Shown: positions 1 through 64,000 of the stretch, in pieces
Layout of the letters: each line of letters begins with the position of its first letter
Numbering within the stretch: position 1 is the first letter of the stretch
Source of the DNA: Spirochaetia bacterium
GTDB taxonomy: Bacteria > Spirochaetota > Spirochaetia > UBA9216
DNA: 64,000 nt
Assembly (NCBI GenBank): GCA_965140585.1
Contig: OZ223272.1
Coordinates: forward strand, 274,775-338,774
Direction of reading: 5' to 3'
Notes under the pieces: generated by a model
What the model was told of the DNA's origin: nothing
The model's database searches: none
Seen by the model: only the letters and a program-made list of their open reading frames with translations
Program-made: the position numbers and the translations under genes

Positions 1-259
1 CTCCCCTTCAGATGTAAGCCTGACAGACTTTGTAGTACGTTCAAAAAGTCTGCTGCCTCATGAAAATTGAGTGTTTCTGCAAGTATCAGAAAATATTCGA
101 CACGCCTGAATTCCATACACAATCGAGTATATCATGATATTTTTTATATGCGAGAATTTCTTTGTGTTAACTTAAGGTTAACAATCAGTAACTTAATGTA
201 AATTCACAAATCATTCATCCGGGAATACAATTTATTGAAAAATAACTAGGAGAAGAAGA

Positions 260-1294
260 ATGAATAAATTCGAAAAAATAGAAAACGCAATAAATTTAAA
301 ACCTTTAAAAAATATTTCCGATATTCCAGGCTACCCGATGATCATTACTTATGCAGCAGTACCCGCCGGAAAAACTCAGGCAGAGATTTTTAAAGATAAC
401 AGTTCATGGATGGATGCCCTGGTTAAGTGCTATGAGGAAATAGGATCAATACCTGATGTAGTATTCCCTATGAACCCTCTTGATACTTCTTTTATAGAAC
501 AGCTGAAAGTTCGAATCCCCGGAAAAGAACTTGAAGATGATGAACTGTTTCAGTTCCTTGAGGAAGAGCTTATGTGCATGGATGATTATAAAAAAATAAT
601 TAAAAAAGGAATGTCAGCATGGCAGCTTCCATTTGTTGCGTCCATCCAGAACCCGCCCTTCACCGGAATGATGAAAAACATGAAGGTTATTTCAAGATTT
701 ATTAAAATTGGTAAAAACCTCAAGGCAAACAGAATCTTCTGGGAAAAACAGGGGGGTTCCTGTAATGTTTCATAACGGTACGGCTCCTGCATTTGATACT
801 TTTTCTATGAGCCGAAGTATGGAGAAATTTTTCTACGATCTTTATGATGAACCGGAGCTTATAAAGAAAGCCTGCGCAGCTGCTACGCCTGAAATAATAA
901 AAACAGCCCTTAAATGCGCAAAAAAAGGCGACAGGATCGCAGTATATGCAATGAGATCTTCTGCCACCTCCGTCTCTCCGCAGATGGGAACTGGCTTCCG
1001 ATGCAGCCCTACTTTCAGCAGGTTACCAAAGAAAGCTGTATTATTGAGCTGGACAGGAATACAGACATCAGTGAAGCAAAGAAAATTCTTAGCGGTTATC
1101 AGTGCATCCGCGGAGATTTACCAGGATCTATTCTTGCCTTCGTGACTGAAAAAGAAACTGAGGATTACTGCAGCATGCTTATAGAATTAGCGATAGAAGT
1201 CGGGATGATTATAGGCTCTGGATGCGAAGTCCCTATAAACACCAGGATTGAAAATATTAGAGCCTTAGTTAACTGTAAAAAGGTTTCGGTTTAA
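260..1294 (+). pseudogene. Uroporphyrinogen-decarboxylase (URO-D)/MtaA-CmuA methyltransferase-family gene, split across three reading frames by two frameshifts
   Basis: ORFs 260..775, 708..1145 and 914..1294 together give a ~345-aa URO-D-family protein (N-terminal part from 260, 'VPVMFHNGTAPAFD...', 'IIELDRNTDISEAKKIL...GDLPGSILAFVTEKE'). Frame 2 passes to frame 0 at a G6 run (751-756). It returns to frame 2 at or near an A7 run (920-926). Confidence 0.5.
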
Positions 1295-2784
1295 TTCAAA
1301 GAAAGCTCCAAACAAACCTCAGTCCCCTCTCCTGGGGCTGTTTTGATAGAAAGAGTTCCGCCAAGTTTTTCTGTATGCCTTTTAATCAATGTAAGCCCGA
1401 GGCCGGCACCCTTTTCATTACCTGTACCGCGTGTGGACTTATGAACAATCCTGCTTGATTTAAGCGGATCAAAATCCATACCTGTCCCGTGATCACGAAA
1501 GGTTAAAAAAACAGAACCTTCATGCTGACGTGCATCTACTTCAATACTTCCTCCCTGATAGGAGAACTTGACAGCATTGGAAAGAATATTCCTGGCTAAT
1601 ATCATAAATGATTCACGCTCTATCAGCAGCTCAATATCCGGCTCTGCAGTAATCTTCAAATCAAGTTTCTTTGCATTTATATACGGAGCGAGGAGCTCTC
1701 CGGACTCAGCAAGCATTTGTTTTAGACTGCAGTTCTCCTTTTTGATTTCGGTACCGCCCATTTCAAGCCTGGACCACTCAAGCAGATTAGACACAAGGAT
1801 GGCACCGGTGTCAACAGCCATCCTCAACTCACCGACGTATTCCTTTCGTTCAGGTTCTGACATTTGCTCATAATCATCATCAAGCCCCTGAATTACTCCT
1901 GTAATACCTCCGAACATTCCTGACAGATCATGTGAGATTACTGAAAATAATCCGGATTTCAGTTCATCAGCCCTTTCCAGTTCATTTTTTCGGGTATTCA
2001 ATTCATTAAAAATAGTCAGATAAGGTTCAGATATGCTTTTCTGTATTACAGCCCGGTATAGAAAATAAAAAGAAATTATCTTTGCAAAATGTCCTAGCAT
2101 ATTTGAAAAGCCGTAGTTGCTTGCATAGAAGGTGAAGGATAATTCTGAAACAACAGTGAATGCAATTGAGAGATTGAGCATCCTGTATATTCCCGCTATA
2201 AATTTTCTACGTTTTCTGAATGCCGTAAAAAGTGAAAAAAGCAGGAGAATAATTATCACATACTCGCTGTATAATTTAAATGAGGTCTGTCCATGTCCTT
2301 CTACAAAACATACAGGGAAAATACCGGAAAAAAATATCGAATGAATCAGTATAATGGTTATCACCAGATATATAAAAAAGACAACGGATGTTCTGATTTT
2401 ATTTCTGCGCCCTACAAAACTGAGCGAAACAATAAAAGTTAATGCTTCCAGCATCCTTGCCGCTACCCAAAGCTGGTTTGCATAGTACTCATAATCGGGA
2501 AATATATTCATCCCCTTATATCCAAGAGTATGCAGAAGATCCAGAAAGGCTATAAACAAATAGGCTATACCAAGGATAACCATATATCTCGCACTTAGAT
2601 AATTCCTGCTGTTCCAAACCAGAATAAATATAGAGAAGGCTATAACTATACCAAATATTTCAGTCAGGGCGTGAAACAGCAGATAATTTCTACTCTGTAT
2701 GATAAATAAACTCATTATTGAGAAGAACAGTATAATCAGGGATGAAATTTTTATCTTTCTATCTGACTCGGCAGGTGAATCCAT
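1291..2784 (-). CDS. Sensor histidine kinase with a large N-terminal polytopic membrane domain
   Basis: The N-terminal ~260 aa are hydrophobic with 7-8 predicted TM segments. An H-box 'FSVISHDLSGM' and a C-terminal HATPase_c region (NILSNAVKF..., GTGMDFDP, GTGLGLTLIK) follow. Confidence 0.8.
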   Translation of the reverse strand: MDSPAESDRKIKISSLIILFFSIMSLFIIQSRNYLLFHALTEIFGIVIAFSIFILVWNSRNYLSARYMVILGIAYLFIAFLDLLHTLGYKGMNIFPDYEYYANQLWVAARMLEALTFIVSLSFVGRRNKIRTSVVFFIYLVITIILIHSIFFSGIFPVCFVEGHGQTSFKLYSEYVIIILLLFSLFTAFRKRRKFIAGIYRMLNLSIAFTVVSELSFTFYASNYGFSNMLGHFAKIISFYFLYRAVIQKSISEPYLTIFNELNTRKNELERADELKSGLFSVISHDLSGMFGGITGVIQGLDDDYEQMSEPERKEYVGELRMAVDTGAILVSNLLEWSRLEMGGTEIKKENCSLKQMLAESGELLAPYINAKKLDLKITAEPDIELLIERESFMILARNILSNAVKFSYQGGSIEVDARQHEGSVFLTFRDHGTGMDFDPLKSSRIVHKSTRGTGNEKGAGLGLTLIKRHTEKLGGTLSIKTAPGEGTEVCLELSLN

Positions 2785-2871
2785 AAAAGGAATTTTAGTT
2801 TATTCCCGGGGTTGATTCAACTTCTTTCAGTGAATAAGATTAGAAATCATTATATTTTGGAGATTGTACTT

Positions 2872-3090
2872 ATGGATAACAAGGTCATTCTGATAAACGG
2901 CTACACTAACGAGGAGACTCTTAAAATAATGCGGGCTATAAAGGCGGTTCTTGAAGATCCCACAGAGGTAGCCTTTGCCATGGGAACAGAAACCAACCGG
3001 ACCTGGGTGGTGAATGACCTGCTTAAAGAAGTCTCAGAAGAACATGAATATATGAAAAACAACCCTCCGGGACAGCATCAGAAAGGCTGA
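2872..3090 (+). CDS. Hypothetical small protein (72 aa)
   Basis: An ATG at 2872 is preceded by GGAGA at an 8-nt spacing. The track ORF begins upstream without an RBS. I recognise no motifs. Confidence 0.4.
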   Translation: MDNKVILINGYTNEETLKIMRAIKAVLEDPTEVAFAMGTETNRTWVVNDLLKEVSEEHEYMKNNPPGQHQKG

Positions 3091-3253
3091 TTTACATTAA
3101 AAATATATGCGTTCCCACAGGGACGTATAACATCAACACTAAAGAATAATATTTGCTATATACTATAAAAAATAAATATTCATATATATATCTTATGTTT
3201 ACATATATTATCAGCTGTATTTTTGATGATTTAATTAATTTTCAAGTTTTAGG

Positions 3254-3285
3254 TTGACAAATATTCTGAATACTGTTTAAATATA
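3254..3285 (+). promoter_or_regulatory. Sigma-70-like promoter (TTGACA, 17 nt, TTAAAT) driving a leader/attenuator-like cassette
   Basis: TTGACA lies at 3254-3259 with a 17-nt spacer and a TTAAAT/TAAATA element. GGAGA and an ATG at 3314 lie downstream. Confidence 0.4.
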
Positions 3286-3313
3286 AACATCTTAACACAA
3301 GGAGACAGATTTG

Positions 3314-3385
3314 ATGATTAGAGTAATTACATGCGTCACAGCGCTTTCTTATTTTAATTTTGTTTCATCGGAGAATCTGTCGTAA
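3314..3385 (+). CDS. Putative 23-aa leader peptide or small protein (MIRVITCVTALSYFNFVSSENLS)
   Basis: GGAGA sits 8 nt upstream of the ATG. The ORF ends about 25 nt before a strong intrinsic terminator. The track did not list it because it is under 60 aa. Confidence 0.3.
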   Translation: MIRVITCVTALSYFNFVSSENLS

Positions 3386-3409
3386 CCTTGATTTATATAG
3401 CAGTTGGTT

Positions 3410-3441
3410 GCCGTGATTCTCTGAATCACGGCTTTTTTTTT
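3410..3441 (+). terminator. Rho-independent terminator (10-bp perfect stem gccgtgattc/gaatcacggc, loop tct, T9)
   Basis: I read the hairpin and the following nine Ts directly from the sequence. Confidence 0.75.
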
Positions 3442-3467
3442 GCTGTATTACAGCCGGAAGCCGTAGA

Positions 3468-3515
3468 CTTTACCAGTTTGCGGCTTTTTTTTCATCCGGA
3501 ACATATCCCCGGATG
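3468..3515 (+). terminator. Second weaker terminator-like element (aagccg...cggctt + T8) followed by a 7-bp hairpin (catccgg/ccggatg) abutting the RBS of the next gene
   Basis: The stems and T-run are visible in the sequence. The ATGATG at 3513-3518 lies inside the second hairpin. Confidence 0.4.
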
Positions 3516-3536
3516 ATGTCAAAAAGGAGAGATAAA

Positions 3537-3782
3537 ATGTGTGCAGACGGTTATGACTACAGAACGGCTGCAGGGCTTCACAAGGACCGGCTTCGTGAAG
3601 CAGAATCAATCAGACTGGCTAAGAGAGCCAAATTGGCCTCTAAGGCTGCAATTGCAGATTCCCCTGCGATAGCAGTCAGCCGGATGGCGGAACCAACAGT
3701 GTTAAAGACCGCCGCAGAGAGCATCAGAATTTCGCTTGGCAGAAAACTAATTTCGCTTGGTGAGAAACTGATTGAAGCCTGA
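3537..3782 (+). CDS. Hypothetical small basic Ala/Lys/Arg-rich protein (81 aa)
   Basis: GGAGAG sits 5 nt upstream of the ATG at 3537, and the track start at 3513 has no RBS. The product carries an internal repeat 'ISLGRKLISLGEKLIEA'. I could not assign a family. Confidence 0.5.
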   Translation: MCADGYDYRTAAGLHKDRLREAESIRLAKRAKLASKAAIADSPAIAVSRMAEPTVLKTAAESIRISLGRKLISLGEKLIEA

Positions 3783-3863
3783 TTCGTCCACGACGAGGAC
3801 TCATTAAAAGTGAGGGGGAATAATGAAATGAATAGAGGAATTTTTTAATTAAGACTTAAACTT

Positions 3864-3901
3864 GAGCTGACCGGAGAACTCTCGGTCAGCTCTTTATATT
3901 T
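3864..3901 (+). terminator. Rho-independent terminator (10-bp stem gagctgaccg/cggtcagctc + TTTATATTT)
   Basis: A perfect inverted repeat and T-rich tail lie immediately downstream of the 3537..3782 CDS. Confidence 0.7.
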
Positions 3902-3958
3902 AGAGATAATTTCAAAACTAATCGAGTTTAAACGAAATTCTATACCTTACAATTTTTG

Positions 3959-3993
3959 TTGACATATATATTGTTATATATTAGCATCCTGAG
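3959..3993 (+). promoter_or_regulatory. Promoter-like TTGACA-17-TAGCAT that would place the TSS at or near the ATG at 3994 (possible leaderless mRNA)
   Basis: TTGACA lies at 3959-3964 and a -10-like hexamer at 3982-3987. No Shine-Dalgarno precedes the ATG at 3994. Confidence 0.3.
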
Positions 3994-5163
3994 ATGAAGA
4001 AATCGACCAATGTAATCCGCATCTCAATACTTGCAGCAGTACTATTGCTTACTACAATTCAGGGACGGCTTCATGCTATTCTGAAGCTGTTTCCTCCTGT
4101 TGATGCATTCTGCCCCTTCGGAGGACTTGAAGCAGTTTACGGACTTATCAAATACGATGCCATGATTAGGAAAATTGCCTTAAGCAGTTTTATCCTGTTA
4201 GGAGCTGTTTTAATTACGGCGTTATTTTTCAGACGAAGTTTCTGCGGCAATATTTGTCCGCTCGGATTTCTTCAAGAAATATCTGCAAAGATAGGAAGAA
4301 AGTTCTTTGTAAAAAGAAAGCCGATTCCCTCTGTTATTGACCGTAAACTGAGATACCTAAAATACGTTATTCTTGCTGTTGTAATAGCAGGAACCTGGTA
4401 CACGATGAATTTGATTTTCAGACCCTGGGACCCATGGGCTGCCTACCATCATATAGGCTCGGATGAACTGTTTGCTGAATATCTTTTCGGTGTGATTATA
4501 CTGGCTCTTTCGGTAGTAGTATCATTTTTTGACGATCGTTTCTTCTGTAAATATTTGTGCCCCATGGGCGCATTCCTGGCTCCCGTATCCAGAATTGGTA
4601 TCTTTAAAATCCGCAATGACAGAGAGAAATGCATTTCATGCGGATGCTGCGATCATATCTGTCAGATGAACATTCCAATCGCGGATAAAACCGTAATTAC
4701 ATCAGCGGAATGTATTTCCTGTATGGAATGTGTAGAAATATGTCCTGTAGATTCGCTCTCTGTTGAAGCCCCGTCTGCCGGTGAGAAAAAAAGAAACCTT
4801 AAACCGTCCCTGCTTATAATTCTCACAGCTTCTGTATTTGTAATTGTTATTGCAGTAACTACATTAACTGGAAGCTATGTATGGAAGGCTCCGACCGGAC
4901 TCCCTCACAAAACAGAAAGACTGCTGCTTGGACCTGCACAGATAAAAGACAACAATAATTTTATTGATATCATTCAGATATACCGGATAAGCCCCGACTA
5001 TATAATTTCCGAATGGAACATAGGAGAAGAGGAATTATCAGAACCATTTGAGGATCTGGGAATTGATCCGAAATTTGTCAGAGATTTTGTTGAAAAAATA
5101 TACAGTGAAGCGGGACTTGATCCTAAAAATCTACTCGGAGGCGGAGGCCGCGGACAGCATTAA
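3994..5163 (+). CDS. NapH/MauN-type polytopic membrane ferredoxin (two 4Fe-4S motifs) with a ~120-aa Cys-free C-terminal extension
   Basis: It carries CPFGG, 'FCGNICPLGFLQ' and 'CKYLCPMGAF' TM-embedded motifs, plus 'CISCGCCDHIC' and 'CISCMECVEICP' ferredoxin motifs. A further TM segment and a soluble tail follow. Confidence 0.7.
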   Translation: MKKSTNVIRISILAAVLLLTTIQGRLHAILKLFPPVDAFCPFGGLEAVYGLIKYDAMIRKIALSSFILLGAVLITALFFRRSFCGNICPLGFLQEISAKIGRKFFVKRKPIPSVIDRKLRYLKYVILAVVIAGTWYTMNLIFRPWDPWAAYHHIGSDELFAEYLFGVIILALSVVVSFFDDRFFCKYLCPMGAFLAPVSRIGIFKIRNDREKCISCGCCDHICQMNIPIADKTVITSAECISCMECVEICPVDSLSVEAPSAGEKKRNLKPSLLIILTASVFVIVIAVTTLTGSYVWKAPTGLPHKTERLLLGPAQIKDNNNFIDIIQIYRISPDYIISEWNIGEEELSEPFEDLGIDPKFVRDFVEKIYSEAGLDPKNLLGGGGRGQH

Positions 5164-5184
5164 ATAATAAACCTGATTATTAAA

Positions 5185-5222
5185 AAGCCGCTGCAAACTA
5201 TAGTTTTAAGCGGCTTTTATTA
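5185..5222. terminator. Bidirectional terminator between convergent genes (aagccgct...agcggctt)
   Basis: An 8-bp stem is flanked by A-run and T-run between the 5163 and 5226 gene ends. Confidence 0.6.
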
Positions 5223-5225
5223 TTA

Positions 5226-5759
5226 TCAGAGTTCGGGAATTTCAGGTTTGAAGTTTCTCCAGTCAGGAACCTTGAACCCTGCAGGGAATTCCGATTCATT
5301 GAATGGCAGCCAGGTCTGGTTACGGCCTATAAAAAGAATCTTTCCCCGGACTATAAGGTTGCCGTCTTCCTTCCAGAGCTCACAGTCATATATACCCGGC
5401 TTTTTTTCTTCATCACCAGGATCCATAATCTTTCCGCCGCCCCATTTTTTCTTTTTATCTTTCATCTCCCAGATGATAGTAAGACCGTTAAAAGCCGGCT
5501 CACCTTTAAGAAAAGGAGATTTCTTTTCCTGCCGGTAGAGATCATCCTCTATAACTCCGAAATCATCGAATGAACAGAGAACCCGTCCGTAAATCATTCC
5601 ATTATACTTATAGATGGCAACAACACCCTTTGGATTACCGGTTTCATCATCAATAGTCTTCCATAATCCCGTAATATCTTCCGCCTGGGCAAATACCATC
5701 GCTGGAAGAAGCAGTCCGGTCAGAAGTATCAGAAACAGAAATAGCGTTCTTGTTTTCAT
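5226..5759 (-). CDS. Secreted DUF2147-family protein
   Basis: It has a signal peptide (LLPAMVFAQA) and 'GLWKTIDDETGNPKGVVAIYKYNGMIYGRV', which is typical of DUF2147. AAGGAG sits 6 nt upstream of the ATG. Confidence 0.65.
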   Translation of the reverse strand: MKTRTLFLFLILLTGLLLPAMVFAQAEDITGLWKTIDDETGNPKGVVAIYKYNGMIYGRVLCSFDDFGVIEDDLYRQEKKSPFLKGEPAFNGLTIIWEMKDKKKKWGGGKIMDPGDEEKKPGIYDCELWKEDGNLIVRGKILFIGRNQTWLPFNESEFPAGFKVPDWRNFKPEIPEL

Positions 5760-5940
5760 AATGTTCTCCTTTTAGATTATCCTCAATTTTATGACAGCTT
5801 GTAGAATTTTACAATTAAATTATCCGGAGCGGGTAAAAAGCGAAAAATAATTATCAAACAAAAATTTGGGCTGCCCTACAACGTAAGACAGCCCGGGTAT
5901 TTTTTAAGGGGGTAGAAAACTACTTCCTTAAAGGAGACTG

Positions 5941-6015
5941 ATCTTAACTCAAAGCTCGGTAAGCTTTGAGTTAAGATAGAATTATGTTTAACAAATAAAT
6001 TGTTAAACATAATTC
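5941..6015. repeat. Two adjacent perfect 16-bp-stem hairpins (5941-5977 atcttaactcaaagct/agctttgagttaagat; 5979-6015 gaattatgtttaacaa/ttgttaaacataattc), each with a 5-nt loop
   Basis: I verified both by hand reverse-complementing. Neither is followed by a T-run on either strand. Confidence 0.6.
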
Positions 6016-6032
6016 ATTTACATTCAATGAAA

Positions 6033-6076
6033 CGATTTCAAAAGTTTCTAACTTTTGAAATCGCTTTATATTTTTT
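6033..6076 (-). terminator. Terminator for the saccharopine-DH-family gene (12-bp stem cgatttcaaaag/cttttgaaatcg), T-rich on both sides
   Basis: It lies immediately after the TAA at 6075-6077 on the minus strand. The plus strand also shows a T9-like run. Confidence 0.6.
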
Positions 6077-7295
6077 AGTACAGTCTGGTCTCAACAATCT
6101 CATCTACGAGGATGTCAAGTTTGGCTGCTTCGGAAAGGTAATATTCCCTTTCTTTTGTTTCAAGAACCTCAGGCGGGAAACATCCCTTTGTTGTAATTAC
6201 ATCGTTCACAAACATCTTTGTGAAAAGGAATGCTGCCTGACCTGTAAGGTAGGATTCATGTGTGATGCCTGCTTTTTCAAAAGCTTCTGTAAGGCCCGGA
6301 GCTAAGCAGTAGAGGTCGATTCGAACCTTTCTTCCGTCTTTAACACCCTCAACCCTGACAAGAAAAACTCCGTCTTCTGAAACCATACCTTCATCAAGAA
6401 CAGCCTTGATTTCATCGGCATACTTGGGAGCCGGAGGTGTTAGCTTTGAAACTATATCCATAGGTACGATTTCTGTACCCTTAACTTCAATTTTTTCATC
6501 TGAGAGCAGACCCATTTTGTAAAGTGATTCTGCAAGCTCAAGTCCCGGACCTCCGTAACGGAAGTTAACTTCCTTAACGCCCTTGAGAACCTTGCCGGAG
6601 AGAAGTCCCATTGTTACAGGTTCTTCGTGCTCGTGGTCAACCATTCTCTTCTCGCCTACACCTTTGAACTCAGTCATCTGAGGATTGTTGAATGGAGGAA
6701 CTTTTACAAACTCACCGTCTTTATAAAGAATCGGTTCTGCAGCCATATCGCCGAAAGCAGTCTGCGGAGACCACCAGAACGGAATAAATTTCTTTGACCA
6801 TATTTCATCGTAAACAAAGATATCAATTTTGTCACAGCTGTCGAGTTTTTCAACTCCGTGCCGTGTAAGCACATTCGCCATTCCGGGCGCCGAACCGGTA
6901 TTAATGAGAGCAGTAAGCCCCTTTGCAGCAAACTCATCATTTCTGTTGAGACAGCGCTTTACAGCTGAAACGAAATCCAGATCGCTTACCGGACCTGAAG
7001 CGAGATCCTGGTAGCATGCACCGACTGCAAGTGCGGCATCCATCACATTCATGTTAAAGTTAGGATCGAGTCCGTTTACAATTAAATCACAACCCTCTGC
7101 TGCTTTTATAATTTCATCAGTATTCTTTGCATTAAGCTGCACAGCCTTTGCCTTTGTCAGCTGGGCGGCAATACTTTCGGCGGCTTTCTGGTCATAATCA
7201 GCACAGATTACCTCAGCTACATTTTTCTCTTCATCAAGTCTTCTTGCAATAGTACTTCCCTGTGCACCTACACCGACAACTATTACCTTTTTCAT
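6075..7295 (-). CDS. Saccharopine dehydrogenase-family NAD(P)-dependent oxidoreductase
   Basis: An N-terminal Rossmann 'MKKVIVVGVGAQGSTIARRL' and overall layout match the saccharopine DH / carboxynorspermidine DH family. GAGG RBS precedes the start. Confidence 0.7.
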   Translation of the reverse strand: MKKVIVVGVGAQGSTIARRLDEEKNVAEVICADYDQKAAESIAAQLTKAKAVQLNAKNTDEIIKAAEGCDLIVNGLDPNFNMNVMDAALAVGACYQDLASGPVSDLDFVSAVKRCLNRNDEFAAKGLTALINTGSAPGMANVLTRHGVEKLDSCDKIDIFVYDEIWSKKFIPFWWSPQTAFGDMAAEPILYKDGEFVKVPPFNNPQMTEFKGVGEKRMVDHEHEEPVTMGLLSGKVLKGVKEVNFRYGGPGLELAESLYKMGLLSDEKIEVKGTEIVPMDIVSKLTPPAPKYADEIKAVLDEGMVSEDGVFLVRVEGVKDGRKVRIDLYCLAPGLTEAFEKAGITHESYLTGQAAFLFTKMFVNDVITTKGCFPPEVLETKEREYYLSEAAKLDILVDEIVETRLY

Positions 7296-7444
7296 GTTCT
7301 TTTACCTCAAAATAAACCTTTACGGCCGTTTGTTCAGACAGAAACCTGCCTATTTATTATAATTTAGCAGATCCGGTGCTATCACCGGATCCGCAATTAA
7401 TACTGATGGAAATGTCTGATACTTCCATATTGGACTTATCAGAT

Positions 7445-7567
7445 TTTACTCTTTATCATGCAGCCTTTTCAGCTGAGCCTTTGCACCCTGAACATACCAG
7501 AATATAAGACATATAGGACCTATGATAGAAACGGCTCCCATAATATAACAAGTTACATTCCAACCCA
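7445..7567 (-). CDS. Unannotated 40-aa single-TM small protein, translationally coupled to the symporter through a TAATG overlap
   Basis: The translation is MGWNVTCYIMGAVSIIGPICLIFWYVQGAKAQLKRLHDKE. Its ATG overlaps the stop codon of the 7568..9076 gene. It has a hydrophobic core and a basic tail. Confidence 0.4.
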
Positions 7568-9076
7568 TTAAACTGCCTCCTCTACGGTCTTTTTGCCAAG
7601 AGCATTTGCAACCAGGTAAATGATTATTACCGTAGGAACAATTATAAGAATACCCTGCTCCTGCCAGATCTCAAACTTACCGACTTTAACAAGATATACT
7701 TCCCAGTCATCACTCCATGTTCCGAAGAAGTTAGACCAGATGTACCAGACAACTGAAAGTATCAGACCTACAGCTGTTGACAAAGTACCGGCAATCTTTT
7801 TAACCGGTTTCTTACTGAATGCTCCAAAGTATACCGGAACCAGAGCAACTGAAAGAATAATGGTTGCCTGGAAGACCCATACTTCCATTATAGCATCAAA
7901 GGTGAATGAAAGACCTATGGACAGAGCCGCAGAAAGCAGCATTCCAAGCTTGGTCATCTTTTCAACCTTGTCAGAGTCAGCCTTCGGATTGATGGTATTC
8001 TTGTAAATATCATATCCGATAACACCGCCTGCAACCAAGAAGTATGAATCTGCAGTTGACATTGCCGCAGCAAAAACACCAGCAACAAAAACACCCAGAA
8101 TACCGACGGGAAGATACTGTCCGCAAACTGCAAACAGTGCCTGATTGGCTTCAACTTCGGGAATAATCCCAAGCCCTATTGCGGCTGCTCCAAGTATACC
8201 CAGGAATGTGACGCACCAGTCAAACGACAGCCACATCGGAACCCCTGCAGCAAAAGCCTTTTTAATTTCCTTAGGTCCTGCTGACGCAAAAACCCTCTGG
8301 AAGAATGCAGGCTCTGCAAGCACTGCAAAAGCAGTGATTGAATACGAAACCAGAGTCCATGGACTCAGGTAGCCTGCCCCCGCACTGAAGAAATAGCTGG
8401 CATCTTCGGCGCTTCCGGTCCACTCGATCAGACCGTTAAAGACATTTTCATACCCGCCTATTGCCTTCCAGCCGATTATAAGTGCGATACCGACTGTGAT
8501 CATCATTGAGATGAACTGTATAAAGTCGGTCATTGTTACCGCCCACAGACCTCCGGTGATCGTATAGATCAGTACCAGGGCGGCACCTATAAGAATTCCT
8601 GCCCAGATAGGCATTCCGGTTATCAGATTCAGGATAAATCCGATTCCCATCATTTCCATTGTGTTGGTCGAATACAGGAAAGCAGCAATGGAAGTGAAAA
8701 TACCTGCTGGTTTTCCGTACTTCTTAAACGCAATATCCTGCATTGTCGTTCCGTCCGGAAACAGCTCCTTGAATTTCGGCGCCAGGAACGCCATTACTAC
8801 ATACAGTGCCGTATAAGGCAGCGAGTATGCAAAGAAAGCGGATATTCCTTCATAGAACCCAACCTCTGATGTTCCAAAAAGGGTATCCAGCCCGTAGAAT
8901 GTTGATACCAGGGTTCCTACAAGCAATGGTGCTGTAAGAGTCCTGCCGGCCATGAAATAGTCATCGAATCCCTGCTTCTTTTTCGAGAAATAAAACCCGA
9001 CAAAGAGCATGAACGCAATGTACAGTCCCAGAATCAACCAATCCAGGACATGCAGTTGTACTACTGAACCGTTCAA
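7568..9076 (-). CDS. Sodium:solute symporter (SSS) family transporter
   Basis: It is 502 aa with about 13 TM segments and an SSS-like N-terminus. It starts at TTG with GGAGG 6 nt upstream. Confidence 0.75.
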   Translation of the reverse strand: MNGSVVQLHVLDWLILGLYIAFMLFVGFYFSKKKQGFDDYFMAGRTLTAPLLVGTLVSTFYGLDTLFGTSEVGFYEGISAFFAYSLPYTALYVVMAFLAPKFKELFPDGTTMQDIAFKKYGKPAGIFTSIAAFLYSTNTMEMMGIGFILNLITGMPIWAGILIGAALVLIYTITGGLWAVTMTDFIQFISMMITVGIALIIGWKAIGGYENVFNGLIEWTGSAEDASYFFSAGAGYLSPWTLVSYSITAFAVLAEPAFFQRVFASAGPKEIKKAFAAGVPMWLSFDWCVTFLGILGAAAIGLGIIPEVEANQALFAVCGQYLPVGILGVFVAGVFAAAMSTADSYFLVAGGVIGYDIYKNTINPKADSDKVEKMTKLGMLLSAALSIGLSFTFDAIMEVWVFQATIILSVALVPVYFGAFSKKPVKKIAGTLSTAVGLILSVVWYIWSNFFGTWSDDWEVYLVKVGKFEIWQEQGILIIVPTVIIIYLVANALGKKTVEEAV

Positions 9077-9205
9077 TAATCTCCTCCTGTCTTAATATAG
9101 ATTGACTAATCATTCTATAAATAATGGCTGTCTCATCTCTGACACAGCCATGTTAAAGGAGTGATAATTGAGTACACCCCCTATTCAGGGGTTGTCATTT
9201 ATATT

Positions 9206-10513
9206 CTACCAGTCTGCAAGAACTTCTTTTACTGCTTCTTCAAAAGCATTAAGTGAGAATTCTGCATCCTCATCAGTATGGCAGGAAGAAATGAACCAGG
9301 GTTCTCTTGAATCATGGTCGGGCATAAGTCCCTTTTCCATACATTTATCGATTATAGCACTGTAAAGTTCATGATCTCCGTCTGCCCAGTCCTGGTACTC
9401 AATACATTCATCCTTATCGGTGAAAATAATACCCGGCATTGCATCAGGGCCCTGGACTACATAGTTAACACCTGCTTTATCAAGTATCTTCTTGAAGCCT
9501 TCCTTTAGGAGTTTTCCATGATGGTTCACTTTATCAAGCTCTCCGGCAGCCATAAGATCAAGAACCTTATCTGCAGCAGCCATTGAAACAACGTTTGAAC
9601 CGTAGGTTCCGCCGTGAGGAATCTTTCCGGGCCCTACTTCACCCATGATCTCTTCTTTACCGGCGATTGCTGCAACAGGAAAACCGTTACCAAGACACTT
9701 TGCATAAGTTACAAGGTCGGCTTTAACATTGAAGTATTCCTGTGCCCCGCCCGGAGCTATACGGAATCCGGTTTTAACCTCGTCCATGATCATTACGATA
9801 CCGTATTCGTCACATTTCTTTCTGATAAAATCAAGGAAGCCCGGCTGCGGCATAATTGAAGCCTGGTTACCGAGAAGCGGTTCTACAATAATACACGCTA
9901 TATCATGCCATTTTTCATGAAGCTTTCTTTCGAGAAGCTCAAAATCGTTAAAAGGCAGTGACCACACAAGGTCGCTAATAAGTGCAGGAATACCGGAGCC
10001 CTGTGGTACAAGAAACGGAGAGTTTCTGTAACCTACTCCTGATACAGGCGGATAAGTATTCCAAAGTGTATAATCATGGAAGCCGTGGTAGGCTCCGTCA
10101 AATTTCAGAACATCATTTCTGTCGGTAAATGCCCTTGCAATTCTGATTGCACCCATAGTTGCTTCTGTACCGGTATTTGTAAATCTAACAAGATCAACAC
10201 CAGTCATAGCTCTAATCTTCTCAGCAACACTGATTTCATAGGGGTTGGTCATTGCAAAGCAGTTACCCATACTCATAGCTTCCGTTACGTATTCAGTGAT
10301 TTCTTCTCTAGCATGTCCGAGAATAACAGGACCGAAGCCCAGCCTGTAATCGACATACTTGTTGTCATCCTGGTCCCAGAGATAGGCGCCTTTCGCATTC
10401 TTTACGACGAGTGTTTTGTCATCACCCCAGTACCTGAAGTTCGATGATACACCGCCAGGAATTGATTTTTTTGCCCGTTCAAACATTGCTCTGCTTTTAG
10501 GACCGCTATTCAT
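9206..10513 (-). CDS. Class-III aminotransferase, HemL (glutamate-1-semialdehyde aminomutase)-like paralog
   Basis: 'FERAKKSIPGGVSSNFRYW...GAYLWDQDDNKYVDYRLGFGPVILGHA' closely follows the HemL N-terminal signature. Confidence 0.75.
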   Translation of the reverse strand: MNSGPKSRAMFERAKKSIPGGVSSNFRYWGDDKTLVVKNAKGAYLWDQDDNKYVDYRLGFGPVILGHAREEITEYVTEAMSMGNCFAMTNPYEISVAEKIRAMTGVDLVRFTNTGTEATMGAIRIARAFTDRNDVLKFDGAYHGFHDYTLWNTYPPVSGVGYRNSPFLVPQGSGIPALISDLVWSLPFNDFELLERKLHEKWHDIACIIVEPLLGNQASIMPQPGFLDFIRKKCDEYGIVMIMDEVKTGFRIAPGGAQEYFNVKADLVTYAKCLGNGFPVAAIAGKEEIMGEVGPGKIPHGGTYGSNVVSMAAADKVLDLMAAGELDKVNHHGKLLKEGFKKILDKAGVNYVVQGPDAMPGIIFTDKDECIEYQDWADGDHELYSAIIDKCMEKGLMPDHDSREPWFISSCHTDEDAEFSLNAFEEAVKEVLADW

Positions 10514-10642
10514 TTATTCGTACCTCATTATAAAAAGATTGTCATTTGTTTAATTTTATACAATAATATCCTATCACAGCTCTGAACAGATTATGACACA
10601 GCCCTGTCATTTACGGAATTTGCTGTAAAATGAGGTGAAATT

Positions 10643-13600
10643 ATGCCGGGATCAAGGGAATACCTACCACCGGAAATCAAGAAAGTGCACTCACGCACTA
10701 GACTTTTTAGGTTTTTCGAAGAAAAACGAGTTATTTTTATCGAAGGCGCACCTGGTCAGGGAAAGACCACTGCCGCTATCGACTACATCAATTCCGAAGA
10801 TAAAGAATGTATATGGAATACTCTCGATGACTGGGACCTTGACTACAAGGTTTTCCTCGATTATCTGGAAAGCTATATCAGAGCGTTTACCGGCAATCCG
10901 GCGGATGACAAAGCGCCCTATCTGGTAAAAGAAGAGCGTGACATTCTTGAAGACGTAGAGGATTTCTGCGAGAGGGTCATAGATCTGATACCGGATGATC
11001 TCTTCATTGTCTTTGATAAATACGAGGTTGTAAACAGCAATCAGGAAGTATCGACCGCTTTTGAGCACCTGCTTGATATGCTGATAGAGAAAGCCAGAAT
11101 AATAATACTTACCAGGGAAGCTCCCGAACTTTCTCTGGCTCACATCCGCTCACGTAAAGAACTGACCGAACTGAAAAACCGGGATCTGGCATTCAGCCGT
11201 GAAGAAATTCGCGATCTGCTGTACAGCGTTTACGACATGAGTTTTGATTCAATAGTTCTAGACCGGCTTCTTGAAGTAACCGACGGATGGATCACAGGAA
11301 TCATCTTTCTGATGGAAAAACTCTGTACCCTTAACAGAAAAGAAGGGGAAGCTCTGCTTGAGAATTTCCTGCATGATAAGGGAACTCCGGAACTTGATGA
11401 CTTTTTTGAATCACAGGTTCTTGCAAGACTTGATGATGATCTTATTCCGCAGCTGTATAAGCTCAGCTGCGTTCATGAGTTTACGCCTGAACTGGTTGAA
11501 GCTCTTACCGGCGTCAGCGGGCTCGATTTCATAGAGATGCTGCAGAATAAAAACCTGTTCGTCTGGAGTGATGAACCCATAAAATACATGTATGGATTCA
11601 ATCCGCTGTTTCAAACCTATCTGAAATATGAATTCGATGAAATGCCTGAGGATGACAGACGGCAGACGCTTATCGATGCCGCGGCTTACTATAAAGAAGA
11701 GGAAGACGATCCTTATACACCGATTATGTATCTGGCGGAAGCAGGCGAACTTGAACGCGCAAAAACCGAACTTATTGAACTGTCCGAAGAACTTATAAAA
11801 AACAACGAGCATGAAGCCATACACGAGGTACTTAATTACTTTCCCGAAGAAATGAGAGAGGAAGACCCCTATCTGGCCTATTATGAAGCAGTTGTTAAAA
11901 ACCTGATGCAGCCGGAAACCTCAAGAAAAAAACTGCTGAAGCTGCTATACGTATTCAGAAGCATGGGCGAGCACAACAAGGAAGCGTCCATATACGCAGT
12001 ACTTCTGACCAACTATTTCTTCTTCCAGACAAACGCCGAGACAGTCGGGAATATAATCAATATGGCGGAAGACTTCCTTATAACCAGCGGAAGTCAGATA
12101 AACCAGGACCAGAAGGAACTGCTTGAAGCTCTTATCCCTCTCGGACAATGGTGGAGTGGAGCTTCACGGGAAAAAGCATTTGAAATTGCACTCCGGGCAG
12201 AGGAAATGTCCAATAAGATCAACAATGAAGAGGCTTTTCTCTGTTCACGGCTTGTTCTGTCAAAGATATACATATCCAGAGGTGAATTTGACCAGGCCAT
12301 GGGACTGCTTGAAAACACCGAAAAGATGTTTTCAGAGGGAACACTTCACCTGTATAAATACTACAACAGCCTGCTGAGCTTTTATATGGGAGACATTTTC
12401 TTCTATAAAGGGGAAATTCCCGCAGCTATCAACAGAATACACAAAGCCATATCAAGCTCCGGCAAAGATTTTGCATTCAGGCCCTATCTGTATCTGAATC
12501 TGGTTTTCTATAATCTTTATACACATAACACCGAGAAAGCTGACAGCCATTATGCACACCTCAAAGACAGTGATACAGGTGAAAACCTTTATCTTCTCTA
12601 TAATATCAACTTCCTGTTTGAGATGCTCCTGGCCTACAGAAACAATAATGTCCACCGAACTGAATACTACTGCAACCGGCTTATGGAAAAAGAGAATGAA
12701 AAGCTTCTGAATGCAGATTTCCCATTCAGTCATATAGCCCTGGCAGAGGTGAGCATTTTCGCCGGAAACGGACAGAAAAGCAGAAAAATCCTCAGCAAAC
12801 TCCTGCAGAAAATCAACAGCAGTAATGCCCCCTATTCATTTGCAACGGCAAAAGCCCTGCTGGGTTATATCTGCAGTAAGGAAGGCGATCCTTCCGGGGC
12901 TGATGAGCATTTCAGAGAAATGGAAGATGTCATCTTAAAACGGAAATACACAAACCTTGACGTCTGCTCTCCGGAGCTGCTCAAGGAAATCTCCGAACTC
13001 AGCGGACACAGGGCCTTCGAAAATTTTCCGAGACTGAAGGATGAAAAGCAGTTTGAGGAGCTTTCAAATACCCAGTATGACCTTGAGATTGAAACGCTTG
13101 GAAGCTTCAAGGTTTTTGTTTTCGGGAAAGAAATATCGGCCGATTTGCTCGGCGGACAGAAAAGGGTAATGGATCTGCTGAAACTTCTGGTGGTTTACCG
13201 TAAAAACGGAGTTATGAAGGAACGTCTGTATGAGCTTTTCTGGCCGCGCTATTCCTATAAGAGTGCCAGAGACAACCTTAATACCATCATCTACCGCCTT
13301 CGTAAACTGCTCAACGATAAAACTGATTTCCTGTCCACCGATGTGAACTCCATTAGGTTCAAGGAAAACACTGCAATCACCGATGTTGACCGCTTCCTTG
13401 AATACATAGAGATGGGAGCAGATGCAGAAAAGAAGAACAACTTTGATCATGCCATAATAATGTACAAATCGGCCATCGAGACGTATAAGGGTGATTTTCT
13501 TGAAAGCGACCTTTACTACGACTTTATCCGTGATGAAAGGGAAAACCTTAAAAGCCGTTACCGGAACCTTCTTTTCAAGATGACAATACTTTCTATCAAC

Positions 13601-13867
13601 ACCGCCGGCTTCAGAGAGGCTCTTGAGTGGGCAAAGATTCTAATTGATGCCGATCCGCTCTGTGAACCGGCCTATCGACTGCTGATGATCGCAAGCGCTG
13701 CAGTCGGAAACAGAAGCGAAATACCCAGATTATTCGACAAACTTAATAAGAAACTACAGACCTACTACAAGGTTACAGCCGATGAAAAAACAGTGAACCT
13801 TAAAGATCGGCTTCTTTCCGGCGAAAAACCGGATGAATCAATGTGGAAGGATGAAACAATAATTTAA
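10643..13867 (+). CDS. STAND-type P-loop NTPase with TPR-like middle region and C-terminal SARP-type winged-helix DNA-binding domain plus BTAD
   Basis: Walker A is 'GAPGQGKTT' and Walker B is 'LFIVFDKYE'. A long helical TPR-like region follows. The C-terminus reads 'LGSFKVFVFGKEI...QKRVMDLLKLLVVYRKNGVMKERLYELFWP...ARDNLNTIIYRLRKLL' (OmpR/SARP trans_reg_C-like). A BTAD-like helical region comes after it. Confidence 0.7.
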   Translation: MPGSREYLPPEIKKVHSRTRLFRFFEEKRVIFIEGAPGQGKTTAAIDYINSEDKECIWNTLDDWDLDYKVFLDYLESYIRAFTGNPADDKAPYLVKEERDILEDVEDFCERVIDLIPDDLFIVFDKYEVVNSNQEVSTAFEHLLDMLIEKARIIILTREAPELSLAHIRSRKELTELKNRDLAFSREEIRDLLYSVYDMSFDSIVLDRLLEVTDGWITGIIFLMEKLCTLNRKEGEALLENFLHDKGTPELDDFFESQVLARLDDDLIPQLYKLSCVHEFTPELVEALTGVSGLDFIEMLQNKNLFVWSDEPIKYMYGFNPLFQTYLKYEFDEMPEDDRRQTLIDAAAYYKEEEDDPYTPIMYLAEAGELERAKTELIELSEELIKNNEHEAIHEVLNYFPEEMREEDPYLAYYEAVVKNLMQPETSRKKLLKLLYVFRSMGEHNKEASIYAVLLTNYFFFQTNAETVGNIINMAEDFLITSGSQINQDQKELLEALIPLGQWWSGASREKAFEIALRAEEMSNKINNEEAFLCSRLVLSKIYISRGEFDQAMGLLENTEKMFSEGTLHLYKYYNSLLSFYMGDIFFYKGEIPAAINRIHKAISSSGKDFAFRPYLYLNLVFYNLYTHNTEKADSHYAHLKDSDTGENLYLLYNINFLFEMLLAYRNNNVHRTEYYCNRLMEKENEKLLNADFPFSHIALAEVSIFAGNGQKSRKILSKLLQKINSSNAPYSFATAKALLGYICSKEGDPSGADEHFREMEDVILKRKYTNLDVCSPELLKEISELSGHRAFENFPRLKDEKQFEELSNTQYDLEIETLGSFKVFVFGKEISADLLGGQKRVMDLLKLLVVYRKNGVMKERLYELFWPRYSYKSARDNLNTIIYRLRKLLNDKTDFLSTDVNSIRFKENTAITDVDRFLEYIEMGADAEKKNNFDHAIIMYKSAIETYKGDFLESDLYYDFIRDERENLKSRYRNLLFKMTILSINTAGFREALEWAKILIDADPLCEPAYRLLMIASAAVGNRSEIPRLFDKLNKKLQTYYKVTADEKTVNLKDRLLSGEKPDESMWKDETII

Positions 13868-13887
13868 AACTGCTGTACAGGGAACAG

Positions 13888-15879
13888 TTACAGGCCGGCC
13901 AGCTTCTTCTTGAGGTCACGGACTGTTCCCTGCTTCAGAGTCAGTCGCTGCTTTAGCTCGGTTATAAATGTATTTGAATTTTCATCTCCCCGGACTTCGA
14001 TAAAATCAGCCTTCCTGACTGTAACATCACCGTCAATACCGAAACCTACCATAGCGGTACCGTTAAATTCCTTTCGGGCATCTTCACAGCGCATGTTATC
14101 CATGGTTTCAACAGCATCAAGCCAGTCATCAAGAAAAGAAGAAATATCAGAAGCAGTCAGTTCCGTATAGGGTTTACCGTAACGCTGTTCAAGCTGCTCG
14201 GTATTCCAGGCAAGCTCATATGAGGCATAATTCTCATAAATCTGCTTGAAGCCCTGCCCCACCTCGTTCAACTCTTTTAATTCACCCTTCTCAATCCTTC
14301 CATACAGCTCCTCAAGCGCAGCTTCAGGTGCAATCATTCCTGAGAGATCAAGCCACTTCGACTTACCCAGAGGATTTCCTGAGCCCAGAAGCTTTCTGAG
14401 ATCATCAATACTGCTGTATTCATTGAATCGAAGCAGGGTTACAAGCGCATTTCCAACAAACCTTGTAATACCAAGCTCGTAATAATCGATCCCCCTGGCA
14501 AGAGATGTGCGTGCAATTCTTACACCGTTATGGTAGTACTTCTGGGTTGAATGTCCCGAGCTTTCTCTGAGATTTTCCAGCAGATATTTACCGCTTATCA
14601 TCTTCTGCACCGTATAGGGTGTAAGCAGATGAAATGTAATGTTATCAAGAATATCAGTATCAATTCTCTGATCGCGTCTGGGCCACTTTTTGGAGTCGCG
14701 GATAGTTCCGACACTCTTTATATTTACCCCGGGAACAAGGACGCTTTCATCGTCATCTTCAAGAAGGTAGCTGAACGGAAAATCTGAGGTATCCGGATTT
14801 GCAGTATGTCTTCCCATTACAAGAGTAAAGGCTCCGATTCTTGCCGGGAAAAGGATATACGAATTGGATGTGGTTTTCGTCCCTCTTTCCAGAATCCCCT
14901 GATGCACAGGTCCCAGCTTGTAGAGGTGATTGCTCTGGTTTGAGGCCGAACCGGCGTTCATAAAAGAGTAAAACCCTGCAATAAGCAGTGTACTTTTGTG
15001 ATGGGTAACAGTATAGGGCCCGGCAAAAACAGAACAGGCCTCACCGTGAAAACCTCCGCAGTTTGCAAAAAATACAGAGTTCTCGGCTGAATACTGTTTT
15101 GAAAGCTCAGTAGCCTGCCCGATGAAACATTTGTCCAGAATTACACCGTCCGTCACGCTGCAGCCGGAAGCCATAATAAAATCATCAGCTATTACACCGG
15201 CGCCGACGGTTGTCGGAGCGGTTTTATTACTGTTCACCGTTCCGTTGTTAAGTCTCACTATCCCGTAAAGCTCGGCATACTCACCGACCTTGACATTACG
15301 GATATTTCCGCAGTTGGAAATCTTTGAGCCCCGGCCGATTATTCCGGTATGGGAAGTAACCTTTTTCGAATAATCATCAATGAGCGTCCGCAGCCCGTCA
15401 ATCAGTTTTATCCTGTGACGGTAGAAGGCAATTACATAGGCCTCATGAGCCGAGAGTCGGTCATATATGGGAACTTCCCTGCCGCCGGCTTCGTTTATGA
15501 CAGAAGCCCTTACCCCGTTTCCAAAGGATGAGTCTTCTGTAACTTCCAGGGTATTAACATCATCAATAATAACATCACTTTCAATTATATAGTTTGATAT
15601 ATAATTAGAGACATTGCGTATATACACATTGTCTTTGATGACACAATTATGAAGCACAGAATTATAAACCCCGCTGGTTCTGATAATTCCGCTGGTGGTC
15701 TCAAACTTCTTTTCCATCAAGCCGAGCCTGATGTCGCCGTGAAATATTGTGTGCTTGAATCTCTGCGGATCGAAGCCGTTTTCCGAAGCAAGGACTCGTT
15801 CCCACTCTTCAGAAGAGCAGCCTCGCTCCTCCATTATCCTAATTTCTTCTTTTGTCAGCTTTCGGTATGATTCAGGCAC
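13888..15879 (-). CDS. DUF4954-like protein with left-handed beta-helix (hexapeptide-repeat)-like segments
   Basis: It is 663 aa. Runs such as 'IIGRGSKISNCGNIRNVKVGEYAELYGIV' and 'VGAGVIADDFIMASGCSVTDGVILDKCFIG' look like LbH. I named the family from memory of its size and its pairing with a nucleotidyltransferase. Confidence 0.45.
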   Translation of the reverse strand: MPESYRKLTKEEIRIMEERGCSSEEWERVLASENGFDPQRFKHTIFHGDIRLGLMEKKFETTSGIIRTSGVYNSVLHNCVIKDNVYIRNVSNYISNYIIESDVIIDDVNTLEVTEDSSFGNGVRASVINEAGGREVPIYDRLSAHEAYVIAFYRHRIKLIDGLRTLIDDYSKKVTSHTGIIGRGSKISNCGNIRNVKVGEYAELYGIVRLNNGTVNSNKTAPTTVGAGVIADDFIMASGCSVTDGVILDKCFIGQATELSKQYSAENSVFFANCGGFHGEACSVFAGPYTVTHHKSTLLIAGFYSFMNAGSASNQSNHLYKLGPVHQGILERGTKTTSNSYILFPARIGAFTLVMGRHTANPDTSDFPFSYLLEDDDESVLVPGVNIKSVGTIRDSKKWPRRDQRIDTDILDNITFHLLTPYTVQKMISGKYLLENLRESSGHSTQKYYHNGVRIARTSLARGIDYYELGITRFVGNALVTLLRFNEYSSIDDLRKLLGSGNPLGKSKWLDLSGMIAPEAALEELYGRIEKGELKELNEVGQGFKQIYENYASYELAWNTEQLEQRYGKPYTELTASDISSFLDDWLDAVETMDNMRCEDARKEFNGTAMVGFGIDGDVTVRKADFIEVRGDENSNTFITELKQRLTLKQGTVRDLKKKLAGL

Positions 15880-15963
15880 AGGAAACCTCTATATTTATTT
15901 ATTCTAAGTTTAATTAATAGCATTGAAGTCAGCAGATATCAATAATTATCTGATTTAAGAGAA

Positions 15964-17064
15964 TCAGATGTATTCATCCCCGAAGCTCTTTTCAACCTCA
16001 TCATAGAGATTTTTAATATCCTGTGCCCTATCTTTGGGACATACAAGGGTAGCCTTTTTTGTCCTGATAATAATCATATCCTCAAGGCCTATCCCGGTTA
16101 TAAGATGCTCAGGATCATCGGAAACTGCAAGAACACCGCGACAGTCTGTGAAAACAGATTGCGCTGATGAGCTGCGGTTATCATCCGCATCAGCTTCACA
16201 GGTTTCTGCATAAGAGGGCCAGGAACCTATATCAAGCCAGCTTAGCGGCATGGGCACGGCAGCAATAGTCATATCAGGATCTGCTGATGCAGGTTCCATT
16301 ACAGCAAAATCCACACTTATTTTTTTCAGTTCAGGATAAATCCTGCTGATAACTGAATCAAAATCCTGTGTACCGTATGCCTCTCCGAGTTCGGTAATCC
16401 GGCTGTAAATTTCAGGTTCGTATTTTTTTACACAGTTCAGAAGAGTTGAGGCCTTCCATACAAACATTCCGCTGTTCCAGAGGTATGATTCAGGTCCGGC
16501 GGCAATGTAGGAAGCAGCAGTTTCAAGATCAGGTTTTTCCTTGAATCTTTTAAGCGTCTTTGCAGTTGAAGAGCCCTGAAGATTTTCTCCAAGTTCAAGG
16601 TATCCAAACCCGGTTGCAGGATGATCCGGAGTAATACCGAAGGTTACCAGGGTATTGTCGGAACTCTCTGCAATCCGGTAACCCTCTTCAACTATCTCAC
16701 GGAATTTATCTTCGGGCTGAATGATATGATCTGCAGTAAAAACACCTATTACCGCATCTTTATCCAGTTTATGTATGACGGCAGCACTATAGGCAAGAGC
16801 GTTCAGGGTGTCGCGTCCGACAGGCTCTCCGATAAAACGTCCGGCTCCCATCCCGGGAATCCTTGATATAATCATATCCATATGCGCGCTTCCGGCGCAG
16901 ATAAATCTGTGATTATTCTCGACAAGACCTTCAAGCCGCTCATAGGCAATCTGAAGGAGACTTTTTCCATTAACAAAGGGTATCAGCTGCTTTGGCTGTG
17001 AACCAGTACTCATAGGCCATAATCTTGTGCCCTTTCCGCCTGCTATAATTAGTGCATATCTCAT
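15964..17064 (-). CDS. Mannose-1-phosphate guanylyltransferase-like sugar-phosphate nucleotidyltransferase (no PMI domain)
   Basis: 'MRYALIIAGGKGTRLWPMSTGSQPKQLIPF' is the ManC/GMP signature. Confidence 0.8.
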   Translation of the reverse strand: MRYALIIAGGKGTRLWPMSTGSQPKQLIPFVNGKSLLQIAYERLEGLVENNHRFICAGSAHMDMIISRIPGMGAGRFIGEPVGRDTLNALAYSAAVIHKLDKDAVIGVFTADHIIQPEDKFREIVEEGYRIAESSDNTLVTFGITPDHPATGFGYLELGENLQGSSTAKTLKRFKEKPDLETAASYIAAGPESYLWNSGMFVWKASTLLNCVKKYEPEIYSRITELGEAYGTQDFDSVISRIYPELKKISVDFAVMEPASADPDMTIAAVPMPLSWLDIGSWPSYAETCEADADDNRSSSAQSVFTDCRGVLAVSDDPEHLITGIGLEDMIIIRTKKATLVCPKDRAQDIKNLYDEVEKSFGDEYI

Positions 17065-17151
17065 TGTATGATGATAAAATAATTCTAATTTGATGTCAAA
17101 CGCCGGCTGGACGCCGGTGAGGAAAGCTAAAATAATTAATAGGGGTACAAT

Positions 17152-17580
17152 ATGCTAAAAGGTATTTCACCGGTTATATCACCGGAACTTCTTAAAATTC
17201 TGCAGGAAATGGGTCACGGAGACACTATAGTGATAGGAGATGCCAACTTTCCGTCCGCATCGATGGCTCAGAGACTTGTAAGAGCTGACGGGCACAGTGT
17301 TCCTGTCCTGCTTGAAGCTATACTGCAGCTATTTCCACTGGATACCTATGCTGAATATCAGGTAGGCCTTATGGAAGTAACACCGGGAGATCCTACAGTC
17401 CCCGTAATCTGGGATGAATACAAGAAGATAATTGCAAAACATGAAAATTTTGATGTCCAGTACGAGTATATAGAACGGTTTGAGTATTACGAGAGAGCAA
17501 AACAGGCATTCGCAGTACTCGCTAGTGGAGAAACCGCACTTTATGCAAATATCATACTGAAGAAGGGTGTAATTTCTTAA
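17152..17580 (+). CDS. fucU: L-fucose mutarotase / D-ribose pyranase (RbsD/FucU family)
   Basis: 'MLKGISPVISPELLKILQEMGHGDTIVIGDANFP' matches the FucU N-terminus. Confidence 0.8.
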   Translation: MLKGISPVISPELLKILQEMGHGDTIVIGDANFPSASMAQRLVRADGHSVPVLLEAILQLFPLDTYAEYQVGLMEVTPGDPTVPVIWDEYKKIIAKHENFDVQYEYIERFEYYERAKQAFAVLASGETALYANIILKKGVIS

Positions 17581-17693
17581 AAATTATTACAAATATATTT
17601 TTATCGGTATTTGACTTTTCATATGATTTCCACTATACTCCAGTATAAATAACCAACCTTTTATATCAGGTATGGAACTCAAAGGAGATGCAC

Positions 17694-18599
17694 ATGAAGA
17701 AATTAGTATCAATCTTCATCGTTTTGGCCGTTCTGCTTACAGCTTCTGCAGTTTTTGCTGAAGGACAGCAGGAAGGCGCAGCTGCCGCTTACACAGACGG
17801 CGTATATTTTGCACAGGAAGACGCTTTTGCAGGTTCCGGCTACAAGTACTTTGTAGTTGTTACAGTAAACGGCGGAAAAATTACTGATGCATACTGGGGC
17901 GGAACAAACATTCAGCCAAACGGTGACAAGAGAAGAATGTCAGAAAACAAACAGTACGGAATGGTTAAATTCGGTAAGGCTGCTTCATACTGGTACGAAC
18001 AGGCTGAAGCTGCAGAGAAATGGCTTATTGCAAACCAGAATCCGGCAGCAATGAAATATACAGATGACCATGGACATACAGATATGCTTAAAACCGACGG
18101 CGGTGCAGGTGTTTCAATCCATGTTGTTGAATTCTTTACTCTTGTTGAAAAAGCTCTTTCCAGTACAGCTGTACCGGCAGGAAACTTCAAGGCTAAAGAT
18201 TATGTTGTAAATGTTAAACTTCCTGCTGGAAACACAGGTTGGGCAACAGCAGCAGACTTCATTGTTGCAAACGGAACTATTGTTGATGTTAACTACAACT
18301 CAGTTTACTCAAACAAGCCCGCTGCAGACGGTAAAGATGCAGCTTACTTCGGAAAAGATGCAAATGGAAAAGTTGATGCAAACGCTCCGTTATCCAAGGA
18401 CCAGATCGGCGAAGTCTACGGCATGAAGAAAGCAGGTTCACAGTTCGAGTGGAACGAGCAGGCTGCCAAGGTTGAGGATTACATCCTTAAAAACCAGGCA
18501 ATCATGGCTGTGAATGCAGACGGTAAAACTGATGCGATTGCAGGCGTAAGCGTTCATGTTAACGAATTCGTAGAGATTTTCAACAAAGCTTTTAAATAA
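17694..18599 (+). CDS. Secreted protein with two tandem FMN-binding (FMN_bind) domains
   Basis: It has a signal peptide (LLTASAVFA). 'YTDGVYFAQEDAFAGSGYKYFVVVTVNGGKITDAYW' is repeated in a second copy. The start is the second ATG, spaced from AAGGAG. Confidence 0.65.
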   Translation: MKKLVSIFIVLAVLLTASAVFAEGQQEGAAAAYTDGVYFAQEDAFAGSGYKYFVVVTVNGGKITDAYWGGTNIQPNGDKRRMSENKQYGMVKFGKAASYWYEQAEAAEKWLIANQNPAAMKYTDDHGHTDMLKTDGGAGVSIHVVEFFTLVEKALSSTAVPAGNFKAKDYVVNVKLPAGNTGWATAADFIVANGTIVDVNYNSVYSNKPAADGKDAAYFGKDANGKVDANAPLSKDQIGEVYGMKKAGSQFEWNEQAAKVEDYILKNQAIMAVNADGKTDAIAGVSVHVNEFVEIFNKAFK

Positions 18600-18622
18600 G
18601 CTGACTTTACAAGTTATTCACA

Positions 18623-18660
18623 GGGCAGATCAGCAGATAATTCTGATCTGCCCTTTTTTT
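18623..18660 (+). terminator. Rho-independent terminator (11-bp stem gggcagatcag/ctgatctgccc + T7)
   Basis: I read it directly from the sequence. Confidence 0.75.
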
Positions 18661-18686
18661 ATCCTGTCACCGCTTCCGCTTTTCAC

Positions 18687-19661
18687 TCAAAACCGCTTTA
18701 CATAGGCATGACAGTATGGGGCTTTTCCGTTATTAAGGTAATAGTCCTGATGGTAGTCCTCGGCCGGCCAGAAAGCTCCGGAAGGCTCAAGCTCCGTTGC
18801 AACAGCGTATCCCTTTTCAGTCAGAATGTTTATCAGCTCCTGTGCAGCTGCTTTCTGGGTCTCATTTTCATAAAAAACCCTTGAAAGATACTGCTCGCCA
18901 ATGTCCGGCCCCTGACCATTAGTCTGTTCAGGATCATGAATTTCAAAAAACAGCGTTGCAAGTTCTCGGTATGTGACCACATCAGGATCATAGAGGACCT
19001 CAATTGCTTCTACATGTCCTGTATCGGTATAACAGACCTCCTTATAAGTAGGAAACGCCTTATGACCGCCTGTATAGCCTACGGTTGTACCGATAACACC
19101 TTCAAGTCTGTTGAAGTAGTGTTCAACTCCCCAGAAACAGCCGCCGGCGAATACTGCACGGCCGGTCTCACCTTCAGCTGGAATAAAATCCATAGAGAGA
19201 GAATTGACGCAGTGTCTGGTATTTTTTTCTGTAAAGCCTTCTCCTGTAAAAACATGGCCCAGGTGAGCCCCGCATTCCGCACACAGAATCTCGGTCCGGC
19301 TGCCGTCTGCATCGGTCTGCCGCCGAACTGCGCCATCAATATCATCATCAAAACTCGGCCAGCCGCAGCCGGAATCGAATTTCGTAACCGATTCATAAAG
19401 CGGAGTCCTGCAGCGCCTGCAGACATATGTACCGGTCTCATGATAATCCCAGAACTCGCCTGTAAACGGCCGCTCCGTAGCCTTTTCCTCTATTACCCTG
19501 TATGAATTTATATCCAATCTGCTGTTAAGAAGATCTTTTGATTCACTGCTCACTATTACCTCCTCTGTGTTTTCCGGTGTTCCAGATGAGAATACCGGAA
19601 AAACCGCAAGAAAAAACAAACCAAGGGATGTTACTGCCCTAAAGTATTTATTTGATTTCAT
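18687..19661 (-). CDS. msrAB: Secreted bifunctional peptide methionine sulfoxide reductase, MsrB-MsrA fusion
   Basis: It has a signal peptide. The MsrB region has two CxxC motifs and 'CGWPSF'. MsrA 'GGCFWGVE' follows. Confidence 0.85.
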   Translation of the reverse strand: MKSNKYFRAVTSLGLFFLAVFPVFSSGTPENTEEVIVSSESKDLLNSRLDINSYRVIEEKATERPFTGEFWDYHETGTYVCRRCRTPLYESVTKFDSGCGWPSFDDDIDGAVRRQTDADGSRTEILCAECGAHLGHVFTGEGFTEKNTRHCVNSLSMDFIPAEGETGRAVFAGGCFWGVEHYFNRLEGVIGTTVGYTGGHKAFPTYKEVCYTDTGHVEAIEVLYDPDVVTYRELATLFFEIHDPEQTNGQGPDIGEQYLSRVFYENETQKAAAQELINILTEKGYAVATELEPSGAFWPAEDYHQDYYLNNGKAPYCHAYVKRF

Positions 19662-19774
19662 ATTAGTAATTTACTAAGGTATTCACTTCAGGAAAAGAAA
19701 AAACCATCATAATGTATAAACGCATTATTTTTTTCACTATTCATTTTTAACATCATAATTGCTATAATTGAAGG

Positions 19775-20590
19775 ATGAAGAAGCTTTCAATAATTCTGCT
19801 GCCCCTGATTATCGCACTGACATCCTGTATGTCATTTAACGATTTCTGGAACCAGTCCTCAAAACAGTACAAATCAGAATCTCCGATAAATTTCTCATCC
19901 TCCGATATATGTGAAGCGGTTAACACCTATCCGAGAAACGGCAACCCGGTGTTTTTCGCATCAGTTCAGAGAATGAGCAACAGGGAGCTTGAAGAAGAGG
20001 CAGCGCTGCGGAAGGCGGCAGATCAGGCATCACGTTATTATTCAGTTAATGTTGTGTCTAAATTCTACAGCGAAAAGGTGAATACATCGTTCAGATACAT
20101 GGACGATCTTGATGCTTCATGGGATTTGAACCTTTCCGGGTCGCTTTATGAAGATCTCAGTATTATTGAAAGCTGGCAGGACAATTATGGAAGCTATGTA
20201 CTTGCAGAACTTCAGGGACATGCACCTCCTGTAATTATATCGCCCAGATCTGCAGACAAAGAACCTTCATGGATTAACAATACTCCGGAAATTCCCGGAT
20301 ATATCACAAGTGTTGGAATAACACTGCAGAAAGGCTACGTGGCCGACTCGTTTGAAGCTGCTGAAGAGCAGGCTCTTGCCCAGATGGCTAAACAGATCTC
20401 AATCAGTGTATCAAACGGACAGGTAAAACTTGAAAACTCTATTGGAACCGTAACGACACAGAGTAATCTTGAAATAGCCGAGGCCAGCATACAGGGTTTT
20501 TACATCCTGGACCGCTGGCGAACTCCCGACAGCAGATACTACTACGCTCTGGCCGTCTGTCCTGCAGATAAAAACAGGTCAGATGACTGA
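19775..20590 (+). CDS. Hypothetical lipoprotein
   Basis: It has a signal peptide with lipobox 'LTSC'. I recognise no catalytic motifs. Confidence 0.55.
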   Translation: MKKLSIILLPLIIALTSCMSFNDFWNQSSKQYKSESPINFSSSDICEAVNTYPRNGNPVFFASVQRMSNRELEEEAALRKAADQASRYYSVNVVSKFYSEKVNTSFRYMDDLDASWDLNLSGSLYEDLSIIESWQDNYGSYVLAELQGHAPPVIISPRSADKEPSWINNTPEIPGYITSVGITLQKGYVADSFEAAEEQALAQMAKQISISVSNGQVKLENSIGTVTTQSNLEIAEASIQGFYILDRWRTPDSRYYYALAVCPADKNRSDD

Positions 20591-20879
20591 GTTTTCAAAA
20601 GCAGTAATTTGTATAATAAGCGCAATTCCCGAAGGCCGTGTTGAGACCTATGGAAGCATAGCCGTAAAGGCAGGAAATCCCAGGGCGGCAAGGCAGGTAT
20701 CAAGACTTCTGCACAGTTCAAGCGGGAAACACGGCCTGCCCTGGCACAGAGTGATAAACTCAGGCGGCAGGATTTCTCTTACCGGCAGCGGAGCCGACCT
20801 GCAGAGGCAGCTTCTTGAAAGCGAAGGCGTAATTTTCGACAAAAGCGGGAAGGTGGATTTGGAGATATTTTGTGAATAA
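20583..20879 (+). CDS. Alkyltransferase-like protein (ATL; MGMT DNA-binding domain with Trp replacing the active-site Cys)
   Basis: 'GNPRAARQVSRLL...GLPWHRVINSGG' shows PWHRV in place of PCHRV, as in YbaZ/Atl1. It overlaps the upstream gene through ATGA. Confidence 0.75.
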   Translation: MTEFSKAVICIISAIPEGRVETYGSIAVKAGNPRAARQVSRLLHSSSGKHGLPWHRVINSGGRISLTGSGADLQRQLLESEGVIFDKSGKVDLEIFCE

Positions 20880-22278
20880 AGCAACCTCAGTAAGACCTGT
20901 AAAATTCATCAGTATTGACGGACAAATATGCAGAATAGCACTGGTTGCAGCCGCATTCTTCTATCTGCTTGACTCAATGCTGCCTGCTGACTTTTCTTTA
21001 ATTACCGGATGGCTGGGCATTGTAATAATATTAACCGGAATCCCGCTCACAAAAAAATCATATTTAAAACCGGCAGCAGTTTTCATTACTCTTTCTGCAT
21101 TTCTGCTTATTTACGAGGGCATCAGCTTTTCCACCGTAATCAATGGAGTCAATTCGATGCTCGCAATAGCAGCAATAATGACTGCACTTCAGCTGTTTCT
21201 TATCCCGATACGTGCAGGCCGGTATGATGAGACTCTGGAAAGGTATCTGAAAGGTCGCTTCAGCAGTGAATCGGGGCTTTTCAGTTTTGTCAGTTTTATT
21301 TCACATATAGTCGGAAGTTTCATGCTGTTCGGTACAGTACCGATGATTTACACTTTTTTCGGAAAACCTATAAAAGATCTGGTAAAAGATCCGGCCCGGT
21401 TTGCCGTGACCGCTATCGGCAGGAGCTTCACTCTGGTAACCCTGTGGGCCCCCGGAGCAGTCAGTGTAGTTCTGGTTCTGGAAAGTACAGGAGCGGAATG
21501 GATGAAGGTAATTCCGGTTACCCTTCTGCTGACCATTGTTGGTTTTGCTTCTTCAATTCTGCTTGAAAGCTCGACGGCCCTCAAGGGGCAAAAAATCACA
21601 ATCTCTGAGGCTCCTGAACCTGATGTGAAAAAAGCCGATACCAAAAAGATTTATATTCTCGTGGCTGTTTCTTTGATTCTTCTGGCAGGAGTTATGCTCC
21701 TGGACATTGTAAACCTGCTTACAGGCTCTTCCAGGGTTATACTGGTAGGAATCATAACCGCGGCAGCCTGGACGGCTTTTCACAGAAAAAAAAGGATAAT
21801 AAAAGAAGCATTCTCCGAATACTGGAACAGCTCATTGAAAGTAGTACCTGATCTTTCTGTACTCTTTCTTTCAATGGGGATATTTACCAAGGTAATTCAG
21901 GCATCATCATTTATAGAAATTTTCAGCAGCTGGGTTATAAATACTGCAGGCTCTCTTGGACAGTTCAATTTTCTGATTGTTACGCCATTTATTGTAATCC
22001 TGTCGCTTACAGGTATACATCCGCTCATGGGCGTAGGCCTACTCGGCTCTCTGCTTTCTGCCGCACTTCCGGGATATTCCACAATGATTGCCCTAGGACT
22101 GCTGCTTGGAAGTGCAATATCTTATTCGGTATCGCCATTCGCGGGAACAATTATTACCCTTTCAAGGTTCGCGGGATGCTCTTCAGTAAAGGCAGCCTTC
22201 AACTGGAACGGAATGTTCTCGCTGATCTTTTTTATTGAAGGGCTCATTATCCTGTCGGTAACAGCCCTTATTCTTTAG
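20872..22278 (+). CDS. Polytopic membrane protein (putative permease, family not assigned)
   Basis: It has at least 10 hydrophobic segments. The start is uncertain, because the track start overlaps the ATL stop. Confidence 0.5.
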   Translation: MNKATSVRPVKFISIDGQICRIALVAAAFFYLLDSMLPADFSLITGWLGIVIILTGIPLTKKSYLKPAAVFITLSAFLLIYEGISFSTVINGVNSMLAIAAIMTALQLFLIPIRAGRYDETLERYLKGRFSSESGLFSFVSFISHIVGSFMLFGTVPMIYTFFGKPIKDLVKDPARFAVTAIGRSFTLVTLWAPGAVSVVLVLESTGAEWMKVIPVTLLLTIVGFASSILLESSTALKGQKITISEAPEPDVKKADTKKIYILVAVSLILLAGVMLLDIVNLLTGSSRVILVGIITAAAWTAFHRKKRIIKEAFSEYWNSSLKVVPDLSVLFLSMGIFTKVIQASSFIEIFSSWVINTAGSLGQFNFLIVTPFIVILSLTGIHPLMGVGLLGSLLSAALPGYSTMIALGLLLGSAISYSVSPFAGTIITLSRFAGCSSVKAAFNWNGMFSLIFFIEGLIILSVTALIL

Positions 22279-22293
22279 CAGTCAAGAAAAACT

Positions 22294-22620
22294 TCAGACC
22301 TCACATTCTTTCAGCTCCAGAGACTGCTTCCGCTTGAAAATATTCTTTGTCATGCATGTCATCCATTTCCAGTGCAGGATCAGATGTCCAAGTACCCCTG
22401 CTGCCATGATAATGCTGCTTATCGTGTGCATATCTTTTATAAACCAGCGGTCCATTCCAAGAACGGTAACAGCAGCATGGATGTTCCGGCCGCCCCGGTA
22501 ACCGTCTCCGGAACCGATAAACAGCAGAACTATCCCGCTGAACGCCGACAGCAGAAATCCAAGTCCGATGGCTACATCCACTATATAATTAACCTTGCCT
22601 CTGCTTATTCCCTGCTTCAT
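22294..22620 (-). CDS. DUF4405-like small membrane protein (108 aa)
   Basis: GGAGG sits before the internal ATG at 22620 (MKQGISRGK...). It has two TM segments with conserved His. The track start is upstream and lacks an RBS. Confidence 0.5.
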   Translation of the reverse strand: MKQGISRGKVNYIVDVAIGLGFLLSAFSGIVLLFIGSGDGYRGGRNIHAAVTVLGMDRWFIKDMHTISSIIMAAGVLGHLILHWKWMTCMTKNIFKRKQSLELKECEV

Positions 22621-22749
22621 ATTAAAGCCTCCTGTATTTCTTATACACAGATAATAAAGCTCCAAATTGAACGGTTTATGCAGAAATTTAAAAGATTTTG
22701 AGGAGAGCAATTTAAATAATTAATGTTATTATTTACCCCGGAGGAACGA

Positions 22750-23166
22750 ATGGGAGAAACAGTAAGATTCGGTGTTTCAATGGACAGTGAGATGGTCGAG
22801 CTGCTTGACCGGTTCACTATTGAACAGGGGCATGAAAACCGCTCGGAGACTATCCGAAGTCTGGTAAGGCAGGCCCTTGTTGAAACAAATTCAGGCGATG
22901 CTGATCCCGAGATAATAGGTACTGTAACGCTTCTTTATCACCACTCCACCCGCCTTCCACGTGTTCTGGTTGAAAACTACCCGTCGGTACAAATTACCGC
23001 AAATATTCAGCTTCATGCTGACACCGACATCCGCATTAAAGTTCTGGTTGTCAGAGGCAGGGGTTCGGAAGTTCATGCATGGGCACAAAAACTTCTTTCA
23101 AGCAAAAAGATAATCGGAAAACTTGCAGTTACTGCAACAGATGAATTGTTTAAAGAATTACTTTAG
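22750..23166 (+). CDS. nikR: Nickel-responsive transcriptional regulator NikR
   Basis: It has a ribbon-helix-helix N-terminus 'RFGVSMDSEMVELLDRFTIEQGHENRSETIRSLVRQAL' and a C-terminal metal-binding domain with His and Cys (HHSTR...HADTD). GGAGG precedes the ATG at 22750. Confidence 0.8.
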   Translation: MGETVRFGVSMDSEMVELLDRFTIEQGHENRSETIRSLVRQALVETNSGDADPEIIGTVTLLYHHSTRLPRVLVENYPSVQITANIQLHADTDIRIKVLVVRGRGSEVHAWAQKLLSSKKIIGKLAVTATDELFKELL

Positions 23167-23251
23167 ACCTTTTTATAATTGACTTCAACTGAAAAAAATA
23201 ATACCTTATCATTAAGTAGCACGTTTTTATATTTTCGTGTCACTTCTTGTA

Positions 23252-23271
23252 CTGAATAACACCGTATTCAG
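23252..23271. promoter_or_regulatory. Inverted repeat CTGAATA-N6-TATTCAG in the nikR-to-ABC intergenic region (candidate NikR operator)
   Basis: It is a perfect 7-bp inverted repeat about 60 bp upstream of the SBP gene start. Confidence 0.35.
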
Positions 23272-23330
23272 AAAAAACTAACTGAGTTTACAAGAAGCTC
23301 AATCTCATAAAAACCTTGGAGGTATCTATT

Positions 23331-24476
23331 TTGACATTCTCAGGACAAAAACGTCTGCATTCAAACATCACAAGGCTGATGATGCTCTGTCTTATTTTTA
23401 CTGCAGGAAGTTTCAGTCTCTTTGCATCCGCGCAGCAGGAGGAACCTGCAGCACAAACCCCGTCCACACTGACGGACATGCGCGGCCGTGAGATCGAAGT
23501 TCCGGAAAATATCGACGGAATAATTGCACTTGATGCGGGCTCACTCAGGCTGCTTTGCTACATGGGTGAGACGGATAGAATTATTGCCGTTGAAGACGCC
23601 GGGCACGGGAGAGAAAAATCCCCGTACGGCTTCTTTTCACTGGCGACATACCGGATTGCTTTTCCGGAGCTTAAAAATCTTCCAAGCATCGGGAATAAGG
23701 AAAATCATGAAGGAATTATTGCTGCAGCTCCCGACATCATAATATCATCTACAGTAGACGCCGCACAGCTTGACCAGCTGCAGCAGATACTCGGGATTCC
23801 GGTATTCGGGGTAGATGTAGATGTTGAACTCTACGATACTGAACTGTTCTACCGTCAGCTGGATACACTGGGTAGTCTTCTTAGTAAGCAAGCCCGGGCG
23901 GAAGAGCTCATTACCGGAATTGAAGAATCATTGACAGATCTGAAGGACCGCAAATCAGAGGTTACAAATCCCGTAAAAGCCTATTCCGGAGGAATGATGT
24001 ATTACGGACCGGCCGATCTGCTCAGAACAACAGGTGACTACCTCCCCTTCAGCTTAAGCGGGGCAGAAAATGTAATGCCGACCAACCCGGCCGGAAATCT
24101 GCAGCCCTACATGACATCACTTGAAGATCTTATTTCAGCAGCACCCGATTACGTATTTATAGATTCAGCCAATATAAATCTGTCAAAACAGGGTTTTGAG
24201 ACAAACCGGGAAGTACTTGAAGAACAGGTTCCGGCATTCACCAACCGGCAGGTTTATTCAACCTTTGTTTATAAATATTACGGAACAAACTGGGAAAATC
24301 AGCTTATCAACGTTTACTATGCCGGCAAGATTCTTTACCCGGAAATATACGGCGATTTCACAATTGAAGATAAGGCCGAGGAAATATGGGAATTATTTTT
24401 TAATGTTCCGCTTAATTTTACAACCGTTACAGAACAGCAGAAGGGCGGACCTGCACAGGTTGACTGGTTTAACTGA
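23331..24476 (+). CDS. ABC transporter periplasmic binding protein, class III (FecB/CeuE/BtuF-like)
   Basis: The TTG at 23331 lies 8 nt after GGAGG and gives a clean signal peptide (KRLHSNITRLMMLCLIFTAGSFSLFASA). The PBP-class-III layout precedes FecCD and ATPase genes. Confidence 0.65.
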   Translation: MTFSGQKRLHSNITRLMMLCLIFTAGSFSLFASAQQEEPAAQTPSTLTDMRGREIEVPENIDGIIALDAGSLRLLCYMGETDRIIAVEDAGHGREKSPYGFFSLATYRIAFPELKNLPSIGNKENHEGIIAAAPDIIISSTVDAAQLDQLQQILGIPVFGVDVDVELYDTELFYRQLDTLGSLLSKQARAEELITGIEESLTDLKDRKSEVTNPVKAYSGGMMYYGPADLLRTTGDYLPFSLSGAENVMPTNPAGNLQPYMTSLEDLISAAPDYVFIDSANINLSKQGFETNREVLEEQVPAFTNRQVYSTFVYKYYGTNWENQLINVYYAGKILYPEIYGDFTIEDKAEEIWELFFNVPLNFTTVTEQQKGGPAQVDWFN

Positions 24477-24478
24477 GT

Positions 24479-25522
24479 ATGAATATCTACAGCTCTTACA
24501 AAAAAGAGCAAAGTAAGCGCATTCTTTTCATATCGGCAGCAGGAGTCATTCTTGCTGCCCTTGTTGTTTTTTCAGCATCTGCAGGAACTATCAGAATTCC
24601 TCCGAAAGATGTGCTTGCCTATGTTTTCCGCTTCGATAATTCAGGCACAGGCCGCATAGTCTGGGATGTAAGAATGCCCCGTATTATTGCAGCCATGCTG
24701 GTCGGAGCCGGTCTTTCACTCTCAGGAACTGTAATGCAGTCGGTCCTGCGAAACCCGCTGGCCTCACCATATACTCTGGGGCTTTCAAGCGCGGCGGCCT
24801 TCGGAGCTTCATTTGCAATAGTATTTCTCGGTGCAGGGACGGGAACTACCTCAACTATCATTATCAGCAGTTCATTTACAGTCGCCGCTTCTGCGTTTTT
24901 CTTCTGCGCAGTTTCTACAGTAGCCATTCTGCTGCTGACAGTATTCACCAGGATTTCGGCTGAGAGTATGGTCCTTGCCGGAATTGCGATAGGGTCTCTT
25001 TTTTCCGCCGGACTGACTTTAATGCAGTACCTGGCAGACAGCGTACAACTGGCAAGCATCGTCTCCTGGACTTTCGGAGATCTAGGCAGGGCGAACAACC
25101 GCGTGCTTGTAATCACAGCTTCTGTACTCATTCCGCTGTTCATTGCATTTTTTTATTTCCGGTGGGATTTCAATGCCCTTGATACCGGAGAGGATACGGC
25201 TAAAAGTCTTGGAATTAAGACAGGAGCCCTGCGTATTGCGGGAATGGCAGCAGCCTCTATGATCTCGGCGGTCATAGTATCTTTTTTCGGAACCATAGCA
25301 TTTATAGGTCTTTTGGGTCCCCACATTGCCCGAAGGCTGCTTGGTTCAGACCACCGGTTTCTGCTTATCAGCTCTCCGCTGATTGGCGCAATAATACTTC
25401 TAGCCGCCGACACAGCAGCAAGAACAGTATTAACCCCGATGGTTCTTCCCGTAGGCATCCTTACCTCAATCTGCGGCGGGCCGCTCTTTATATATTTACT
25501 TGTGGCAGGAAGGAACAGATGA
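24479..25522 (+). CDS. FecCD-family ABC permease
   Basis: It is a 347-aa polytopic protein with an FecCD-type conserved Gly-rich C-terminus 'ICGGPLFIYLL'. Confidence 0.8.
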   Translation: MNIYSSYKKEQSKRILFISAAGVILAALVVFSASAGTIRIPPKDVLAYVFRFDNSGTGRIVWDVRMPRIIAAMLVGAGLSLSGTVMQSVLRNPLASPYTLGLSSAAAFGASFAIVFLGAGTGTTSTIIISSSFTVAASAFFFCAVSTVAILLLTVFTRISAESMVLAGIAIGSLFSAGLTLMQYLADSVQLASIVSWTFGDLGRANNRVLVITASVLIPLFIAFFYFRWDFNALDTGEDTAKSLGIKTGALRIAGMAAASMISAVIVSFFGTIAFIGLLGPHIARRLLGSDHRFLLISSPLIGAIILLAADTAARTVLTPMVLPVGILTSICGGPLFIYLLVAGRNR

Positions 25523-26271
25523 TTCTTAAGGTAGACGGTCTGAGTTTTGCTTATAAAAGCCGCCGGGTTATTGATGATGCAGGCTTTGAACTCAAAGAGG
25601 GCGAAATACTTTCAATTCTCGGTCCGAACGGCGCGGGAAAAACGACTCTTCTAAAATGCCTCAACCTCATACTTTCTCCTGACAGGGGCACAGTTTTAAT
25701 TGACGGAAAAAACTGCCGTGATATCGGCCATGGTGAAATGGCCAGAAAGACAGGCCTTGTAGCCCAGCATTCCGAACCCGTCAGAATGAAGGTATATGAT
25801 TTGGTTCTGCTTGGAAGAAAACCTCACTTTCACTGGTCTCCGCGAAAAGAAGATCATACCATAGTTGAAGAAGCTATCAAGCTGATGGGCCTGGAAGAGC
25901 TTGCACTCCGCTATGCCGACGAGTTAAGCGGCGGGGAGTTCCAGCTTGTCCAGATAGTCCGGGCTCTTGCCCAGAGCCCCAGACTGATACTTTTTGATGA
26001 ACCGACAAGCAGTCTGGACATCAGTCACCAGCATCAGCTTATGGCAAGAATCAGCACCTTAATCCACTCAAAACCGATGGCTGCCGTAATGACAATGCAC
26101 GACATTAATCTTGCGCTCCGCTACTCAGATAAATTTCTGCTTATCAGGGAAGGCCGGGTACATGCTGCAGGCGGGAAAGAGATAATAAATCCTGAGAATA
26201 TTAAAGAGGTTTACGGGATGGAATCTGCTGTAACAGAGGCCTGCGGACATACAATCGTTATTCCGGTTTGA
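25519..26271 (+). CDS. ABC transporter ATP-binding protein (FepC/FecE-like)
   Basis: Walker A 'GPNGAGKTTLL', signature 'LSGGEFQ' and Walker B 'LILFDEPTSSLD' are present. It overlaps the permease through ATGA. Confidence 0.85.
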   Translation: MILKVDGLSFAYKSRRVIDDAGFELKEGEILSILGPNGAGKTTLLKCLNLILSPDRGTVLIDGKNCRDIGHGEMARKTGLVAQHSEPVRMKVYDLVLLGRKPHFHWSPRKEDHTIVEEAIKLMGLEELALRYADELSGGEFQLVQIVRALAQSPRLILFDEPTSSLDISHQHQLMARISTLIHSKPMAAVMTMHDINLALRYSDKFLLIREGRVHAAGGKEIINPENIKEVYGMESAVTEACGHTIVIPV

Positions 26272-26285
26272 TATGGAAAACCTCA

Positions 26286-26813
26286 ATGTCTGAAATAGTA
26301 AAAACTGTCGAATTTCAGCTTCAACGATATCCTCTTTCAAGACTGAAAGATATCTACAAAAGCTTCTTTCAGGATGAGTTCGGTCCGGGTCATATACTTG
26401 AAGCTCCGGAAGAGGCCATTAACTATCTTAAAAAGGAGCTTTCCACTGCAAAAAGCCAGAGCCGTTATGAAGCGGAGCTCTGCGGAACCGGAAAACACTT
26501 TTGCCGTATATCTTTAGATCTAATCATAGACGGCAGAATCAGTTTAGACCGGTATTTCTCTGAATTCATTTCCGGTGCAGCAGACTTCGCCCTCCCTGAA
26601 ATTGGAGAGTGGAAAATCAAATGGAATAATATACTGGAGAAACTGAAACCTTTGAGCCATGTAATCAACAACTTCGATGAGGATTCTGTATTTATACTCA
26701 GGAACCTTGAAGAAGGAAAGTATGCAATGCACCACAGCAGTCTGTATAGACAGGCATATGATCCTCATTACCGGATTTTTAGAATCAGTAATTCAAATTT
26801 TGATATTTCGTAA
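26286..26813 (+). CDS. Hypothetical protein (~176 aa) fused at the operon level to the Ni-type ABC importer
   Basis: The ORF overlaps the ATPase stop. The start is ambiguous: TTG 26268 or ATG 26286. I find no recognisable motifs. Confidence 0.4.
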   Translation: MSEIVKTVEFQLQRYPLSRLKDIYKSFFQDEFGPGHILEAPEEAINYLKKELSTAKSQSRYEAELCGTGKHFCRISLDLIIDGRISLDRYFSEFISGAADFALPEIGEWKIKWNNILEKLKPLSHVINNFDEDSVFILRNLEEGKYAMHHSSLYRQAYDPHYRIFRISNSNFDIS

Positions 26814-26874
26814 AAAGAAGGCGCCGGAAACCGTGAAGGGCTTCCGGCGCAAAGTGAAGGAATACAAAATGAAA

Positions 26875-29286
26875 TTATAAAGTATGGGACATTCGGTTAA
26901 TTACCTCGTCCTGAATACCGTCTGTAAGGCGTGTGAAGTAGGCACTGTAGCCTGCAACCCGAACAACCAATTCAGGATGATCCTCGGGATGAACCTTTGC
27001 ATCAACCATATCTTCACGGTTAACAATATTAAACTGAATATGCTTACCGCCGTTAGTCAGGTAGGTCTTAATCAAGGCCCCGAGTTTCTTTAAATCACTT
27101 TCAGTTTTCATGTTCGTAGGATGAAACTTCATGTTCATCAGTGTTCCCTGGTAGGGATCCTGGTTGACTTTCATGGCACTCTTGAAAACTGCTGTAGGTC
27201 CGTGGACATCCTGACCATGATCGGGAGACAATGAAGCATCTGCAAGAATCTCTCCGCCCTTTCTTCCATCTGCAGTAGCTCCTGTACAGGCGCCGCCGGG
27301 CTGATGTGCAGAAATTGAAATTGCGTTCGGCTTGAGCGAATCACCATAGGCGCATGGCAGGCTGTGGCAGGTATCGGCATGGAGCTGATAAACTTCTGCA
27401 ACCATTGCATCAACTTCAGAATCATCGTTACCGTATTTGGGCACTGCAGCAAAATCAGTCTGCATTTCTTCATATCCAACCCAGTCTGCATCAAGGGCTT
27501 CCATCAGCTGCTTCATGGTGTATTTCTTTTCATCGAAGACAAGCTTCTTGATGGCGTACATGGCGTTACCTGTATTTACACCGCCGACTGCGCCGAGAAC
27601 CGCACCGTTTTCAAAATCAAAACGGCGGTTAAACATATCCTTACCAACCTTGACCCCGTCTTTCATAAGTGAAGATCTGAAGACATCCGGAAAGAGATCA
27701 CGCTCTGCTATAAGCTCTACGTTGATTCGCTCATTTGCCATGCTCATCAGATGTTTTATCTGGGCATGCATTGCAGCCTTGAACTCATCAAAGGTTTTCA
27801 TTTCAGTGACATCGCCTGTCTGCATACCGACCATTTCCTCTGTATAGCGGCAGTATCCGTTATGCATGCAGATATCCATAGCCTGGGGTATGATAAAAAA
27901 GCAGGCTACCTGAGTTCTGGTTACAGAAGGAACGTTGGCATCAACACAACCTGTTGCTACATAATCTCTGGCAACTTCAATCGAAAGCTTGTTTTTGTCG
28001 CTCTGTGAAGTAAAGAAGTTGATGTTTGATTCATCACCGAGAAAGGCTGGAAGACCGAGTCCGCTTCTTACGCACTCAAGCGCCTTAACCATCAGTTTTT
28101 CAGGAGTTCCTTTATGAACACGGACAGTTATGGTGTGGTGGGGAAGATGCGTATCGAGTGCCGCATCAAGAAGAAGATAGCTCAGCTCATTTGTAGCATC
28201 GCTGCCGTCAGCCTTCTGACCGCCGATTGTCCAGTTATACCACTTTGCCATACCCGCATTCTTTGCCCTGTTTGCCTTTCCTGATACACGGTTGATTTTC
28301 ATAACTTTGCAGCGCATGATTTCAAGGAGTTCGAGAATCTTATCGTCATCGCTTCGGCCGCTGTCGATATCGGCCTTATAGAAGGGATACATGTACTGAT
28401 CAAAACGGCCGGCTGTTGATGTAGGTGAAGGACATACGAGCAGGAAGGTAAACCAGAAAGACTGCAGTGCTTCATGGAATGTTTCAGCAGGTTCATATGG
28501 AACCTTGCGGCAGATTCTGGCCATCTCGACAAGTTCAGACTTTCTGTCGGCATTGCTTTCAGCCTCAGCCATCTTCTCGGCAAGATCAGCATAACGGCCT
28601 GCAAAGCGGACCCATGCTTCATAAACAATGATTATACCTTCCCAGAAGTTTCTCTTTTCGATTGCATCTGAAGAATCATAGCGGAGGTCAAGAAGACACT
28701 GCTTTGCTTCTTCAATTACAGACTTTGCTCCGCCGTTAAGGATACGTGAGTAGTCAATTCCAACCAGAGAAAAGCCCGGGCCCAGACCGTATCCTGACAT
28801 TGCAAATCCGCCGCCGGAACCTCCGGTTCTGTCCTTCCATGGAGGAAGTATTGTTCCTGATTTCATGAAAGGCCATAGACGTTCTGTCATTCCGAGAGAT
28901 TTACCCATTGTCTCAACCAGGTTGCTGTTGAGTGAATTTCCGGCAAAGCGTTCGTTGAGTTCGTAAAGTTCTTTCTCATCTTCAGGATCGATGGTATAGA
29001 TTTCACTTTTAAGCGACTCTACTTCATCCTGTGTCCAAACGCCGTATTCATACTGCATCTCAAGACCGAAGGGCTTGCTTGCACCTGAGCCGCAGAGTAA
29101 GTCATCCTCTTCAATAAATATATCAATGTTATCAAGAATATGTGCGTGCAGTTTTGATCGGCGCAGCAGCATCGGCTCTCCGGCTGTCATATCCAGCGAC
29201 TCATTTGCCAGCCTGAACAGCTGAATACACAGCGGATATTTATTGACCCGCAGACTTTCTTTCATTCGTTCAACACGACCTGTCAT
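26875..29286 (-). CDS. Glycyl-radical enzyme (PFL2/glycerol-dehydratase-type fold), intact, with no adjacent activase
   Basis: It is 803 aa with the C-terminal Gly-radical motif 'RVAGYSAYF'. The mid-protein Cys-loop reads 'ATGCVDANV'. Confidence 0.8.
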   Translation of the reverse strand: MTGRVERMKESLRVNKYPLCIQLFRLANESLDMTAGEPMLLRRSKLHAHILDNIDIFIEEDDLLCGSGASKPFGLEMQYEYGVWTQDEVESLKSEIYTIDPEDEKELYELNERFAGNSLNSNLVETMGKSLGMTERLWPFMKSGTILPPWKDRTGGSGGGFAMSGYGLGPGFSLVGIDYSRILNGGAKSVIEEAKQCLLDLRYDSSDAIEKRNFWEGIIIVYEAWVRFAGRYADLAEKMAEAESNADRKSELVEMARICRKVPYEPAETFHEALQSFWFTFLLVCPSPTSTAGRFDQYMYPFYKADIDSGRSDDDKILELLEIMRCKVMKINRVSGKANRAKNAGMAKWYNWTIGGQKADGSDATNELSYLLLDAALDTHLPHHTITVRVHKGTPEKLMVKALECVRSGLGLPAFLGDESNINFFTSQSDKNKLSIEVARDYVATGCVDANVPSVTRTQVACFFIIPQAMDICMHNGYCRYTEEMVGMQTGDVTEMKTFDEFKAAMHAQIKHLMSMANERINVELIAERDLFPDVFRSSLMKDGVKVGKDMFNRRFDFENGAVLGAVGGVNTGNAMYAIKKLVFDEKKYTMKQLMEALDADWVGYEEMQTDFAAVPKYGNDDSEVDAMVAEVYQLHADTCHSLPCAYGDSLKPNAISISAHQPGGACTGATADGRKGGEILADASLSPDHGQDVHGPTAVFKSAMKVNQDPYQGTLMNMKFHPTNMKTESDLKKLGALIKTYLTNGGKHIQFNIVNREDMVDAKVHPEDHPELVVRVAGYSAYFTRLTDGIQDEVINRMSHTL

Positions 29287-29469
29287 AGTAAACCCCTTAT
29301 TTATGCATTAATTGCGATTTAAATTTTCTATGTAATAAATCAGTTGGCTAAGCCTAACATGTTTATTCTTTAAATAAAAACAAATCATCCCCGGAAAATT
29401 AAAGTCTGTGACATGCATACAAACAGCCTTCCGGGTAATGTGCTCATTGCATATGCAAAAGCATATGTT

Positions 29470-30630
29470 CTAAGCAATAATAACCTCATCCCCTTCTATG
29501 CTGTACGCAGTTTCTATATTCATCATCTGATCAATATTCTTCATGTAATCAAATATAGTATTAAATAGCGGATCATCATTCTTCACCGCGTAGGGCTTGA
29601 AATCATCAGGAATGTAGACCGGAATATAGGAGACGCGATCTATCTTTTTGTCTTTAACTGAAATCTTGGCTATCATTGAATAGTAGCAGTCTTCAGGGAA
29701 GGTCTTTGCCGCGTTGCCGGTGCCGAATCCCTTGCGTATCTTGGCCATCTCCTGATGTTTTTTTGACGTACGCATATCCTGACGCAGAGTTTTTTTATCG
29801 CGTTCCATTTTATCAGGGTCGGTCATTGCAAAATTGCCCAGTGAATAGAAGATAACCTTACCCTTGTAGACTTCGATAGGTTTGAGGATATGAGCATGGT
29901 GCCCCAGAATTAGATCCGCCCCGGCATCAATTGCTTCATATGCATATTCTCTCTGATACTCGGCAATCTCGGCCTTGGTAAAATGAATACCCCAATGCAT
30001 TGAAACAACAACTATATCAGCCTGCTTTTTAGCCTGAGCAATATCATCAAGCAGATGCACCTTGTCCTGTTTGTGAGCCCAGCTGTGCACTCTGCAGGGT
30101 GTTCCCGGCTGATCATGCTCTATCTGCTCATAGTATGTATGCCCGCGTGCAGGGTTAACACCGGGACGGGCTTCCTGCGCCCAGTAATCCTGCGGCAGTA
30201 TTGTGCAGTAGCCGAGAAAGGCAATCTTTGTTCCGTCACGCTCAATCACTGAAAAGCGGCGGGCGTCTTCTTCGTTTTCACCGGCGCCGATAACTTCCAT
30301 ACCTGCATTCCTCAGATAATCAACTGTATTAAGGAAATGAAAACGGCCGTAGTCAAGCGAGTGGTTTGAGGCGAATGATACTATATCAAAGCCGGCATCC
30401 TTAAGCACCGGAGCTACTTTCGGATCTGAAGAGCAGGGCATTCGAGCCTGTGAAGCAGCAAATGGAAACAGGTCATCAATTTTTTCATCGATGAGAACGG
30501 TTTCAAGCTGACCGAATGTAATATCAGCATCCTGAAGTATTGGTGCAACATGGTCGTACAGACCATCATAGTATCCCATTCCCGGAATATTATCTCCTAC
30601 CCCCAGAATGGTTATGTTTTCTTTATTCAT
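29470..30630 (-). CDS. CapA/PGA_cap-family metallophosphoesterase-like protein
   Basis: 'ILGVGDNIPGMGYYDGL...VSFASNHSLDYG...GHHAHILKPIEVYKGKVIFYSLGNF' matches the CapA family. Confidence 0.7.
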   Translation of the reverse strand: MNKENITILGVGDNIPGMGYYDGLYDHVAPILQDADITFGQLETVLIDEKIDDLFPFAASQARMPCSSDPKVAPVLKDAGFDIVSFASNHSLDYGRFHFLNTVDYLRNAGMEVIGAGENEEDARRFSVIERDGTKIAFLGYCTILPQDYWAQEARPGVNPARGHTYYEQIEHDQPGTPCRVHSWAHKQDKVHLLDDIAQAKKQADIVVVSMHWGIHFTKAEIAEYQREYAYEAIDAGADLILGHHAHILKPIEVYKGKVIFYSLGNFAMTDPDKMERDKKTLRQDMRTSKKHQEMAKIRKGFGTGNAAKTFPEDCYYSMIAKISVKDKKIDRVSYIPVYIPDDFKPYAVKNDDPLFNTIFDYMKNIDQMMNIETAYSIEGDEVIIA

Positions 30631-30644
30631 ATATTTAATCCTTA

Positions 30645-32024
30645 TTAAAGAAGTTCTGTAAACTCGCAGATGTTTTTACAGTCTTCGAGAGTTCTGATTG
30701 AAGATTTCAGCAGGTCAAGTTCCTGCTGAGTCTTAGGGTTAACTGCATTTTGTGCGCAGGAATCAAACTTCAGAGCAAACATGTTTTCATCCATCGGATT
30801 CTCAGGAGTACCGAAGGGGTTTGTAACCATGCGTTCAAATGTACCTACGGCGGTTTCGATAACAACCTTAGTCCAGGCCTCCTTTCCCCGCTGCCAGTCT
30901 TCCATATATGTATAATCGATAAGTGAAGCCAGAGCCCTGACTTGCTTATCCTGAAGGTTTTCCTTACTGAAACTGTTTAAATCAACATTCCCCTTGATTA
31001 GAGCTGTAGCCATTGTAAAGGGAATACTGAACTTCCCAATTATTGATGATTCGGGATTCCGTCTTTCATCAAGCGGCTCAAAAAGCATTTTGTTCTGAGC
31101 TCCGATTGAGACCTGAATATGTTTTATGTCTTCAGCCTTTACATTCTCTTCTTTCGCAATAATTGAAGCTGCGGTGATTGATGAATGAGTTCCCAAACAG
31201 CAGGGCCATACCTTGAATGTAAGATCGCCTGCCTCGTAATGAATACCCAGACCGTCAAAGGCCTTCTCTGCGGTATAGTTGTCATGAAGAAATGCATGAT
31301 AAAAGCCAAGCTCCCCTTCAAGCGGGGCATCAAAACCAGTAAGCCCCTCCCGGGCCATACAGCAGGCGACAATAGCATTTCTGGCAGTAAAGGATTCACG
31401 AATGGACCTTAGAGCAGTATTCGGATTGTTGACGAGCTCACTACTGCAGGTGCTTTGACAGAGATTAAAAGAAAAAGCGCTTACAATCTGCTCAGCATTT
31501 AAACCCATAATCTTTGCAACAGCCGCGGTTGCTCCGTAGGATGAATAGATTGTGGGGATGTAAAATCCGTACTCAAGTGTATTAACATCGGCTGCCAGGG
31601 CAATGCGGACTGCAACCTCGCTTCCGAGCACCAGGGCTTCAAGAAGTTTTTTGCCTGATACGTTTCCCATCGTCTCTGCCATTGCCAGAGCTGCAGGAAA
31701 ACTTGATGAGTTTGAATGGATTGTGCTTCGTAAATGAGTATCTCCGAAATCCAGAGAGTGCGCCATTGAAGCATTGGCAAACGCCGCCCAGGCTGCGGGC
31801 AGACGTTCCCGGAATCCTATTACAGCAGCTTCCCCGCTTCCTCCGGCCGACAGTTCCTTCGCAATTTTAAGCATCTGGCTGCAGCCGTCCCCCAGACCGG
31901 AAGCGCCGAGTGTAATTGCCACGGCATCCATCACCGATTTCTTCTGAGTCTCTATAACACGCGGATCAATATCATCATATACAGTTTCTGCCACAAATTC
32001 TGCGAGAGTATGGGAAAGGTTCAT
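30645..32024 (-). CDS. MmgE/PrpD-family protein (2-methylcitrate dehydratase / cis-aconitate decarboxylase / IDS-epimerase superfamily)
   Basis: It is 459 aa, and its N-terminus 'LAEFVAETVYDDIDPRVIETQKKSVMDAVAITLGAS' is typical of the family. Confidence 0.7.
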   Translation of the reverse strand: MNLSHTLAEFVAETVYDDIDPRVIETQKKSVMDAVAITLGASGLGDGCSQMLKIAKELSAGGSGEAAVIGFRERLPAAWAAFANASMAHSLDFGDTHLRSTIHSNSSSFPAALAMAETMGNVSGKKLLEALVLGSEVAVRIALAADVNTLEYGFYIPTIYSSYGATAAVAKIMGLNAEQIVSAFSFNLCQSTCSSELVNNPNTALRSIRESFTARNAIVACCMAREGLTGFDAPLEGELGFYHAFLHDNYTAEKAFDGLGIHYEAGDLTFKVWPCCLGTHSSITAASIIAKEENVKAEDIKHIQVSIGAQNKMLFEPLDERRNPESSIIGKFSIPFTMATALIKGNVDLNSFSKENLQDKQVRALASLIDYTYMEDWQRGKEAWTKVVIETAVGTFERMVTNPFGTPENPMDENMFALKFDSCAQNAVNPKTQQELDLLKSSIRTLEDCKNICEFTELL

Positions 32025-32115
32025 AAAGACTCCTGGTAATCTTTTATTTCTTTTAATACAGGGAAGCCCTTAGGGCTTCCCCAATTGGTTTTATTTTTAA
32101 ATGTTAAGCGGGGGA

Positions 32116-33180
32116 TTATTTTGCCATTTCAACAATATCTTTAATTATTGGATCAAGTCTGTTCCATTCATCCATAACTTCTTTACCCGGCCATGTGTAG
32201 TACTTTGAAGTTCCGCCGTTAATAAGAGTTCTCTCATAGTAATCACCCTCTGTCTCTGCGCCGAGAGCATCAATGACTTCTGCAATTTGAGCAACAATTT
32301 CATCAGGAGTGGCTGCCGGAGCTACGAACATTGAGCGGTTGGGAATAGCAAGAGCCTTGCCTTTTTCTTCACCGAAAACATCGATAAGTGTAGGAACACT
32401 CATGATGATGTCCTTTTCTTCACCGTCTTTGTAGTAGGAATAATCAGCATTGTCACGTGAGTTGATGATTGCCTTAACCTTGTCATCCTTGAGGTAGCCG
32501 CTGGCTGCCCATTCATCAAGAATAATTATATTTATATTTCCGCCTAAAAGGCCGGCAGAGGCATCTGCATTTGTAGTTGAAACCCATCTGATATCTTTTG
32601 CTACGCCGGTTCCGTTAAACAGACCCTTCATTTTGATATCCATAACTTTTCCGGCAATAGAGGCTACTGTTACTTTTCCGGGGTTGGCTTTTGCATATGC
32701 TGCAAGTTCTTCCCAGTTGCTGTAGGGCTGATTTGCTTGAGTTACGAGAATACATCCTGAATCCGGATAGGGCTGAATAGCTCCGCATACAAGCTTAAAC
32801 TGGCTTGTATCGCAGGGGTTAACTGACCACAGACCACTGTAGTAGTTTGCAATACAGTTCATACCGATAAGCATAAGAGTCTGTCCGTCCGGATCAGCAT
32901 GAACAAGCTGGGTAGCAAGGTTGGCCCCGCCGCCTGTATCGTTGTTCTCAATTCGAACTGTTGCACCTGTCTTGTCTGTAATCCAGTCTGCTACTGTATG
33001 GATATTGATATCGGTCCTTGAACCGACAGCATAACCTGCCAGAATTGTAATGTCACCATTGGGCCATGATGCTGATTCAGAAGATTTAGCTGATGAACCT
33101 TCTGCGGATTTTGTTTTGTCACAACCGGAGAGACTGAAGATCAGTCCAACTGCTATGAGTAATACAATTACCTTTTTCAT
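32116..33180 (-). CDS. tctC: Tripartite tricarboxylate transporter substrate-binding lipoprotein (TctC/Bug family)
   Basis: It starts at MKKVIVLL with GGAGG upstream. It has lipobox 'LSGC' and a Bug-family-length mature domain. It is adjacent to tctA and tctB. Confidence 0.7.
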   Translation of the reverse strand: MKKVIVLLIAVGLIFSLSGCDKTKSAEGSSAKSSESASWPNGDITILAGYAVGSRTDINIHTVADWITDKTGATVRIENNDTGGGANLATQLVHADPDGQTLMLIGMNCIANYYSGLWSVNPCDTSQFKLVCGAIQPYPDSGCILVTQANQPYSNWEELAAYAKANPGKVTVASIAGKVMDIKMKGLFNGTGVAKDIRWVSTTNADASAGLLGGNINIIILDEWAASGYLKDDKVKAIINSRDNADYSYYKDGEEKDIIMSVPTLIDVFGEEKGKALAIPNRSMFVAPAATPDEIVAQIAEVIDALGAETEGDYYERTLINGGTSKYYTWPGKEVMDEWNRLDPIIKDIVEMAK

Positions 33181-33248
33181 TTCTTCCTCCAAATTTATAT
33201 TCAAATACAGGTTGCCCTGTTATTTGCGAAGATTTTTAAAATTTCCAT

Positions 33249-34769
33249 TTATTTGACTGCTGCCGCAGCTTTTCTTTCGGCTATGGCCTTCTTGATAACA
33301 GGTCCCACGAAACCGTATATAAGAACACCAAGTCCTACTATGATAAATACGCAGGATATAGGTCTGCGGAAAAACTCTGAAAAACCGTTTATTGAATAAT
33401 TCAGCCCCCTTCTGATATTAAGTTCAAGCATGGGCGAAAGTATGAATGCCATCAGAAAAGGCAGACTCGGCACCCCGAAGACATCCATAACTATCCCCAG
33501 CAGACAGAAGAACAGCGCGACCATCAGACCGAAGAAGCTTCCTGTAGTCATGAAAGCACCGGTCAAAGCCAGAATTACAACCATTGAATAGAGGTAGTGA
33601 TAGGGAATCTTCAGCAGAGCTGGAAAGGTCTTCATACAGAATGTTTCATACAGAAGACAGATTACTGCAGCAATAAGGGCTGCAATAAAAATGATGTAAA
33701 CGATCATCGGCTGTTCACGCATGAACATCGGACCTACGTTTATTCCCTTAACATTCAGGGCAGTAATAAACTGAACATTGGCCGCGTCTCCGGGAATACC
33801 CAGTGCGATAAGCGGAATAAGAGCACCGCCGATTGCGGAGTTCTTGGCAATTTCGGGACAGAGAACACCGGCAATCTCACCCTTGCCCCATTTGGACTTG
33901 TCCTTTGCAAGCATTCTCTCGGTGGAATAGCCCATAACAGAGGCAACAGGACCGCCGAGGCCCGGAAGGAATCCTACAACAGCACCGAGGATCCAGGATC
34001 TCAGTACGGGAAGTTTATTCTTTGAAAGGTCTTTTCCGGGCCACTTGTACCCGCCGACCTTGATATCGATTTTCTGTTCAGTCTTACTTGCCCTCGCATA
34101 TTCAAGTAGAATAATCTTGGCGGCAAAAAGGCCAAGCATTACGCTGATAAGGTTCAGGCCCTTTAGGAACTCAAGACGTCCGAAAAGTAAAAAACGTCCG
34201 CTTGCATTTATGGGGTCTTCACCGATTGAAGCCAGAAAGATTGCAAGGCCTACACCAATCATACTCTTTACGAGGTTGCCTTTGGACAGTCCTACAACCA
34301 TCAGAATTGCGCAGAAACATAAGGCGGCATATTCCCATGGCCCAAGTTTAACCGCCCATATTGCAATGCCGCGGCAGGCAAAGATTGCAAGGATGATTGA
34401 AGGGAAGGTTCCCAGAAAGTTAACTGTTACCGCTGCGCTTAAGGGGCGGACAGGGTCTCCCTGCTTGGTAAACTCGTACCCGTCCCAGACCGTTGCCAGC
34501 GAAGAGGCAGTGCCTGGAATTCCCAGAAGAATTGAACCGATACATCCGCCGGACATACCTCCTATTACAATTGAAATAAACAGCGCCAGAACCAGGTTGG
34601 TATCCAGACGATAGGCTATAGGTAATAAAATTACCATCAACGTTGAGCTTCCCAGGCCGGGAATAGCTCCAAGCACGATTCCGCCCAGGGCTCCCGCTAT
34701 TATGTATATAAGTCCTGTAGGCGTAAAAATATTATGCAGTGCACCAAAAATTAAATCCATTATTTCCAT
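33249..34769 (-). CDS. tctA: Tripartite tricarboxylate transporter large permease TctA
   Basis: It is a 506-aa polytopic protein with a TctA-like duplicated architecture. Confidence 0.75.
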   Translation of the reverse strand: MEIMDLIFGALHNIFTPTGLIYIIAGALGGIVLGAIPGLGSSTLMVILLPIAYRLDTNLVLALFISIVIGGMSGGCIGSILLGIPGTASSLATVWDGYEFTKQGDPVRPLSAAVTVNFLGTFPSIILAIFACRGIAIWAVKLGPWEYAALCFCAILMVVGLSKGNLVKSMIGVGLAIFLASIGEDPINASGRFLLFGRLEFLKGLNLISVMLGLFAAKIILLEYARASKTEQKIDIKVGGYKWPGKDLSKNKLPVLRSWILGAVVGFLPGLGGPVASVMGYSTERMLAKDKSKWGKGEIAGVLCPEIAKNSAIGGALIPLIALGIPGDAANVQFITALNVKGINVGPMFMREQPMIVYIIFIAALIAAVICLLYETFCMKTFPALLKIPYHYLYSMVVILALTGAFMTTGSFFGLMVALFFCLLGIVMDVFGVPSLPFLMAFILSPMLELNIRRGLNYSINGFSEFFRRPISCVFIIVGLGVLIYGFVGPVIKKAIAERKAAAAVK

Positions 34770-34781
34770 TATTTTTTATCC

Positions 34782-35276
34782 TCAGTAGAGAAGTTTAAAT
34801 ACCAAACCTTCGGGAAGCCTTGCGTTAAGACCTACAACATACGCAAGGTATACACAAACGCTGGCAATTACCGCATAGATAAGGCTTTTCAGAATACGCT
34901 TTTTCAGCTCAAGCTCCTTCAGCGACAGCCTGCTCATAAGAAAGGTAAGAGTGAAGGCAATAATCGGAAGAGAGAGCATAAATCCCAGAAGGAAAAACAG
35001 AAGAGCAACTCCGATATAAACACCGAACATGGTAAGTGCCGAGAGCCACTGTTTACGGGTAAGGAAGGTACCCGCCACCTTACCAGGCTTGATAATCAGC
35101 GCAATTCCGCAGATAAGCATAATTGCGGCACCGGTCATCGGGAACATTTTGGGACCCGGGTCACCGTCATATCCTGAAGCCCTGAGCTGCATTGAAAGAA
35201 TAGTAATCAACGCAGCAATCACAATAGTAGCAACACCAAGGATAAAATCTTTCTTGTTTTTTATATATTCAGTCAT
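34782..35276 (-). CDS. tctB: Tripartite tricarboxylate transporter small subunit TctB
   Basis: It is a 164-aa four-TM protein immediately upstream of tctA. Confidence 0.65.
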   Translation of the reverse strand: MTEYIKNKKDFILGVATIVIAALITILSMQLRASGYDGDPGPKMFPMTGAAIMLICGIALIIKPGKVAGTFLTRKQWLSALTMFGVYIGVALLFFLLGFMLSLPIIAFTLTFLMSRLSLKELELKKRILKSLIYAVIASVCVYLAYVVGLNARLPEGLVFKLLY

Positions 35277-35577
35277 TTTGAAATTTCCGTTTTAAATAGT
35301 TTGGGTCTGAGCGCAGCACGAGGCGGGCAATTCATGTAGATCTCCTTTAATAAAAATTTTCTTTTCCTTTGATTCTCAGGCTAACACGTTTTAGTTTTTC
35401 CTTAAAAATCATTTTTTAAAGACGCCCGATAACCTGTGATAAAAGCACATTAATGGAAGTAATTTTTGTACTTTTCGCACACCGGCCTGCTCAAACGGTT
35501 TAATTCGACAAAACCAGCGATTAAGAATATAATCAAGCCTTAAGTTCCGTTTTTAAACATTCAGGAGTACAAAAACA

Positions 35578-37143
35578 ATGCTTTATCTGTCATATCTATT
35601 CCAGCATCTGAGGCAGTGCACCGTTTACGCCGATGAAAAGAACCTGCCGGAAACATGCCCGCAGGAAGTTGATTTTATAGATGATCAGAAAAGCCTTTGC
35701 GCAGATAAGACATGGATAGGCGCGGGCGAGGAAACAGTAAGAAATCTTCAAAATGCCGAAATTGAACCCGGTACTGTAATTTTTATATGTGAACACAAAT
35801 CAAATTATGTGATCCTGAACAAGAATCCTGAAATTACGGTTATATACCTTTCCTGTCCGCGGACGAACCTTTTTATTATGATCAACAAAATACTCACTCT
35901 CAGGCAGATCTGGCTTGATAAATATGCCACAGCTGATGATCAGTCCTTATACGCAATGCTTAATCTGACATCCGATTTTGCAGAATCTCCGGTCATTCTG
36001 CTGAATCCGAATTACCGCATCGTACTCAGCTGCAAATTGGAAGAAAGCAAATTTCTAGCCGGACATCTGGACCAGACAGGAGCTCTCCCAAAAAAAATTG
36101 CAGACTCTATTTTTATAAACAGATCGGAGAAGCATTTACCGGTTGAATACAAGGTAGCCGAGAGCGGTATTCGCCTTTACGGATACCGGATATATCACGA
36201 GGATCAGCTTGTTAGTGTTATCTTGATTGAAAGCAGCATTGAACAGACCGAGATTGACTGCAGGGGATTATGCGTCTGTGCCGGACAGGCGATTCACCGC
36301 CACATACTGCCGGCCAATTCGCTGAAGCTTGGAACCTATACAAAGGACTTCAGACAGTTCTGGATGGAAATAATGGATCAAAGCCTGACCCAGACCTTCG
36401 AGATAATTCAGAGACTGAGGCTGATGCCCTTTCCAATTGAAACCTTTGTCCGCGTGATTGTTGTAACATTCCGGAATAAAAACACAAAGCAGACGCCCTC
36501 AAGTTTTATATTTGCACAGCTGCGCGAAGTGTTTCCGGACTGCAATATGACGATTCACGAGAATGAGGTTGTGATTCTTCAAACCTATCCACAGCGGACA
36601 TTCAACCTAAACCTTGACACAAAAAGGCTTGAAACCATTCTTGAGCGGCACAACGGTTTCATTGGGATAAGCAACGGAACCAGGGATTTCGGAAACCTGC
36701 GCTCACTCTATATTCTGGCAAAAAACACAATTCCGCTGGCCTGCGAACTTAGGGAGAACCTAAAAGAGAGGATATTCTTTTACGAGGAGTTCTGGATATA
36801 TACCGCAATAGATATGTGCGCTCACAGGTTTTACGAACTTCATCACCATAACGACATAGTCTATCTGATTCATCCGGCGGTTGTGCACCTGACCAGATAC
36901 GACAGGGATCATAACACAAACCTTAGGGACACCCTGTTTTATTATCTGCTGAATGACCGCAACCTGGTAAAAACAGCGGCGGTTACCTATGCTCACAGAA
37001 ATACAGTCATAAATAAGGTTAATAAAATCAACAAACTCATTGAGCTTGATCTTGAGGACGGCATTCTGCGTCAGCGTATTATATTCTCATGCCAAATGAT
37101 AAGGTATCATGAAAAGTACATGAAACGCGAACTGAAGATATAA
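35578..37143 (+). CDS. PucR/CdaR-family transcriptional regulator, divergent from the tct operon
   Basis: The C-terminal PucR-type HTH reads 'LRDTLFYYLLNDRNLVKTAAVTYAHRNTVINKVNKINKLIELDLED'. Confidence 0.7.
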   Translation: MLYLSYLFQHLRQCTVYADEKNLPETCPQEVDFIDDQKSLCADKTWIGAGEETVRNLQNAEIEPGTVIFICEHKSNYVILNKNPEITVIYLSCPRTNLFIMINKILTLRQIWLDKYATADDQSLYAMLNLTSDFAESPVILLNPNYRIVLSCKLEESKFLAGHLDQTGALPKKIADSIFINRSEKHLPVEYKVAESGIRLYGYRIYHEDQLVSVILIESSIEQTEIDCRGLCVCAGQAIHRHILPANSLKLGTYTKDFRQFWMEIMDQSLTQTFEIIQRLRLMPFPIETFVRVIVVTFRNKNTKQTPSSFIFAQLREVFPDCNMTIHENEVVILQTYPQRTFNLNLDTKRLETILERHNGFIGISNGTRDFGNLRSLYILAKNTIPLACELRENLKERIFFYEEFWIYTAIDMCAHRFYELHHHNDIVYLIHPAVVHLTRYDRDHNTNLRDTLFYYLLNDRNLVKTAAVTYAHRNTVINKVNKINKLIELDLEDGILRQRIIFSCQMIRYHEKYMKRELKI

Positions 37144-37154
37144 GGTTCCCCGGA

Positions 37155-38009
37155 TTAAGAAAAATTATTCCTGCACATATCGACAATCTCGTCCCTGCGG
37201 TCAACGCCCAGCTTGTCCCTGATATGCTTCATATGCTCTTTAAGTGTATAGGGTGAGATCCCGAGCCTTTCAGCCAATGCTCTGTCCCTTTCCCGGTAAA
37301 CAACCAGAGCCTCAATAACCTCCATCTCTCTGGGAGTAATACCCATGGAGTCAAGATCGGCAGGCTGGGTCAGCTGTCTGTACACCAGATCAAGATCATC
37401 AAGCTTGTTCTGCAGGCGGGTCCGCTCCATCTCTATCCGGCTCAGTTTATTTTCAGCCTCGGTTGTTAATTTTACGTAATAGATTATTTCATTTGAATAG
37501 ATAGTGTATAGGACACCTATAAAGACAAGGATATACATTATTGCATCCAGGCCGGCATTCCAGTGCACCACACCGCTCTGAAGCCTTGCAGCAATTTCAA
37601 TAATAACAAATATTATACCTATAAATAGAAATATCTTTAAAAGGGGCTTCTTCTCAAAGAGACCGTAGCGGAAACCGATTATCAAAGCAAGGATAACCAG
37701 GCCCAGTCCATGGAAGGAATTATAAACATCAAGAATTGCAATTGCACCTACAAGAAAGAAGATACACAGCTGAACATACCTTAAGAAATTGATGTCCTTA
37801 AGTGAAGTTAAGAAGGTAATGATTGAAACTGCAAGTATAACGCTTACGGAAGGATACAGCAGTGCATCAAGAACTGAGACTCTTTGCAAAAGACCGACAA
37901 AGTTAATAATTACAACAAGCATCCCAAGAGAGGAAACTATGTAGGCGATTCTTTTTTGTACCTTAAAAACCGAAGATTTTTTAGCTGATATCCCAGAAGC
38001 CATCGACAT
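37155..38009 (-). CDS. Membrane-anchored LuxR-family regulator (about 6 TM segments plus a C-terminal LuxR HTH)
   Basis: The HTH reads 'MEVIEALVVYRERDRALAERLGISPYTLKEHMKHIRDKLGV'. The N-terminal 200 aa are hydrophobic. Confidence 0.7.
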   Translation of the reverse strand: MSMASGISAKKSSVFKVQKRIAYIVSSLGMLVVIINFVGLLQRVSVLDALLYPSVSVILAVSIITFLTSLKDINFLRYVQLCIFFLVGAIAILDVYNSFHGLGLVILALIIGFRYGLFEKKPLLKIFLFIGIIFVIIEIAARLQSGVVHWNAGLDAIMYILVFIGVLYTIYSNEIIYYVKLTTEAENKLSRIEMERTRLQNKLDDLDLVYRQLTQPADLDSMGITPREMEVIEALVVYRERDRALAERLGISPYTLKEHMKHIRDKLGVDRRDEIVDMCRNNFS

Positions 38010-38529
38010 CTCCTGAACTCAAAATTTCATCCATTTCAGGACTTTCTACATTTTGTATTTCAGTGAGAAGTTGAGTTTCAACTGCCGAAGCATCCCATTT
38101 ACCGGCAGAAACAGGATTATACTTCCCCTTAGCTCCGTCGGAGTCGGTATCCTTCACGTGGTTGCGCAGACTCTGAAGTGCAAGCAGAGCCATTCCTCTT
38201 TTTATGATCTTTTCATCACCGCCCTGAAAATTCGATATATTGAACAGCCTGGCATAGACATCCTGATCATCAAGGTCATTATGTTCAAAAACAGATTTTC
38301 CCGCGGCCCTGGCAATATGGTATACAGCAAGATTCGCAACCGAGGTCCTCATTGGCTGTGAACAGCCGGCCAGAAAGGGGATTGCGGCAATAAGCTTTGC
38401 AGTTTTGTTTTCTGATAATTTCTTACTTTCATCAGCACTGAAACCGAATGAAGAAGAAACAACAGAAACTATGCTTTCCCATTGCCCGTCCGTGAACCCT
38501 GCTGAACTTGAATTTTCCAAAGTACCCAT
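37981..38529 (-). CDS. Hypothetical acidic protein (182 aa)
   Basis: GGGAGG precedes the ATG at 38529. Its 3' end overlaps the downstream LuxR gene by 29 nt. I recognise no motifs. Confidence 0.45.
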   Translation of the reverse strand: MGTLENSSSAGFTDGQWESIVSVVSSSFGFSADESKKLSENKTAKLIAAIPFLAGCSQPMRTSVANLAVYHIARAAGKSVFEHNDLDDQDVYARLFNISNFQGGDEKIIKRGMALLALQSLRNHVKDTDSDGAKGKYNPVSAGKWDASAVETQLLTEIQNVESPEMDEILSSGDVDGFWDIS

Positions 38530-38590
38530 GAAAACCTCCCGAAAATCTAAATAGATTATAAACGGGATAAGCATTTTTAGTCACTATGTT

Positions 38591-41500
38591 TTATTCAATA
38601 TATAGACAAACTTCACCCATAAGCCCCGCAGCTTCAGTTACATACTCCGGGGTGAAGGCCGCACCGGAGGGATGAAAATCTTCCCAGCTTATTCTGCTGC
38701 AGACATCTGCAGATCTGTGAAGCGGCCCAAGAAGGTTGCGAAGGTTTCCGACTATCTCAATTTCAACCGAGACAAGCCCGGCTGTAGGGGCAATTTTACC
38801 ACTGACGTCAATATCCGTCTCACGAAGGGCAAAGACAGGCTGATTTCCGCCAATTCTAATTACGGCAAGAGCACCGCGGAACTCACCCAGGTGAAGCATC
38901 AGCCGTCGACCCTCAGAAGCCTTAATCTCAGGCAGTGCTGCTGCAGGAATTTCATACTGGTAGATACAGCTGCCCGGGTAATGCTTCAGCCCCTGAAGCG
39001 ACCAGTCTCCCCGCTCAAGAACCGACGGCATTTCGATAATGCGGCGGGACGGGCTGACCCCGAAACTTCCTGTAATGTAGATATCTTCAAGCTCGGTTGA
39101 TGAGCAGTACATCAGATCTATTTCAAGCACATTCTCACCGGCTACAAGCGCAGGAATCCGGTGCTTGATAAAATCTTCATCGATAAACCACTGTTCTGTC
39201 TGTTCACAGGCCCTGGAATTACAGCTGATTTTCATCCCTGCGGATTTTTCAACTGCCGCAAAGACTTCTCTCTCGGGGATGCAGTCCGCGGTAAAAGAGA
39301 ACCGCAATGAAAGCGGATACTCTTTTTTATCATCAATCCAGAGGTAGCGCTGGGGTGCACCGTTGTAGTGGACAGCCTGCATGCCAAAACGTTCGCGGAT
39401 AATCTTCTGAGCCTGCCATACCGGCAGCTCATCACTCCATGCCTCATCGGCAATTCTGAAACTGCAGATATCAAGGGTAAGATCGTTTTCACTTGTAAGC
39501 CTGACAGGAGAGACAGCGGGAAATCCGTAAACAAGCTCAACAGAATCATGGGGATGCCGATAGTAGAGCGAAAGAGCCTGGGATACTTCAGGTTCAGCGG
39601 TCTCATCAATAAAAAAGACCACAGTTTCCTCTGCTTCAAATGAGAGCCTGCAGTTCATTCCGCCCTGATTATCAAGTTCAACAGGAACTATGGACTGATC
39701 TCCGGAAAGCAGATCAAGCCGGGTAAGCCTTCCCCTGTCGGCGAATTTCAGAATAAGTCCATCAAGTTTTTCAGCAGCGGTATTTACAATTGTAACAGCC
39801 CTGCCCGTTTCAAGGGTACGGGTCATCGAAAGCAGCCGGTCACAGTCGGTTCCGAATCCGTCACATATCCGCACCGGCCTTTGAACCATGGATGACATCA
39901 AGGAGACAAGCTCCCCTAAACGGCCTGCAGGATGTACGCGGAAATGACCTGTAAGCTCTGCTATCTTTCCGGATTTTTCAGCATCAACGTATTCAGGATA
40001 GGGAGTCATCCAGAAGATATGCCCCCCTGATTCAAGAAACCCGCTTAGAAGCTCAATGGTAGAGGCCATCAGAGTCTGAAGCGGCGGAACTATTACATAA
40101 GAATACCGGTGGTAACCAACCTGCAGTTTATCTCCACTTACGGCCGCGGAATCTTTCATGATAAGCTCATCACCGAAATCAAAATCAAACTGACGGGCAA
40201 GAAGTTGATGTGTCAGCTGGTTGTAGTAGTCGCCTTCGCGATTGAGATTCATCAGATGCCCATCAAGCCAGCCCATGTTCATGTACACTTTTGAAAGATC
40301 TTCATCAGCAGAACTGCCCGACTTCATCCAGAACGTTCCCACCGGATGAATCATGAGGATATCGCGGTGAACCTCCCCGGAGGTCGTGCAGACACCCAGG
40401 CGTGCAAAGTAGTCTTCCATAAAATGAGAATATTCCCAGAATGTTGACTGATAGTTGAAAGCCGGCGGATAATCACGCTTTCTGCAGCCGCTTATCGAGT
40501 AAAGAGTCAGATGCTGACACCTTTTGTTGACACCCATCACATACTGCCAGTCTCCAAGACGTTTCTGACCGGCAAAAGAGAACTCCCAGCCGGTGCATCC
40601 GTACATCTCTGACAGGACCATTTCGCGGCGGAACTGGTTGGCAACGCTTGTACACTGTTTTACCGTAAGATACTCACTGCGCTGATCACCAAGCAGGTCT
40701 ATTCCGGGAGCATGCATATAGCGGTAGTGCGGCATAACCGCCCCGTTGCAGCGGACGCCGTAGCCGAGATCGTTTTCATAAAGCATATGGCCGGTAAGTT
40801 TTACATCATGCCCTTCACACCAGTCATAGAGCTGTCTTGTATATGAAGAAACAAAGATTTCGGTAAGTGTAAGCCAGTAATCATAGCGGGCCTTTCCCGA
40901 GCCTTCGCCCTTAAAGAAAAGAAACGGCAGGATGCCTAAAATCTCATATCCGCGGGATTCTTTAAAATACTGTGAAAAAGAATCGGTCCATGGAAGCCAG
41001 GGCCGCCCCTGTGTAAAATTCGCGAAAAAGTCACAGACGTTGGGTTCATCAGTAAAAAAGCCCTTGATTGCCGTGCCGAGTTTTTCACCGAAGCGGTCGG
41101 CATAAGCCTTATGGGTTTTATTCAAAAACAGGCGGACCGCTTCCGGGTTCATGTTATCGCTTGGCGCAGAGCCGTTATACCATTCCGAGGGGCCTGAGAG
41201 CTCTCTTCTGAAAACCAGAAAGCGCTTTTCTTCACCGGGGCCAGCGTAGGGCTCAGCAGGGAAGACCGCTAGAATATCGGCGTCGTTGGAGGGGGTTTTG
41301 TTTGTGCTTATTTCAAGGGTCAGTGCTTTGGCTGAAAAATGCTGCGGATTGGCAGCGCTTACCGCCCCCCCGACACTGCCGGAGGGCCAGGTGTCCTCAT
41401 CATAGATCCAGACTTCCATGCCAGATTTTTCGGCATGATTCAGGGCTGCATCTGTACAGTCCATCCACTCATCTGAAAGGTACTCTGTTTCAAGCCCTTC

Positions 41501-41665
41501 CCGTGAATGAATGAAAAAGCCGCCTATGCCCTGCTCTTTCATCAGATCAATCTGACCGGTAAGCCTTTCGGGCCGGAGTGAATCGTTCCAGGCCCAGAAG
41601 GGTGCTGAACGGTACTTCGGTGAAGCCTCGTTCAGCCTTTTGTTTATCTCATCGAGTGTATCCAT
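38591..41665 (-). CDS. Large cytoplasmic glycoside-hydrolase-like protein (1024 aa), CAZy family not assignable by eye
   Basis: It has no signal peptide. The N-terminus 'YRSAPFWAWNDSLRPERLTGQIDLMKEQGIGGFFIHSREG...MEVWIYDEDTWPSG' is a TIM-barrel GH-like signature. Long beta-rich C-terminal domains follow. Confidence 0.55.
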   Translation of the reverse strand: MDTLDEINKRLNEASPKYRSAPFWAWNDSLRPERLTGQIDLMKEQGIGGFFIHSREGLETEYLSDEWMDCTDAALNHAEKSGMEVWIYDEDTWPSGSVGGAVSAANPQHFSAKALTLEISTNKTPSNDADILAVFPAEPYAGPGEEKRFLVFRRELSGPSEWYNGSAPSDNMNPEAVRLFLNKTHKAYADRFGEKLGTAIKGFFTDEPNVCDFFANFTQGRPWLPWTDSFSQYFKESRGYEILGILPFLFFKGEGSGKARYDYWLTLTEIFVSSYTRQLYDWCEGHDVKLTGHMLYENDLGYGVRCNGAVMPHYRYMHAPGIDLLGDQRSEYLTVKQCTSVANQFRREMVLSEMYGCTGWEFSFAGQKRLGDWQYVMGVNKRCQHLTLYSISGCRKRDYPPAFNYQSTFWEYSHFMEDYFARLGVCTTSGEVHRDILMIHPVGTFWMKSGSSADEDLSKVYMNMGWLDGHLMNLNREGDYYNQLTHQLLARQFDFDFGDELIMKDSAAVSGDKLQVGYHRYSYVIVPPLQTLMASTIELLSGFLESGGHIFWMTPYPEYVDAEKSGKIAELTGHFRVHPAGRLGELVSLMSSMVQRPVRICDGFGTDCDRLLSMTRTLETGRAVTIVNTAAEKLDGLILKFADRGRLTRLDLLSGDQSIVPVELDNQGGMNCRLSFEAEETVVFFIDETAEPEVSQALSLYYRHPHDSVELVYGFPAVSPVRLTSENDLTLDICSFRIADEAWSDELPVWQAQKIIRERFGMQAVHYNGAPQRYLWIDDKKEYPLSLRFSFTADCIPEREVFAAVEKSAGMKISCNSRACEQTEQWFIDEDFIKHRIPALVAGENVLEIDLMYCSSTELEDIYITGSFGVSPSRRIIEMPSVLERGDWSLQGLKHYPGSCIYQYEIPAAALPEIKASEGRRLMLHLGEFRGALAVIRIGGNQPVFALRETDIDVSGKIAPTAGLVSVEIEIVGNLRNLLGPLHRSADVCSRISWEDFHPSGAAFTPEYVTEAAGLMGEVCLYIE

Positions 41666-41674
41666 CTGCTGTTA

Positions 41675-42958
41675 TCAGGACATGAACCTGTTCGGAATTG
41701 CCATAACAATATCCGGAATGTAGGTAATTGCCAGAAGAACCGCAATCATAACCAGAATCATCGGAATAATTTCACGTATAACGCCGCTTATCTTTGTTTT
41801 TCCCAGTCCGGCAACAATGAAGAGCAGCATTCCGAATGGAGGTGTTGAAAGACCTATCATCATATTGAAACAGATTATTACACCGAAATGTACAAGGTCG
41901 ATTCCGAATGCATTAACAAGCGGAAGAACCATCGGAACAAATACAAGCTGTATGGTGCTCACATCAAGGACACAGCCCAAAAGCAGAAAGATAACATTAA
42001 CAACCATGAGGAAGACGTATTTGTTTTCGGTAATTCCCATTACAACGCCTGCAATAGCACGGGGAACCTGTTCAAGAGCGATGATATATGAGAAAAGCAT
42101 TGAAGTACCTGCAAGAAGTGCAAGGGTTGCTGTATTGGCAGCGCTTTTCTTGATGATTCTCCAGAACTTTTCAGGTCCGAGGTTCCGGTAGATAATGATT
42201 GAAATAATTATCGCATAACTCGAGGCAAGAGCTCCGGCTTCGGTCGGGGTTACGATACCGAGGTAGATTCCGCCGAGAAGGAGGACTACTGTAAAAAGTG
42301 CGGGAATTGCACTGATTGAAACCCTGATAAACTGACGTATCGCCATCATCTCACCGCGCGGATATTTACGTTTTGCAGAAACAATAGCTACATAGCCTGC
42401 AAGCATCAGAGAAAGGATGATTCCGGGAATCATACCGCCCATGAAAAGCTTGCCGATTGAAGCGCCTGAAAGCATTGCATAGATAACCATCGGGATACTC
42501 GGCGGAAATATAGGGCCGACTGTAGCGGATGCCGCTGTAAGTGCACAGCTGAAAGAAGAGTCATAGCCCTCTTTTTTCATCTGTTCAATTTCCATCAGTC
42601 CGATTCCGGAAGCATCTGCAATAGCTGAACCTGTCATCCCTGAAAAAATCAGTGATGCAGCTACATTAACCTGGGCTGTTCCGCCCCGCAGACGACCGAA
42701 AAGACCGTTACAGAATTTGAACAGCTTGTCGGTAATTTCGCCCTCGTTCATGACGTTAGCCATAAATATAAACAGGGGCGCCGCAAGCATTGTATAGTTT
42801 GAGAACATGTTTCCCGACATAACCGTAAAAACCTGCTCGAGACTTCTTCCGCTCAGAAGGAAGTAACTGATCGACGCTGCAAGCATCGCCATTGAAACGG
42901 GCATTCTGATGATGAAACAGAGAGCCAGAATCAGAAAAAGAATAAGTACTACGTTCAT
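41675..42958 (-). CDS. dctM: TRAP transporter large permease DctM
   Basis: It is a 427-aa polytopic DctM-like protein. Confidence 0.8.
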   Translation of the reverse strand: MNVVLILFLILALCFIIRMPVSMAMLAASISYFLLSGRSLEQVFTVMSGNMFSNYTMLAAPLFIFMANVMNEGEITDKLFKFCNGLFGRLRGGTAQVNVAASLIFSGMTGSAIADASGIGLMEIEQMKKEGYDSSFSCALTAASATVGPIFPPSIPMVIYAMLSGASIGKLFMGGMIPGIILSLMLAGYVAIVSAKRKYPRGEMMAIRQFIRVSISAIPALFTVVLLLGGIYLGIVTPTEAGALASSYAIIISIIIYRNLGPEKFWRIIKKSAANTATLALLAGTSMLFSYIIALEQVPRAIAGVVMGITENKYVFLMVVNVIFLLLGCVLDVSTIQLVFVPMVLPLVNAFGIDLVHFGVIICFNMMIGLSTPPFGMLLFIVAGLGKTKISGVIREIIPMILVMIAVLLAITYIPDIVMAIPNRFMS

Positions 42959-43464
42959 TTCTGTTCACCTTCCTTCCTGATGATTTCCGTCTGAAATTTT
43001 TTCACATGCTTCCAGCAGTCAAGCAGACTCCTTACAAGCATTTCGGCAAACATATAGATAAGCGGAGAGAATACAATTGTATACGGCAGCTTAAGAACGC
43101 CGGTTACCATCTTCTTTGCCAATAGAGAGTGGATTGACGGAATGAATACAGTAATCAGCAATATGCCGAGAGTCAGACTGCTGATAATATCAAAAACAAT
43201 CTTTACTCCGGGTCTTACATGATCATAAACCAGACCGAACACAACGTGCTCATCATTCTGCATTGCCTTGCCGACTCCGAAGAACATCGTCCACATATAA
43301 GCCAGAATACTTATTTCATACGCCCAGGGAACGGGAGCCTTTAAAACATATCTTGAGACAATTGTTACCATGAAGGTGACAAAAATCAAAAGAAACGTCA
43401 GGTTTGGAAGAACAGTCCCAAGTAAGTACATAACTGCTTTTCCGATCTTCTTTATCAGATCCAT
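42955..43464 (-). CDS. dctQ: TRAP transporter small permease DctQ
   Basis: It is a 169-aa four-TM protein. Its end overlaps dctM. Confidence 0.75.
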   Translation of the reverse strand: MDLIKKIGKAVMYLLGTVLPNLTFLLIFVTFMVTIVSRYVLKAPVPWAYEISILAYMWTMFFGVGKAMQNDEHVVFGLVYDHVRPGVKIVFDIISSLTLGILLITVFIPSIHSLLAKKMVTGVLKLPYTIVFSPLIYMFAEMLVRSLLDCWKHVKKFQTEIIRKEGEQK

Positions 43465-43570
43465 TTCCTACATCCTACCTATAAATTTGCCTTAGAAAAA
43501 TTAAGGAGGACCTCCGCAGGGAAGGTCTCTCCTTTAAAGAATAATTTGTTAAAATTTGATTCGCCAGTTT

Positions 43571-44581
43571 TTATTCTGCCATGGCCTGCACTTTTTCATA
43601 CAGATCCATATCCCATGTTGAAGTCATAGCTTCATTTGCTGCGTATGCAGCCTGTACATTTGCTCTGAACTCTGCAATATCAGGGTGAGTTACAGTCATG
43701 CCTTCGCCCTCGAAGAACTCAACAAGGCTGTTTTCACGTGAAATTCTTTCCTGATCGTTGAAAGCAATTGCGTAAGTCATAGCTTCCATTACTGCATCCT
43801 GCTGTTCAGTAGTCATCATGTTCCATTTGTCCAGGTTAACACAGGGCATAATAGAATCGATTACATGGTTTGTAATAGCAAGATATTTTGTTACCTCATA
43901 GAACTTTGCGCTTTCCACTGTAGGGAGGGGGTTATCCTGTCCGCCTACGGCACCGGTTTGAAGAGCTGTGTAGAGTTCGCTGAAAGACAGAGGCGTCGGG
44001 TTAGCACCGAGAGCCTTTCCGAGGAAGAGCCATGATTCCGAACCGGGCATTCTGAGGAGTACGCCGTTCATATCAGCATAGCTGTTGATTTTCTTGTCTT
44101 TTGTATTTACTACACGTGAACCGAGGTACATGCTTCCAAGCGGCTGAAGGCCGAGTTCCTGTACAGCTGGCCATATGTTTTCTTTTGCCAAATCGCCGTT
44201 AAGCACCTTAGTCATATGATCGTAAGAGCTGAAGAAGTAGCCTGAACCGAACATGCTGAATGAAGGAATCTGTGTAGCAAAAGTCGGGAATGAGATATAT
44301 GCCATGTCAGCCTGACCGCTGATAAGTGCATCGTATTCATTTTCCTGTGTGAAAAGTGTAGCGCTGTCATAAACCTTAACTTCAACAGAACCGCCGGTAA
44401 GTTCTTTTACCTTGTCTGCGAAAACGTACATTGCTTCAGTGTGTGAATCACCGGGTATTGAAACTGAAGTGAAAATGAGTTCTACGGGTTTAGCAGCGTC
44501 TTTTTCCTGTGATCCGCCTGCAAACAGCAGCATTCCTGCTCCAAGCATCAGAACAAGCATTACCAATCCAATCTTTTTCAT
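43571..44581 (-). CDS. dctP: TRAP transporter substrate-binding protein DctP
   Basis: It has a signal peptide and a DctP-family layout. Confidence 0.8.
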   Translation of the reverse strand: MKKIGLVMLVLMLGAGMLLFAGGSQEKDAAKPVELIFTSVSIPGDSHTEAMYVFADKVKELTGGSVEVKVYDSATLFTQENEYDALISGQADMAYISFPTFATQIPSFSMFGSGYFFSSYDHMTKVLNGDLAKENIWPAVQELGLQPLGSMYLGSRVVNTKDKKINSYADMNGVLLRMPGSESWLFLGKALGANPTPLSFSELYTALQTGAVGGQDNPLPTVESAKFYEVTKYLAITNHVIDSIMPCVNLDKWNMMTTEQQDAVMEAMTYAIAFNDQERISRENSLVEFFEGEGMTVTHPDIAEFRANVQAAYAANEAMTSTWDMDLYEKVQAMAE

Positions 44582-44624
44582 AAATTGCTCCTTTAGTTGA
44601 ATCTATTATCTCCCCTGTCTGGGG

Positions 44625-45551
44625 TTAATTCCAAATTCCAATCTGAGATCTCATCAGGTTGATCGATCTTCTCATCTGTTCTATCTCCATCTGGCGGTTA
44701 GGAGTGAACTGTGTAAAATCCTGAACCCTGCTGAACAGATTAATATTTAATCCGTCAAGTTCCATATGGTACTTGGCGTTAACCGGATACATCTGACATT
44801 CAATAGTGCTTGCAAAGCCTAGCAGGTCCTGAAGAACTTCCGCTTTTTTAGGCTCCTTCTCGAAATTGGCGCAGAGCCAGCTGTAAAGATCAGCATGAAA
44901 ATTAGCCATGATACCGCTGTATCCGGCAGCTCCCATTTTCAGGCTCTCAAGCAGTGTTGCTGCATTTGCGTTAAATATTTTTAGAGGTGTTCCGTCAACT
45001 GCGTTGAGTTTTGCCTTCAGTTCGGGCAGGCTGCAGCAGGTGTCTTTAAGAAAACTGAATTTCCCGGTCTGAGCACACCATGAAAGCAGTTCCGGCGACA
45101 TAAGTCTTTTATAAGGCTGCGGACATTCATAAATTCCAAAGCTGTCAGCCTTAACTCCGTTAATAAGCGCCTCTATGTTCTTTTTGGCAACGTCATCGCC
45201 CTCATCAGCAGCTGCAAACTGGTTAGAGATAAAAACATAGGAATCGGCTCCGGCATCAACAACAGCCTGGGCTTCCTCTATCTGTTCATCTATTGTCGGA
45301 GCAACATGTCCGGAGACAACTATACCCAGCCCCTTCGGCCTGTTTTTAATTATAAATGAAGCCAGTGTCAGCCGTTCTTCCTTTGACAATTTAAACATCT
45401 CACTTGACTGACATACGGCAAAGATACCGGTCACACGGCCCGCAGCATACCATTCAAGCATCTCAATTACACCGTCATAATCGATTTTATTATCTTCCGT
45501 ATACGGTGTAAGCATTACCGGCCATACACCATTTGAAATTGAATTGCTCAT
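44625..45551 (-). CDS. DapA/NanA-family class-I aldolase/lyase (dihydrodipicolinate synthase family)
   Basis: 'VWPVMLTPYTEDNKIDYDG' and the Schiff-base Lys motif 'FSFLKDT' are present. The start is the internal ATG at 45551, because the track extension overlaps the divergent araC. Confidence 0.7.
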   Translation of the reverse strand: MSNSISNGVWPVMLTPYTEDNKIDYDGVIEMLEWYAAGRVTGIFAVCQSSEMFKLSKEERLTLASFIIKNRPKGLGIVVSGHVAPTIDEQIEEAQAVVDAGADSYVFISNQFAAADEGDDVAKKNIEALINGVKADSFGIYECPQPYKRLMSPELLSWCAQTGKFSFLKDTCCSLPELKAKLNAVDGTPLKIFNANAATLLESLKMGAAGYSGIMANFHADLYSWLCANFEKEPKKAEVLQDLLGFASTIECQMYPVNAKYHMELDGLNINLFSRVQDFTQFTPNRQMEIEQMRRSINLMRSQIGIWN

Positions 45552-45685
45552 CCTCAAGATCCTTCCTGTATGAATCCATATTTTTATTAGTGGTTCGGAT
45601 TCATCTGTAGTATAATAGTGTGTGCTTAAATTGGACATTCAGGATTATCTTTAGTACTTTTCCAAACATCAGGAGGGGAATTTTA

Positions 45686-46588
45686 ATGCTGGAAATCATA
45701 GACGAGTACTGCTGGGAGAAACATAACAAGGTTATAACTCTTGACCAGCACGGTATTTCCGGTCTGAAAAACTTTGCACACTGGAATATGCCAACAGCAT
45801 CACTGCCTACCCCGCTTCATATTCATTCCGACATAATTGAGATTCACTGTCTGATCAAGGGAAAACGAAGCTGTCATGTTGATGATAAGGATTATACTAT
45901 CACCGGAAACGAGATGTTCATCTCATTCCCCTTTGAGCCCCATTATACCAGCAGTATTGATTTAAGCCCCTGTTCGTTTTTTGCACTCCAGATTGATACA
46001 AGCAGAAAGAAGCAGCTTCTTGGTCTCAATGAAACATACTCGCTGGCTCTATACAACATACTCAGTAGCCTGGAATACCGGCACCTGCGCTTTCCCTCAA
46101 CCGATCAGAAGCTTCTAAGCCTTGCATTCAGCAATATCAGCGATAACGACCCCCTCTCCCTCATGCAGGGGGTTCAGTATCTGTGTACCTTCCTTTTCAA
46201 GGTTCCAGAGTTCATTCCTGTACGAAAGCAGAAGAAAAATATTACAGATGAGAACATTAAACGGGCTGTTGATATCATTGACAGGGACTTTCAGGAACCT
46301 CTGCAGCTTAAAGAACTTGCGGCTATATCCGGCTATTCCCTGTCCAGATTTAAAAGTAAATTCAAGGAAATTGTAGGCTTTCCGCCGGCTAACTATATAA
46401 CCTTCAAAAAGCTCGAATGGGCCAAGCAGCAGCTTGCAGAAACCGATCTGCCTGTAACCCAGATTGCCCTTGATGCGGGTTTTTCATCGAGCAACTACTT
46501 CTGTACAGTGTTTCATAATTCAACACAGTACACCCCGAGCGAATTCAGAAAGACCTACCATGCAGCCTGCAAGGATGAAGAGGAATGA
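45686..46588 (+). CDS. AraC-family transcriptional regulator
   Basis: The C-terminal double HTH reads 'LKELAAISGYSLSRFKSKFKEIVGFPPANY...IALDAGFSSSNYFCTVFHNSTQYTPSEFRK'. Confidence 0.8.
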   Translation: MLEIIDEYCWEKHNKVITLDQHGISGLKNFAHWNMPTASLPTPLHIHSDIIEIHCLIKGKRSCHVDDKDYTITGNEMFISFPFEPHYTSSIDLSPCSFFALQIDTSRKKQLLGLNETYSLALYNILSSLEYRHLRFPSTDQKLLSLAFSNISDNDPLSLMQGVQYLCTFLFKVPEFIPVRKQKKNITDENIKRAVDIIDRDFQEPLQLKELAAISGYSLSRFKSKFKEIVGFPPANYITFKKLEWAKQQLAETDLPVTQIALDAGFSSSNYFCTVFHNSTQYTPSEFRKTYHAACKDEEE

Positions 46589-46597
46589 AAGCCTTCA

Positions 46598-46643
46598 TTG
46601 ACAAATAAAAACTTGACCTTCCCACAATAGGATCCGTGATAAT
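46598..46643 (+). promoter_or_regulatory. Promoter-like region upstream of the decayed GRE (TTGACA / TTGACC ... TGATAAT), followed by a GGAGGAAGGGG RBS
   Basis: The -35 and -10 hexamers and the RBS are visible in the sequence. Confidence 0.4.
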
Positions 46644-46665
46644 TGCCTCCGGAGGAAGGGGTTTT

Positions 46666-48982
46666 ATGAATGATAGAATAAAAAGGCTCAGGGAAGCTTT
46701 AAGAGTAGATAAGTTTTCAATTTGTGTAGAGAAAGCAGAAATAGTTTTAAAATCTTTCAAGCAGAATGACGGATGGCCGCAGATAGTCAGACGTGCACAG
46801 GCAACCGCCGATTATCTTGACAACAAAACTATCTTCATCGAACCGGATGAACTTATAATCGGAAATATTGCCAGCAAGCCGATGGGCATGGAGATGGGCT
46901 CAGGCGGCCCGGGGTGGCCGGATGATGATCTCGACGATCTGCTGTCCGGAGGACAGATATATCTCTCGGAAAAGGATAGAAAAACCATCCGCAGCATGGA
47001 TGATTATTGCAGCGGAAAGGGGCGGACACAGGATGAACGCCAGGGCTTCCATTATAATGATGAGCGGCTGTGGCCTTTTATCAAACGCGGTTTTCTCTGC
47101 CCGCCCTGGGAACGCAAAGATCTTGGACGCGGACAGGGAGCTGCCGGAATGGGCTGGGGCCTGTGAATGGGCCCGACAACTTTGAACTGTCCTGACTACG
47201 GAAGAATCATACATACAGGAATCAGCCCCTTTATAGAAGAGGCCCGTCAGAAACTACTTGAACTCCGTTATTATGATGCAGAATCAGTAACAAAAGCCAA
47301 TTTTTACAAGGCATCCCTGATTGCGCTTCCGACGATAATTAGACTGGCCGGACGCTACGCTGATCTGACCGAAACCATGGCCAATGACGAAAATGATGAA
47401 AAGCGGAAAAAAGAACTTATTCAGATCGCTGAAATCTGCCGGCATATCCCCGGGCGTCCGTATGGATCAGTACCTCTGGCCCCTGTACAAGTCTGATCTC
47501 GAAGAAGGCAGAATCACGAAGGATGAGGCTCTTGAACTTTTCGAATGCCTCAGATTAAAGATAATGCAGCTTAATTTTGTGGGCGGCGGTAAAATCCAGC
47601 GTGAAAAATAGGCTGGAATGGCCCGCTGGCATAATTTTATTATAGGAGGCTGCGACAGCGACGGAAAGGACGCGACCAATGAATTATCGTATCTCATGCT
47701 TGACGCCGCGCTTGACTGCCAGATACCTCACCATACGCTTACCATGCGGGTCGGGAAGGACTCTCCTATTGATTTTATAGCCAAAGGAATGGAGGTCGTT
47801 AGAACCGGTGCGGGAATGCCCGCGTTTATATCTGAAGACAGTTATATCAACTTTATAACAAAGCAGGGAATTCCGGGTGAGGAAGCCCGGGAGTTTGCAA
47901 TTGCCGGATGCATGGATCTTATGCTCCCAGGAAAATCCCGATACCAGGCTTTCGGAATGAGCATAATACCGATGTACCTTGAAACTGCACTCTATAACGG
48001 TCGCGAACCGAAAAGCGGTGAACTTCTCGGCCTTGAAACAGGCGAGTTTGAATCATTTGAGAACTTCGAGGATTTCTACCGGGCATTTCTTGAACAGTGC
48101 AGACATTTTATAGGGATGGTCGTTGAGGAACACAATATCCTGCTGATGGTCCAGAGGGAACTCTACCCGGATGTAGTTACGAGCGCATTTCTTCACGATG
48201 CCATGAAAGTGGGACGGGACGGCCTGGATCGAAGACTGCCCTTTGAAAACGGTTCTGCTATCAATGTAATAGGTATGGCCAACACAGTAGATTCACTGGC
48301 CGTCGTTAAAAAGCTCGTATTTGAAGACAAAAGCATTCCCGCCGATACCATGATTAAAGCCCTTCGGGCGAACTGGGAAGGATACGAAGATTTAAGAAAA
48401 CTCTGTCTTGATTCACCGAAGTACGGTAACAACGACGCCTTTGTGGATGACCTGGCAGGCAGATTCTGGCATGATTTTGGCGAAATAGTTCAGGAGTACA
48501 CTTCAATTTTTGATGCGAAGGTATTGCCCACAGCAATATCAATCACTGCTCATGCCCCCGGCGGCGCAATGACAAGTGCAACACCGGACGGCCGTAAAGA
48601 CGGAGAAACCTTTGCGGACGGCTCAATTTCTCCGGTTCAGGGTATGGATAGAAAAGGCCCGCTTGCAGCCCTTCAGAGTGCCATGAAGCTCCCTCAGGAT
48701 GAGTATATGGCCACGCTTCTGAACATGAAGTTCCATCCGGGAACCCTGAAAACAGATGAGGATCTCAAGAAGCTTGCATCAATGGTAAAAATATATCTTG
48801 TAAGCGGAGGAAAGCAGATCCAGCTGAACATCATCAGCCGGGAAACCCTGGAAGCGGCAAAGATTGAAAAAGATAAGTACAGGGATTTGATAATCCGTGT
48901 AGCAGGGTACAGCACATATTATGTAACCTTAACATCCAGAGTTCAGGATGAAATAATTGCCCGGACAGAACAGGCAATTTAG
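46666..48982 (+). pseudogene. Glycyl-radical enzyme paralog, decayed by an in-frame TGA (47164-47166), an in-frame TAG (47612-47614) and a ~29-aa deletion/frameshift near 47440-47470
   Basis: Track pieces 46636..47166, 47167..47496, 47384..47611 and 47618..48982 align collinearly to the intact GRE at 26875..29286. The C-terminus keeps 'RVAGYSTYY' and the Cys-loop 'AGCMD'. Confidence 0.7.
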
Positions 48983-49005
48983 CAAAATAAGAACTATAAA
49001 AAAGG

Positions 49006-49045
49006 GAGCTGACTAAGAACTAATCTTAGCCAGCTCTTTTTTTTT
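49006..49045 (+). terminator. Rho-independent terminator (gagctgactaag/cttagccagctc, one mismatch, + T9)
   Basis: I read it directly from the sequence. Confidence 0.65.
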
Positions 49046-49058
49046 AATTCATATCAGG

Positions 49059-50012
49059 TTAATACAGGTGACAGCTTACTTTATGGTTCTCACCCTGCAC
49101 TGATTCTTTCGGCGCTTCACTTAAGCACTTATCGAAGGCCTGAGGGCATCTGTCGGCAAAACGGCAGCGGTTATCAAGCAGGCTGTAGTCCACCGGGACA
49201 AAACCCTTAATAGGAATATCCTCCTCCTTTAATGAGGGGTCCGTACATGGAACTGCCGCAATCAGCGCCTTTGTGTAGGGATGCATCGGAGACTGAAGAA
49301 TTGTCTCAGTCGGTCCGGACTCCATTACAGCACCGAGGTAGAGGATTGATATCCGGTCGCAGATATACCTTGCAGTTGACAGGTCATGGGTTATATACAG
49401 AAATGATATATTATGCTCATCCCTTATTTTCTTCAGCAGTTTGAGGATTCCGATCCTGATTGAAACATCAAGCATTGAAACAGGCTCGTCGGCAACTATG
49501 AACTCAGGCTTCAGCACAAGAACCCTTGCCATGCTCACCCTCTGAAGCTGCCCGCCGCTCATCGATGCCGGATATTTTGATAAAAAAACATCGGGGTCCA
49601 GGCCTACATCACGAAGAACATCTTCAATCATCTGTGCTTCCTCTTCCTTCGATGAAGCAAGATGGTGGGTCCGTACCGACTGCGCTATAATATCGTAGAC
49701 GGAACGCCTCGGGTTAAGCGAACCGAAGGGATCCTGAAATATCATCTGCATCTTCTGCCTGGCGTCTTTAAGCTGCCTCCGGTTCAGAGAGGTTATATCC
49801 ATACCGCAGACATTTATCTCCCCGGATGTGGGTTCCACCAGCCTGAGTATTGTCCGCCCCAGGGTCGATTTACCGCAACCGGACTCCCCTACTACGCCGA
49901 GGATCTCCCCGCGCCCGATTGAAAGTGAAATACCGTCCACGGCTTTAATTATATTATTACGGGAATTAAATTCCTTCTTAAGAGATCTTGTTACAAGTAC
50001 AGGTTCAGTCAT
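49059..50012 (-). CDS. oppF: Oligopeptide ABC transporter ATP-binding protein OppF
   Basis: Walker A 'GESGCGKST' and signature 'MSGGQLQRV' are present. The ATG at 50012 has GGAGA upstream and sits 2 nt after the oppD stop. Confidence 0.8.
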
Positions 50013-50967
50013 TTTTATCTCCGTATAGGTGGCAGAGCACAGTCCGGCCGTCAACCCTATATTCTGCCGGTTCCTTTTCCCTGCAGACAGGCATTGCTTT
50101 TTCGCAGCGTTCGGCGAAGCGGCAGCCCTTAGGGGGGTTAATCAGATCCGGCGGACTTCCGGGAATACTGTAGAGTTCCTGCTTTTCACCCAGAATACTC
50201 GGATAAGATTTTACAAGGGCCTCGCTGTAGGGATGAAGCGGCTTTTTAAACAGCTGAGCTGTTTCGGTCTTTTCGACTATCTTACCGCCGTACATGACAG
50301 CGGTCTGACTGCAGGTTTCAGAGACTACGGCGAGATCGTGGGCGATGAAAATCGTAGTTAAATCCAGCTCTGCCTTCAGATCCTTCAGAAGAGTAAGAAG
50401 CTGACGCTGAACAATTACATCAAGCCCGGTAATAGGTTCATCAAGAATAAGCAGTCCCGGCCTGCATGCTGTTGCAATTGCGATAATCGTCCGCTGCTTC
50501 ATTCCTCCGCTGAACTGGTGCGGATAGCTTCTGAACCTTCCGGAATCAAGACCGACCAGTTCAAGCTGTTCATTCGCACGTTGAACTGCTTCGGCGTTGG
50601 AAACTCCCTCATGATTTTTGATAATCTCGGTAATCTGATCGCCTATCCGCATAACCGGATTAAGTGCATGCTGGGCCTGCTGGCGTACAATCGCTATATC
50701 CTTTCCCCGGATTTTTTTAAAGTCCTGCTCGGAATACGAAAGCAGATCCTTTCCCTCAAATACAATACTTCCACCCGCAATAAATCCGGGAGGCTGCACC
50801 ATTCTGATTAGTGCACTTGCAGTGGTTGATTTTCCGCAGCCTGATTCACCGATAAAACCGATGGTCTCACCTTTCTCAAGAGAAAAACTTATATTTTCAA
50901 CAGCCTTTGCTGTTCCGCTCTGTGTTTCATAATGAACACTGAGGTTAGTAACTTCAAGTAATGCCAT
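50005..50967 (-). CDS. oppD: Oligopeptide ABC transporter ATP-binding protein OppD
   Basis: Walker A 'GESGCGKST' and 'FSGGMKQR' are present. Confidence 0.8.
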
Positions 50968-50976
50968 AGTATCCTC

Positions 50977-51852
50977 CTATAATCCCTTTGACCTGCGGTA
51001 TCCGGGATTGAGAATATCGTTGATAGCAGTACCCAGAAATGTAAACCCGAGTATTATCATTACGATAAAGACAATCGGAGGAGCGATCCACCAGGGGGCC
51101 TTTGCAAGCAGCCCGGAGGCAAAGGCAAAATGAAGCATCATTCCCCAGCTCACGGATGTAACATCGCCAAGCCCCAGAAAGCTCAGGACCGATTCCGAGT
51201 AGATAGCGTTAGTTACCATAAGAATTGCCTGGGCAAACATCAGCGGAAGAACACCCGGAAGGATGTCTATGAACATAAGATATGCATCACCGGAACCTAT
51301 ACAGCGTGATGCCTCAATGAATGGTCTTTCCTTAAGAGACAGAACCTGTGAGCGCACAATTCTTGCCGTGGAGGGCCAGCTTATAAGAGACACAACAAGG
51401 ATGATGGTCCAGAGGCTGGGTCCCAGAACGGCTGCAAGCACAATCATCAGCGGCAGTCCGGGAAGCATCATGAAAAAATCAATTATACGTCCCAGTATCA
51501 GATCCACAGCTCCGCCGAAATAACCGGACACAAGACCGATAACCGATCCGGTAACAACAGTTATAAGCGCGGCAATAAAACCGATTAAAAGCGATATTCT
51601 TGCCCCGTACAGAGTCTGACTCCAGACATCACGAGCCATATCATCTGTTCCGAAAAAATTAACAGTGTTAGGTGCAAGCAGGGCATTCGCAGCCTCTCCC
51701 GATTTCTGCGGATCAACCGTATGCAGGAAGGGTGCAAAGACAGCGAATATCAGAATAAGCAGAATAAGAAAAAGACCGATACGCCCCTTCGGGTGAATAA
51801 GTATCTGCTTAAAGAATACTTTTGCCGTGAGTTTTGTTTCTCTCATAATCAA
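50977..51852 (-). CDS. oppC: Oligopeptide ABC transporter permease OppC
   Basis: It is a BPD_transp_1-type permease of about 290 aa. Confidence 0.8.
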   Translation of the reverse strand: MIMRETKLTAKVFFKQILIHPKGRIGLFLILLILIFAVFAPFLHTVDPQKSGEAANALLAPNTVNFFGTDDMARDVWSQTLYGARISLLIGFIAALITVVTGSVIGLVSGYFGGAVDLILGRIIDFFMMLPGLPLMIVLAAVLGPSLWTIILVVSLISWPSTARIVRSQVLSLKERPFIEASRCIGSGDAYLMFIDILPGVLPLMFAQAILMVTNAIYSESVLSFLGLGDVTSVSWGMMLHFAFASGLLAKAPWWIAPPIVFIVMIILGFTFLGTAINDILNPGYRRSKGL

Positions 51853-52817
51853 TGCTCCCTTCCGATTCGGGGATCAATGTACACATAGAGAAGGTCCATT
51901 ATAAAGTTGGCCAGAACTATTGAAACCGCAAACACCAGGAACAGCCCCTGAAGAAGAGGATAGTCTCTTTTCATAACGGCTTCATAGGTAAGCCGTCCGA
52001 TTCCAGGCCAGGAAAAAACGGTCTCGGCCTCTATCACACCGGCAAGAGCCAGCCCGATATTTACTTCGGTAATTGTGGCGATCGGCAGCATTGCATTTCT
52101 AAGCGCGTGCTTTCTTAGAACCTGTCCGTCCGGAAGTCCTTTTGAGTGGGCAGTCTGGATGAACTCTTCATGCATTACATCAAGCATGGAGGAGCGCGTA
52201 AGGATGATGTATTCGCCGAAGTACCACAGAAGTATTGAAAACACCGGCAGCACCATATGCTTTGCGACATCCAGAGCGTAACGGATTCCGGTATATCCGG
52301 TTGCAGGGGTTTTAATACCTCCGAAAGGAAGTACTGGAACCAGATATGCAAAAATAAGCAGAAGTACTATCCCCAGTGCAAACTTTGGAACAGAGTAGAG
52401 TGTAAGCGAAGCGGTAAGAATCACCGAATCGAGTTTCGATCCGTTTCGCCATCCTGCAATAGCCCCGAGAAATATTCCCAGAATTATTGCAAGTCCAAGG
52501 GATGTAAGAACCAGAAGCAGAGTTGCCGGAACCCGCTCCATAATAATAGATAGAACCGGTTTCTTTTTCCAGAATGATTCACCCAGATCCCCTTTTGCAA
52601 TATTTTTTACATATACAGCAAACTGGTAGCTTATCGGCTTGTCAAGTCCGTATTTCTGTTTCTGCAGCTCAAACTGCGCCTCACTGCTTCTGGGATCATG
52701 AAACATCATTCTGATGGGATCACCCGGAGCAAGGCGGAAGATAATAAAGTTCAGACATAAAACTGCAAAAACAGTTATCACCATGCCTATAACCTTTTTT
52801 AGAATATATTTATTCAT
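51849..52817 (-). CDS. oppB: Oligopeptide ABC transporter permease OppB
   Basis: It is a BPD_transp_1-type permease of about 320 aa. Confidence 0.8.
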   Translation of the reverse strand: MNKYILKKVIGMVITVFAVLCLNFIIFRLAPGDPIRMMFHDPRSSEAQFELQKQKYGLDKPISYQFAVYVKNIAKGDLGESFWKKKPVLSIIMERVPATLLLVLTSLGLAIILGIFLGAIAGWRNGSKLDSVILTASLTLYSVPKFALGIVLLLIFAYLVPVLPFGGIKTPATGYTGIRYALDVAKHMVLPVFSILLWYFGEYIILTRSSMLDVMHEEFIQTAHSKGLPDGQVLRKHALRNAMLPIATITEVNIGLALAGVIEAETVFSWPGIGRLTYEAVMKRDYPLLQGLFLVFAVSIVLANFIMDLLYVYIDPRIGREH

Positions 52818-52874
52818 CAGGTACCTCGGAATTAAAAGAAGGCCCGGCGTTAATACCGGGCCTTGAAACGATAT

Positions 52875-54515
52875 CTATTTTGGATGGACGCTTGAGAAGG
52901 TCCAGGGGTTGATGTAGGAAGTAAGGCCTCCCATACTCTGAACCCAGCCCTCAAGTCTGTCTGTTCTGACAGGGTCAAGGCTTTCAGGTCTTACAAGAAG
53001 TCCGTAGGGAAGGTCCTCGGCAAGTATTGCCTGAAGCTGTTTGATATAAGCCTTCTGTGTTTCATAATCAGGAGCAGATATCATCTTTGCAAGAATCTCA
53101 TCATACTCAGGATTTGCATATGCTGCGGTATTCCATCCGGTCTGGCTGTCTGCGTAATTCCATACCCAGTTTCCATTGGGACCCGGATCGCCGTAAGCAA
53201 TGGCAGCCTGGTATCCGTCTGATTTAGCAGAAACGATAAACTCCCAGTAAGTGGCAAGGTCAACAGCCTTTACTGTAACTTCAATTCCCGATCTGAGCAG
53301 ATTCTCCTTAATAAGTGATGCCATCTTTACATCTGCAGTTGCACTGGATGAAACCATCAGCTCAATGTTGACGTTTTCACCGGTCGCAGGATCATTGCGC
53401 AAACCGTCGCCGTCGGTATCTGTATAACCGGAAGCATCAAGAAGAGCCGCAGCCTTATCAAGGTCGTTATCATAAACCGGAATCTGGTCATTGTATGTGT
53501 CCATTTCAGGATAGATGAAACTGTTGGCTTTCTCGGCATAACCCATATAAACAAGGTCGATGATATTATTTTTATCGATGCTGTACATGAAGGCCTTTCT
53601 AAAGTCCTTGTCTGCAAGTGGAGTTGCTGAATAAGTGTTGAATGAAATCCAGAGGTTGTTAAGACCTGGAGATCTTATAACGCTTATATTTGGATCCTTA
53701 TCAAGATCGGCGGCAATCTGGGGGCTCGCACCTGTTGATGTTATCATATCGATTTCACCGCTTTTAAGTGCAGCATACAAAGCATCATCACTTCCGAAAG
53801 TTTGGAAGACAATCTCATCAACACCTGCTTTCTCACCCCAATAGTTTTCATCGGCTTCAAGCCAGAGATATTCTGAAGGAGCAAACTCCTTAACCTTGAA
53901 CGGCCCGTTTCCGACAGGGGCCTCATTCGGGTAATCAGAAAAGGTATCCTTATAGGGTTCAAAAATATGTTTAGGGAGGATTGGTGTCCACAGCGGGATT
54001 GGATATTTACCGTCGTTTACAGCTGCATTAAGAACAATCTTTACAGTCTTGTCATCAATGGCCTCCCAGCTTGCAACATCAGTACCGGGGCCGAGGTATG
54101 TAGCGGGTATTGCCTTCGGCAGATAATAGAGCGAAAAGCCTACATCATCGGCAGTTACCGGAGTTCCGTCCTGCCAAACGGCATCTTCATTGAGATGAAA
54201 AATCCAGGTAATGTGATCTTTTGTTTCCCAGCTTGTTGCCAGCAGCGGAACCGGATCGTAATCGGGTGAAGGCCCGATGCCCCAAAGCTGATTATAAACT
54301 ATGTGCCAGAATTCAAGGCCCATGTAGGAGGTCTTCCAGGCCATATCCACAGCCAGAGAATCAAGAGCTTCACCGTCTCTGAAACCTACGGTCAGTCTGA
54401 CTTTTTCATTTTTTACTTCCTGAGATCCTCCGGCATATGCGAATATTCCGAATAACAACAGAAACAGAATTGAGATCGTGATTATCCTGCGTAAAGGATT
54501 TCGATGTGTGTTCAT
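52875..54515 (-). CDS. oppA: Oligopeptide ABC transporter substrate-binding protein (family 5) OppA
   Basis: The ATG at 54515 has GAGGAG upstream and gives a signal peptide (LFLLLFGIFAYAGG). Confidence 0.75.
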   Translation of the reverse strand: MNTHRNPLRRIITISILFLLLFGIFAYAGGSQEVKNEKVRLTVGFRDGEALDSLAVDMAWKTSYMGLEFWHIVYNQLWGIGPSPDYDPVPLLATSWETKDHITWIFHLNEDAVWQDGTPVTADDVGFSLYYLPKAIPATYLGPGTDVASWEAIDDKTVKIVLNAAVNDGKYPIPLWTPILPKHIFEPYKDTFSDYPNEAPVGNGPFKVKEFAPSEYLWLEADENYWGEKAGVDEIVFQTFGSDDALYAALKSGEIDMITSTGASPQIAADLDKDPNISVIRSPGLNNLWISFNTYSATPLADKDFRKAFMYSIDKNNIIDLVYMGYAEKANSFIYPEMDTYNDQIPVYDNDLDKAAALLDASGYTDTDGDGLRNDPATGENVNIELMVSSSATADVKMASLIKENLLRSGIEVTVKAVDLATYWEFIVSAKSDGYQAAIAYGDPGPNGNWVWNYADSQTGWNTAAYANPEYDEILAKMISAPDYETQKAYIKQLQAILAEDLPYGLLVRPESLDPVRTDRLEGWVQSMGGLTSYINPWTFSSVHPK

Positions 54516-54525
54516 TAAGCACTCC

Positions 54526-56172
54526 TCAACTAATGTTTTTATATATAAACAGATCCCCCGTGTCGGGTAGATCGGTCCATTCAAAATTAAATTTTTCAGA
54601 TGCGGCCTTTACAGGCAGGTAGGCCTCTTCCTCTCCCTGCTCCAGATCGATAAACAGCGCACCGTCTTTCCTTACGGCAACAGGCCGTATAACCTGCCCG
54701 CCTGTAAAGCCTATACAGAAAACCTGTCCGGCCATTGTATAGATATCAGGAGCCCTTTCGGCCGACTCACGCTTTCGGCCCCACTCCCGGATACGCAGAT
54801 CATGAAGCCAGAACTTATCCAGAACCTGGCCGGCAAGGCTGATCAGCTTATCTGCAAAAGCGAATGACAGAGCCCCGGCAGTCTGTGCATTCCCGGCAAA
54901 AGCAGCATCCTCAGACATGGAGTCCAGAACTTCATTCTCAAATGAACTGAAAACCTGTTCAGCTATTGGATGAAATTCCTGATACTTTCCGAAGGCATGA
55001 AGGTCAACCTCTTCAAAGAGTCTGGCCGCTTCAATGCCGGAAAATGCAGGATGGAGCTCTTTCATTCCGGGAAAGTAGGGAACGTAGGCTGAAAATGTCG
55101 GAACGCCGACCAGTCCATACATGATTCCTGCAGGCTGGTCCTTTGAGCCGGAATTAAAGACTGCCGAGCCCAGTGTTTTTTCATATGCAGTGTCGCAGCA
55201 TATCTGCCTTATGAAAACCGGGGAACGCAGAAAGCCTTCTTCCGGCATGTCGTCAAGCCATTCTCCGCCGTCAAAATCATCACGGTAAAAAGAGGTTGAA
55301 TGCCAGGGGGTCTGATTAAACGCAAGCCTGCTGCCGTCGGGCAGAACAAACTCATCAAGTTGATCCCGGCTTACTTCCATCATATCTGCAACTGTAACAG
55401 GTCCCGAGGCGGCTTTTTTCTGCATTAGCTCATCAGCCCTGTTCTGTCTCACAATGCTTGAAAAAATATCAGGACGGGGAGCCTGATGTTTATGAAGATA
55501 GCCGCTTCCTGAATAGACTTCCCTGAAATTAAGCTGTTCACCCCTTCCTATCCAGCCCTTTGAAAAAGCATAATCCTCCAGATCAGCTGAGCAGAGATCC
55601 CATTCATTTTCAATAATATAACTGTTTGCATGTGCTCCAACCTGGTCCCTGTATCTCTTTGCGGCCCAGTGATACCCGGAAGCTTCAATGAGCCAGACCT
55701 CTTCAGGGTCACCTATGACATAGCTCATGCTCGTCTCGGCAAAGCCGTATTTCTCAGCTGTTTTTGCAACCAGCTCTACCCCCTCTCCTGCAGAGGACGC
55801 GAAATCAAGAACTATGCGGTTATAATCGAAGCCGCCCAGCAGTCCCGGCCTGTCCTCATCCTCGCGTCCGGGAGTTGCCAGAAGACTGATTGAAACACCG
55901 GCGTCGTTTATTCCCATATGCGGTGCCCAGTATGACATGCATCGCTGACCGACCCATGGTATCCTTTTTTTTCCCGAAAATTGAGCAAGATCCCCGCTGT
56001 AAAAATCACTGTCTGAAATCCCGTCTGAAAGAACCATCTGCATATACCAGTGAGAATCAATATCACCGTTTTTAACCACCAGAGTTTCTCCGTCCTTTGA
56101 CAGGGCCCCGGAAGAAAATGCAACCGTACAGCCGGCTCTCTTAATAATCCTGTTATTATTTAAATACGACAT
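54526..56172 (-). CDS. Peptidase C69-family dipeptidase
   Basis: It has the N-terminal nucleophile region 'RAGCTVAFSSGALSKDGETLVVKNGD'. The start is ambiguous: ATG 56172 or TTG 56193. Confidence 0.65.
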   Translation of the reverse strand: MSYLNNNRIIKRAGCTVAFSSGALSKDGETLVVKNGDIDSHWYMQMVLSDGISDSDFYSGDLAQFSGKKRIPWVGQRCMSYWAPHMGINDAGVSISLLATPGREDEDRPGLLGGFDYNRIVLDFASSAGEGVELVAKTAEKYGFAETSMSYVIGDPEEVWLIEASGYHWAAKRYRDQVGAHANSYIIENEWDLCSADLEDYAFSKGWIGRGEQLNFREVYSGSGYLHKHQAPRPDIFSSIVRQNRADELMQKKAASGPVTVADMMEVSRDQLDEFVLPDGSRLAFNQTPWHSTSFYRDDFDGGEWLDDMPEEGFLRSPVFIRQICCDTAYEKTLGSAVFNSGSKDQPAGIMYGLVGVPTFSAYVPYFPGMKELHPAFSGIEAARLFEEVDLHAFGKYQEFHPIAEQVFSSFENEVLDSMSEDAAFAGNAQTAGALSFAFADKLISLAGQVLDKFWLHDLRIREWGRKRESAERAPDIYTMAGQVFCIGFTGGQVIRPVAVRKDGALFIDLEQGEEEAYLPVKAASEKFNFEWTDLPDTGDLFIYKNIS

Positions 56173-56346
56173 AATACCCGCAGCTTTATACAAATTTTAC
56201 ATACTTCAAATTTAAATCTGAAGTACTTTTGTAAGAATTATTCCATAAATTAGATTGTTATGTCAAACAATCAATGGAGATAATTTGATAAATAGTATAT
56301 TTTGTATTAAATATTAACTTTTTCAAATTTTATGCGGGAGGCAGGC

Positions 56347-56754
56347 ATGAGCGATACTCTGAATGCAAAACTTAATTTCAATACCGAGGCGGGAGGTACA
56401 GCGGATTCTTCAGCAGGATACTCGGTGAATGTCCTGCAGAAAGAAAATAGTCTAAAACCCTATGACATGCTTCTGATGGCGCTCGGCTCCTGCATGTACG
56501 CAACATTCGAAGAAGTTTTTAAAAAAATGCGCATCAGTTGTGAATCAACTGATATTGAAATAGAGGGAGAAAAACGTGATGAGGTGCCTAAGTTTCTTAG
56601 ATACTGCCGTGTTAAATTTACAGTAAGGGGAGCAGACAATCCGAAGAAATTTGAGCGGGCCTTCGATCTCGCTGCAAAATACTGTTCAATCTTTCAAACC
56701 CTCAGCAAGGTGGCAGAGATGTCTACCGAGATTGAATTTACCGAACAGGCATAA
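56347..56754 (+). CDS. OsmC/Ohr-family peroxiredoxin-like protein
   Basis: 'LLMALGSCMYATF' and 'KYCSIFQTL' Cys motifs are present. GGGAGG lies 6 nt upstream of the ATG at 56347. Confidence 0.7.
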   Translation: MSDTLNAKLNFNTEAGGTADSSAGYSVNVLQKENSLKPYDMLLMALGSCMYATFEEVFKKMRISCESTDIEIEGEKRDEVPKFLRYCRVKFTVRGADNPKKFERAFDLAAKYCSIFQTLSKVAEMSTEIEFTEQA

Positions 56755-56759
56755 AAAAA

Positions 56760-56795
56760 GCTGCCAGAGTGTATTAACCCGGCAGCCTTCAGTTA
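56760..56795. terminator. Hairpin terminator (gctgcc...ggcagc) after the OsmC-family gene
   Basis: The stem is visible, but the T-tail is modest. Confidence 0.45.
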
Positions 56796-56820
56796 GTTGA
56801 TTCCGATAAATCCTTCAACA

Positions 56821-56967
56821 CTAAAAATGAAGGCTCATGGACTGATTGAGATAAGGTTTTATCTCGGGAGTAGATATAATATCTTCCCAGTTGTCGTAAT
56901 TCTTTACCATTACGTCATGGCCGTTCAGGCTTGTGAACAGCGCTTTAATCTTTCTTATAGTTTTCAT
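56821..56967 (-). CDS. Possible 48-aa small protein (MKTIRKIKALFTSLNGHDVMVKNYDNWEDIISTPEIKPYLNQSMSLHF)
   Basis: GAGGTG sits 5 nt upstream of the ATG. It was not in the track because it is under 60 aa. It lies antisense to a doubtful 70-aa track ORF. Confidence 0.3.
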   Translation of the reverse strand: MKTIRKIKALFTSLNGHDVMVKNYDNWEDIISTPEIKPYLNQSMSLHF

Positions 56968-57167
56968 ATCGTCACCTCATATATCTATGAAATTATCTTA
57001 TATCGATAAAATAATACTAATTATAAAAACAATCAAGAGAATTTATATTTTTTTCTTGACAAATATGCATACATCCCCATTAGTTATAATTTTGACCATA
57101 TTTTTATAAAAAAAGGCCTGTATGGTAAAAACATACAAGCCTATAATTGAATTATTTGGTTTATTTA

Positions 57168-59084
57168 TTAGATATTCAGTGCAGCGTAGAATCCTTCCTT
57201 GGTACACCACTCAACAGTTCTCGGCTTCACACAGTCTCCAATTTCATGAAAATCGTCGGCACAGTTCATAAAACTGTCCGCCAGAGCCTGAAGCGGCCTT
57301 AACCCCACCGCAAGCAGAACACTGTCAGTTTCCACCTCGGCAGACTGTCCGTCAATTTCATAAATGACAGAGCCTTCAGCGATTTTGGTGCAGACAGCGT
57401 TCAGAATTACATTGATTTTATCAGCATGGTTACGGGCTTCAACAAGAAGCTCATCACGATGAGTCTTGGAAGCGTCTCCGGCAAGCTCGGACATCATCTC
57501 AATAATTGTAACCTCATGACCGAGCCTCTCAAGGTGGACTGCCGTCTCAAGACCAACCTGGCCTCCTCCGATAACAGTAACTTTCTTTCCAAGTTTATCC
57601 TCATGCCCTACAGCGGACACGGCAGTTATGGCATTTTCAACTCCCGGAATTGAGGATGGGATAACGGGTTCAGAACCCACAGCGGCAACAACCGAATCAA
57701 AGCCTTTAACCATTTCAGGAGTAGCCTCAGTATTCATCTTAACCGTTACGGGGCTTTTCTTAAGCTGTTCAACAAGCCAGTTTTTATAGTTGGCAAGCGG
57801 CCATTTAAAGGGAATATGATCTGCATACTCAAGCAGCCCGCCAAGAGTATCAGTTTTCTCAAAAAGAGTGACCTCATGTCCAAGTTCAGCAGCCTGCATT
57901 GCGGTAAACATGCCTGCCGGACCTCCGCCTATTACAGCAACCTTCTTTCTTTCAGTTGTCAGAGGAACTCTTTCAATTGCCTCTTCCAGCCCGCAGCGCG
58001 GGTTTACAGCACAAAGCAGATGCTGTGCATAGTTGTCAGAGTCATGACATCGCATACATTTGATACAGGGAGTAACATCATCCGCACAGCCCTCCAGAGT
58101 CTTCTTAATCCAGTCGGGGTCGGCAAAGAACTGCCGGGCGACCATGATGAAGTCGGCCTTGCCGGCGGCAAGAATATCCTCACAGTCCTGAAGTTTGGTA
58201 ATTCCGCCTATTGCAGTAACAAAGCACTTATCGATCTTACCTGACTTCTTCCAGCCTTCGGCAATATAAACATTGGGATTCGGCGGGAGGAATCCGCAGG
58301 GATGCGTCCATGTCATCCAGTCGGGATTATGCATACCGGCACTGGCCTGAAGGATATCGCAGTATTCCTGAAGTATTTCCGCTATACGAATTCCCTCCTC
58401 CTGATCAATACCGCCCTTCTCAAACTCATCTCCGGACATTCTGATGTCAATAATAAAATCATTACCGCAGGCAGCCCTGATACCTTCGAGGATTTCTACT
58501 ATATAATGGCAGCGGTTTTCAGTTGAGCCTCCGTATTCATCAGTCCTATTATTAGTTATGGGGCTTAAGAACTGAGCAATAGGGATACTGTGCCCAAAAT
58601 GAAGCATTACACCGTCAAAACCTGTTTTCTTTATAACAGCAGAGGTTTCAATATACTCGTCGCGAAACCAGTCCATCTTTTCTTTTGGAATTTCGCGGCC
58701 GATTGGAGGTGACCCCATGATGGAACATCCATCGGATACGGTATAGCCGTCAGGGAATACTCCGATAAGCTCCATGGTACATTTAGCACCGTAAAGATGG
58801 ATTCTTTCAGTCAGATCAACCAGACGGTTTGTCTTGTTTCCCATCTTGGTGTCCCATGAACAGTGCAGGCCGTCGTTGAACGCGCCGCCGAGACTCACAC
58901 CTGCGCAGGTTACCAGACCTGCACCCGCAATTGCCCGCTGTTCAAAGAAACGAAGTCCCTCCTCTGTCGGATAAGGCTGCCCCGAAGAGGAACTGTGAAT
59001 TGTACTGGGTGCTGAGATTATTCTATTTTTAAGCACTACACCGCCCACACGGACAGGTGAAAATACATGCGGAAACTGTTTCAT
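57168..59084 (-). CDS. Two-domain OYE-type FMN oxidoreductase plus FAD/NAD(P) domain (enoate reductase / 2,4-dienoyl-CoA-reductase-like)
   Basis: It has an N-terminal TIM-barrel OYE signature, a 'CIKCMRCHD' 4Fe-4S motif, and a C-terminal 'VAVIGGGPAGM' dinucleotide fold. Confidence 0.75.
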   Translation of the reverse strand: MKQFPHVFSPVRVGGVVLKNRIISAPSTIHSSSSGQPYPTEEGLRFFEQRAIAGAGLVTCAGVSLGGAFNDGLHCSWDTKMGNKTNRLVDLTERIHLYGAKCTMELIGVFPDGYTVSDGCSIMGSPPIGREIPKEKMDWFRDEYIETSAVIKKTGFDGVMLHFGHSIPIAQFLSPITNNRTDEYGGSTENRCHYIVEILEGIRAACGNDFIIDIRMSGDEFEKGGIDQEEGIRIAEILQEYCDILQASAGMHNPDWMTWTHPCGFLPPNPNVYIAEGWKKSGKIDKCFVTAIGGITKLQDCEDILAAGKADFIMVARQFFADPDWIKKTLEGCADDVTPCIKCMRCHDSDNYAQHLLCAVNPRCGLEEAIERVPLTTERKKVAVIGGGPAGMFTAMQAAELGHEVTLFEKTDTLGGLLEYADHIPFKWPLANYKNWLVEQLKKSPVTVKMNTEATPEMVKGFDSVVAAVGSEPVIPSSIPGVENAITAVSAVGHEDKLGKKVTVIGGGQVGLETAVHLERLGHEVTIIEMMSELAGDASKTHRDELLVEARNHADKINVILNAVCTKIAEGSVIYEIDGQSAEVETDSVLLAVGLRPLQALADSFMNCADDFHEIGDCVKPRTVEWCTKEGFYAALNI

Positions 59085-59103
59085 CTATTATTACTCCATT
59101 AAA

Positions 59104-60159
59104 TTAAAGACTCGGGTCTATTAATACTTTAAGATGCCCTTTGCGGCTTTCGGCACCGATATACTTTTCAACAGCATCATCAAGACTGAGTACACCTGTC
59201 ACCATTCCGGGAAATGAAATCTTTCCTGCAGCAAGCATTTCAAGGTACATAATAACTTCTTCCTCTGTGTAGACAAAGGTGAAAAGTAAATCCGGCTCAA
59301 AAATTGAGAAACGGCCCGGAGTAATTTCAAAGGGCTCGTTGATTGTTCCGATTACCACAACCTGTCCGCCGGGTTTTACCGCCTGAAAAACACAGTTGTT
59401 GAAACTTGCATGATTTCCCGCGCACTCAAAGACAACATCGGCACCTACCGGTGTTCCAAGAATCTTTTTGATCTCGCCACCGAGATCATTACACTTCTTT
59501 GAGTTAATAAAGTAATCGGCCCCGTACTGTTTAAGAATCGGTTCCTTCTCATCAGAAGTACCGAGAACAATAATCCTGTTAGCACCGCCCGCCTTCAGAA
59601 ACTGTATTGCAGCAAGACCTATCGGTCCGGTTCCGCTGACCACGACATTATCACCGATTTTGAAGGTTGATTTTCTGATACCGTGAAGGGCAACACAGAT
59701 TACATCAAACAGGACTGCATCCTTCATATCAACTTCATCGGGAATCTTAATCAACATTGTGTGTGCTGCATCACGCACAAGAAAGTATTCGCAGTAACCG
59801 CCGTCCGGACCGCCGATACCAGGTGTATTGGGGAAACCGTTTATGCAGATATTGGTCTTCCCTTCTTTACATGACGGACAGATTTCAGCACAGGCTGTCG
59901 GAGGTCCGCAAAGCAGTTTATCACCGACAGCAAAGTCGGCAACACCCTCTCCTACCTCCACAACAGTACCGGCATTTTCATGACCGAGAACCATAGGTAG
60001 CTGGATAAATGGAGGATAATGTCCTGCATAAAATTCCACATCGGTACCGCAGATACCGGCATAATTCATCTTTACAACAAGCTGATTAGGACCAGGATGC
60101 GGTACAGGACGGTCCTCAAGTCTAAGGTCGCCGGGACCGTATAATGCTAAAGCTTTCAT
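59104..60159 (-). CDS. Zinc-dependent medium-chain alcohol/polyol dehydrogenase
   Basis: 'GICGTDVEFYAGH' zinc-ligand and 'GTGPIGLAA' NAD motifs are present. Confidence 0.8.
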   Translation of the reverse strand: MKALALYGPGDLRLEDRPVPHPGPNQLVVKMNYAGICGTDVEFYAGHYPPFIQLPMVLGHENAGTVVEVGEGVADFAVGDKLLCGPPTACAEICPSCKEGKTNICINGFPNTPGIGGPDGGYCEYFLVRDAAHTMLIKIPDEVDMKDAVLFDVICVALHGIRKSTFKIGDNVVVSGTGPIGLAAIQFLKAGGANRIIVLGTSDEKEPILKQYGADYFINSKKCNDLGGEIKKILGTPVGADVVFECAGNHASFNNCVFQAVKPGGQVVVIGTINEPFEITPGRFSIFEPDLLFTFVYTEEEVIMYLEMLAAGKISFPGMVTGVLSLDDAVEKYIGAESRKGHLKVLIDPSL

Positions 60160-60360
60160 TCTATTTTTATCTCCTCAAATAGTGTTAGGTAATTTTTTTG
60201 ATATTTAAACACTATTAAAGTCTATTTTTATCCATATGATAGCATTCTGCAGTTTGTTAGTGAAATATTTATTTCGGCGGGAATAATATACTAAAAGGAA
60301 TAACTGATTTTACTGATAAAAAACTTTACAATTCTTATATTCGAATTGTAAGATCTATGA

Positions 60361-61317
60361 GTGAATAAAATAATCAAGATTCTGGCCCTGCTGTTTGGGA
60401 TCTCCTTTATAGTTTTACTTTTTTTTTCAGTCCGCCTTCTTCTGCAGTCACCCTTTGTTTCTGAGAACAATAAAAATGCAGCAGAAGAGAAGATGTACCA
60501 CTATGCCTTTTTTCTTCCTGCAGAAAATTCTTCCTATTTCAGCAGATTAAAAGAAGGTGCCATTGAGGCCGCAGAATCGAGGGGCTGTGCAATCAGCTTC
60601 CATTCAATAGATTCCGATCCGCTCAGTTTTGAAATGGCCAGATATTCCGGGTTTGACGGATTTGGTCTGTATCTTTATGAAAAAGACCGGAGCAAACTTC
60701 AGTATGTATCTGAAATTCTTAAAGAAGGCTTTCCTGTAGTTCAGATCGAAAATGAAATAATTCAGGGGACCGACTCTATTTTCATCGGAACAAATAATTT
60801 TGATGTAGGAAAAGGAATAGGACAGCTGGCTCTTGATACCGGAATCGACAAACTGAATATGGTTCTTGTATACAGTAAAAAAAGTCCCGGAGTCCTGTCC
60901 GACAGGAACCTTGTTGAAATGGGTCTGAAAACTGTTCTCGGAAATAAATTATCCGTATTAAACACGGAAGAAACAAGCTTAAATCCTCTTGCCACCGGAA
61001 TGCTTGCCTATGATTTATTAAGAAAAGATCCTTCAATTGATATTATTGCGCTCACAGATGCCAATGACACTCTAATGACAGTCCAAACTATTATTGATAT
61101 GAATCTCGTCGGAAAGGTCCAGATAATCGGCTTTGGGGAACATGAAACAATAAAATCATATATCGAAAAAGGAGTGCTTCTAGGCAGTATAGTCAGAAAC
61201 CCGTACCGCATAGGTTTTTCAACTGTAATGGCCCTGAAAGAACTTAATACGAACGGTTACACATCTGCCTATGCAGATACAGGCATTACCATACTTTCAG
61301 GAAAGACAAATGAATAA
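60361..61317 (+). CDS. Membrane-anchored periplasmic sugar-binding (PBP type I)-like sensor component
   Basis: It has a GTG start and an N-terminal TM segment, then a PBP-like domain. It sits immediately upstream of a YesM-type kinase and overlaps it. Confidence 0.55.
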   Translation: MNKIIKILALLFGISFIVLLFFSVRLLLQSPFVSENNKNAAEEKMYHYAFFLPAENSSYFSRLKEGAIEAAESRGCAISFHSIDSDPLSFEMARYSGFDGFGLYLYEKDRSKLQYVSEILKEGFPVVQIENEIIQGTDSIFIGTNNFDVGKGIGQLALDTGIDKLNMVLVYSKKSPGVLSDRNLVEMGLKTVLGNKLSVLNTEETSLNPLATGMLAYDLLRKDPSIDIIALTDANDTLMTVQTIIDMNLVGKVQIIGFGEHETIKSYIEKGVLLGSIVRNPYRIGFSTVMALKELNTNGYTSAYADTGITILSGKTNE

Positions 61318-62791
61318 TTCAATAAAAAACAGACTGTTGCTCTATTTTACGATCAGTATGGTAATCATTGTGATTTCTCTGGGCCTTGTCTTTTACAACT
61401 CTCTGAAAATTCAGAATATAGCAGACAAGCGTTTTGAAGACGAACAGTTTCTTCAGGAAATTCAGACGCATCTGACTGATATCCAGGAGCCTCTTGAGAA
61501 TTACCTGACCACCTACTCTTCCTCATCACTTTCAAAACTCCTGTATAAAATAGAAATATTAAATGAATCAATTCCAATTCAGCGCAAAATAACCGCGAAT
61601 GATTCAGATCTGATAAAACGGGAATTGTCTTTTTTACTTGAAAATTATTTAATCCAGTTAAACCAGATTATTGAACAGAAACGCGGGCACAGGGTGAAGG
61701 AGTATACCGAAAACTATCAAAACCTTTACAACCTGTATACTTACATAACCGATAAAATAAATTACGCAAGTCTGCTTGGTTTCCGCGTCCAATTGGAAGA
61801 ATACAGAAATTTTCTGAACCTTTTTCGCCGGATGCAGCTTTACAGCATTATTCAGATACTGCTTGCCACAGCATTCTCGTTTACACTTCTCATGCAGACT
61901 ATTAATAATATTGTAACCCCGATGTACGAGTTATCACTCATGGCCGGCAAACTTTCAAATGGTGAATTTGACATACCTGACATGCATTTTGATTCTGTAA
62001 ATGAAGTCAATCAGGTTTCGGAAGCCTTTAATGATATGAAACTGAATATCCGCCAGTTTGTTGAAGAGCTTCATGAACAGAAAGAAATGGAACAGGAGAT
62101 TATGACGGAGCGAGTTAGAAATTTAAAAATGGAACAGATGCTGAAAAGGATGGAATTGTACACACTTCAGGCACAAATGAATCCTCACTTCCTGTTTAAT
62201 ACAATCAATACAGGAGTACAGTTAGCTATAGTAGAGAATGCAGACAGAACGGCTGAGTTTATGGAAAGTCTTGCAGCCCTTTTCCGGTATAATATCAGAG
62301 AAAAACAGTTTTTCGTCCCGCTGCGCCATGAGCTTGACGGTTTGAAATCTTATTACAACATACTGAAAATCAGATTTCCAAAAACGCTGAATTTCGTTTT
62401 AAATGTCGATGAAGAACTCCTCGATAAATACACATGCCCGTCAATGATACTGCAGCCTCTTGTAGAGAATTCAGTACTTCATGCTTTTAAAAACAAGGAA
62501 GGCATAGGAACGATTACGGTTCATATCAGTTTCGACGATCCAGTTCTGCTGATTTCAGTTCAGGACGACGGGGATGGTATTCCCGAAAAAACGGTCAGGA
62601 AATTATTATTTTCGCATATTCATGATTACCAGTTCAGTTCCAAAGTAATGGGATTGGAAAATGTTATCCAGCGATGTTATTTCTTTTACCCTGATCATAA
62701 GGATGTCATAAATATAAAATCTCATCCCAACGAAGGAACAAACATTGAGATTAGAATACATACCGAGGTTCAGCCATGTATCAAATTATGA
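61310..62791 (+). CDS. Sensor histidine kinase of the His_kinase (LytS/YesM) type with HAMP
   Basis: 'MNPHFLFNTINT' is the PF06580-type H-box. C-terminal HATPase motifs are present. The ATG at 61310 overlaps the upstream stop. Confidence 0.8.
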   Translation: MNNSIKNRLLLYFTISMVIIVISLGLVFYNSLKIQNIADKRFEDEQFLQEIQTHLTDIQEPLENYLTTYSSSSLSKLLYKIEILNESIPIQRKITANDSDLIKRELSFLLENYLIQLNQIIEQKRGHRVKEYTENYQNLYNLYTYITDKINYASLLGFRVQLEEYRNFLNLFRRMQLYSIIQILLATAFSFTLLMQTINNIVTPMYELSLMAGKLSNGEFDIPDMHFDSVNEVNQVSEAFNDMKLNIRQFVEELHEQKEMEQEIMTERVRNLKMEQMLKRMELYTLQAQMNPHFLFNTINTGVQLAIVENADRTAEFMESLAALFRYNIREKQFFVPLRHELDGLKSYYNILKIRFPKTLNFVLNVDEELLDKYTCPSMILQPLVENSVLHAFKNKEGIGTITVHISFDDPVLLISVQDDGDGIPEKTVRKLLFSHIHDYQFSSKVMGLENVIQRCYFFYPDHKDVINIKSHPNEGTNIEIRIHTEVQPCIKL

Positions 62792-64000
62792 TAGTTGATG
62801 ATGAAGAACCTGTTTTAGACAGTTTTGCATTCATACTCAGCAACAATACAACAGACTTTGAACTTTGCGCAAAAGCAAGGTCGGGAACAGAAGCAGTCAG
62901 GCTGATATATGAGCTCTCACCCGATCTTGTTTTCATGGATATACAAATGCCCGGAATAAATGGAATTGATGCGATCGAACAAGTCAGGAAAAGTTTTCCC
63001 AAGACCGTATTTATTCTGGCTACTGCATATGAGCGTTTTGATATAGCTCAAAAAGCAATCCCTCTGGGTGTTTTCAGCTATATTGTCAAACCGATTTCTC
63101 GACAGAGACTCCTTGACGAACTTTCGAGAGTAAAAATCCATCTTGACAATTTAAGAGAAATGGAGCTAAGGAGTCTCGAAGATACCCAGCTTCTGAAGAA
63201 AACAAAGAATGAAGAGACCAAGCGTTTTTTATGCGGCTTAATGTGGCGAGACCACAATGAAAATGACTGGATCCGGTTTTTAAGTCTATTTTCAATAAAC
63301 AGTGACCGCGGTTCAATTTATCTGCTCGAAGCCACAGGCGATATTTCTGAAGACATAAAAAATTCAAACTACGAAATTATCAAAGAAAAAATACAATATA
63401 AATTCTTCTGCCTCAGTACAATCGTTGCAGGCAGAATGCTCATTTTCTTTCCTGAAGAAAAAAGTTTAAACAAACTGGATTTTTATCTTGATGACATTAT
63501 AAAAAAACTAAGCCCCTATACTTTTATCCAGGGCAAGGGCGGGGTTTATCCCCTAACCTCACTGCACAGGTCTTTCTCTGAAGCATTCCAGCCTTTTGCA
63601 ATAGCTTCTGAAAAAGAAGAGACCTATTTCCCTGGCTGGGAAAAAATCAAGTCAGTATGCAACAGCATCATAGACACAAAGAATGAAAATGCTAAAAATA
63701 TTTTTGAAGAGTTCTGGATTGAGATATTTAATAAACTCAGCTTCCAGGTAGCTCTGGGGAAAATGGTTTCATTATTTTCTCTTGTATTAAGCAGAATAGA
63801 TAAACAGGTTTTAATTTCTTCTAACTTTAATTTTGATCCGGCTGAAGAAATAATGGTCTTGACCTCTGTAGAAGAATGGCAGCGATGGTCTTCTCAAATT
63901 TTTGAAAGCCTTAGAATGCATATACAGCTGGGAAAAGACCAGTCTTACCCAAAACCGCTTATCGCTGCGATTGTTTATATAAGGGAAAATTTCCAGAAAC
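62776..64000 (+). CDS. Response regulator with AraC-type output (YesN-like), truncated by the window end
   Basis: The receiver domain reads 'IMIVDDEEPVLDSF...LVFMDIQMPGINGIDAIE'. The ATG at 62776 overlaps the kinase gene end. Confidence 0.75.
   Translation, partial: MYQIMIVDDEEPVLDSFAFILSNNTTDFELCAKARSGTEAVRLIYELSPDLVFMDIQMPGINGIDAIEQVRKSFPKTVFILATAYERFDIAQKAIPLGVFSYIVKPISRQRLLDELSRVKIHLDNLREMELRSLEDTQLLKKTKNEETKRFLCGLMWRDHNENDWIRFLSLFSINSDRGSIYLLEATGDISEDIKNSNYEIIKEKIQYKFFCLSTIVAGRMLIFFPEEKSLNKLDFYLDDIIKKLSPYTFIQGKGGVYPLTSLHRSFSEAFQPFAIASEKEETYFPGWEKIKSVCNSIIDTKNENAKNIFEEFWIEIFNKLSFQVALGKMVSLFSLVLSRIDKQVLISSNFNFDPAEEIMVLTSVEEWQRWSSQIFESLRMHIQLGKDQSYPKPLIAAIVYIRENFQK

Follow-up and report, generated by a model that had tools for sequence, protein, structure and literature searches.

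In a 64,000-nucleotide stretch of a Spirochaetia genome (the window), genes for a tripartite tricarboxylate transporter (TTT), for enzymes of the MmgE/PrpD and CapA families and for a glycyl-radical enzyme (GRE) lie consecutively on one strand, which raises the question of whether they form a metabolic route and what that route might convert. A sequence-only reading had described them as one gene string and a possible uncharacterised anaerobic route of organic-acid degradation. The coordinates of the open reading frames (Table 1) bear out the minus-strand order tctB, tctA, tctC, PrpD-like gene, CapA-like gene and 803-aa GRE, the gaps of 12, 44, 91, 14 and 183 nt, and the PucR-family regulator on the plus strand, divergent at the 5' end. 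Every family label of that reading is backed by strong Pfam scores. The combination had not been recognised as a described pathway, and we found no publication describing it, a June 2026 review of GREs included.

Table 1. Features of the locus in window coordinates
Feature	Position	Strand	Evidence or remark
PucR-family transcriptional regulator, 521 aa, divergent from tctB	35578..37143	+	HTH_30, 40 bits
Sigma-70-like promoter for the regulator, TCGACA-17-TATAAT	35505..35533	+	11/12; consensus match only
Candidate operator between regulator and tctB	35435..35481		two one-mismatch copies of TGTGC-N5-GCACA, 35435-35449 and 35467-35481
Candidate composite promoter upstream of tctB	35378..35450	-	ATGTGC..TCACAG, 47 nt, TGTTAGCCT (extended -10-like)
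uORF, 20 codons	35273..35335	-	sequence reading; strong Shine-Dalgarno AAAGGAG, stop overlapping the tctB ATG (ATGA)
tctB, TTT small membrane subunit	34782..35276	-	PF07331, 54 bits
tctA, TTT large membrane subunit	33249..34769	-	PF01970, 363 bits
tctC, solute-binding lipoprotein	32116..33204	-	PF03401, 63 bits, and translation; lipobox LSGC
Perfect 9-bp hairpin, tctC-prpD gap	32061..32081	-	no T-run behind; not a canonical terminator
MmgE/PrpD-family enzyme, 459 aa	30645..32024	-	MmgE_PrpD_N/C, 200/98 bits
CapA/PGA_cap-family metalloenzyme, 386 aa, soluble	29470..30630	-	PF09587, 227 bits
capA-GRE gap with conserved promoter/operator region of the GRE	29287..29469	-	palindrome-like box 29439-29453; composite motif 29351-29422; no terminator
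GRE, 803 aa, Cys-x-Asp clade	26875..29286	-	PFL-like, 486 bits; Gly_radical, 99 bits
GRE Cys447 codon	27946-27948	-
GRE Asp449 codon	27940-27942	-
GRE Gly779 codon	26950-26952	-
Intrinsic terminator after GRE	26821..26850	-	12-bp stem, 9 GC pairs, then CTTCTTTTTA
Second GRE paralog, decayed	46666-48982

A glycyl-radical enzyme outside the characterised families

The GRE is intact, as first described: it is full length and carries both the glycine motif RVAG779Y and the Cys loop GC447VD449. Its copy in a Spirochaetia MAG (L079) is 99% identical, and that in a more distant locus (L090) is 87% identical with a dN/dS of 0.03. The clade is conserved at 70–88% across Clostridia, Actinobacteria and Spirochaetes and is widespread in gut, rumen and sediment. 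GCVD stands in the loop of all 75 full-length copies that are at least 70% identical to the GRE, and paralogs carry GC[LM]D. When representatives at 50% identity were compared, Cys-x-Asp occurred in 16 of the 22 that were at least 36% identical to the GRE, whereas the weaker ones comprised 66 with Cys-x-Glu and 5 with Cys-x-Asp. The loop reads Cys-x-Glu in every characterised GRE eliminase and isomerase. By these comparisons, the GRE sits in a distinct, uncharacterised Cys-x-Asp clade, cleanly apart from the CxE sequences.

Placement against the characterised families, which had been suggested as a check, put the GRE in none of them. Its best profile scores (TIGR01774, 514 bits; HpsG-type, 487; IAD, 434; CutC, 431) fall far below every curated NCBIfam cut-off (678 bits for the subfamily, 1000–1150 for the equivalogs), and its best solved matches are the B12-independent glycerol dehydratase GDH (1R8W, 429 bits) followed by AAD (7E7L, 407 bits). 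With the eliminases and isomerases (GDH 1R8W, propanediol dehydratase, CutC, HypD, IslA/HpsG, HplG and YbiW/PflD) the GRE shares the PFL-like fold and the Gly_radical domain, the glycine motif RVxG[YF] and a Cys loop of equal length. It differs from them in having Asp for Glu in that loop, and the alignment places Leu, Pro and Val where GDH has His164 and what we take to be His281 and Asp447. The surroundings differ as well: this clade pairs with carboxylate carriers and PucR regulators, and no microcompartment, diol, choline or sulfonate genes were found near the GRE.

The arylacetate decarboxylases (AAD 7E7L, IAD, HPAD and PAD) resemble the GRE in other ways, since their substrates are carboxylic acids and AAD and IAD are among its better matches. 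The GRE nevertheless scores far under their equivalog cut-offs of 1100–1150 bits, and the small subunit is absent here. Its loop Asp aligns with Leu in AAD; HPAD and IAD have Glu there, and PAD has its essential Gln484. Genes typical of aromatic-acid metabolism also occur at some related GRE loci, namely those for PadR regulators, enoate reductases and 2-hydroxyacyl-CoA dehydratases.

Uptake genes, helper enzymes and their neighbourhoods

The transporter genes are present as stated earlier, but a tricarboxylate as the substrate is suggested by the family name only. As in TctCBA systems, the genes for all three components lie side by side, and a lipoprotein signal is present on the binding protein. 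In contrast to those systems, the gene order is tctB-tctA-tctC, the two-component genes tctDE are absent with a PucR regulator in their stead, and TctC is distant from solved structures: the nearest is a terephthalate-binding protein, and all matches, aspartate- and nicotinate/citrate-binding proteins included, score at most 46 bits; it has no close characterised relative. For tctC, the ATG at 33180 is probably the true start rather than the listed TTG, because the lipoprotein signal starts there.

The MmgE/PrpD and CapA labels hold at the level of the family, but the nearest characterised relatives are two epimerases rather than 2-methylcitrate dehydratase or the capsule protein CapA. Among PDB entries the PrpD-like enzyme matches iminodisuccinate (IDS) epimerase with 135 bits, cis-aconitate decarboxylase (CAD) with 86 and PrpD with 36, and it reaches 52 bits against the PrpD equivalogs (cut-off 575). 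Like these enzymes it has both MmgE/PrpD domains and, on the CAD residue numbering that we assume, most of the catalytic set: the family Asp/Thr/His/Lys/His residues are kept, whereas Tyr and Arg stand at the positions taken as CAD His159 and Lys207. The only solved relatives of the CapA-like enzyme are entries of the lasso-peptide C-terminal epimerase MslH (82 bits; 97 bits against the MslH equivalog, cut-off 700). It shares the PGA_cap domain with MslH and CapA/PgsA, and MslH residues N87, H88, D91, H259 and H295 correspond to its N89, H90, D93, H212 and H247; these are also generic metallophosphoesterase residues, which counts against reading an epimerase role from them. Unlike MslH and CapA/PgsA, it lies in neither a lasso-peptide nor a capsule context and lacks a membrane anchor, with no transmembrane segment in its N-terminus (MNKENITILGVGD). 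Since both enzymes have C-alpha epimerases as their closest characterised relatives, we infer a role in the conversion of precursors or stereoisomers.

Conservation of the linkage had likewise been proposed as a check. The GRE recurs with CapA-like, PrpD-like and TTT genes in unrelated genomes and in at least five gene orders, for example AE-GRE-tctBAC-capA-prpD-pucR (L040), GRE-prpD-capA-tctBAC (L058 and L059), GRE-capA-tctBAC (L075), GRE-prpD-CitMHS-tetR-capA (L029, L032 and L034) and CitMHS-GRE-AE-CitMHS-capA (L067 and L069). Its neighbours in 78 GRE loci of other genomes include an activase (51), PucR (45), a CitMHS/MatC carrier (32), CapA-like (17), PrpD-like (10) and TTT genes (6), and about 60 of the 78 are without CapA and PrpD. 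Both carrier types found with the clade, CitMHS/MatC and TTT, belong to families that transport carboxylates. The order of the window itself (pucR, tctBAC-prpD-capA-GRE) is found in L090, at a distance where synonymous sites are saturated; the six proteins are 78–90% identical (TctA 90%, dN/dS 0.02), PucR is 56% identical, and dN/dS is 0.02–0.08 where computable. PucR orthologs (661–692 bits) are directly divergent from the GRE in L001 and L057, which are its closest relatives, and a CitMHS carrier comes after it there.

An intact tctBAC-prpD-capA block was also found without a GRE (L088, L089 and L091), and either this block or a capA-prpD pair is GRE-free within 10 kb in L088, L089, L091, L092, L093 and L094; in L081 the block lies by a distant GRE only (29% identity). 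At loci of this type, the neighbouring genes encode URO-D-like proteins, esterases, a beta-lactamase-family hydrolase or Opp-type ABC transporters. Thus tctBAC-prpD-capA is a portable five-gene block; its coupling to the GRE is frequent, not obligatory, and the helper enzymes are not dedicated to the GRE. Neighbours elsewhere point to more than one substrate class, namely peptide-like, phenolic-acid-like and 2-hydroxyacyl-CoA chemistry.

Two candidate promoter regions and the activase

The regulator has the C-terminal HTH_30 domain of PucR/CdaR activators (B. subtilis PucR and E. coli CdaR) and, like them, is divergent beside catabolic genes presumably under its control; it also gives a weak GGDEF_2-like match. 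It differs in that no known sensor domain is recognised and that PucR-family equivalogs match weakly (29 bits or less). Its own putative promoter is the best promoter-like site of the region. The candidate operator motif, TGTGC-N5-GCACA, which was derived in this analysis, occurs in perfect form 22 times in 1.63 Mb of fetched loci, where about 1.6 are expected. For 16 of these copies, a GRE, tctB, PrpD or PucR gene starts no more than 350 nt downstream; they include copies that precede tctB in L088, which has no GRE, and in L081. At many loci the distance from a perfect copy to the GRE or tctB gene is 130–230 nt. With at most one mismatch, the palindrome was found upstream of 32 of 97 GRE genes (33%) and 6 of 13 tctB genes (46%), as against 54 of 3000 random 350-nt windows (1.8%) and 0% of the regions upstream of tctA, tctC, capA and CitMHS. 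The window has three one-mismatch copies, all in its two regulatory regions. This distribution is consistent with a pairing of the regulator with this operator, which we infer.

The sequence-only reading had named a terminator and an independent promoter between capA and GRE as the arrangement that would separate them. The 183-nt gap contains no terminator-like site, nor any Rfam match or unusual fold, but it does contain a promoter/operator region, which can be aligned to the sequences between PucR and GRE in L001 and L057. The layout of box, 46–47 nt and TGYTASSST is found in both regions of the window and in L001, L057, L079 and L090; the tctB promoter layout is kept in L079 and, despite the saturated dS, in L090. 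The composite pattern, which was defined post hoc from sites already seen, occurs only twice in the window (capA-GRE gap and upstream of tctB), with 0.03 expected. The order of the string stands, but to read the GRE as just the final gene of a single operon is probably too simple: a conserved promoter region with the motifs of the tctB promoter suggests two units in one regulon, and because no terminator lies between them, read-through into the GRE would be possible. Upstream of tctB, a uORF that is matched in L090 by one of 33 codons at the same position is possibly translationally coupled to tctB.

The earlier statement that the window holds no radical-SAM activase gene was upheld by motif, phmmer and tblastn searches: the sole CX3CX2C motif in the 64 kb lies inside a Zn-alcohol dehydrogenase; two cognate activases used as phmmer and tblastn queries hit only a ferredoxin-domain protein. 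No activase was found within 10 kb in L079 or L090, nor near the GRE in other TTT-type loci (L018, L059 and L090). Another contig of the ENA assembly of L079 carries a MerR-activase-GRE-CitMHS locus (GRE 58% identical), whose tetranucleotide usage is indistinguishable from that of the window (r 0.95–0.97), which makes supply of the activase in trans plausible. A second Cys-x-Asp GRE in the window, absent from the earlier description, has two in-frame stops and a frameshifting deletion.

A proposed carboxylate regulon and its alternatives

We consider it reasonably probable that the locus is a catabolic regulon in which a PucR-family activator switches on two co-directional units with like operator/promoter regions, for the import and radical conversion of a carboxylate. 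In the first unit (tctB-tctA-tctC-prpD-like-capA-like), the TTT system would import a small anionic carboxylate, and the cytoplasmic PrpD-like and CapA-like enzymes would turn a precursor or the 'wrong' stereoisomers into a form acceptable to the GRE. The second unit would be the GRE, ending at the strong terminator. Its activation would depend on a radical-SAM activase whose gene lies outside the window; the radical would then reside on Gly779, hydrogen-atom abstraction would fall to Cys447, and Asp449 may act as acid/base for C-X elimination/isomerisation or decarboxylation of the imported acid. The comparisons show which genes are present, that they are conserved and recurrently linked, that regulatory motifs are shared, that selection is purifying and that the clade is distinct; the pairing of regulator and operator, joint induction, the roles as epimerases, the type of reaction and an activase acting in trans belong to the proposed model. 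Of the uncharacterised organic-acid route proposed earlier, the uncharacterised GRE and the recurrent linkage are retained; two transcription units are more probable than one operon. The gene string is a good lead for enzyme discovery, not a solved pathway.

The five-gene block might instead be a self-contained mobile module, with a substrate other than that of the GRE, which was inserted into an ancestral divergent PucR-GRE pair. We regard this as unlikely but deserving of some weight: L001 and L057 have such a pair, the block exists without a GRE or, in L081, with a distant one only, and the GRE retains its own promoter region. However, at least five further gene orders, spanning Lachnospiraceae, Blautia, Oscillospiraceae, Clostridiaceae and unclassified Clostridiales, tie the same genes to this GRE, and the arrangement is under purifying selection beyond the saturation of synonymous sites. 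Furthermore, the tctB-led block has the GRE-promoter palindrome even where no GRE is adjacent, and an insertion would need to gain the matching promoter layout. That the GRE is silent or decaying after loss of its activase appears improbable. The lack of an activase gene in the window and the pseudogene state of the other GRE would fit such a loss, yet this copy is full length with intact motifs, nearly identical to that of L079 and constrained relative to that of L090, other TTT-type loci likewise have no nearby activase, and activation in trans is plausible.

There is very little to suggest that the GRE belongs as an ordinary member to a known family such as the B12-independent glycerol/diol dehydratases, the sulfopropanediol dehydratases, CutC or the arylacetate decarboxylases: its best profile and structure matches do belong to those families, but the sub-threshold scores, the loop Asp, the substituted GDH positions, the clean separation from CxE sequences and the gene surroundings all argue against membership. 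We give hardly any credence to a biosynthetic string in which the CapA-like protein marks poly-gamma-glutamate capsule function. The Pfam family is named PGA_cap; however, the protein has no anchor, pgsB/capB and pgsC/capC are absent from the window, and in other genomes CapA-like proteins are paired with the PrpD-like enzyme, uptake systems and hydrolases.

Gene string and glycyl radical enzyme clade

The six minus-strand open reading frames of the string and the divergent regulator of the PucR family were recovered with all the coordinates and gaps that the sequence-only reading had given. TctA, TctB and TctC, the components of a tripartite tricarboxylate transporter (TTT), are encoded by adjacent genes. 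The glycyl radical enzyme (GRE) had been called intact, and both its Gly motif, RVAG779Y, of the RVxG[FWY] form for the radical-storing Gly, and its Cys loop with the catalytic Cys, GC447VD449, are indeed present. A contig from a Spirochaetia metagenome-assembled genome (L079) carries the same locus with 99% protein identity, which places the window as spirochaetal.

Features of the window, with positions, strands and assignments
Feature	Position	Strand	Assignment or content
Genes convergent with GRE	22723-26813	+	NikR-like regulator; FecCD-type metal/siderophore ABC transporter (binding protein, permease, ATPase); 181-aa ORF without family match
Terminator 3' of GRE	26821-26850		Strong
GRE	26875-29286	-	Pfam PFL-like PF02901, 486 bits; Gly_radical PF01228, 99 bits
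CapA-like	29470-30630	-	Pfam PGA_cap
PrpD-like	30645-32024	-	Pfam MmgE_PrpD, N and C domains
tctC	32116-33204	-	Pfam TctC, PF03401
tctA	33249-34769	-	Pfam TctA, PF01970
tctB	34782-35276	-	Pfam TctB, PF07331
uORF	35273-35335	-	20 codons; strong ribosome-binding site; ATGA overlap with tctB start
PucR-family regulator	35578-37143	divergent	C-terminal PucR-type HTH_30, PF13556, 40 bits
Genes past the regulator	37155-45638	-	LuxR-type protein; 197-aa ORF without family; TRAP transporter (DctM, DctQ, DctP); DHDPS-family lyase; GH106-like protein (1024 aa, weak alpha-L-rhamnosidase match)
AraC-family regulator	45620-46588	+	Accompanies second GRE
Second GRE	46666-48982	+	Loop AGCMD; Gly motif RVAGYSTYY
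In-frame TGA in second GRE	47164-47166	+	
Deletion in second GRE	near 47447-47460	+	About 23 residues, frameshifting
Further in-frame stop in second GRE	just before 47618	+	
Genes convergent with second GRE	49059-60159	-	Opp/Dpp-type ABC transporter (two ATPases, two permeases, SBP_bac_5); Peptidase_C69 protein; OYE/Pyr_redox_2 reductase; Zn-alcohol dehydrogenase
OYE-type reductase	57168-59084	-	

An SSN-style placement against characterised GREs, which the sequence-only reading had named as a check and which was drawn here from a search of 1.84 billion 50%-identity representatives, put the enzyme in a distinct, internally diverse clade. The enzyme is below every NCBIfam cut-off. Its score was 514.5 bits against TIGR01774, the PFL2/glycerol dehydratase subfamily (cut-off 678.2), and 345-487 bits against the HpsG, IAD, CutC, HypD and HPAD equivalogs (cut-offs 1000-1150). 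The nearest solved GREs were glycerol dehydratase 1R8W (429 bits) and the arylacetate decarboxylase 7E7L (407 bits). A Cys-x-Asp loop was found in 16 of the 22 nearest clusters (at least 36% identity), and the weaker clusters comprised 66 with Cys-x-Glu and 5 with Cys-x-Asp. Each of the 75 full-length copies with at least 70% identity in the fetched loci has GCVD, and paralogs from the same loci, 42-58% identical, have GCLD. On sequence grounds, the window GRE is a member of an uncharacterised Cys-x-Asp clade, whose key acid/base residue is unlike that of any characterised GRE.

When the enzyme is aligned with glycerol dehydratase 1R8W, GC447VD falls opposite the GCVE loop. In this alignment the catalytic Glu435 becomes Asp, and the positions of His164, His281 and Asp447 (the last two in what we take to be the dehydratase numbering) become Leu, Pro and Val. 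The B12-independent glycerol/diol dehydratase handles the second hydroxyl with His164 and Asp447, whereas the window GRE has Leu and Val there. A June-2026 review of the superfamily gives the loop residues of 1R8W as Cys433 and Glu435, names His164 of the dehydratase, and describes Cys-x-Glu as kept by all GRE eliminases and isomerases, its Glu forming a hydrogen bond with the hydroxyl of the substrate (PMC13450708). The window enzyme differs from these 1,2-eliminases and isomerases in having Cys447-Val-Asp449. The same review names no member that acts on a di- or tricarboxylate and describes whole GRE clades as still without assigned function (PMC13450708).

Orthologs from Lachnospiraceae, Oscillospiraceae, Eggerthellaceae, Coriobacteriaceae and Spirochaetes share 70-88% identity, so that conservation between phyla is very strong. 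Cultured organisms that have the gene include Mediterraneibacter gnavus, Clostridium sp. AF32-12BH, Murimonas intestini, Youngiibacter fragilis and Fusibacter ferrireducens. On contigs of M. gnavus and related metagenome contigs (L084-L086), the gene pair for the GRE and its activase, the radical-SAM enzyme that installs the glycyl radical, neighbours a transposase gene and a block of conjugative-element genes for a T4SS coupling protein, RepA and ParAB. In M. gnavus one GRE sequence occurs on 113 contigs, and the index of the collection has the exact protein in 153 blocks. This conservation, together with the conjugative context in M. gnavus, points to horizontal spread of the clade under strong constraint.

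Conservation of the neighbourhood

We counted neighbours in 78 GRE loci of other genomes. An activase gene was present in 51 of them, a PucR homolog, mostly directly divergent, in 45, and a carboxylate carrier of the CitMHS/MatC type in 32. CapA-like genes were found in 17/78 loci, PrpD-like genes in 10/78 (both together in 9/78), and TTT genes in 6/78. The linked genes come in several different orders (activase-GRE-tctBAC-capA-prpD-pucR in L040, GRE-prpD-capA-tctBAC in L058/L059, GRE-capA-tctBAC in L075, GRE-prpD-CitMHS-tetR-capA in L029/L032/L034 and CitMHS-GRE-activase-CitMHS-capA in L067/L069), which argues that linkage has been kept by selection rather than through shared ancestry of one arrangement. 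Further recurrent neighbours of the GRE are URO-D-like genes, an S15-peptidase/esterase fusion with Opp-type ABC genes, OYE-type reductases, CoA-transferases, acyl-CoA dehydrogenase, 2-hydroxyacyl-CoA dehydratase subunits and PadR regulators. In Firmicutes, a TPR-repeat protein gene lies beside the GRE-activase genes in seven loci (L003, L006, L008, L011 and L054 among them), and a DUF4037/DUF4125 pair does so in L017, L052 and L054.

A reverse search was seeded with the CapA-like and PrpD-like proteins. One locus that it returned, L090, has exactly the layout of the window, pucR / tctBAC-prpD-capA-GRE, followed by a CitMHS carrier. Synonymous sites between the two are saturated, six proteins are 78-90% identical, PucR is 56% identical, and dN/dS is 0.02-0.08 where computable. 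In L081, L088, L089 and L091 a URO-D-like gene comes after the block tctBAC-prpD-capA; no GRE lies within 10 kb in the last three loci, and the only one in L081 is distant (29% identity). More distant capA-prpD pairs adjoin esterases, a beta-lactamase-family hydrolase, Opp-type ABC genes, CitMHS, PucR or PadR. Thus capA and prpD form a tight unit of two enzymes, and the five genes tctBAC-prpD-capA make up a portable module. Linkage of the GRE to TTT, PrpD and CapA genes, which the sequence-only reading had reported for the window, is recurrent but not obligatory; because the block also occurs without the enzyme, the GRE is a frequent rather than an obligatory partner. A metagenome scan with the PrpD-like protein returned 3 loci. 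Literature searches found no paper in which a GRE and PrpD, or MmgE and the CapA family, are paired, and the single GRE-PucR match and the TTT matches were incidental.

Two candidate rules were rejected. Mutual exclusion of TTT and CitMHS carriers agreed with the counted loci, of which 0/78 had both, but it is broken by L090. The idea that the URO-D-like protein is an isofunctional replacement for the GRE, which came from its position after capA where the GRE is absent, was rejected as a rule because about seven GRE-family loci also have a URO-D-like gene within the GRE cluster or next to it. These proteins, with weak to moderate matches to PF01208, occur in both settings, directly after tctBAC-prpD-capA with no GRE behind it and in or beside GRE clusters (L081, L088, L089, L091, L094; L041, L051, L055, L058, L061, L063, L066). 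The annotated contexts of L088-L094 showed no genes for corrinoid proteins.

Regulation and activation

Separation of capA from the GRE by a terminator and an independent promoter, which the sequence-only reading had raised against a single string, was borne out in part: no terminator-like site was found in the 183-nt gap, whereas an independent promoter is predicted there, with the same control elements as the predicted tctB promoter. A strong terminator follows the GRE, and the tctC-prpD gap contains a hairpin without a T-run. In alignment A1, the PucR-GRE intergenic regions of two close spirochaete relatives (L001 and L057) match the 183-nt gap, as does the stretch that precedes tctB in the window. 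The shared blocks are, in order, a TGTGC-N5-GCACA-like palindrome, ATGTnnGC..TCACAG, a 46-47-nt spacer, and TGYTASSST, which looks like an extended -10 element. The layout pattern has two matches in the window, upstream of the GRE and of tctB (0.03 expected), and a relaxed pattern has 8 matches in the 1.63 Mb of fetched loci plus window, all upstream of GRE or tctB genes (window, L079, L090, L001, L057); since the composite patterns were defined after the sites had been seen, these statistics are descriptive. As a general feature the strict composite promoter was rejected: it is absent from the Firmicute loci and is lineage-specific, and only the palindrome is general.

The palindrome offers more independent support than the composite pattern. 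Perfect TGTGC-N5-GCACA occurs in 22 copies in 1.63 Mb, where about 1.6 are expected, and 16 of the 22 lie at most 350 nt upstream of GRE, tctB, PrpD or PucR genes. Those 16 span Firmicutes, Actinobacteria and spirochaetes, some of them at tctB in loci without a GRE. With at most one mismatch, the palindrome was found in 32/97 upstream regions of GRE genes and 6/13 of tctB, in 0/12 of tctA, 0/12 of tctC, 0/28 of capA and 0/42 of CitMHS, and in 54/3000 random 350-nt windows. The window has three one-mismatch palindromes, all inside the two regulatory regions upstream of the GRE and tctB. We conclude that the string is probably organised as two transcription units under one PucR-type regulator, and transcription of the first may run on into the second. 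No Rfam family and no unusual fold was found in the gaps when they were searched for a riboswitch or leader RNA. The short uORF that overlaps the tctB start has a counterpart in position in L090 (5270-5371, 33 codons); both start Met-x-Cys and are unrelated beyond that. The uORF may serve in translational coupling or encode a leader peptide.

The activase was reported missing from the 64-kb window, and a motif scan, Pfam, phmmer and tblastn all agree that it is absent. A search with the activase that adjoins the L001 ortholog gave P0123, a protein 76% identical to it, among the nearest database matches. Its locus on contig ctg9555l of ENA assembly ERZ21878204 (L087, 9021-14656) reads MerR-activase-GRE-CitMHS/MatC; the contig is spirochaete-like, and its GRE has 795 aa, 58% identity and a GCLD loop. 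The same assembly holds a 99%-identical copy of the window GRE on contig ctg9561l. Tetranucleotide usage of L087 correlates with that of the window at r 0.95-0.97, equal to the window-internal value and higher than for other spirochaete loci. Taken with the shared assembly, this match makes it plausible that the activase is supplied in trans by the paralogous locus L087. Loci of the TTT type mostly lack an adjacent activase (5 of the 6 counted, plus L090). Exact look-ups of two proteins, P0001 and P0363, in the search for an activase elsewhere returned no record.

Helper enzymes, candidate pathway and flanking genes

The PrpD-like protein has both MmgE/PrpD domains and most of the active-site residues of the family, with the conserved Asp/Thr/His/Lys/His. 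Against solved structures it scored 135 bits with iminodisuccinate epimerase, 86 with cis-aconitate decarboxylase and 36 with PrpD; the positions that we take to be His159 and Lys207 of the decarboxylase read Tyr and Arg. It differs from 2-methylcitrate dehydratase in reaching at most 52 bits against the PrpD equivalogs (cut-offs 458-950), and prpB, prpC and acnD of the prp operon are absent near its gene. CapA/PgsA has a membrane anchor and adjacent pgsB/pgsC (capB/capC), whereas the CapA-like protein of the window has a soluble N-terminus, and its gene lies between those for the PrpD-like protein and the GRE, not with pgsB/pgsC. Its only solved relative is MslH, a metal-dependent C-terminal epimerase. 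Of the His/Asp catalytic dyads and metal ligands of MslH, N87, H88, D91, H259 and H295 correspond to N89, H90, D93, H212 and H247; D13 and E43 are plausible equivalents of D11 and E44, outside the aligned stretches, and H261 becomes Gly. The score against the MslH equivalog was 97 bits (cut-off 700), and the residues common to both proteins are also found in generic metallophosphoesterases. Iminodisuccinate epimerase and MslH each take off and return the C-alpha proton beside a carboxylate. Since both nearest relatives act at this position, we suggest by analogy, with modest confidence, that the PrpD-like and CapA-like proteins interconvert stereoisomers or ready a precursor for the stereospecific radical enzyme, as hydroxyproline epimerases do for hydroxyproline GREs.

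In the pathway that we propose, the regulator would sense an imported acid or its derivative and activate both promoters, the TTT would bring the compound into the cell, and the PrpD-like and CapA-like enzymes would condition it before the GRE. The activated GRE would then carry out an elimination/isomerisation or a decarboxylation by means of a thiyl radical on Cys447, and Asp449 would serve as the acid/base. The CitMHS/MatC carrier used by relatives again indicates a carboxylate substrate. Matches of the window TctC to binding proteins of known ligand are distant only, and the solved relatives of TctC and the PucR regulator gave no useful ligand clue. Neighbours in other genomes are equally compatible with peptide- or opine-like polycarboxylates, because of the Opp-type binding proteins, the S15 and beta-lactamase-family hydrolases and the epimerase-like enzymes, and with plant-derived hydroxy or aromatic acids, because of the esterases, enoate reductases, PadR regulators, 2-hydroxyacyl-CoA dehydratases and URO-D-like proteins. 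The observation of the sequence-only reading stands as a whole, whereas its functional interpretation, an uncharacterised anaerobic route of organic-acid degradation, is only partly supported.

A tentative and rather unlikely reading is that the clade performs a GRE reaction not yet known on an imported di-/tricarboxylate or amino-polycarboxylate, as part of a new anaerobic pathway. Candidate chemistries would then be non-aryl (allylic/alkyl) decarboxylation, B12-independent carbon-skeleton rearrangement, and C-N/C-O cleavage of a polycarboxylate. If this reading were true, the pathway would join the GRE with PrpD-like, CapA-like and URO-D-like enzymes and would be widespread in gut and rumen Clostridia, including M. 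gnavus; a polycarboxylate, should it prove to be the substrate, would belong to a class new to GRE chemistry. GREs drive gut-microbial reactions that affect health, namely the formation of trimethylamine, p-cresol, skatole and sulfide. The substrate can be approached in four ways: through the two alternative systems for carboxylate uptake, one of them with a soluble binding protein that suits ligand screens; through a dedicated regulator and its predicted operator; through the recurrent helper enzymes; and through natural GRE-activase pairs for expression, such as those of L001, L084 and L087. The GRE clade has an altered catalytic motif and is set in a conserved but modular regulon; the locus gives enzyme discovery a well-defined target and does not amount to a new category of system.

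The second GRE of the window belongs to the same Cys-x-Asp clade, is 43% identical to the first and is a pseudogene, as its two in-frame stops and its frameshifting deletion show. The kinds of gene found convergent with it also flank this clade in Firmicutes. A tie between the OYE-type reductase of that region and the GRE was considered and dropped, at 28% identity to the reductases that neighbour GREs elsewhere. The metal-transport genes convergent with the intact GRE are probably unrelated to the string, and the genes past the PucR regulator look like a separate cluster for sugar-acid utilisation.
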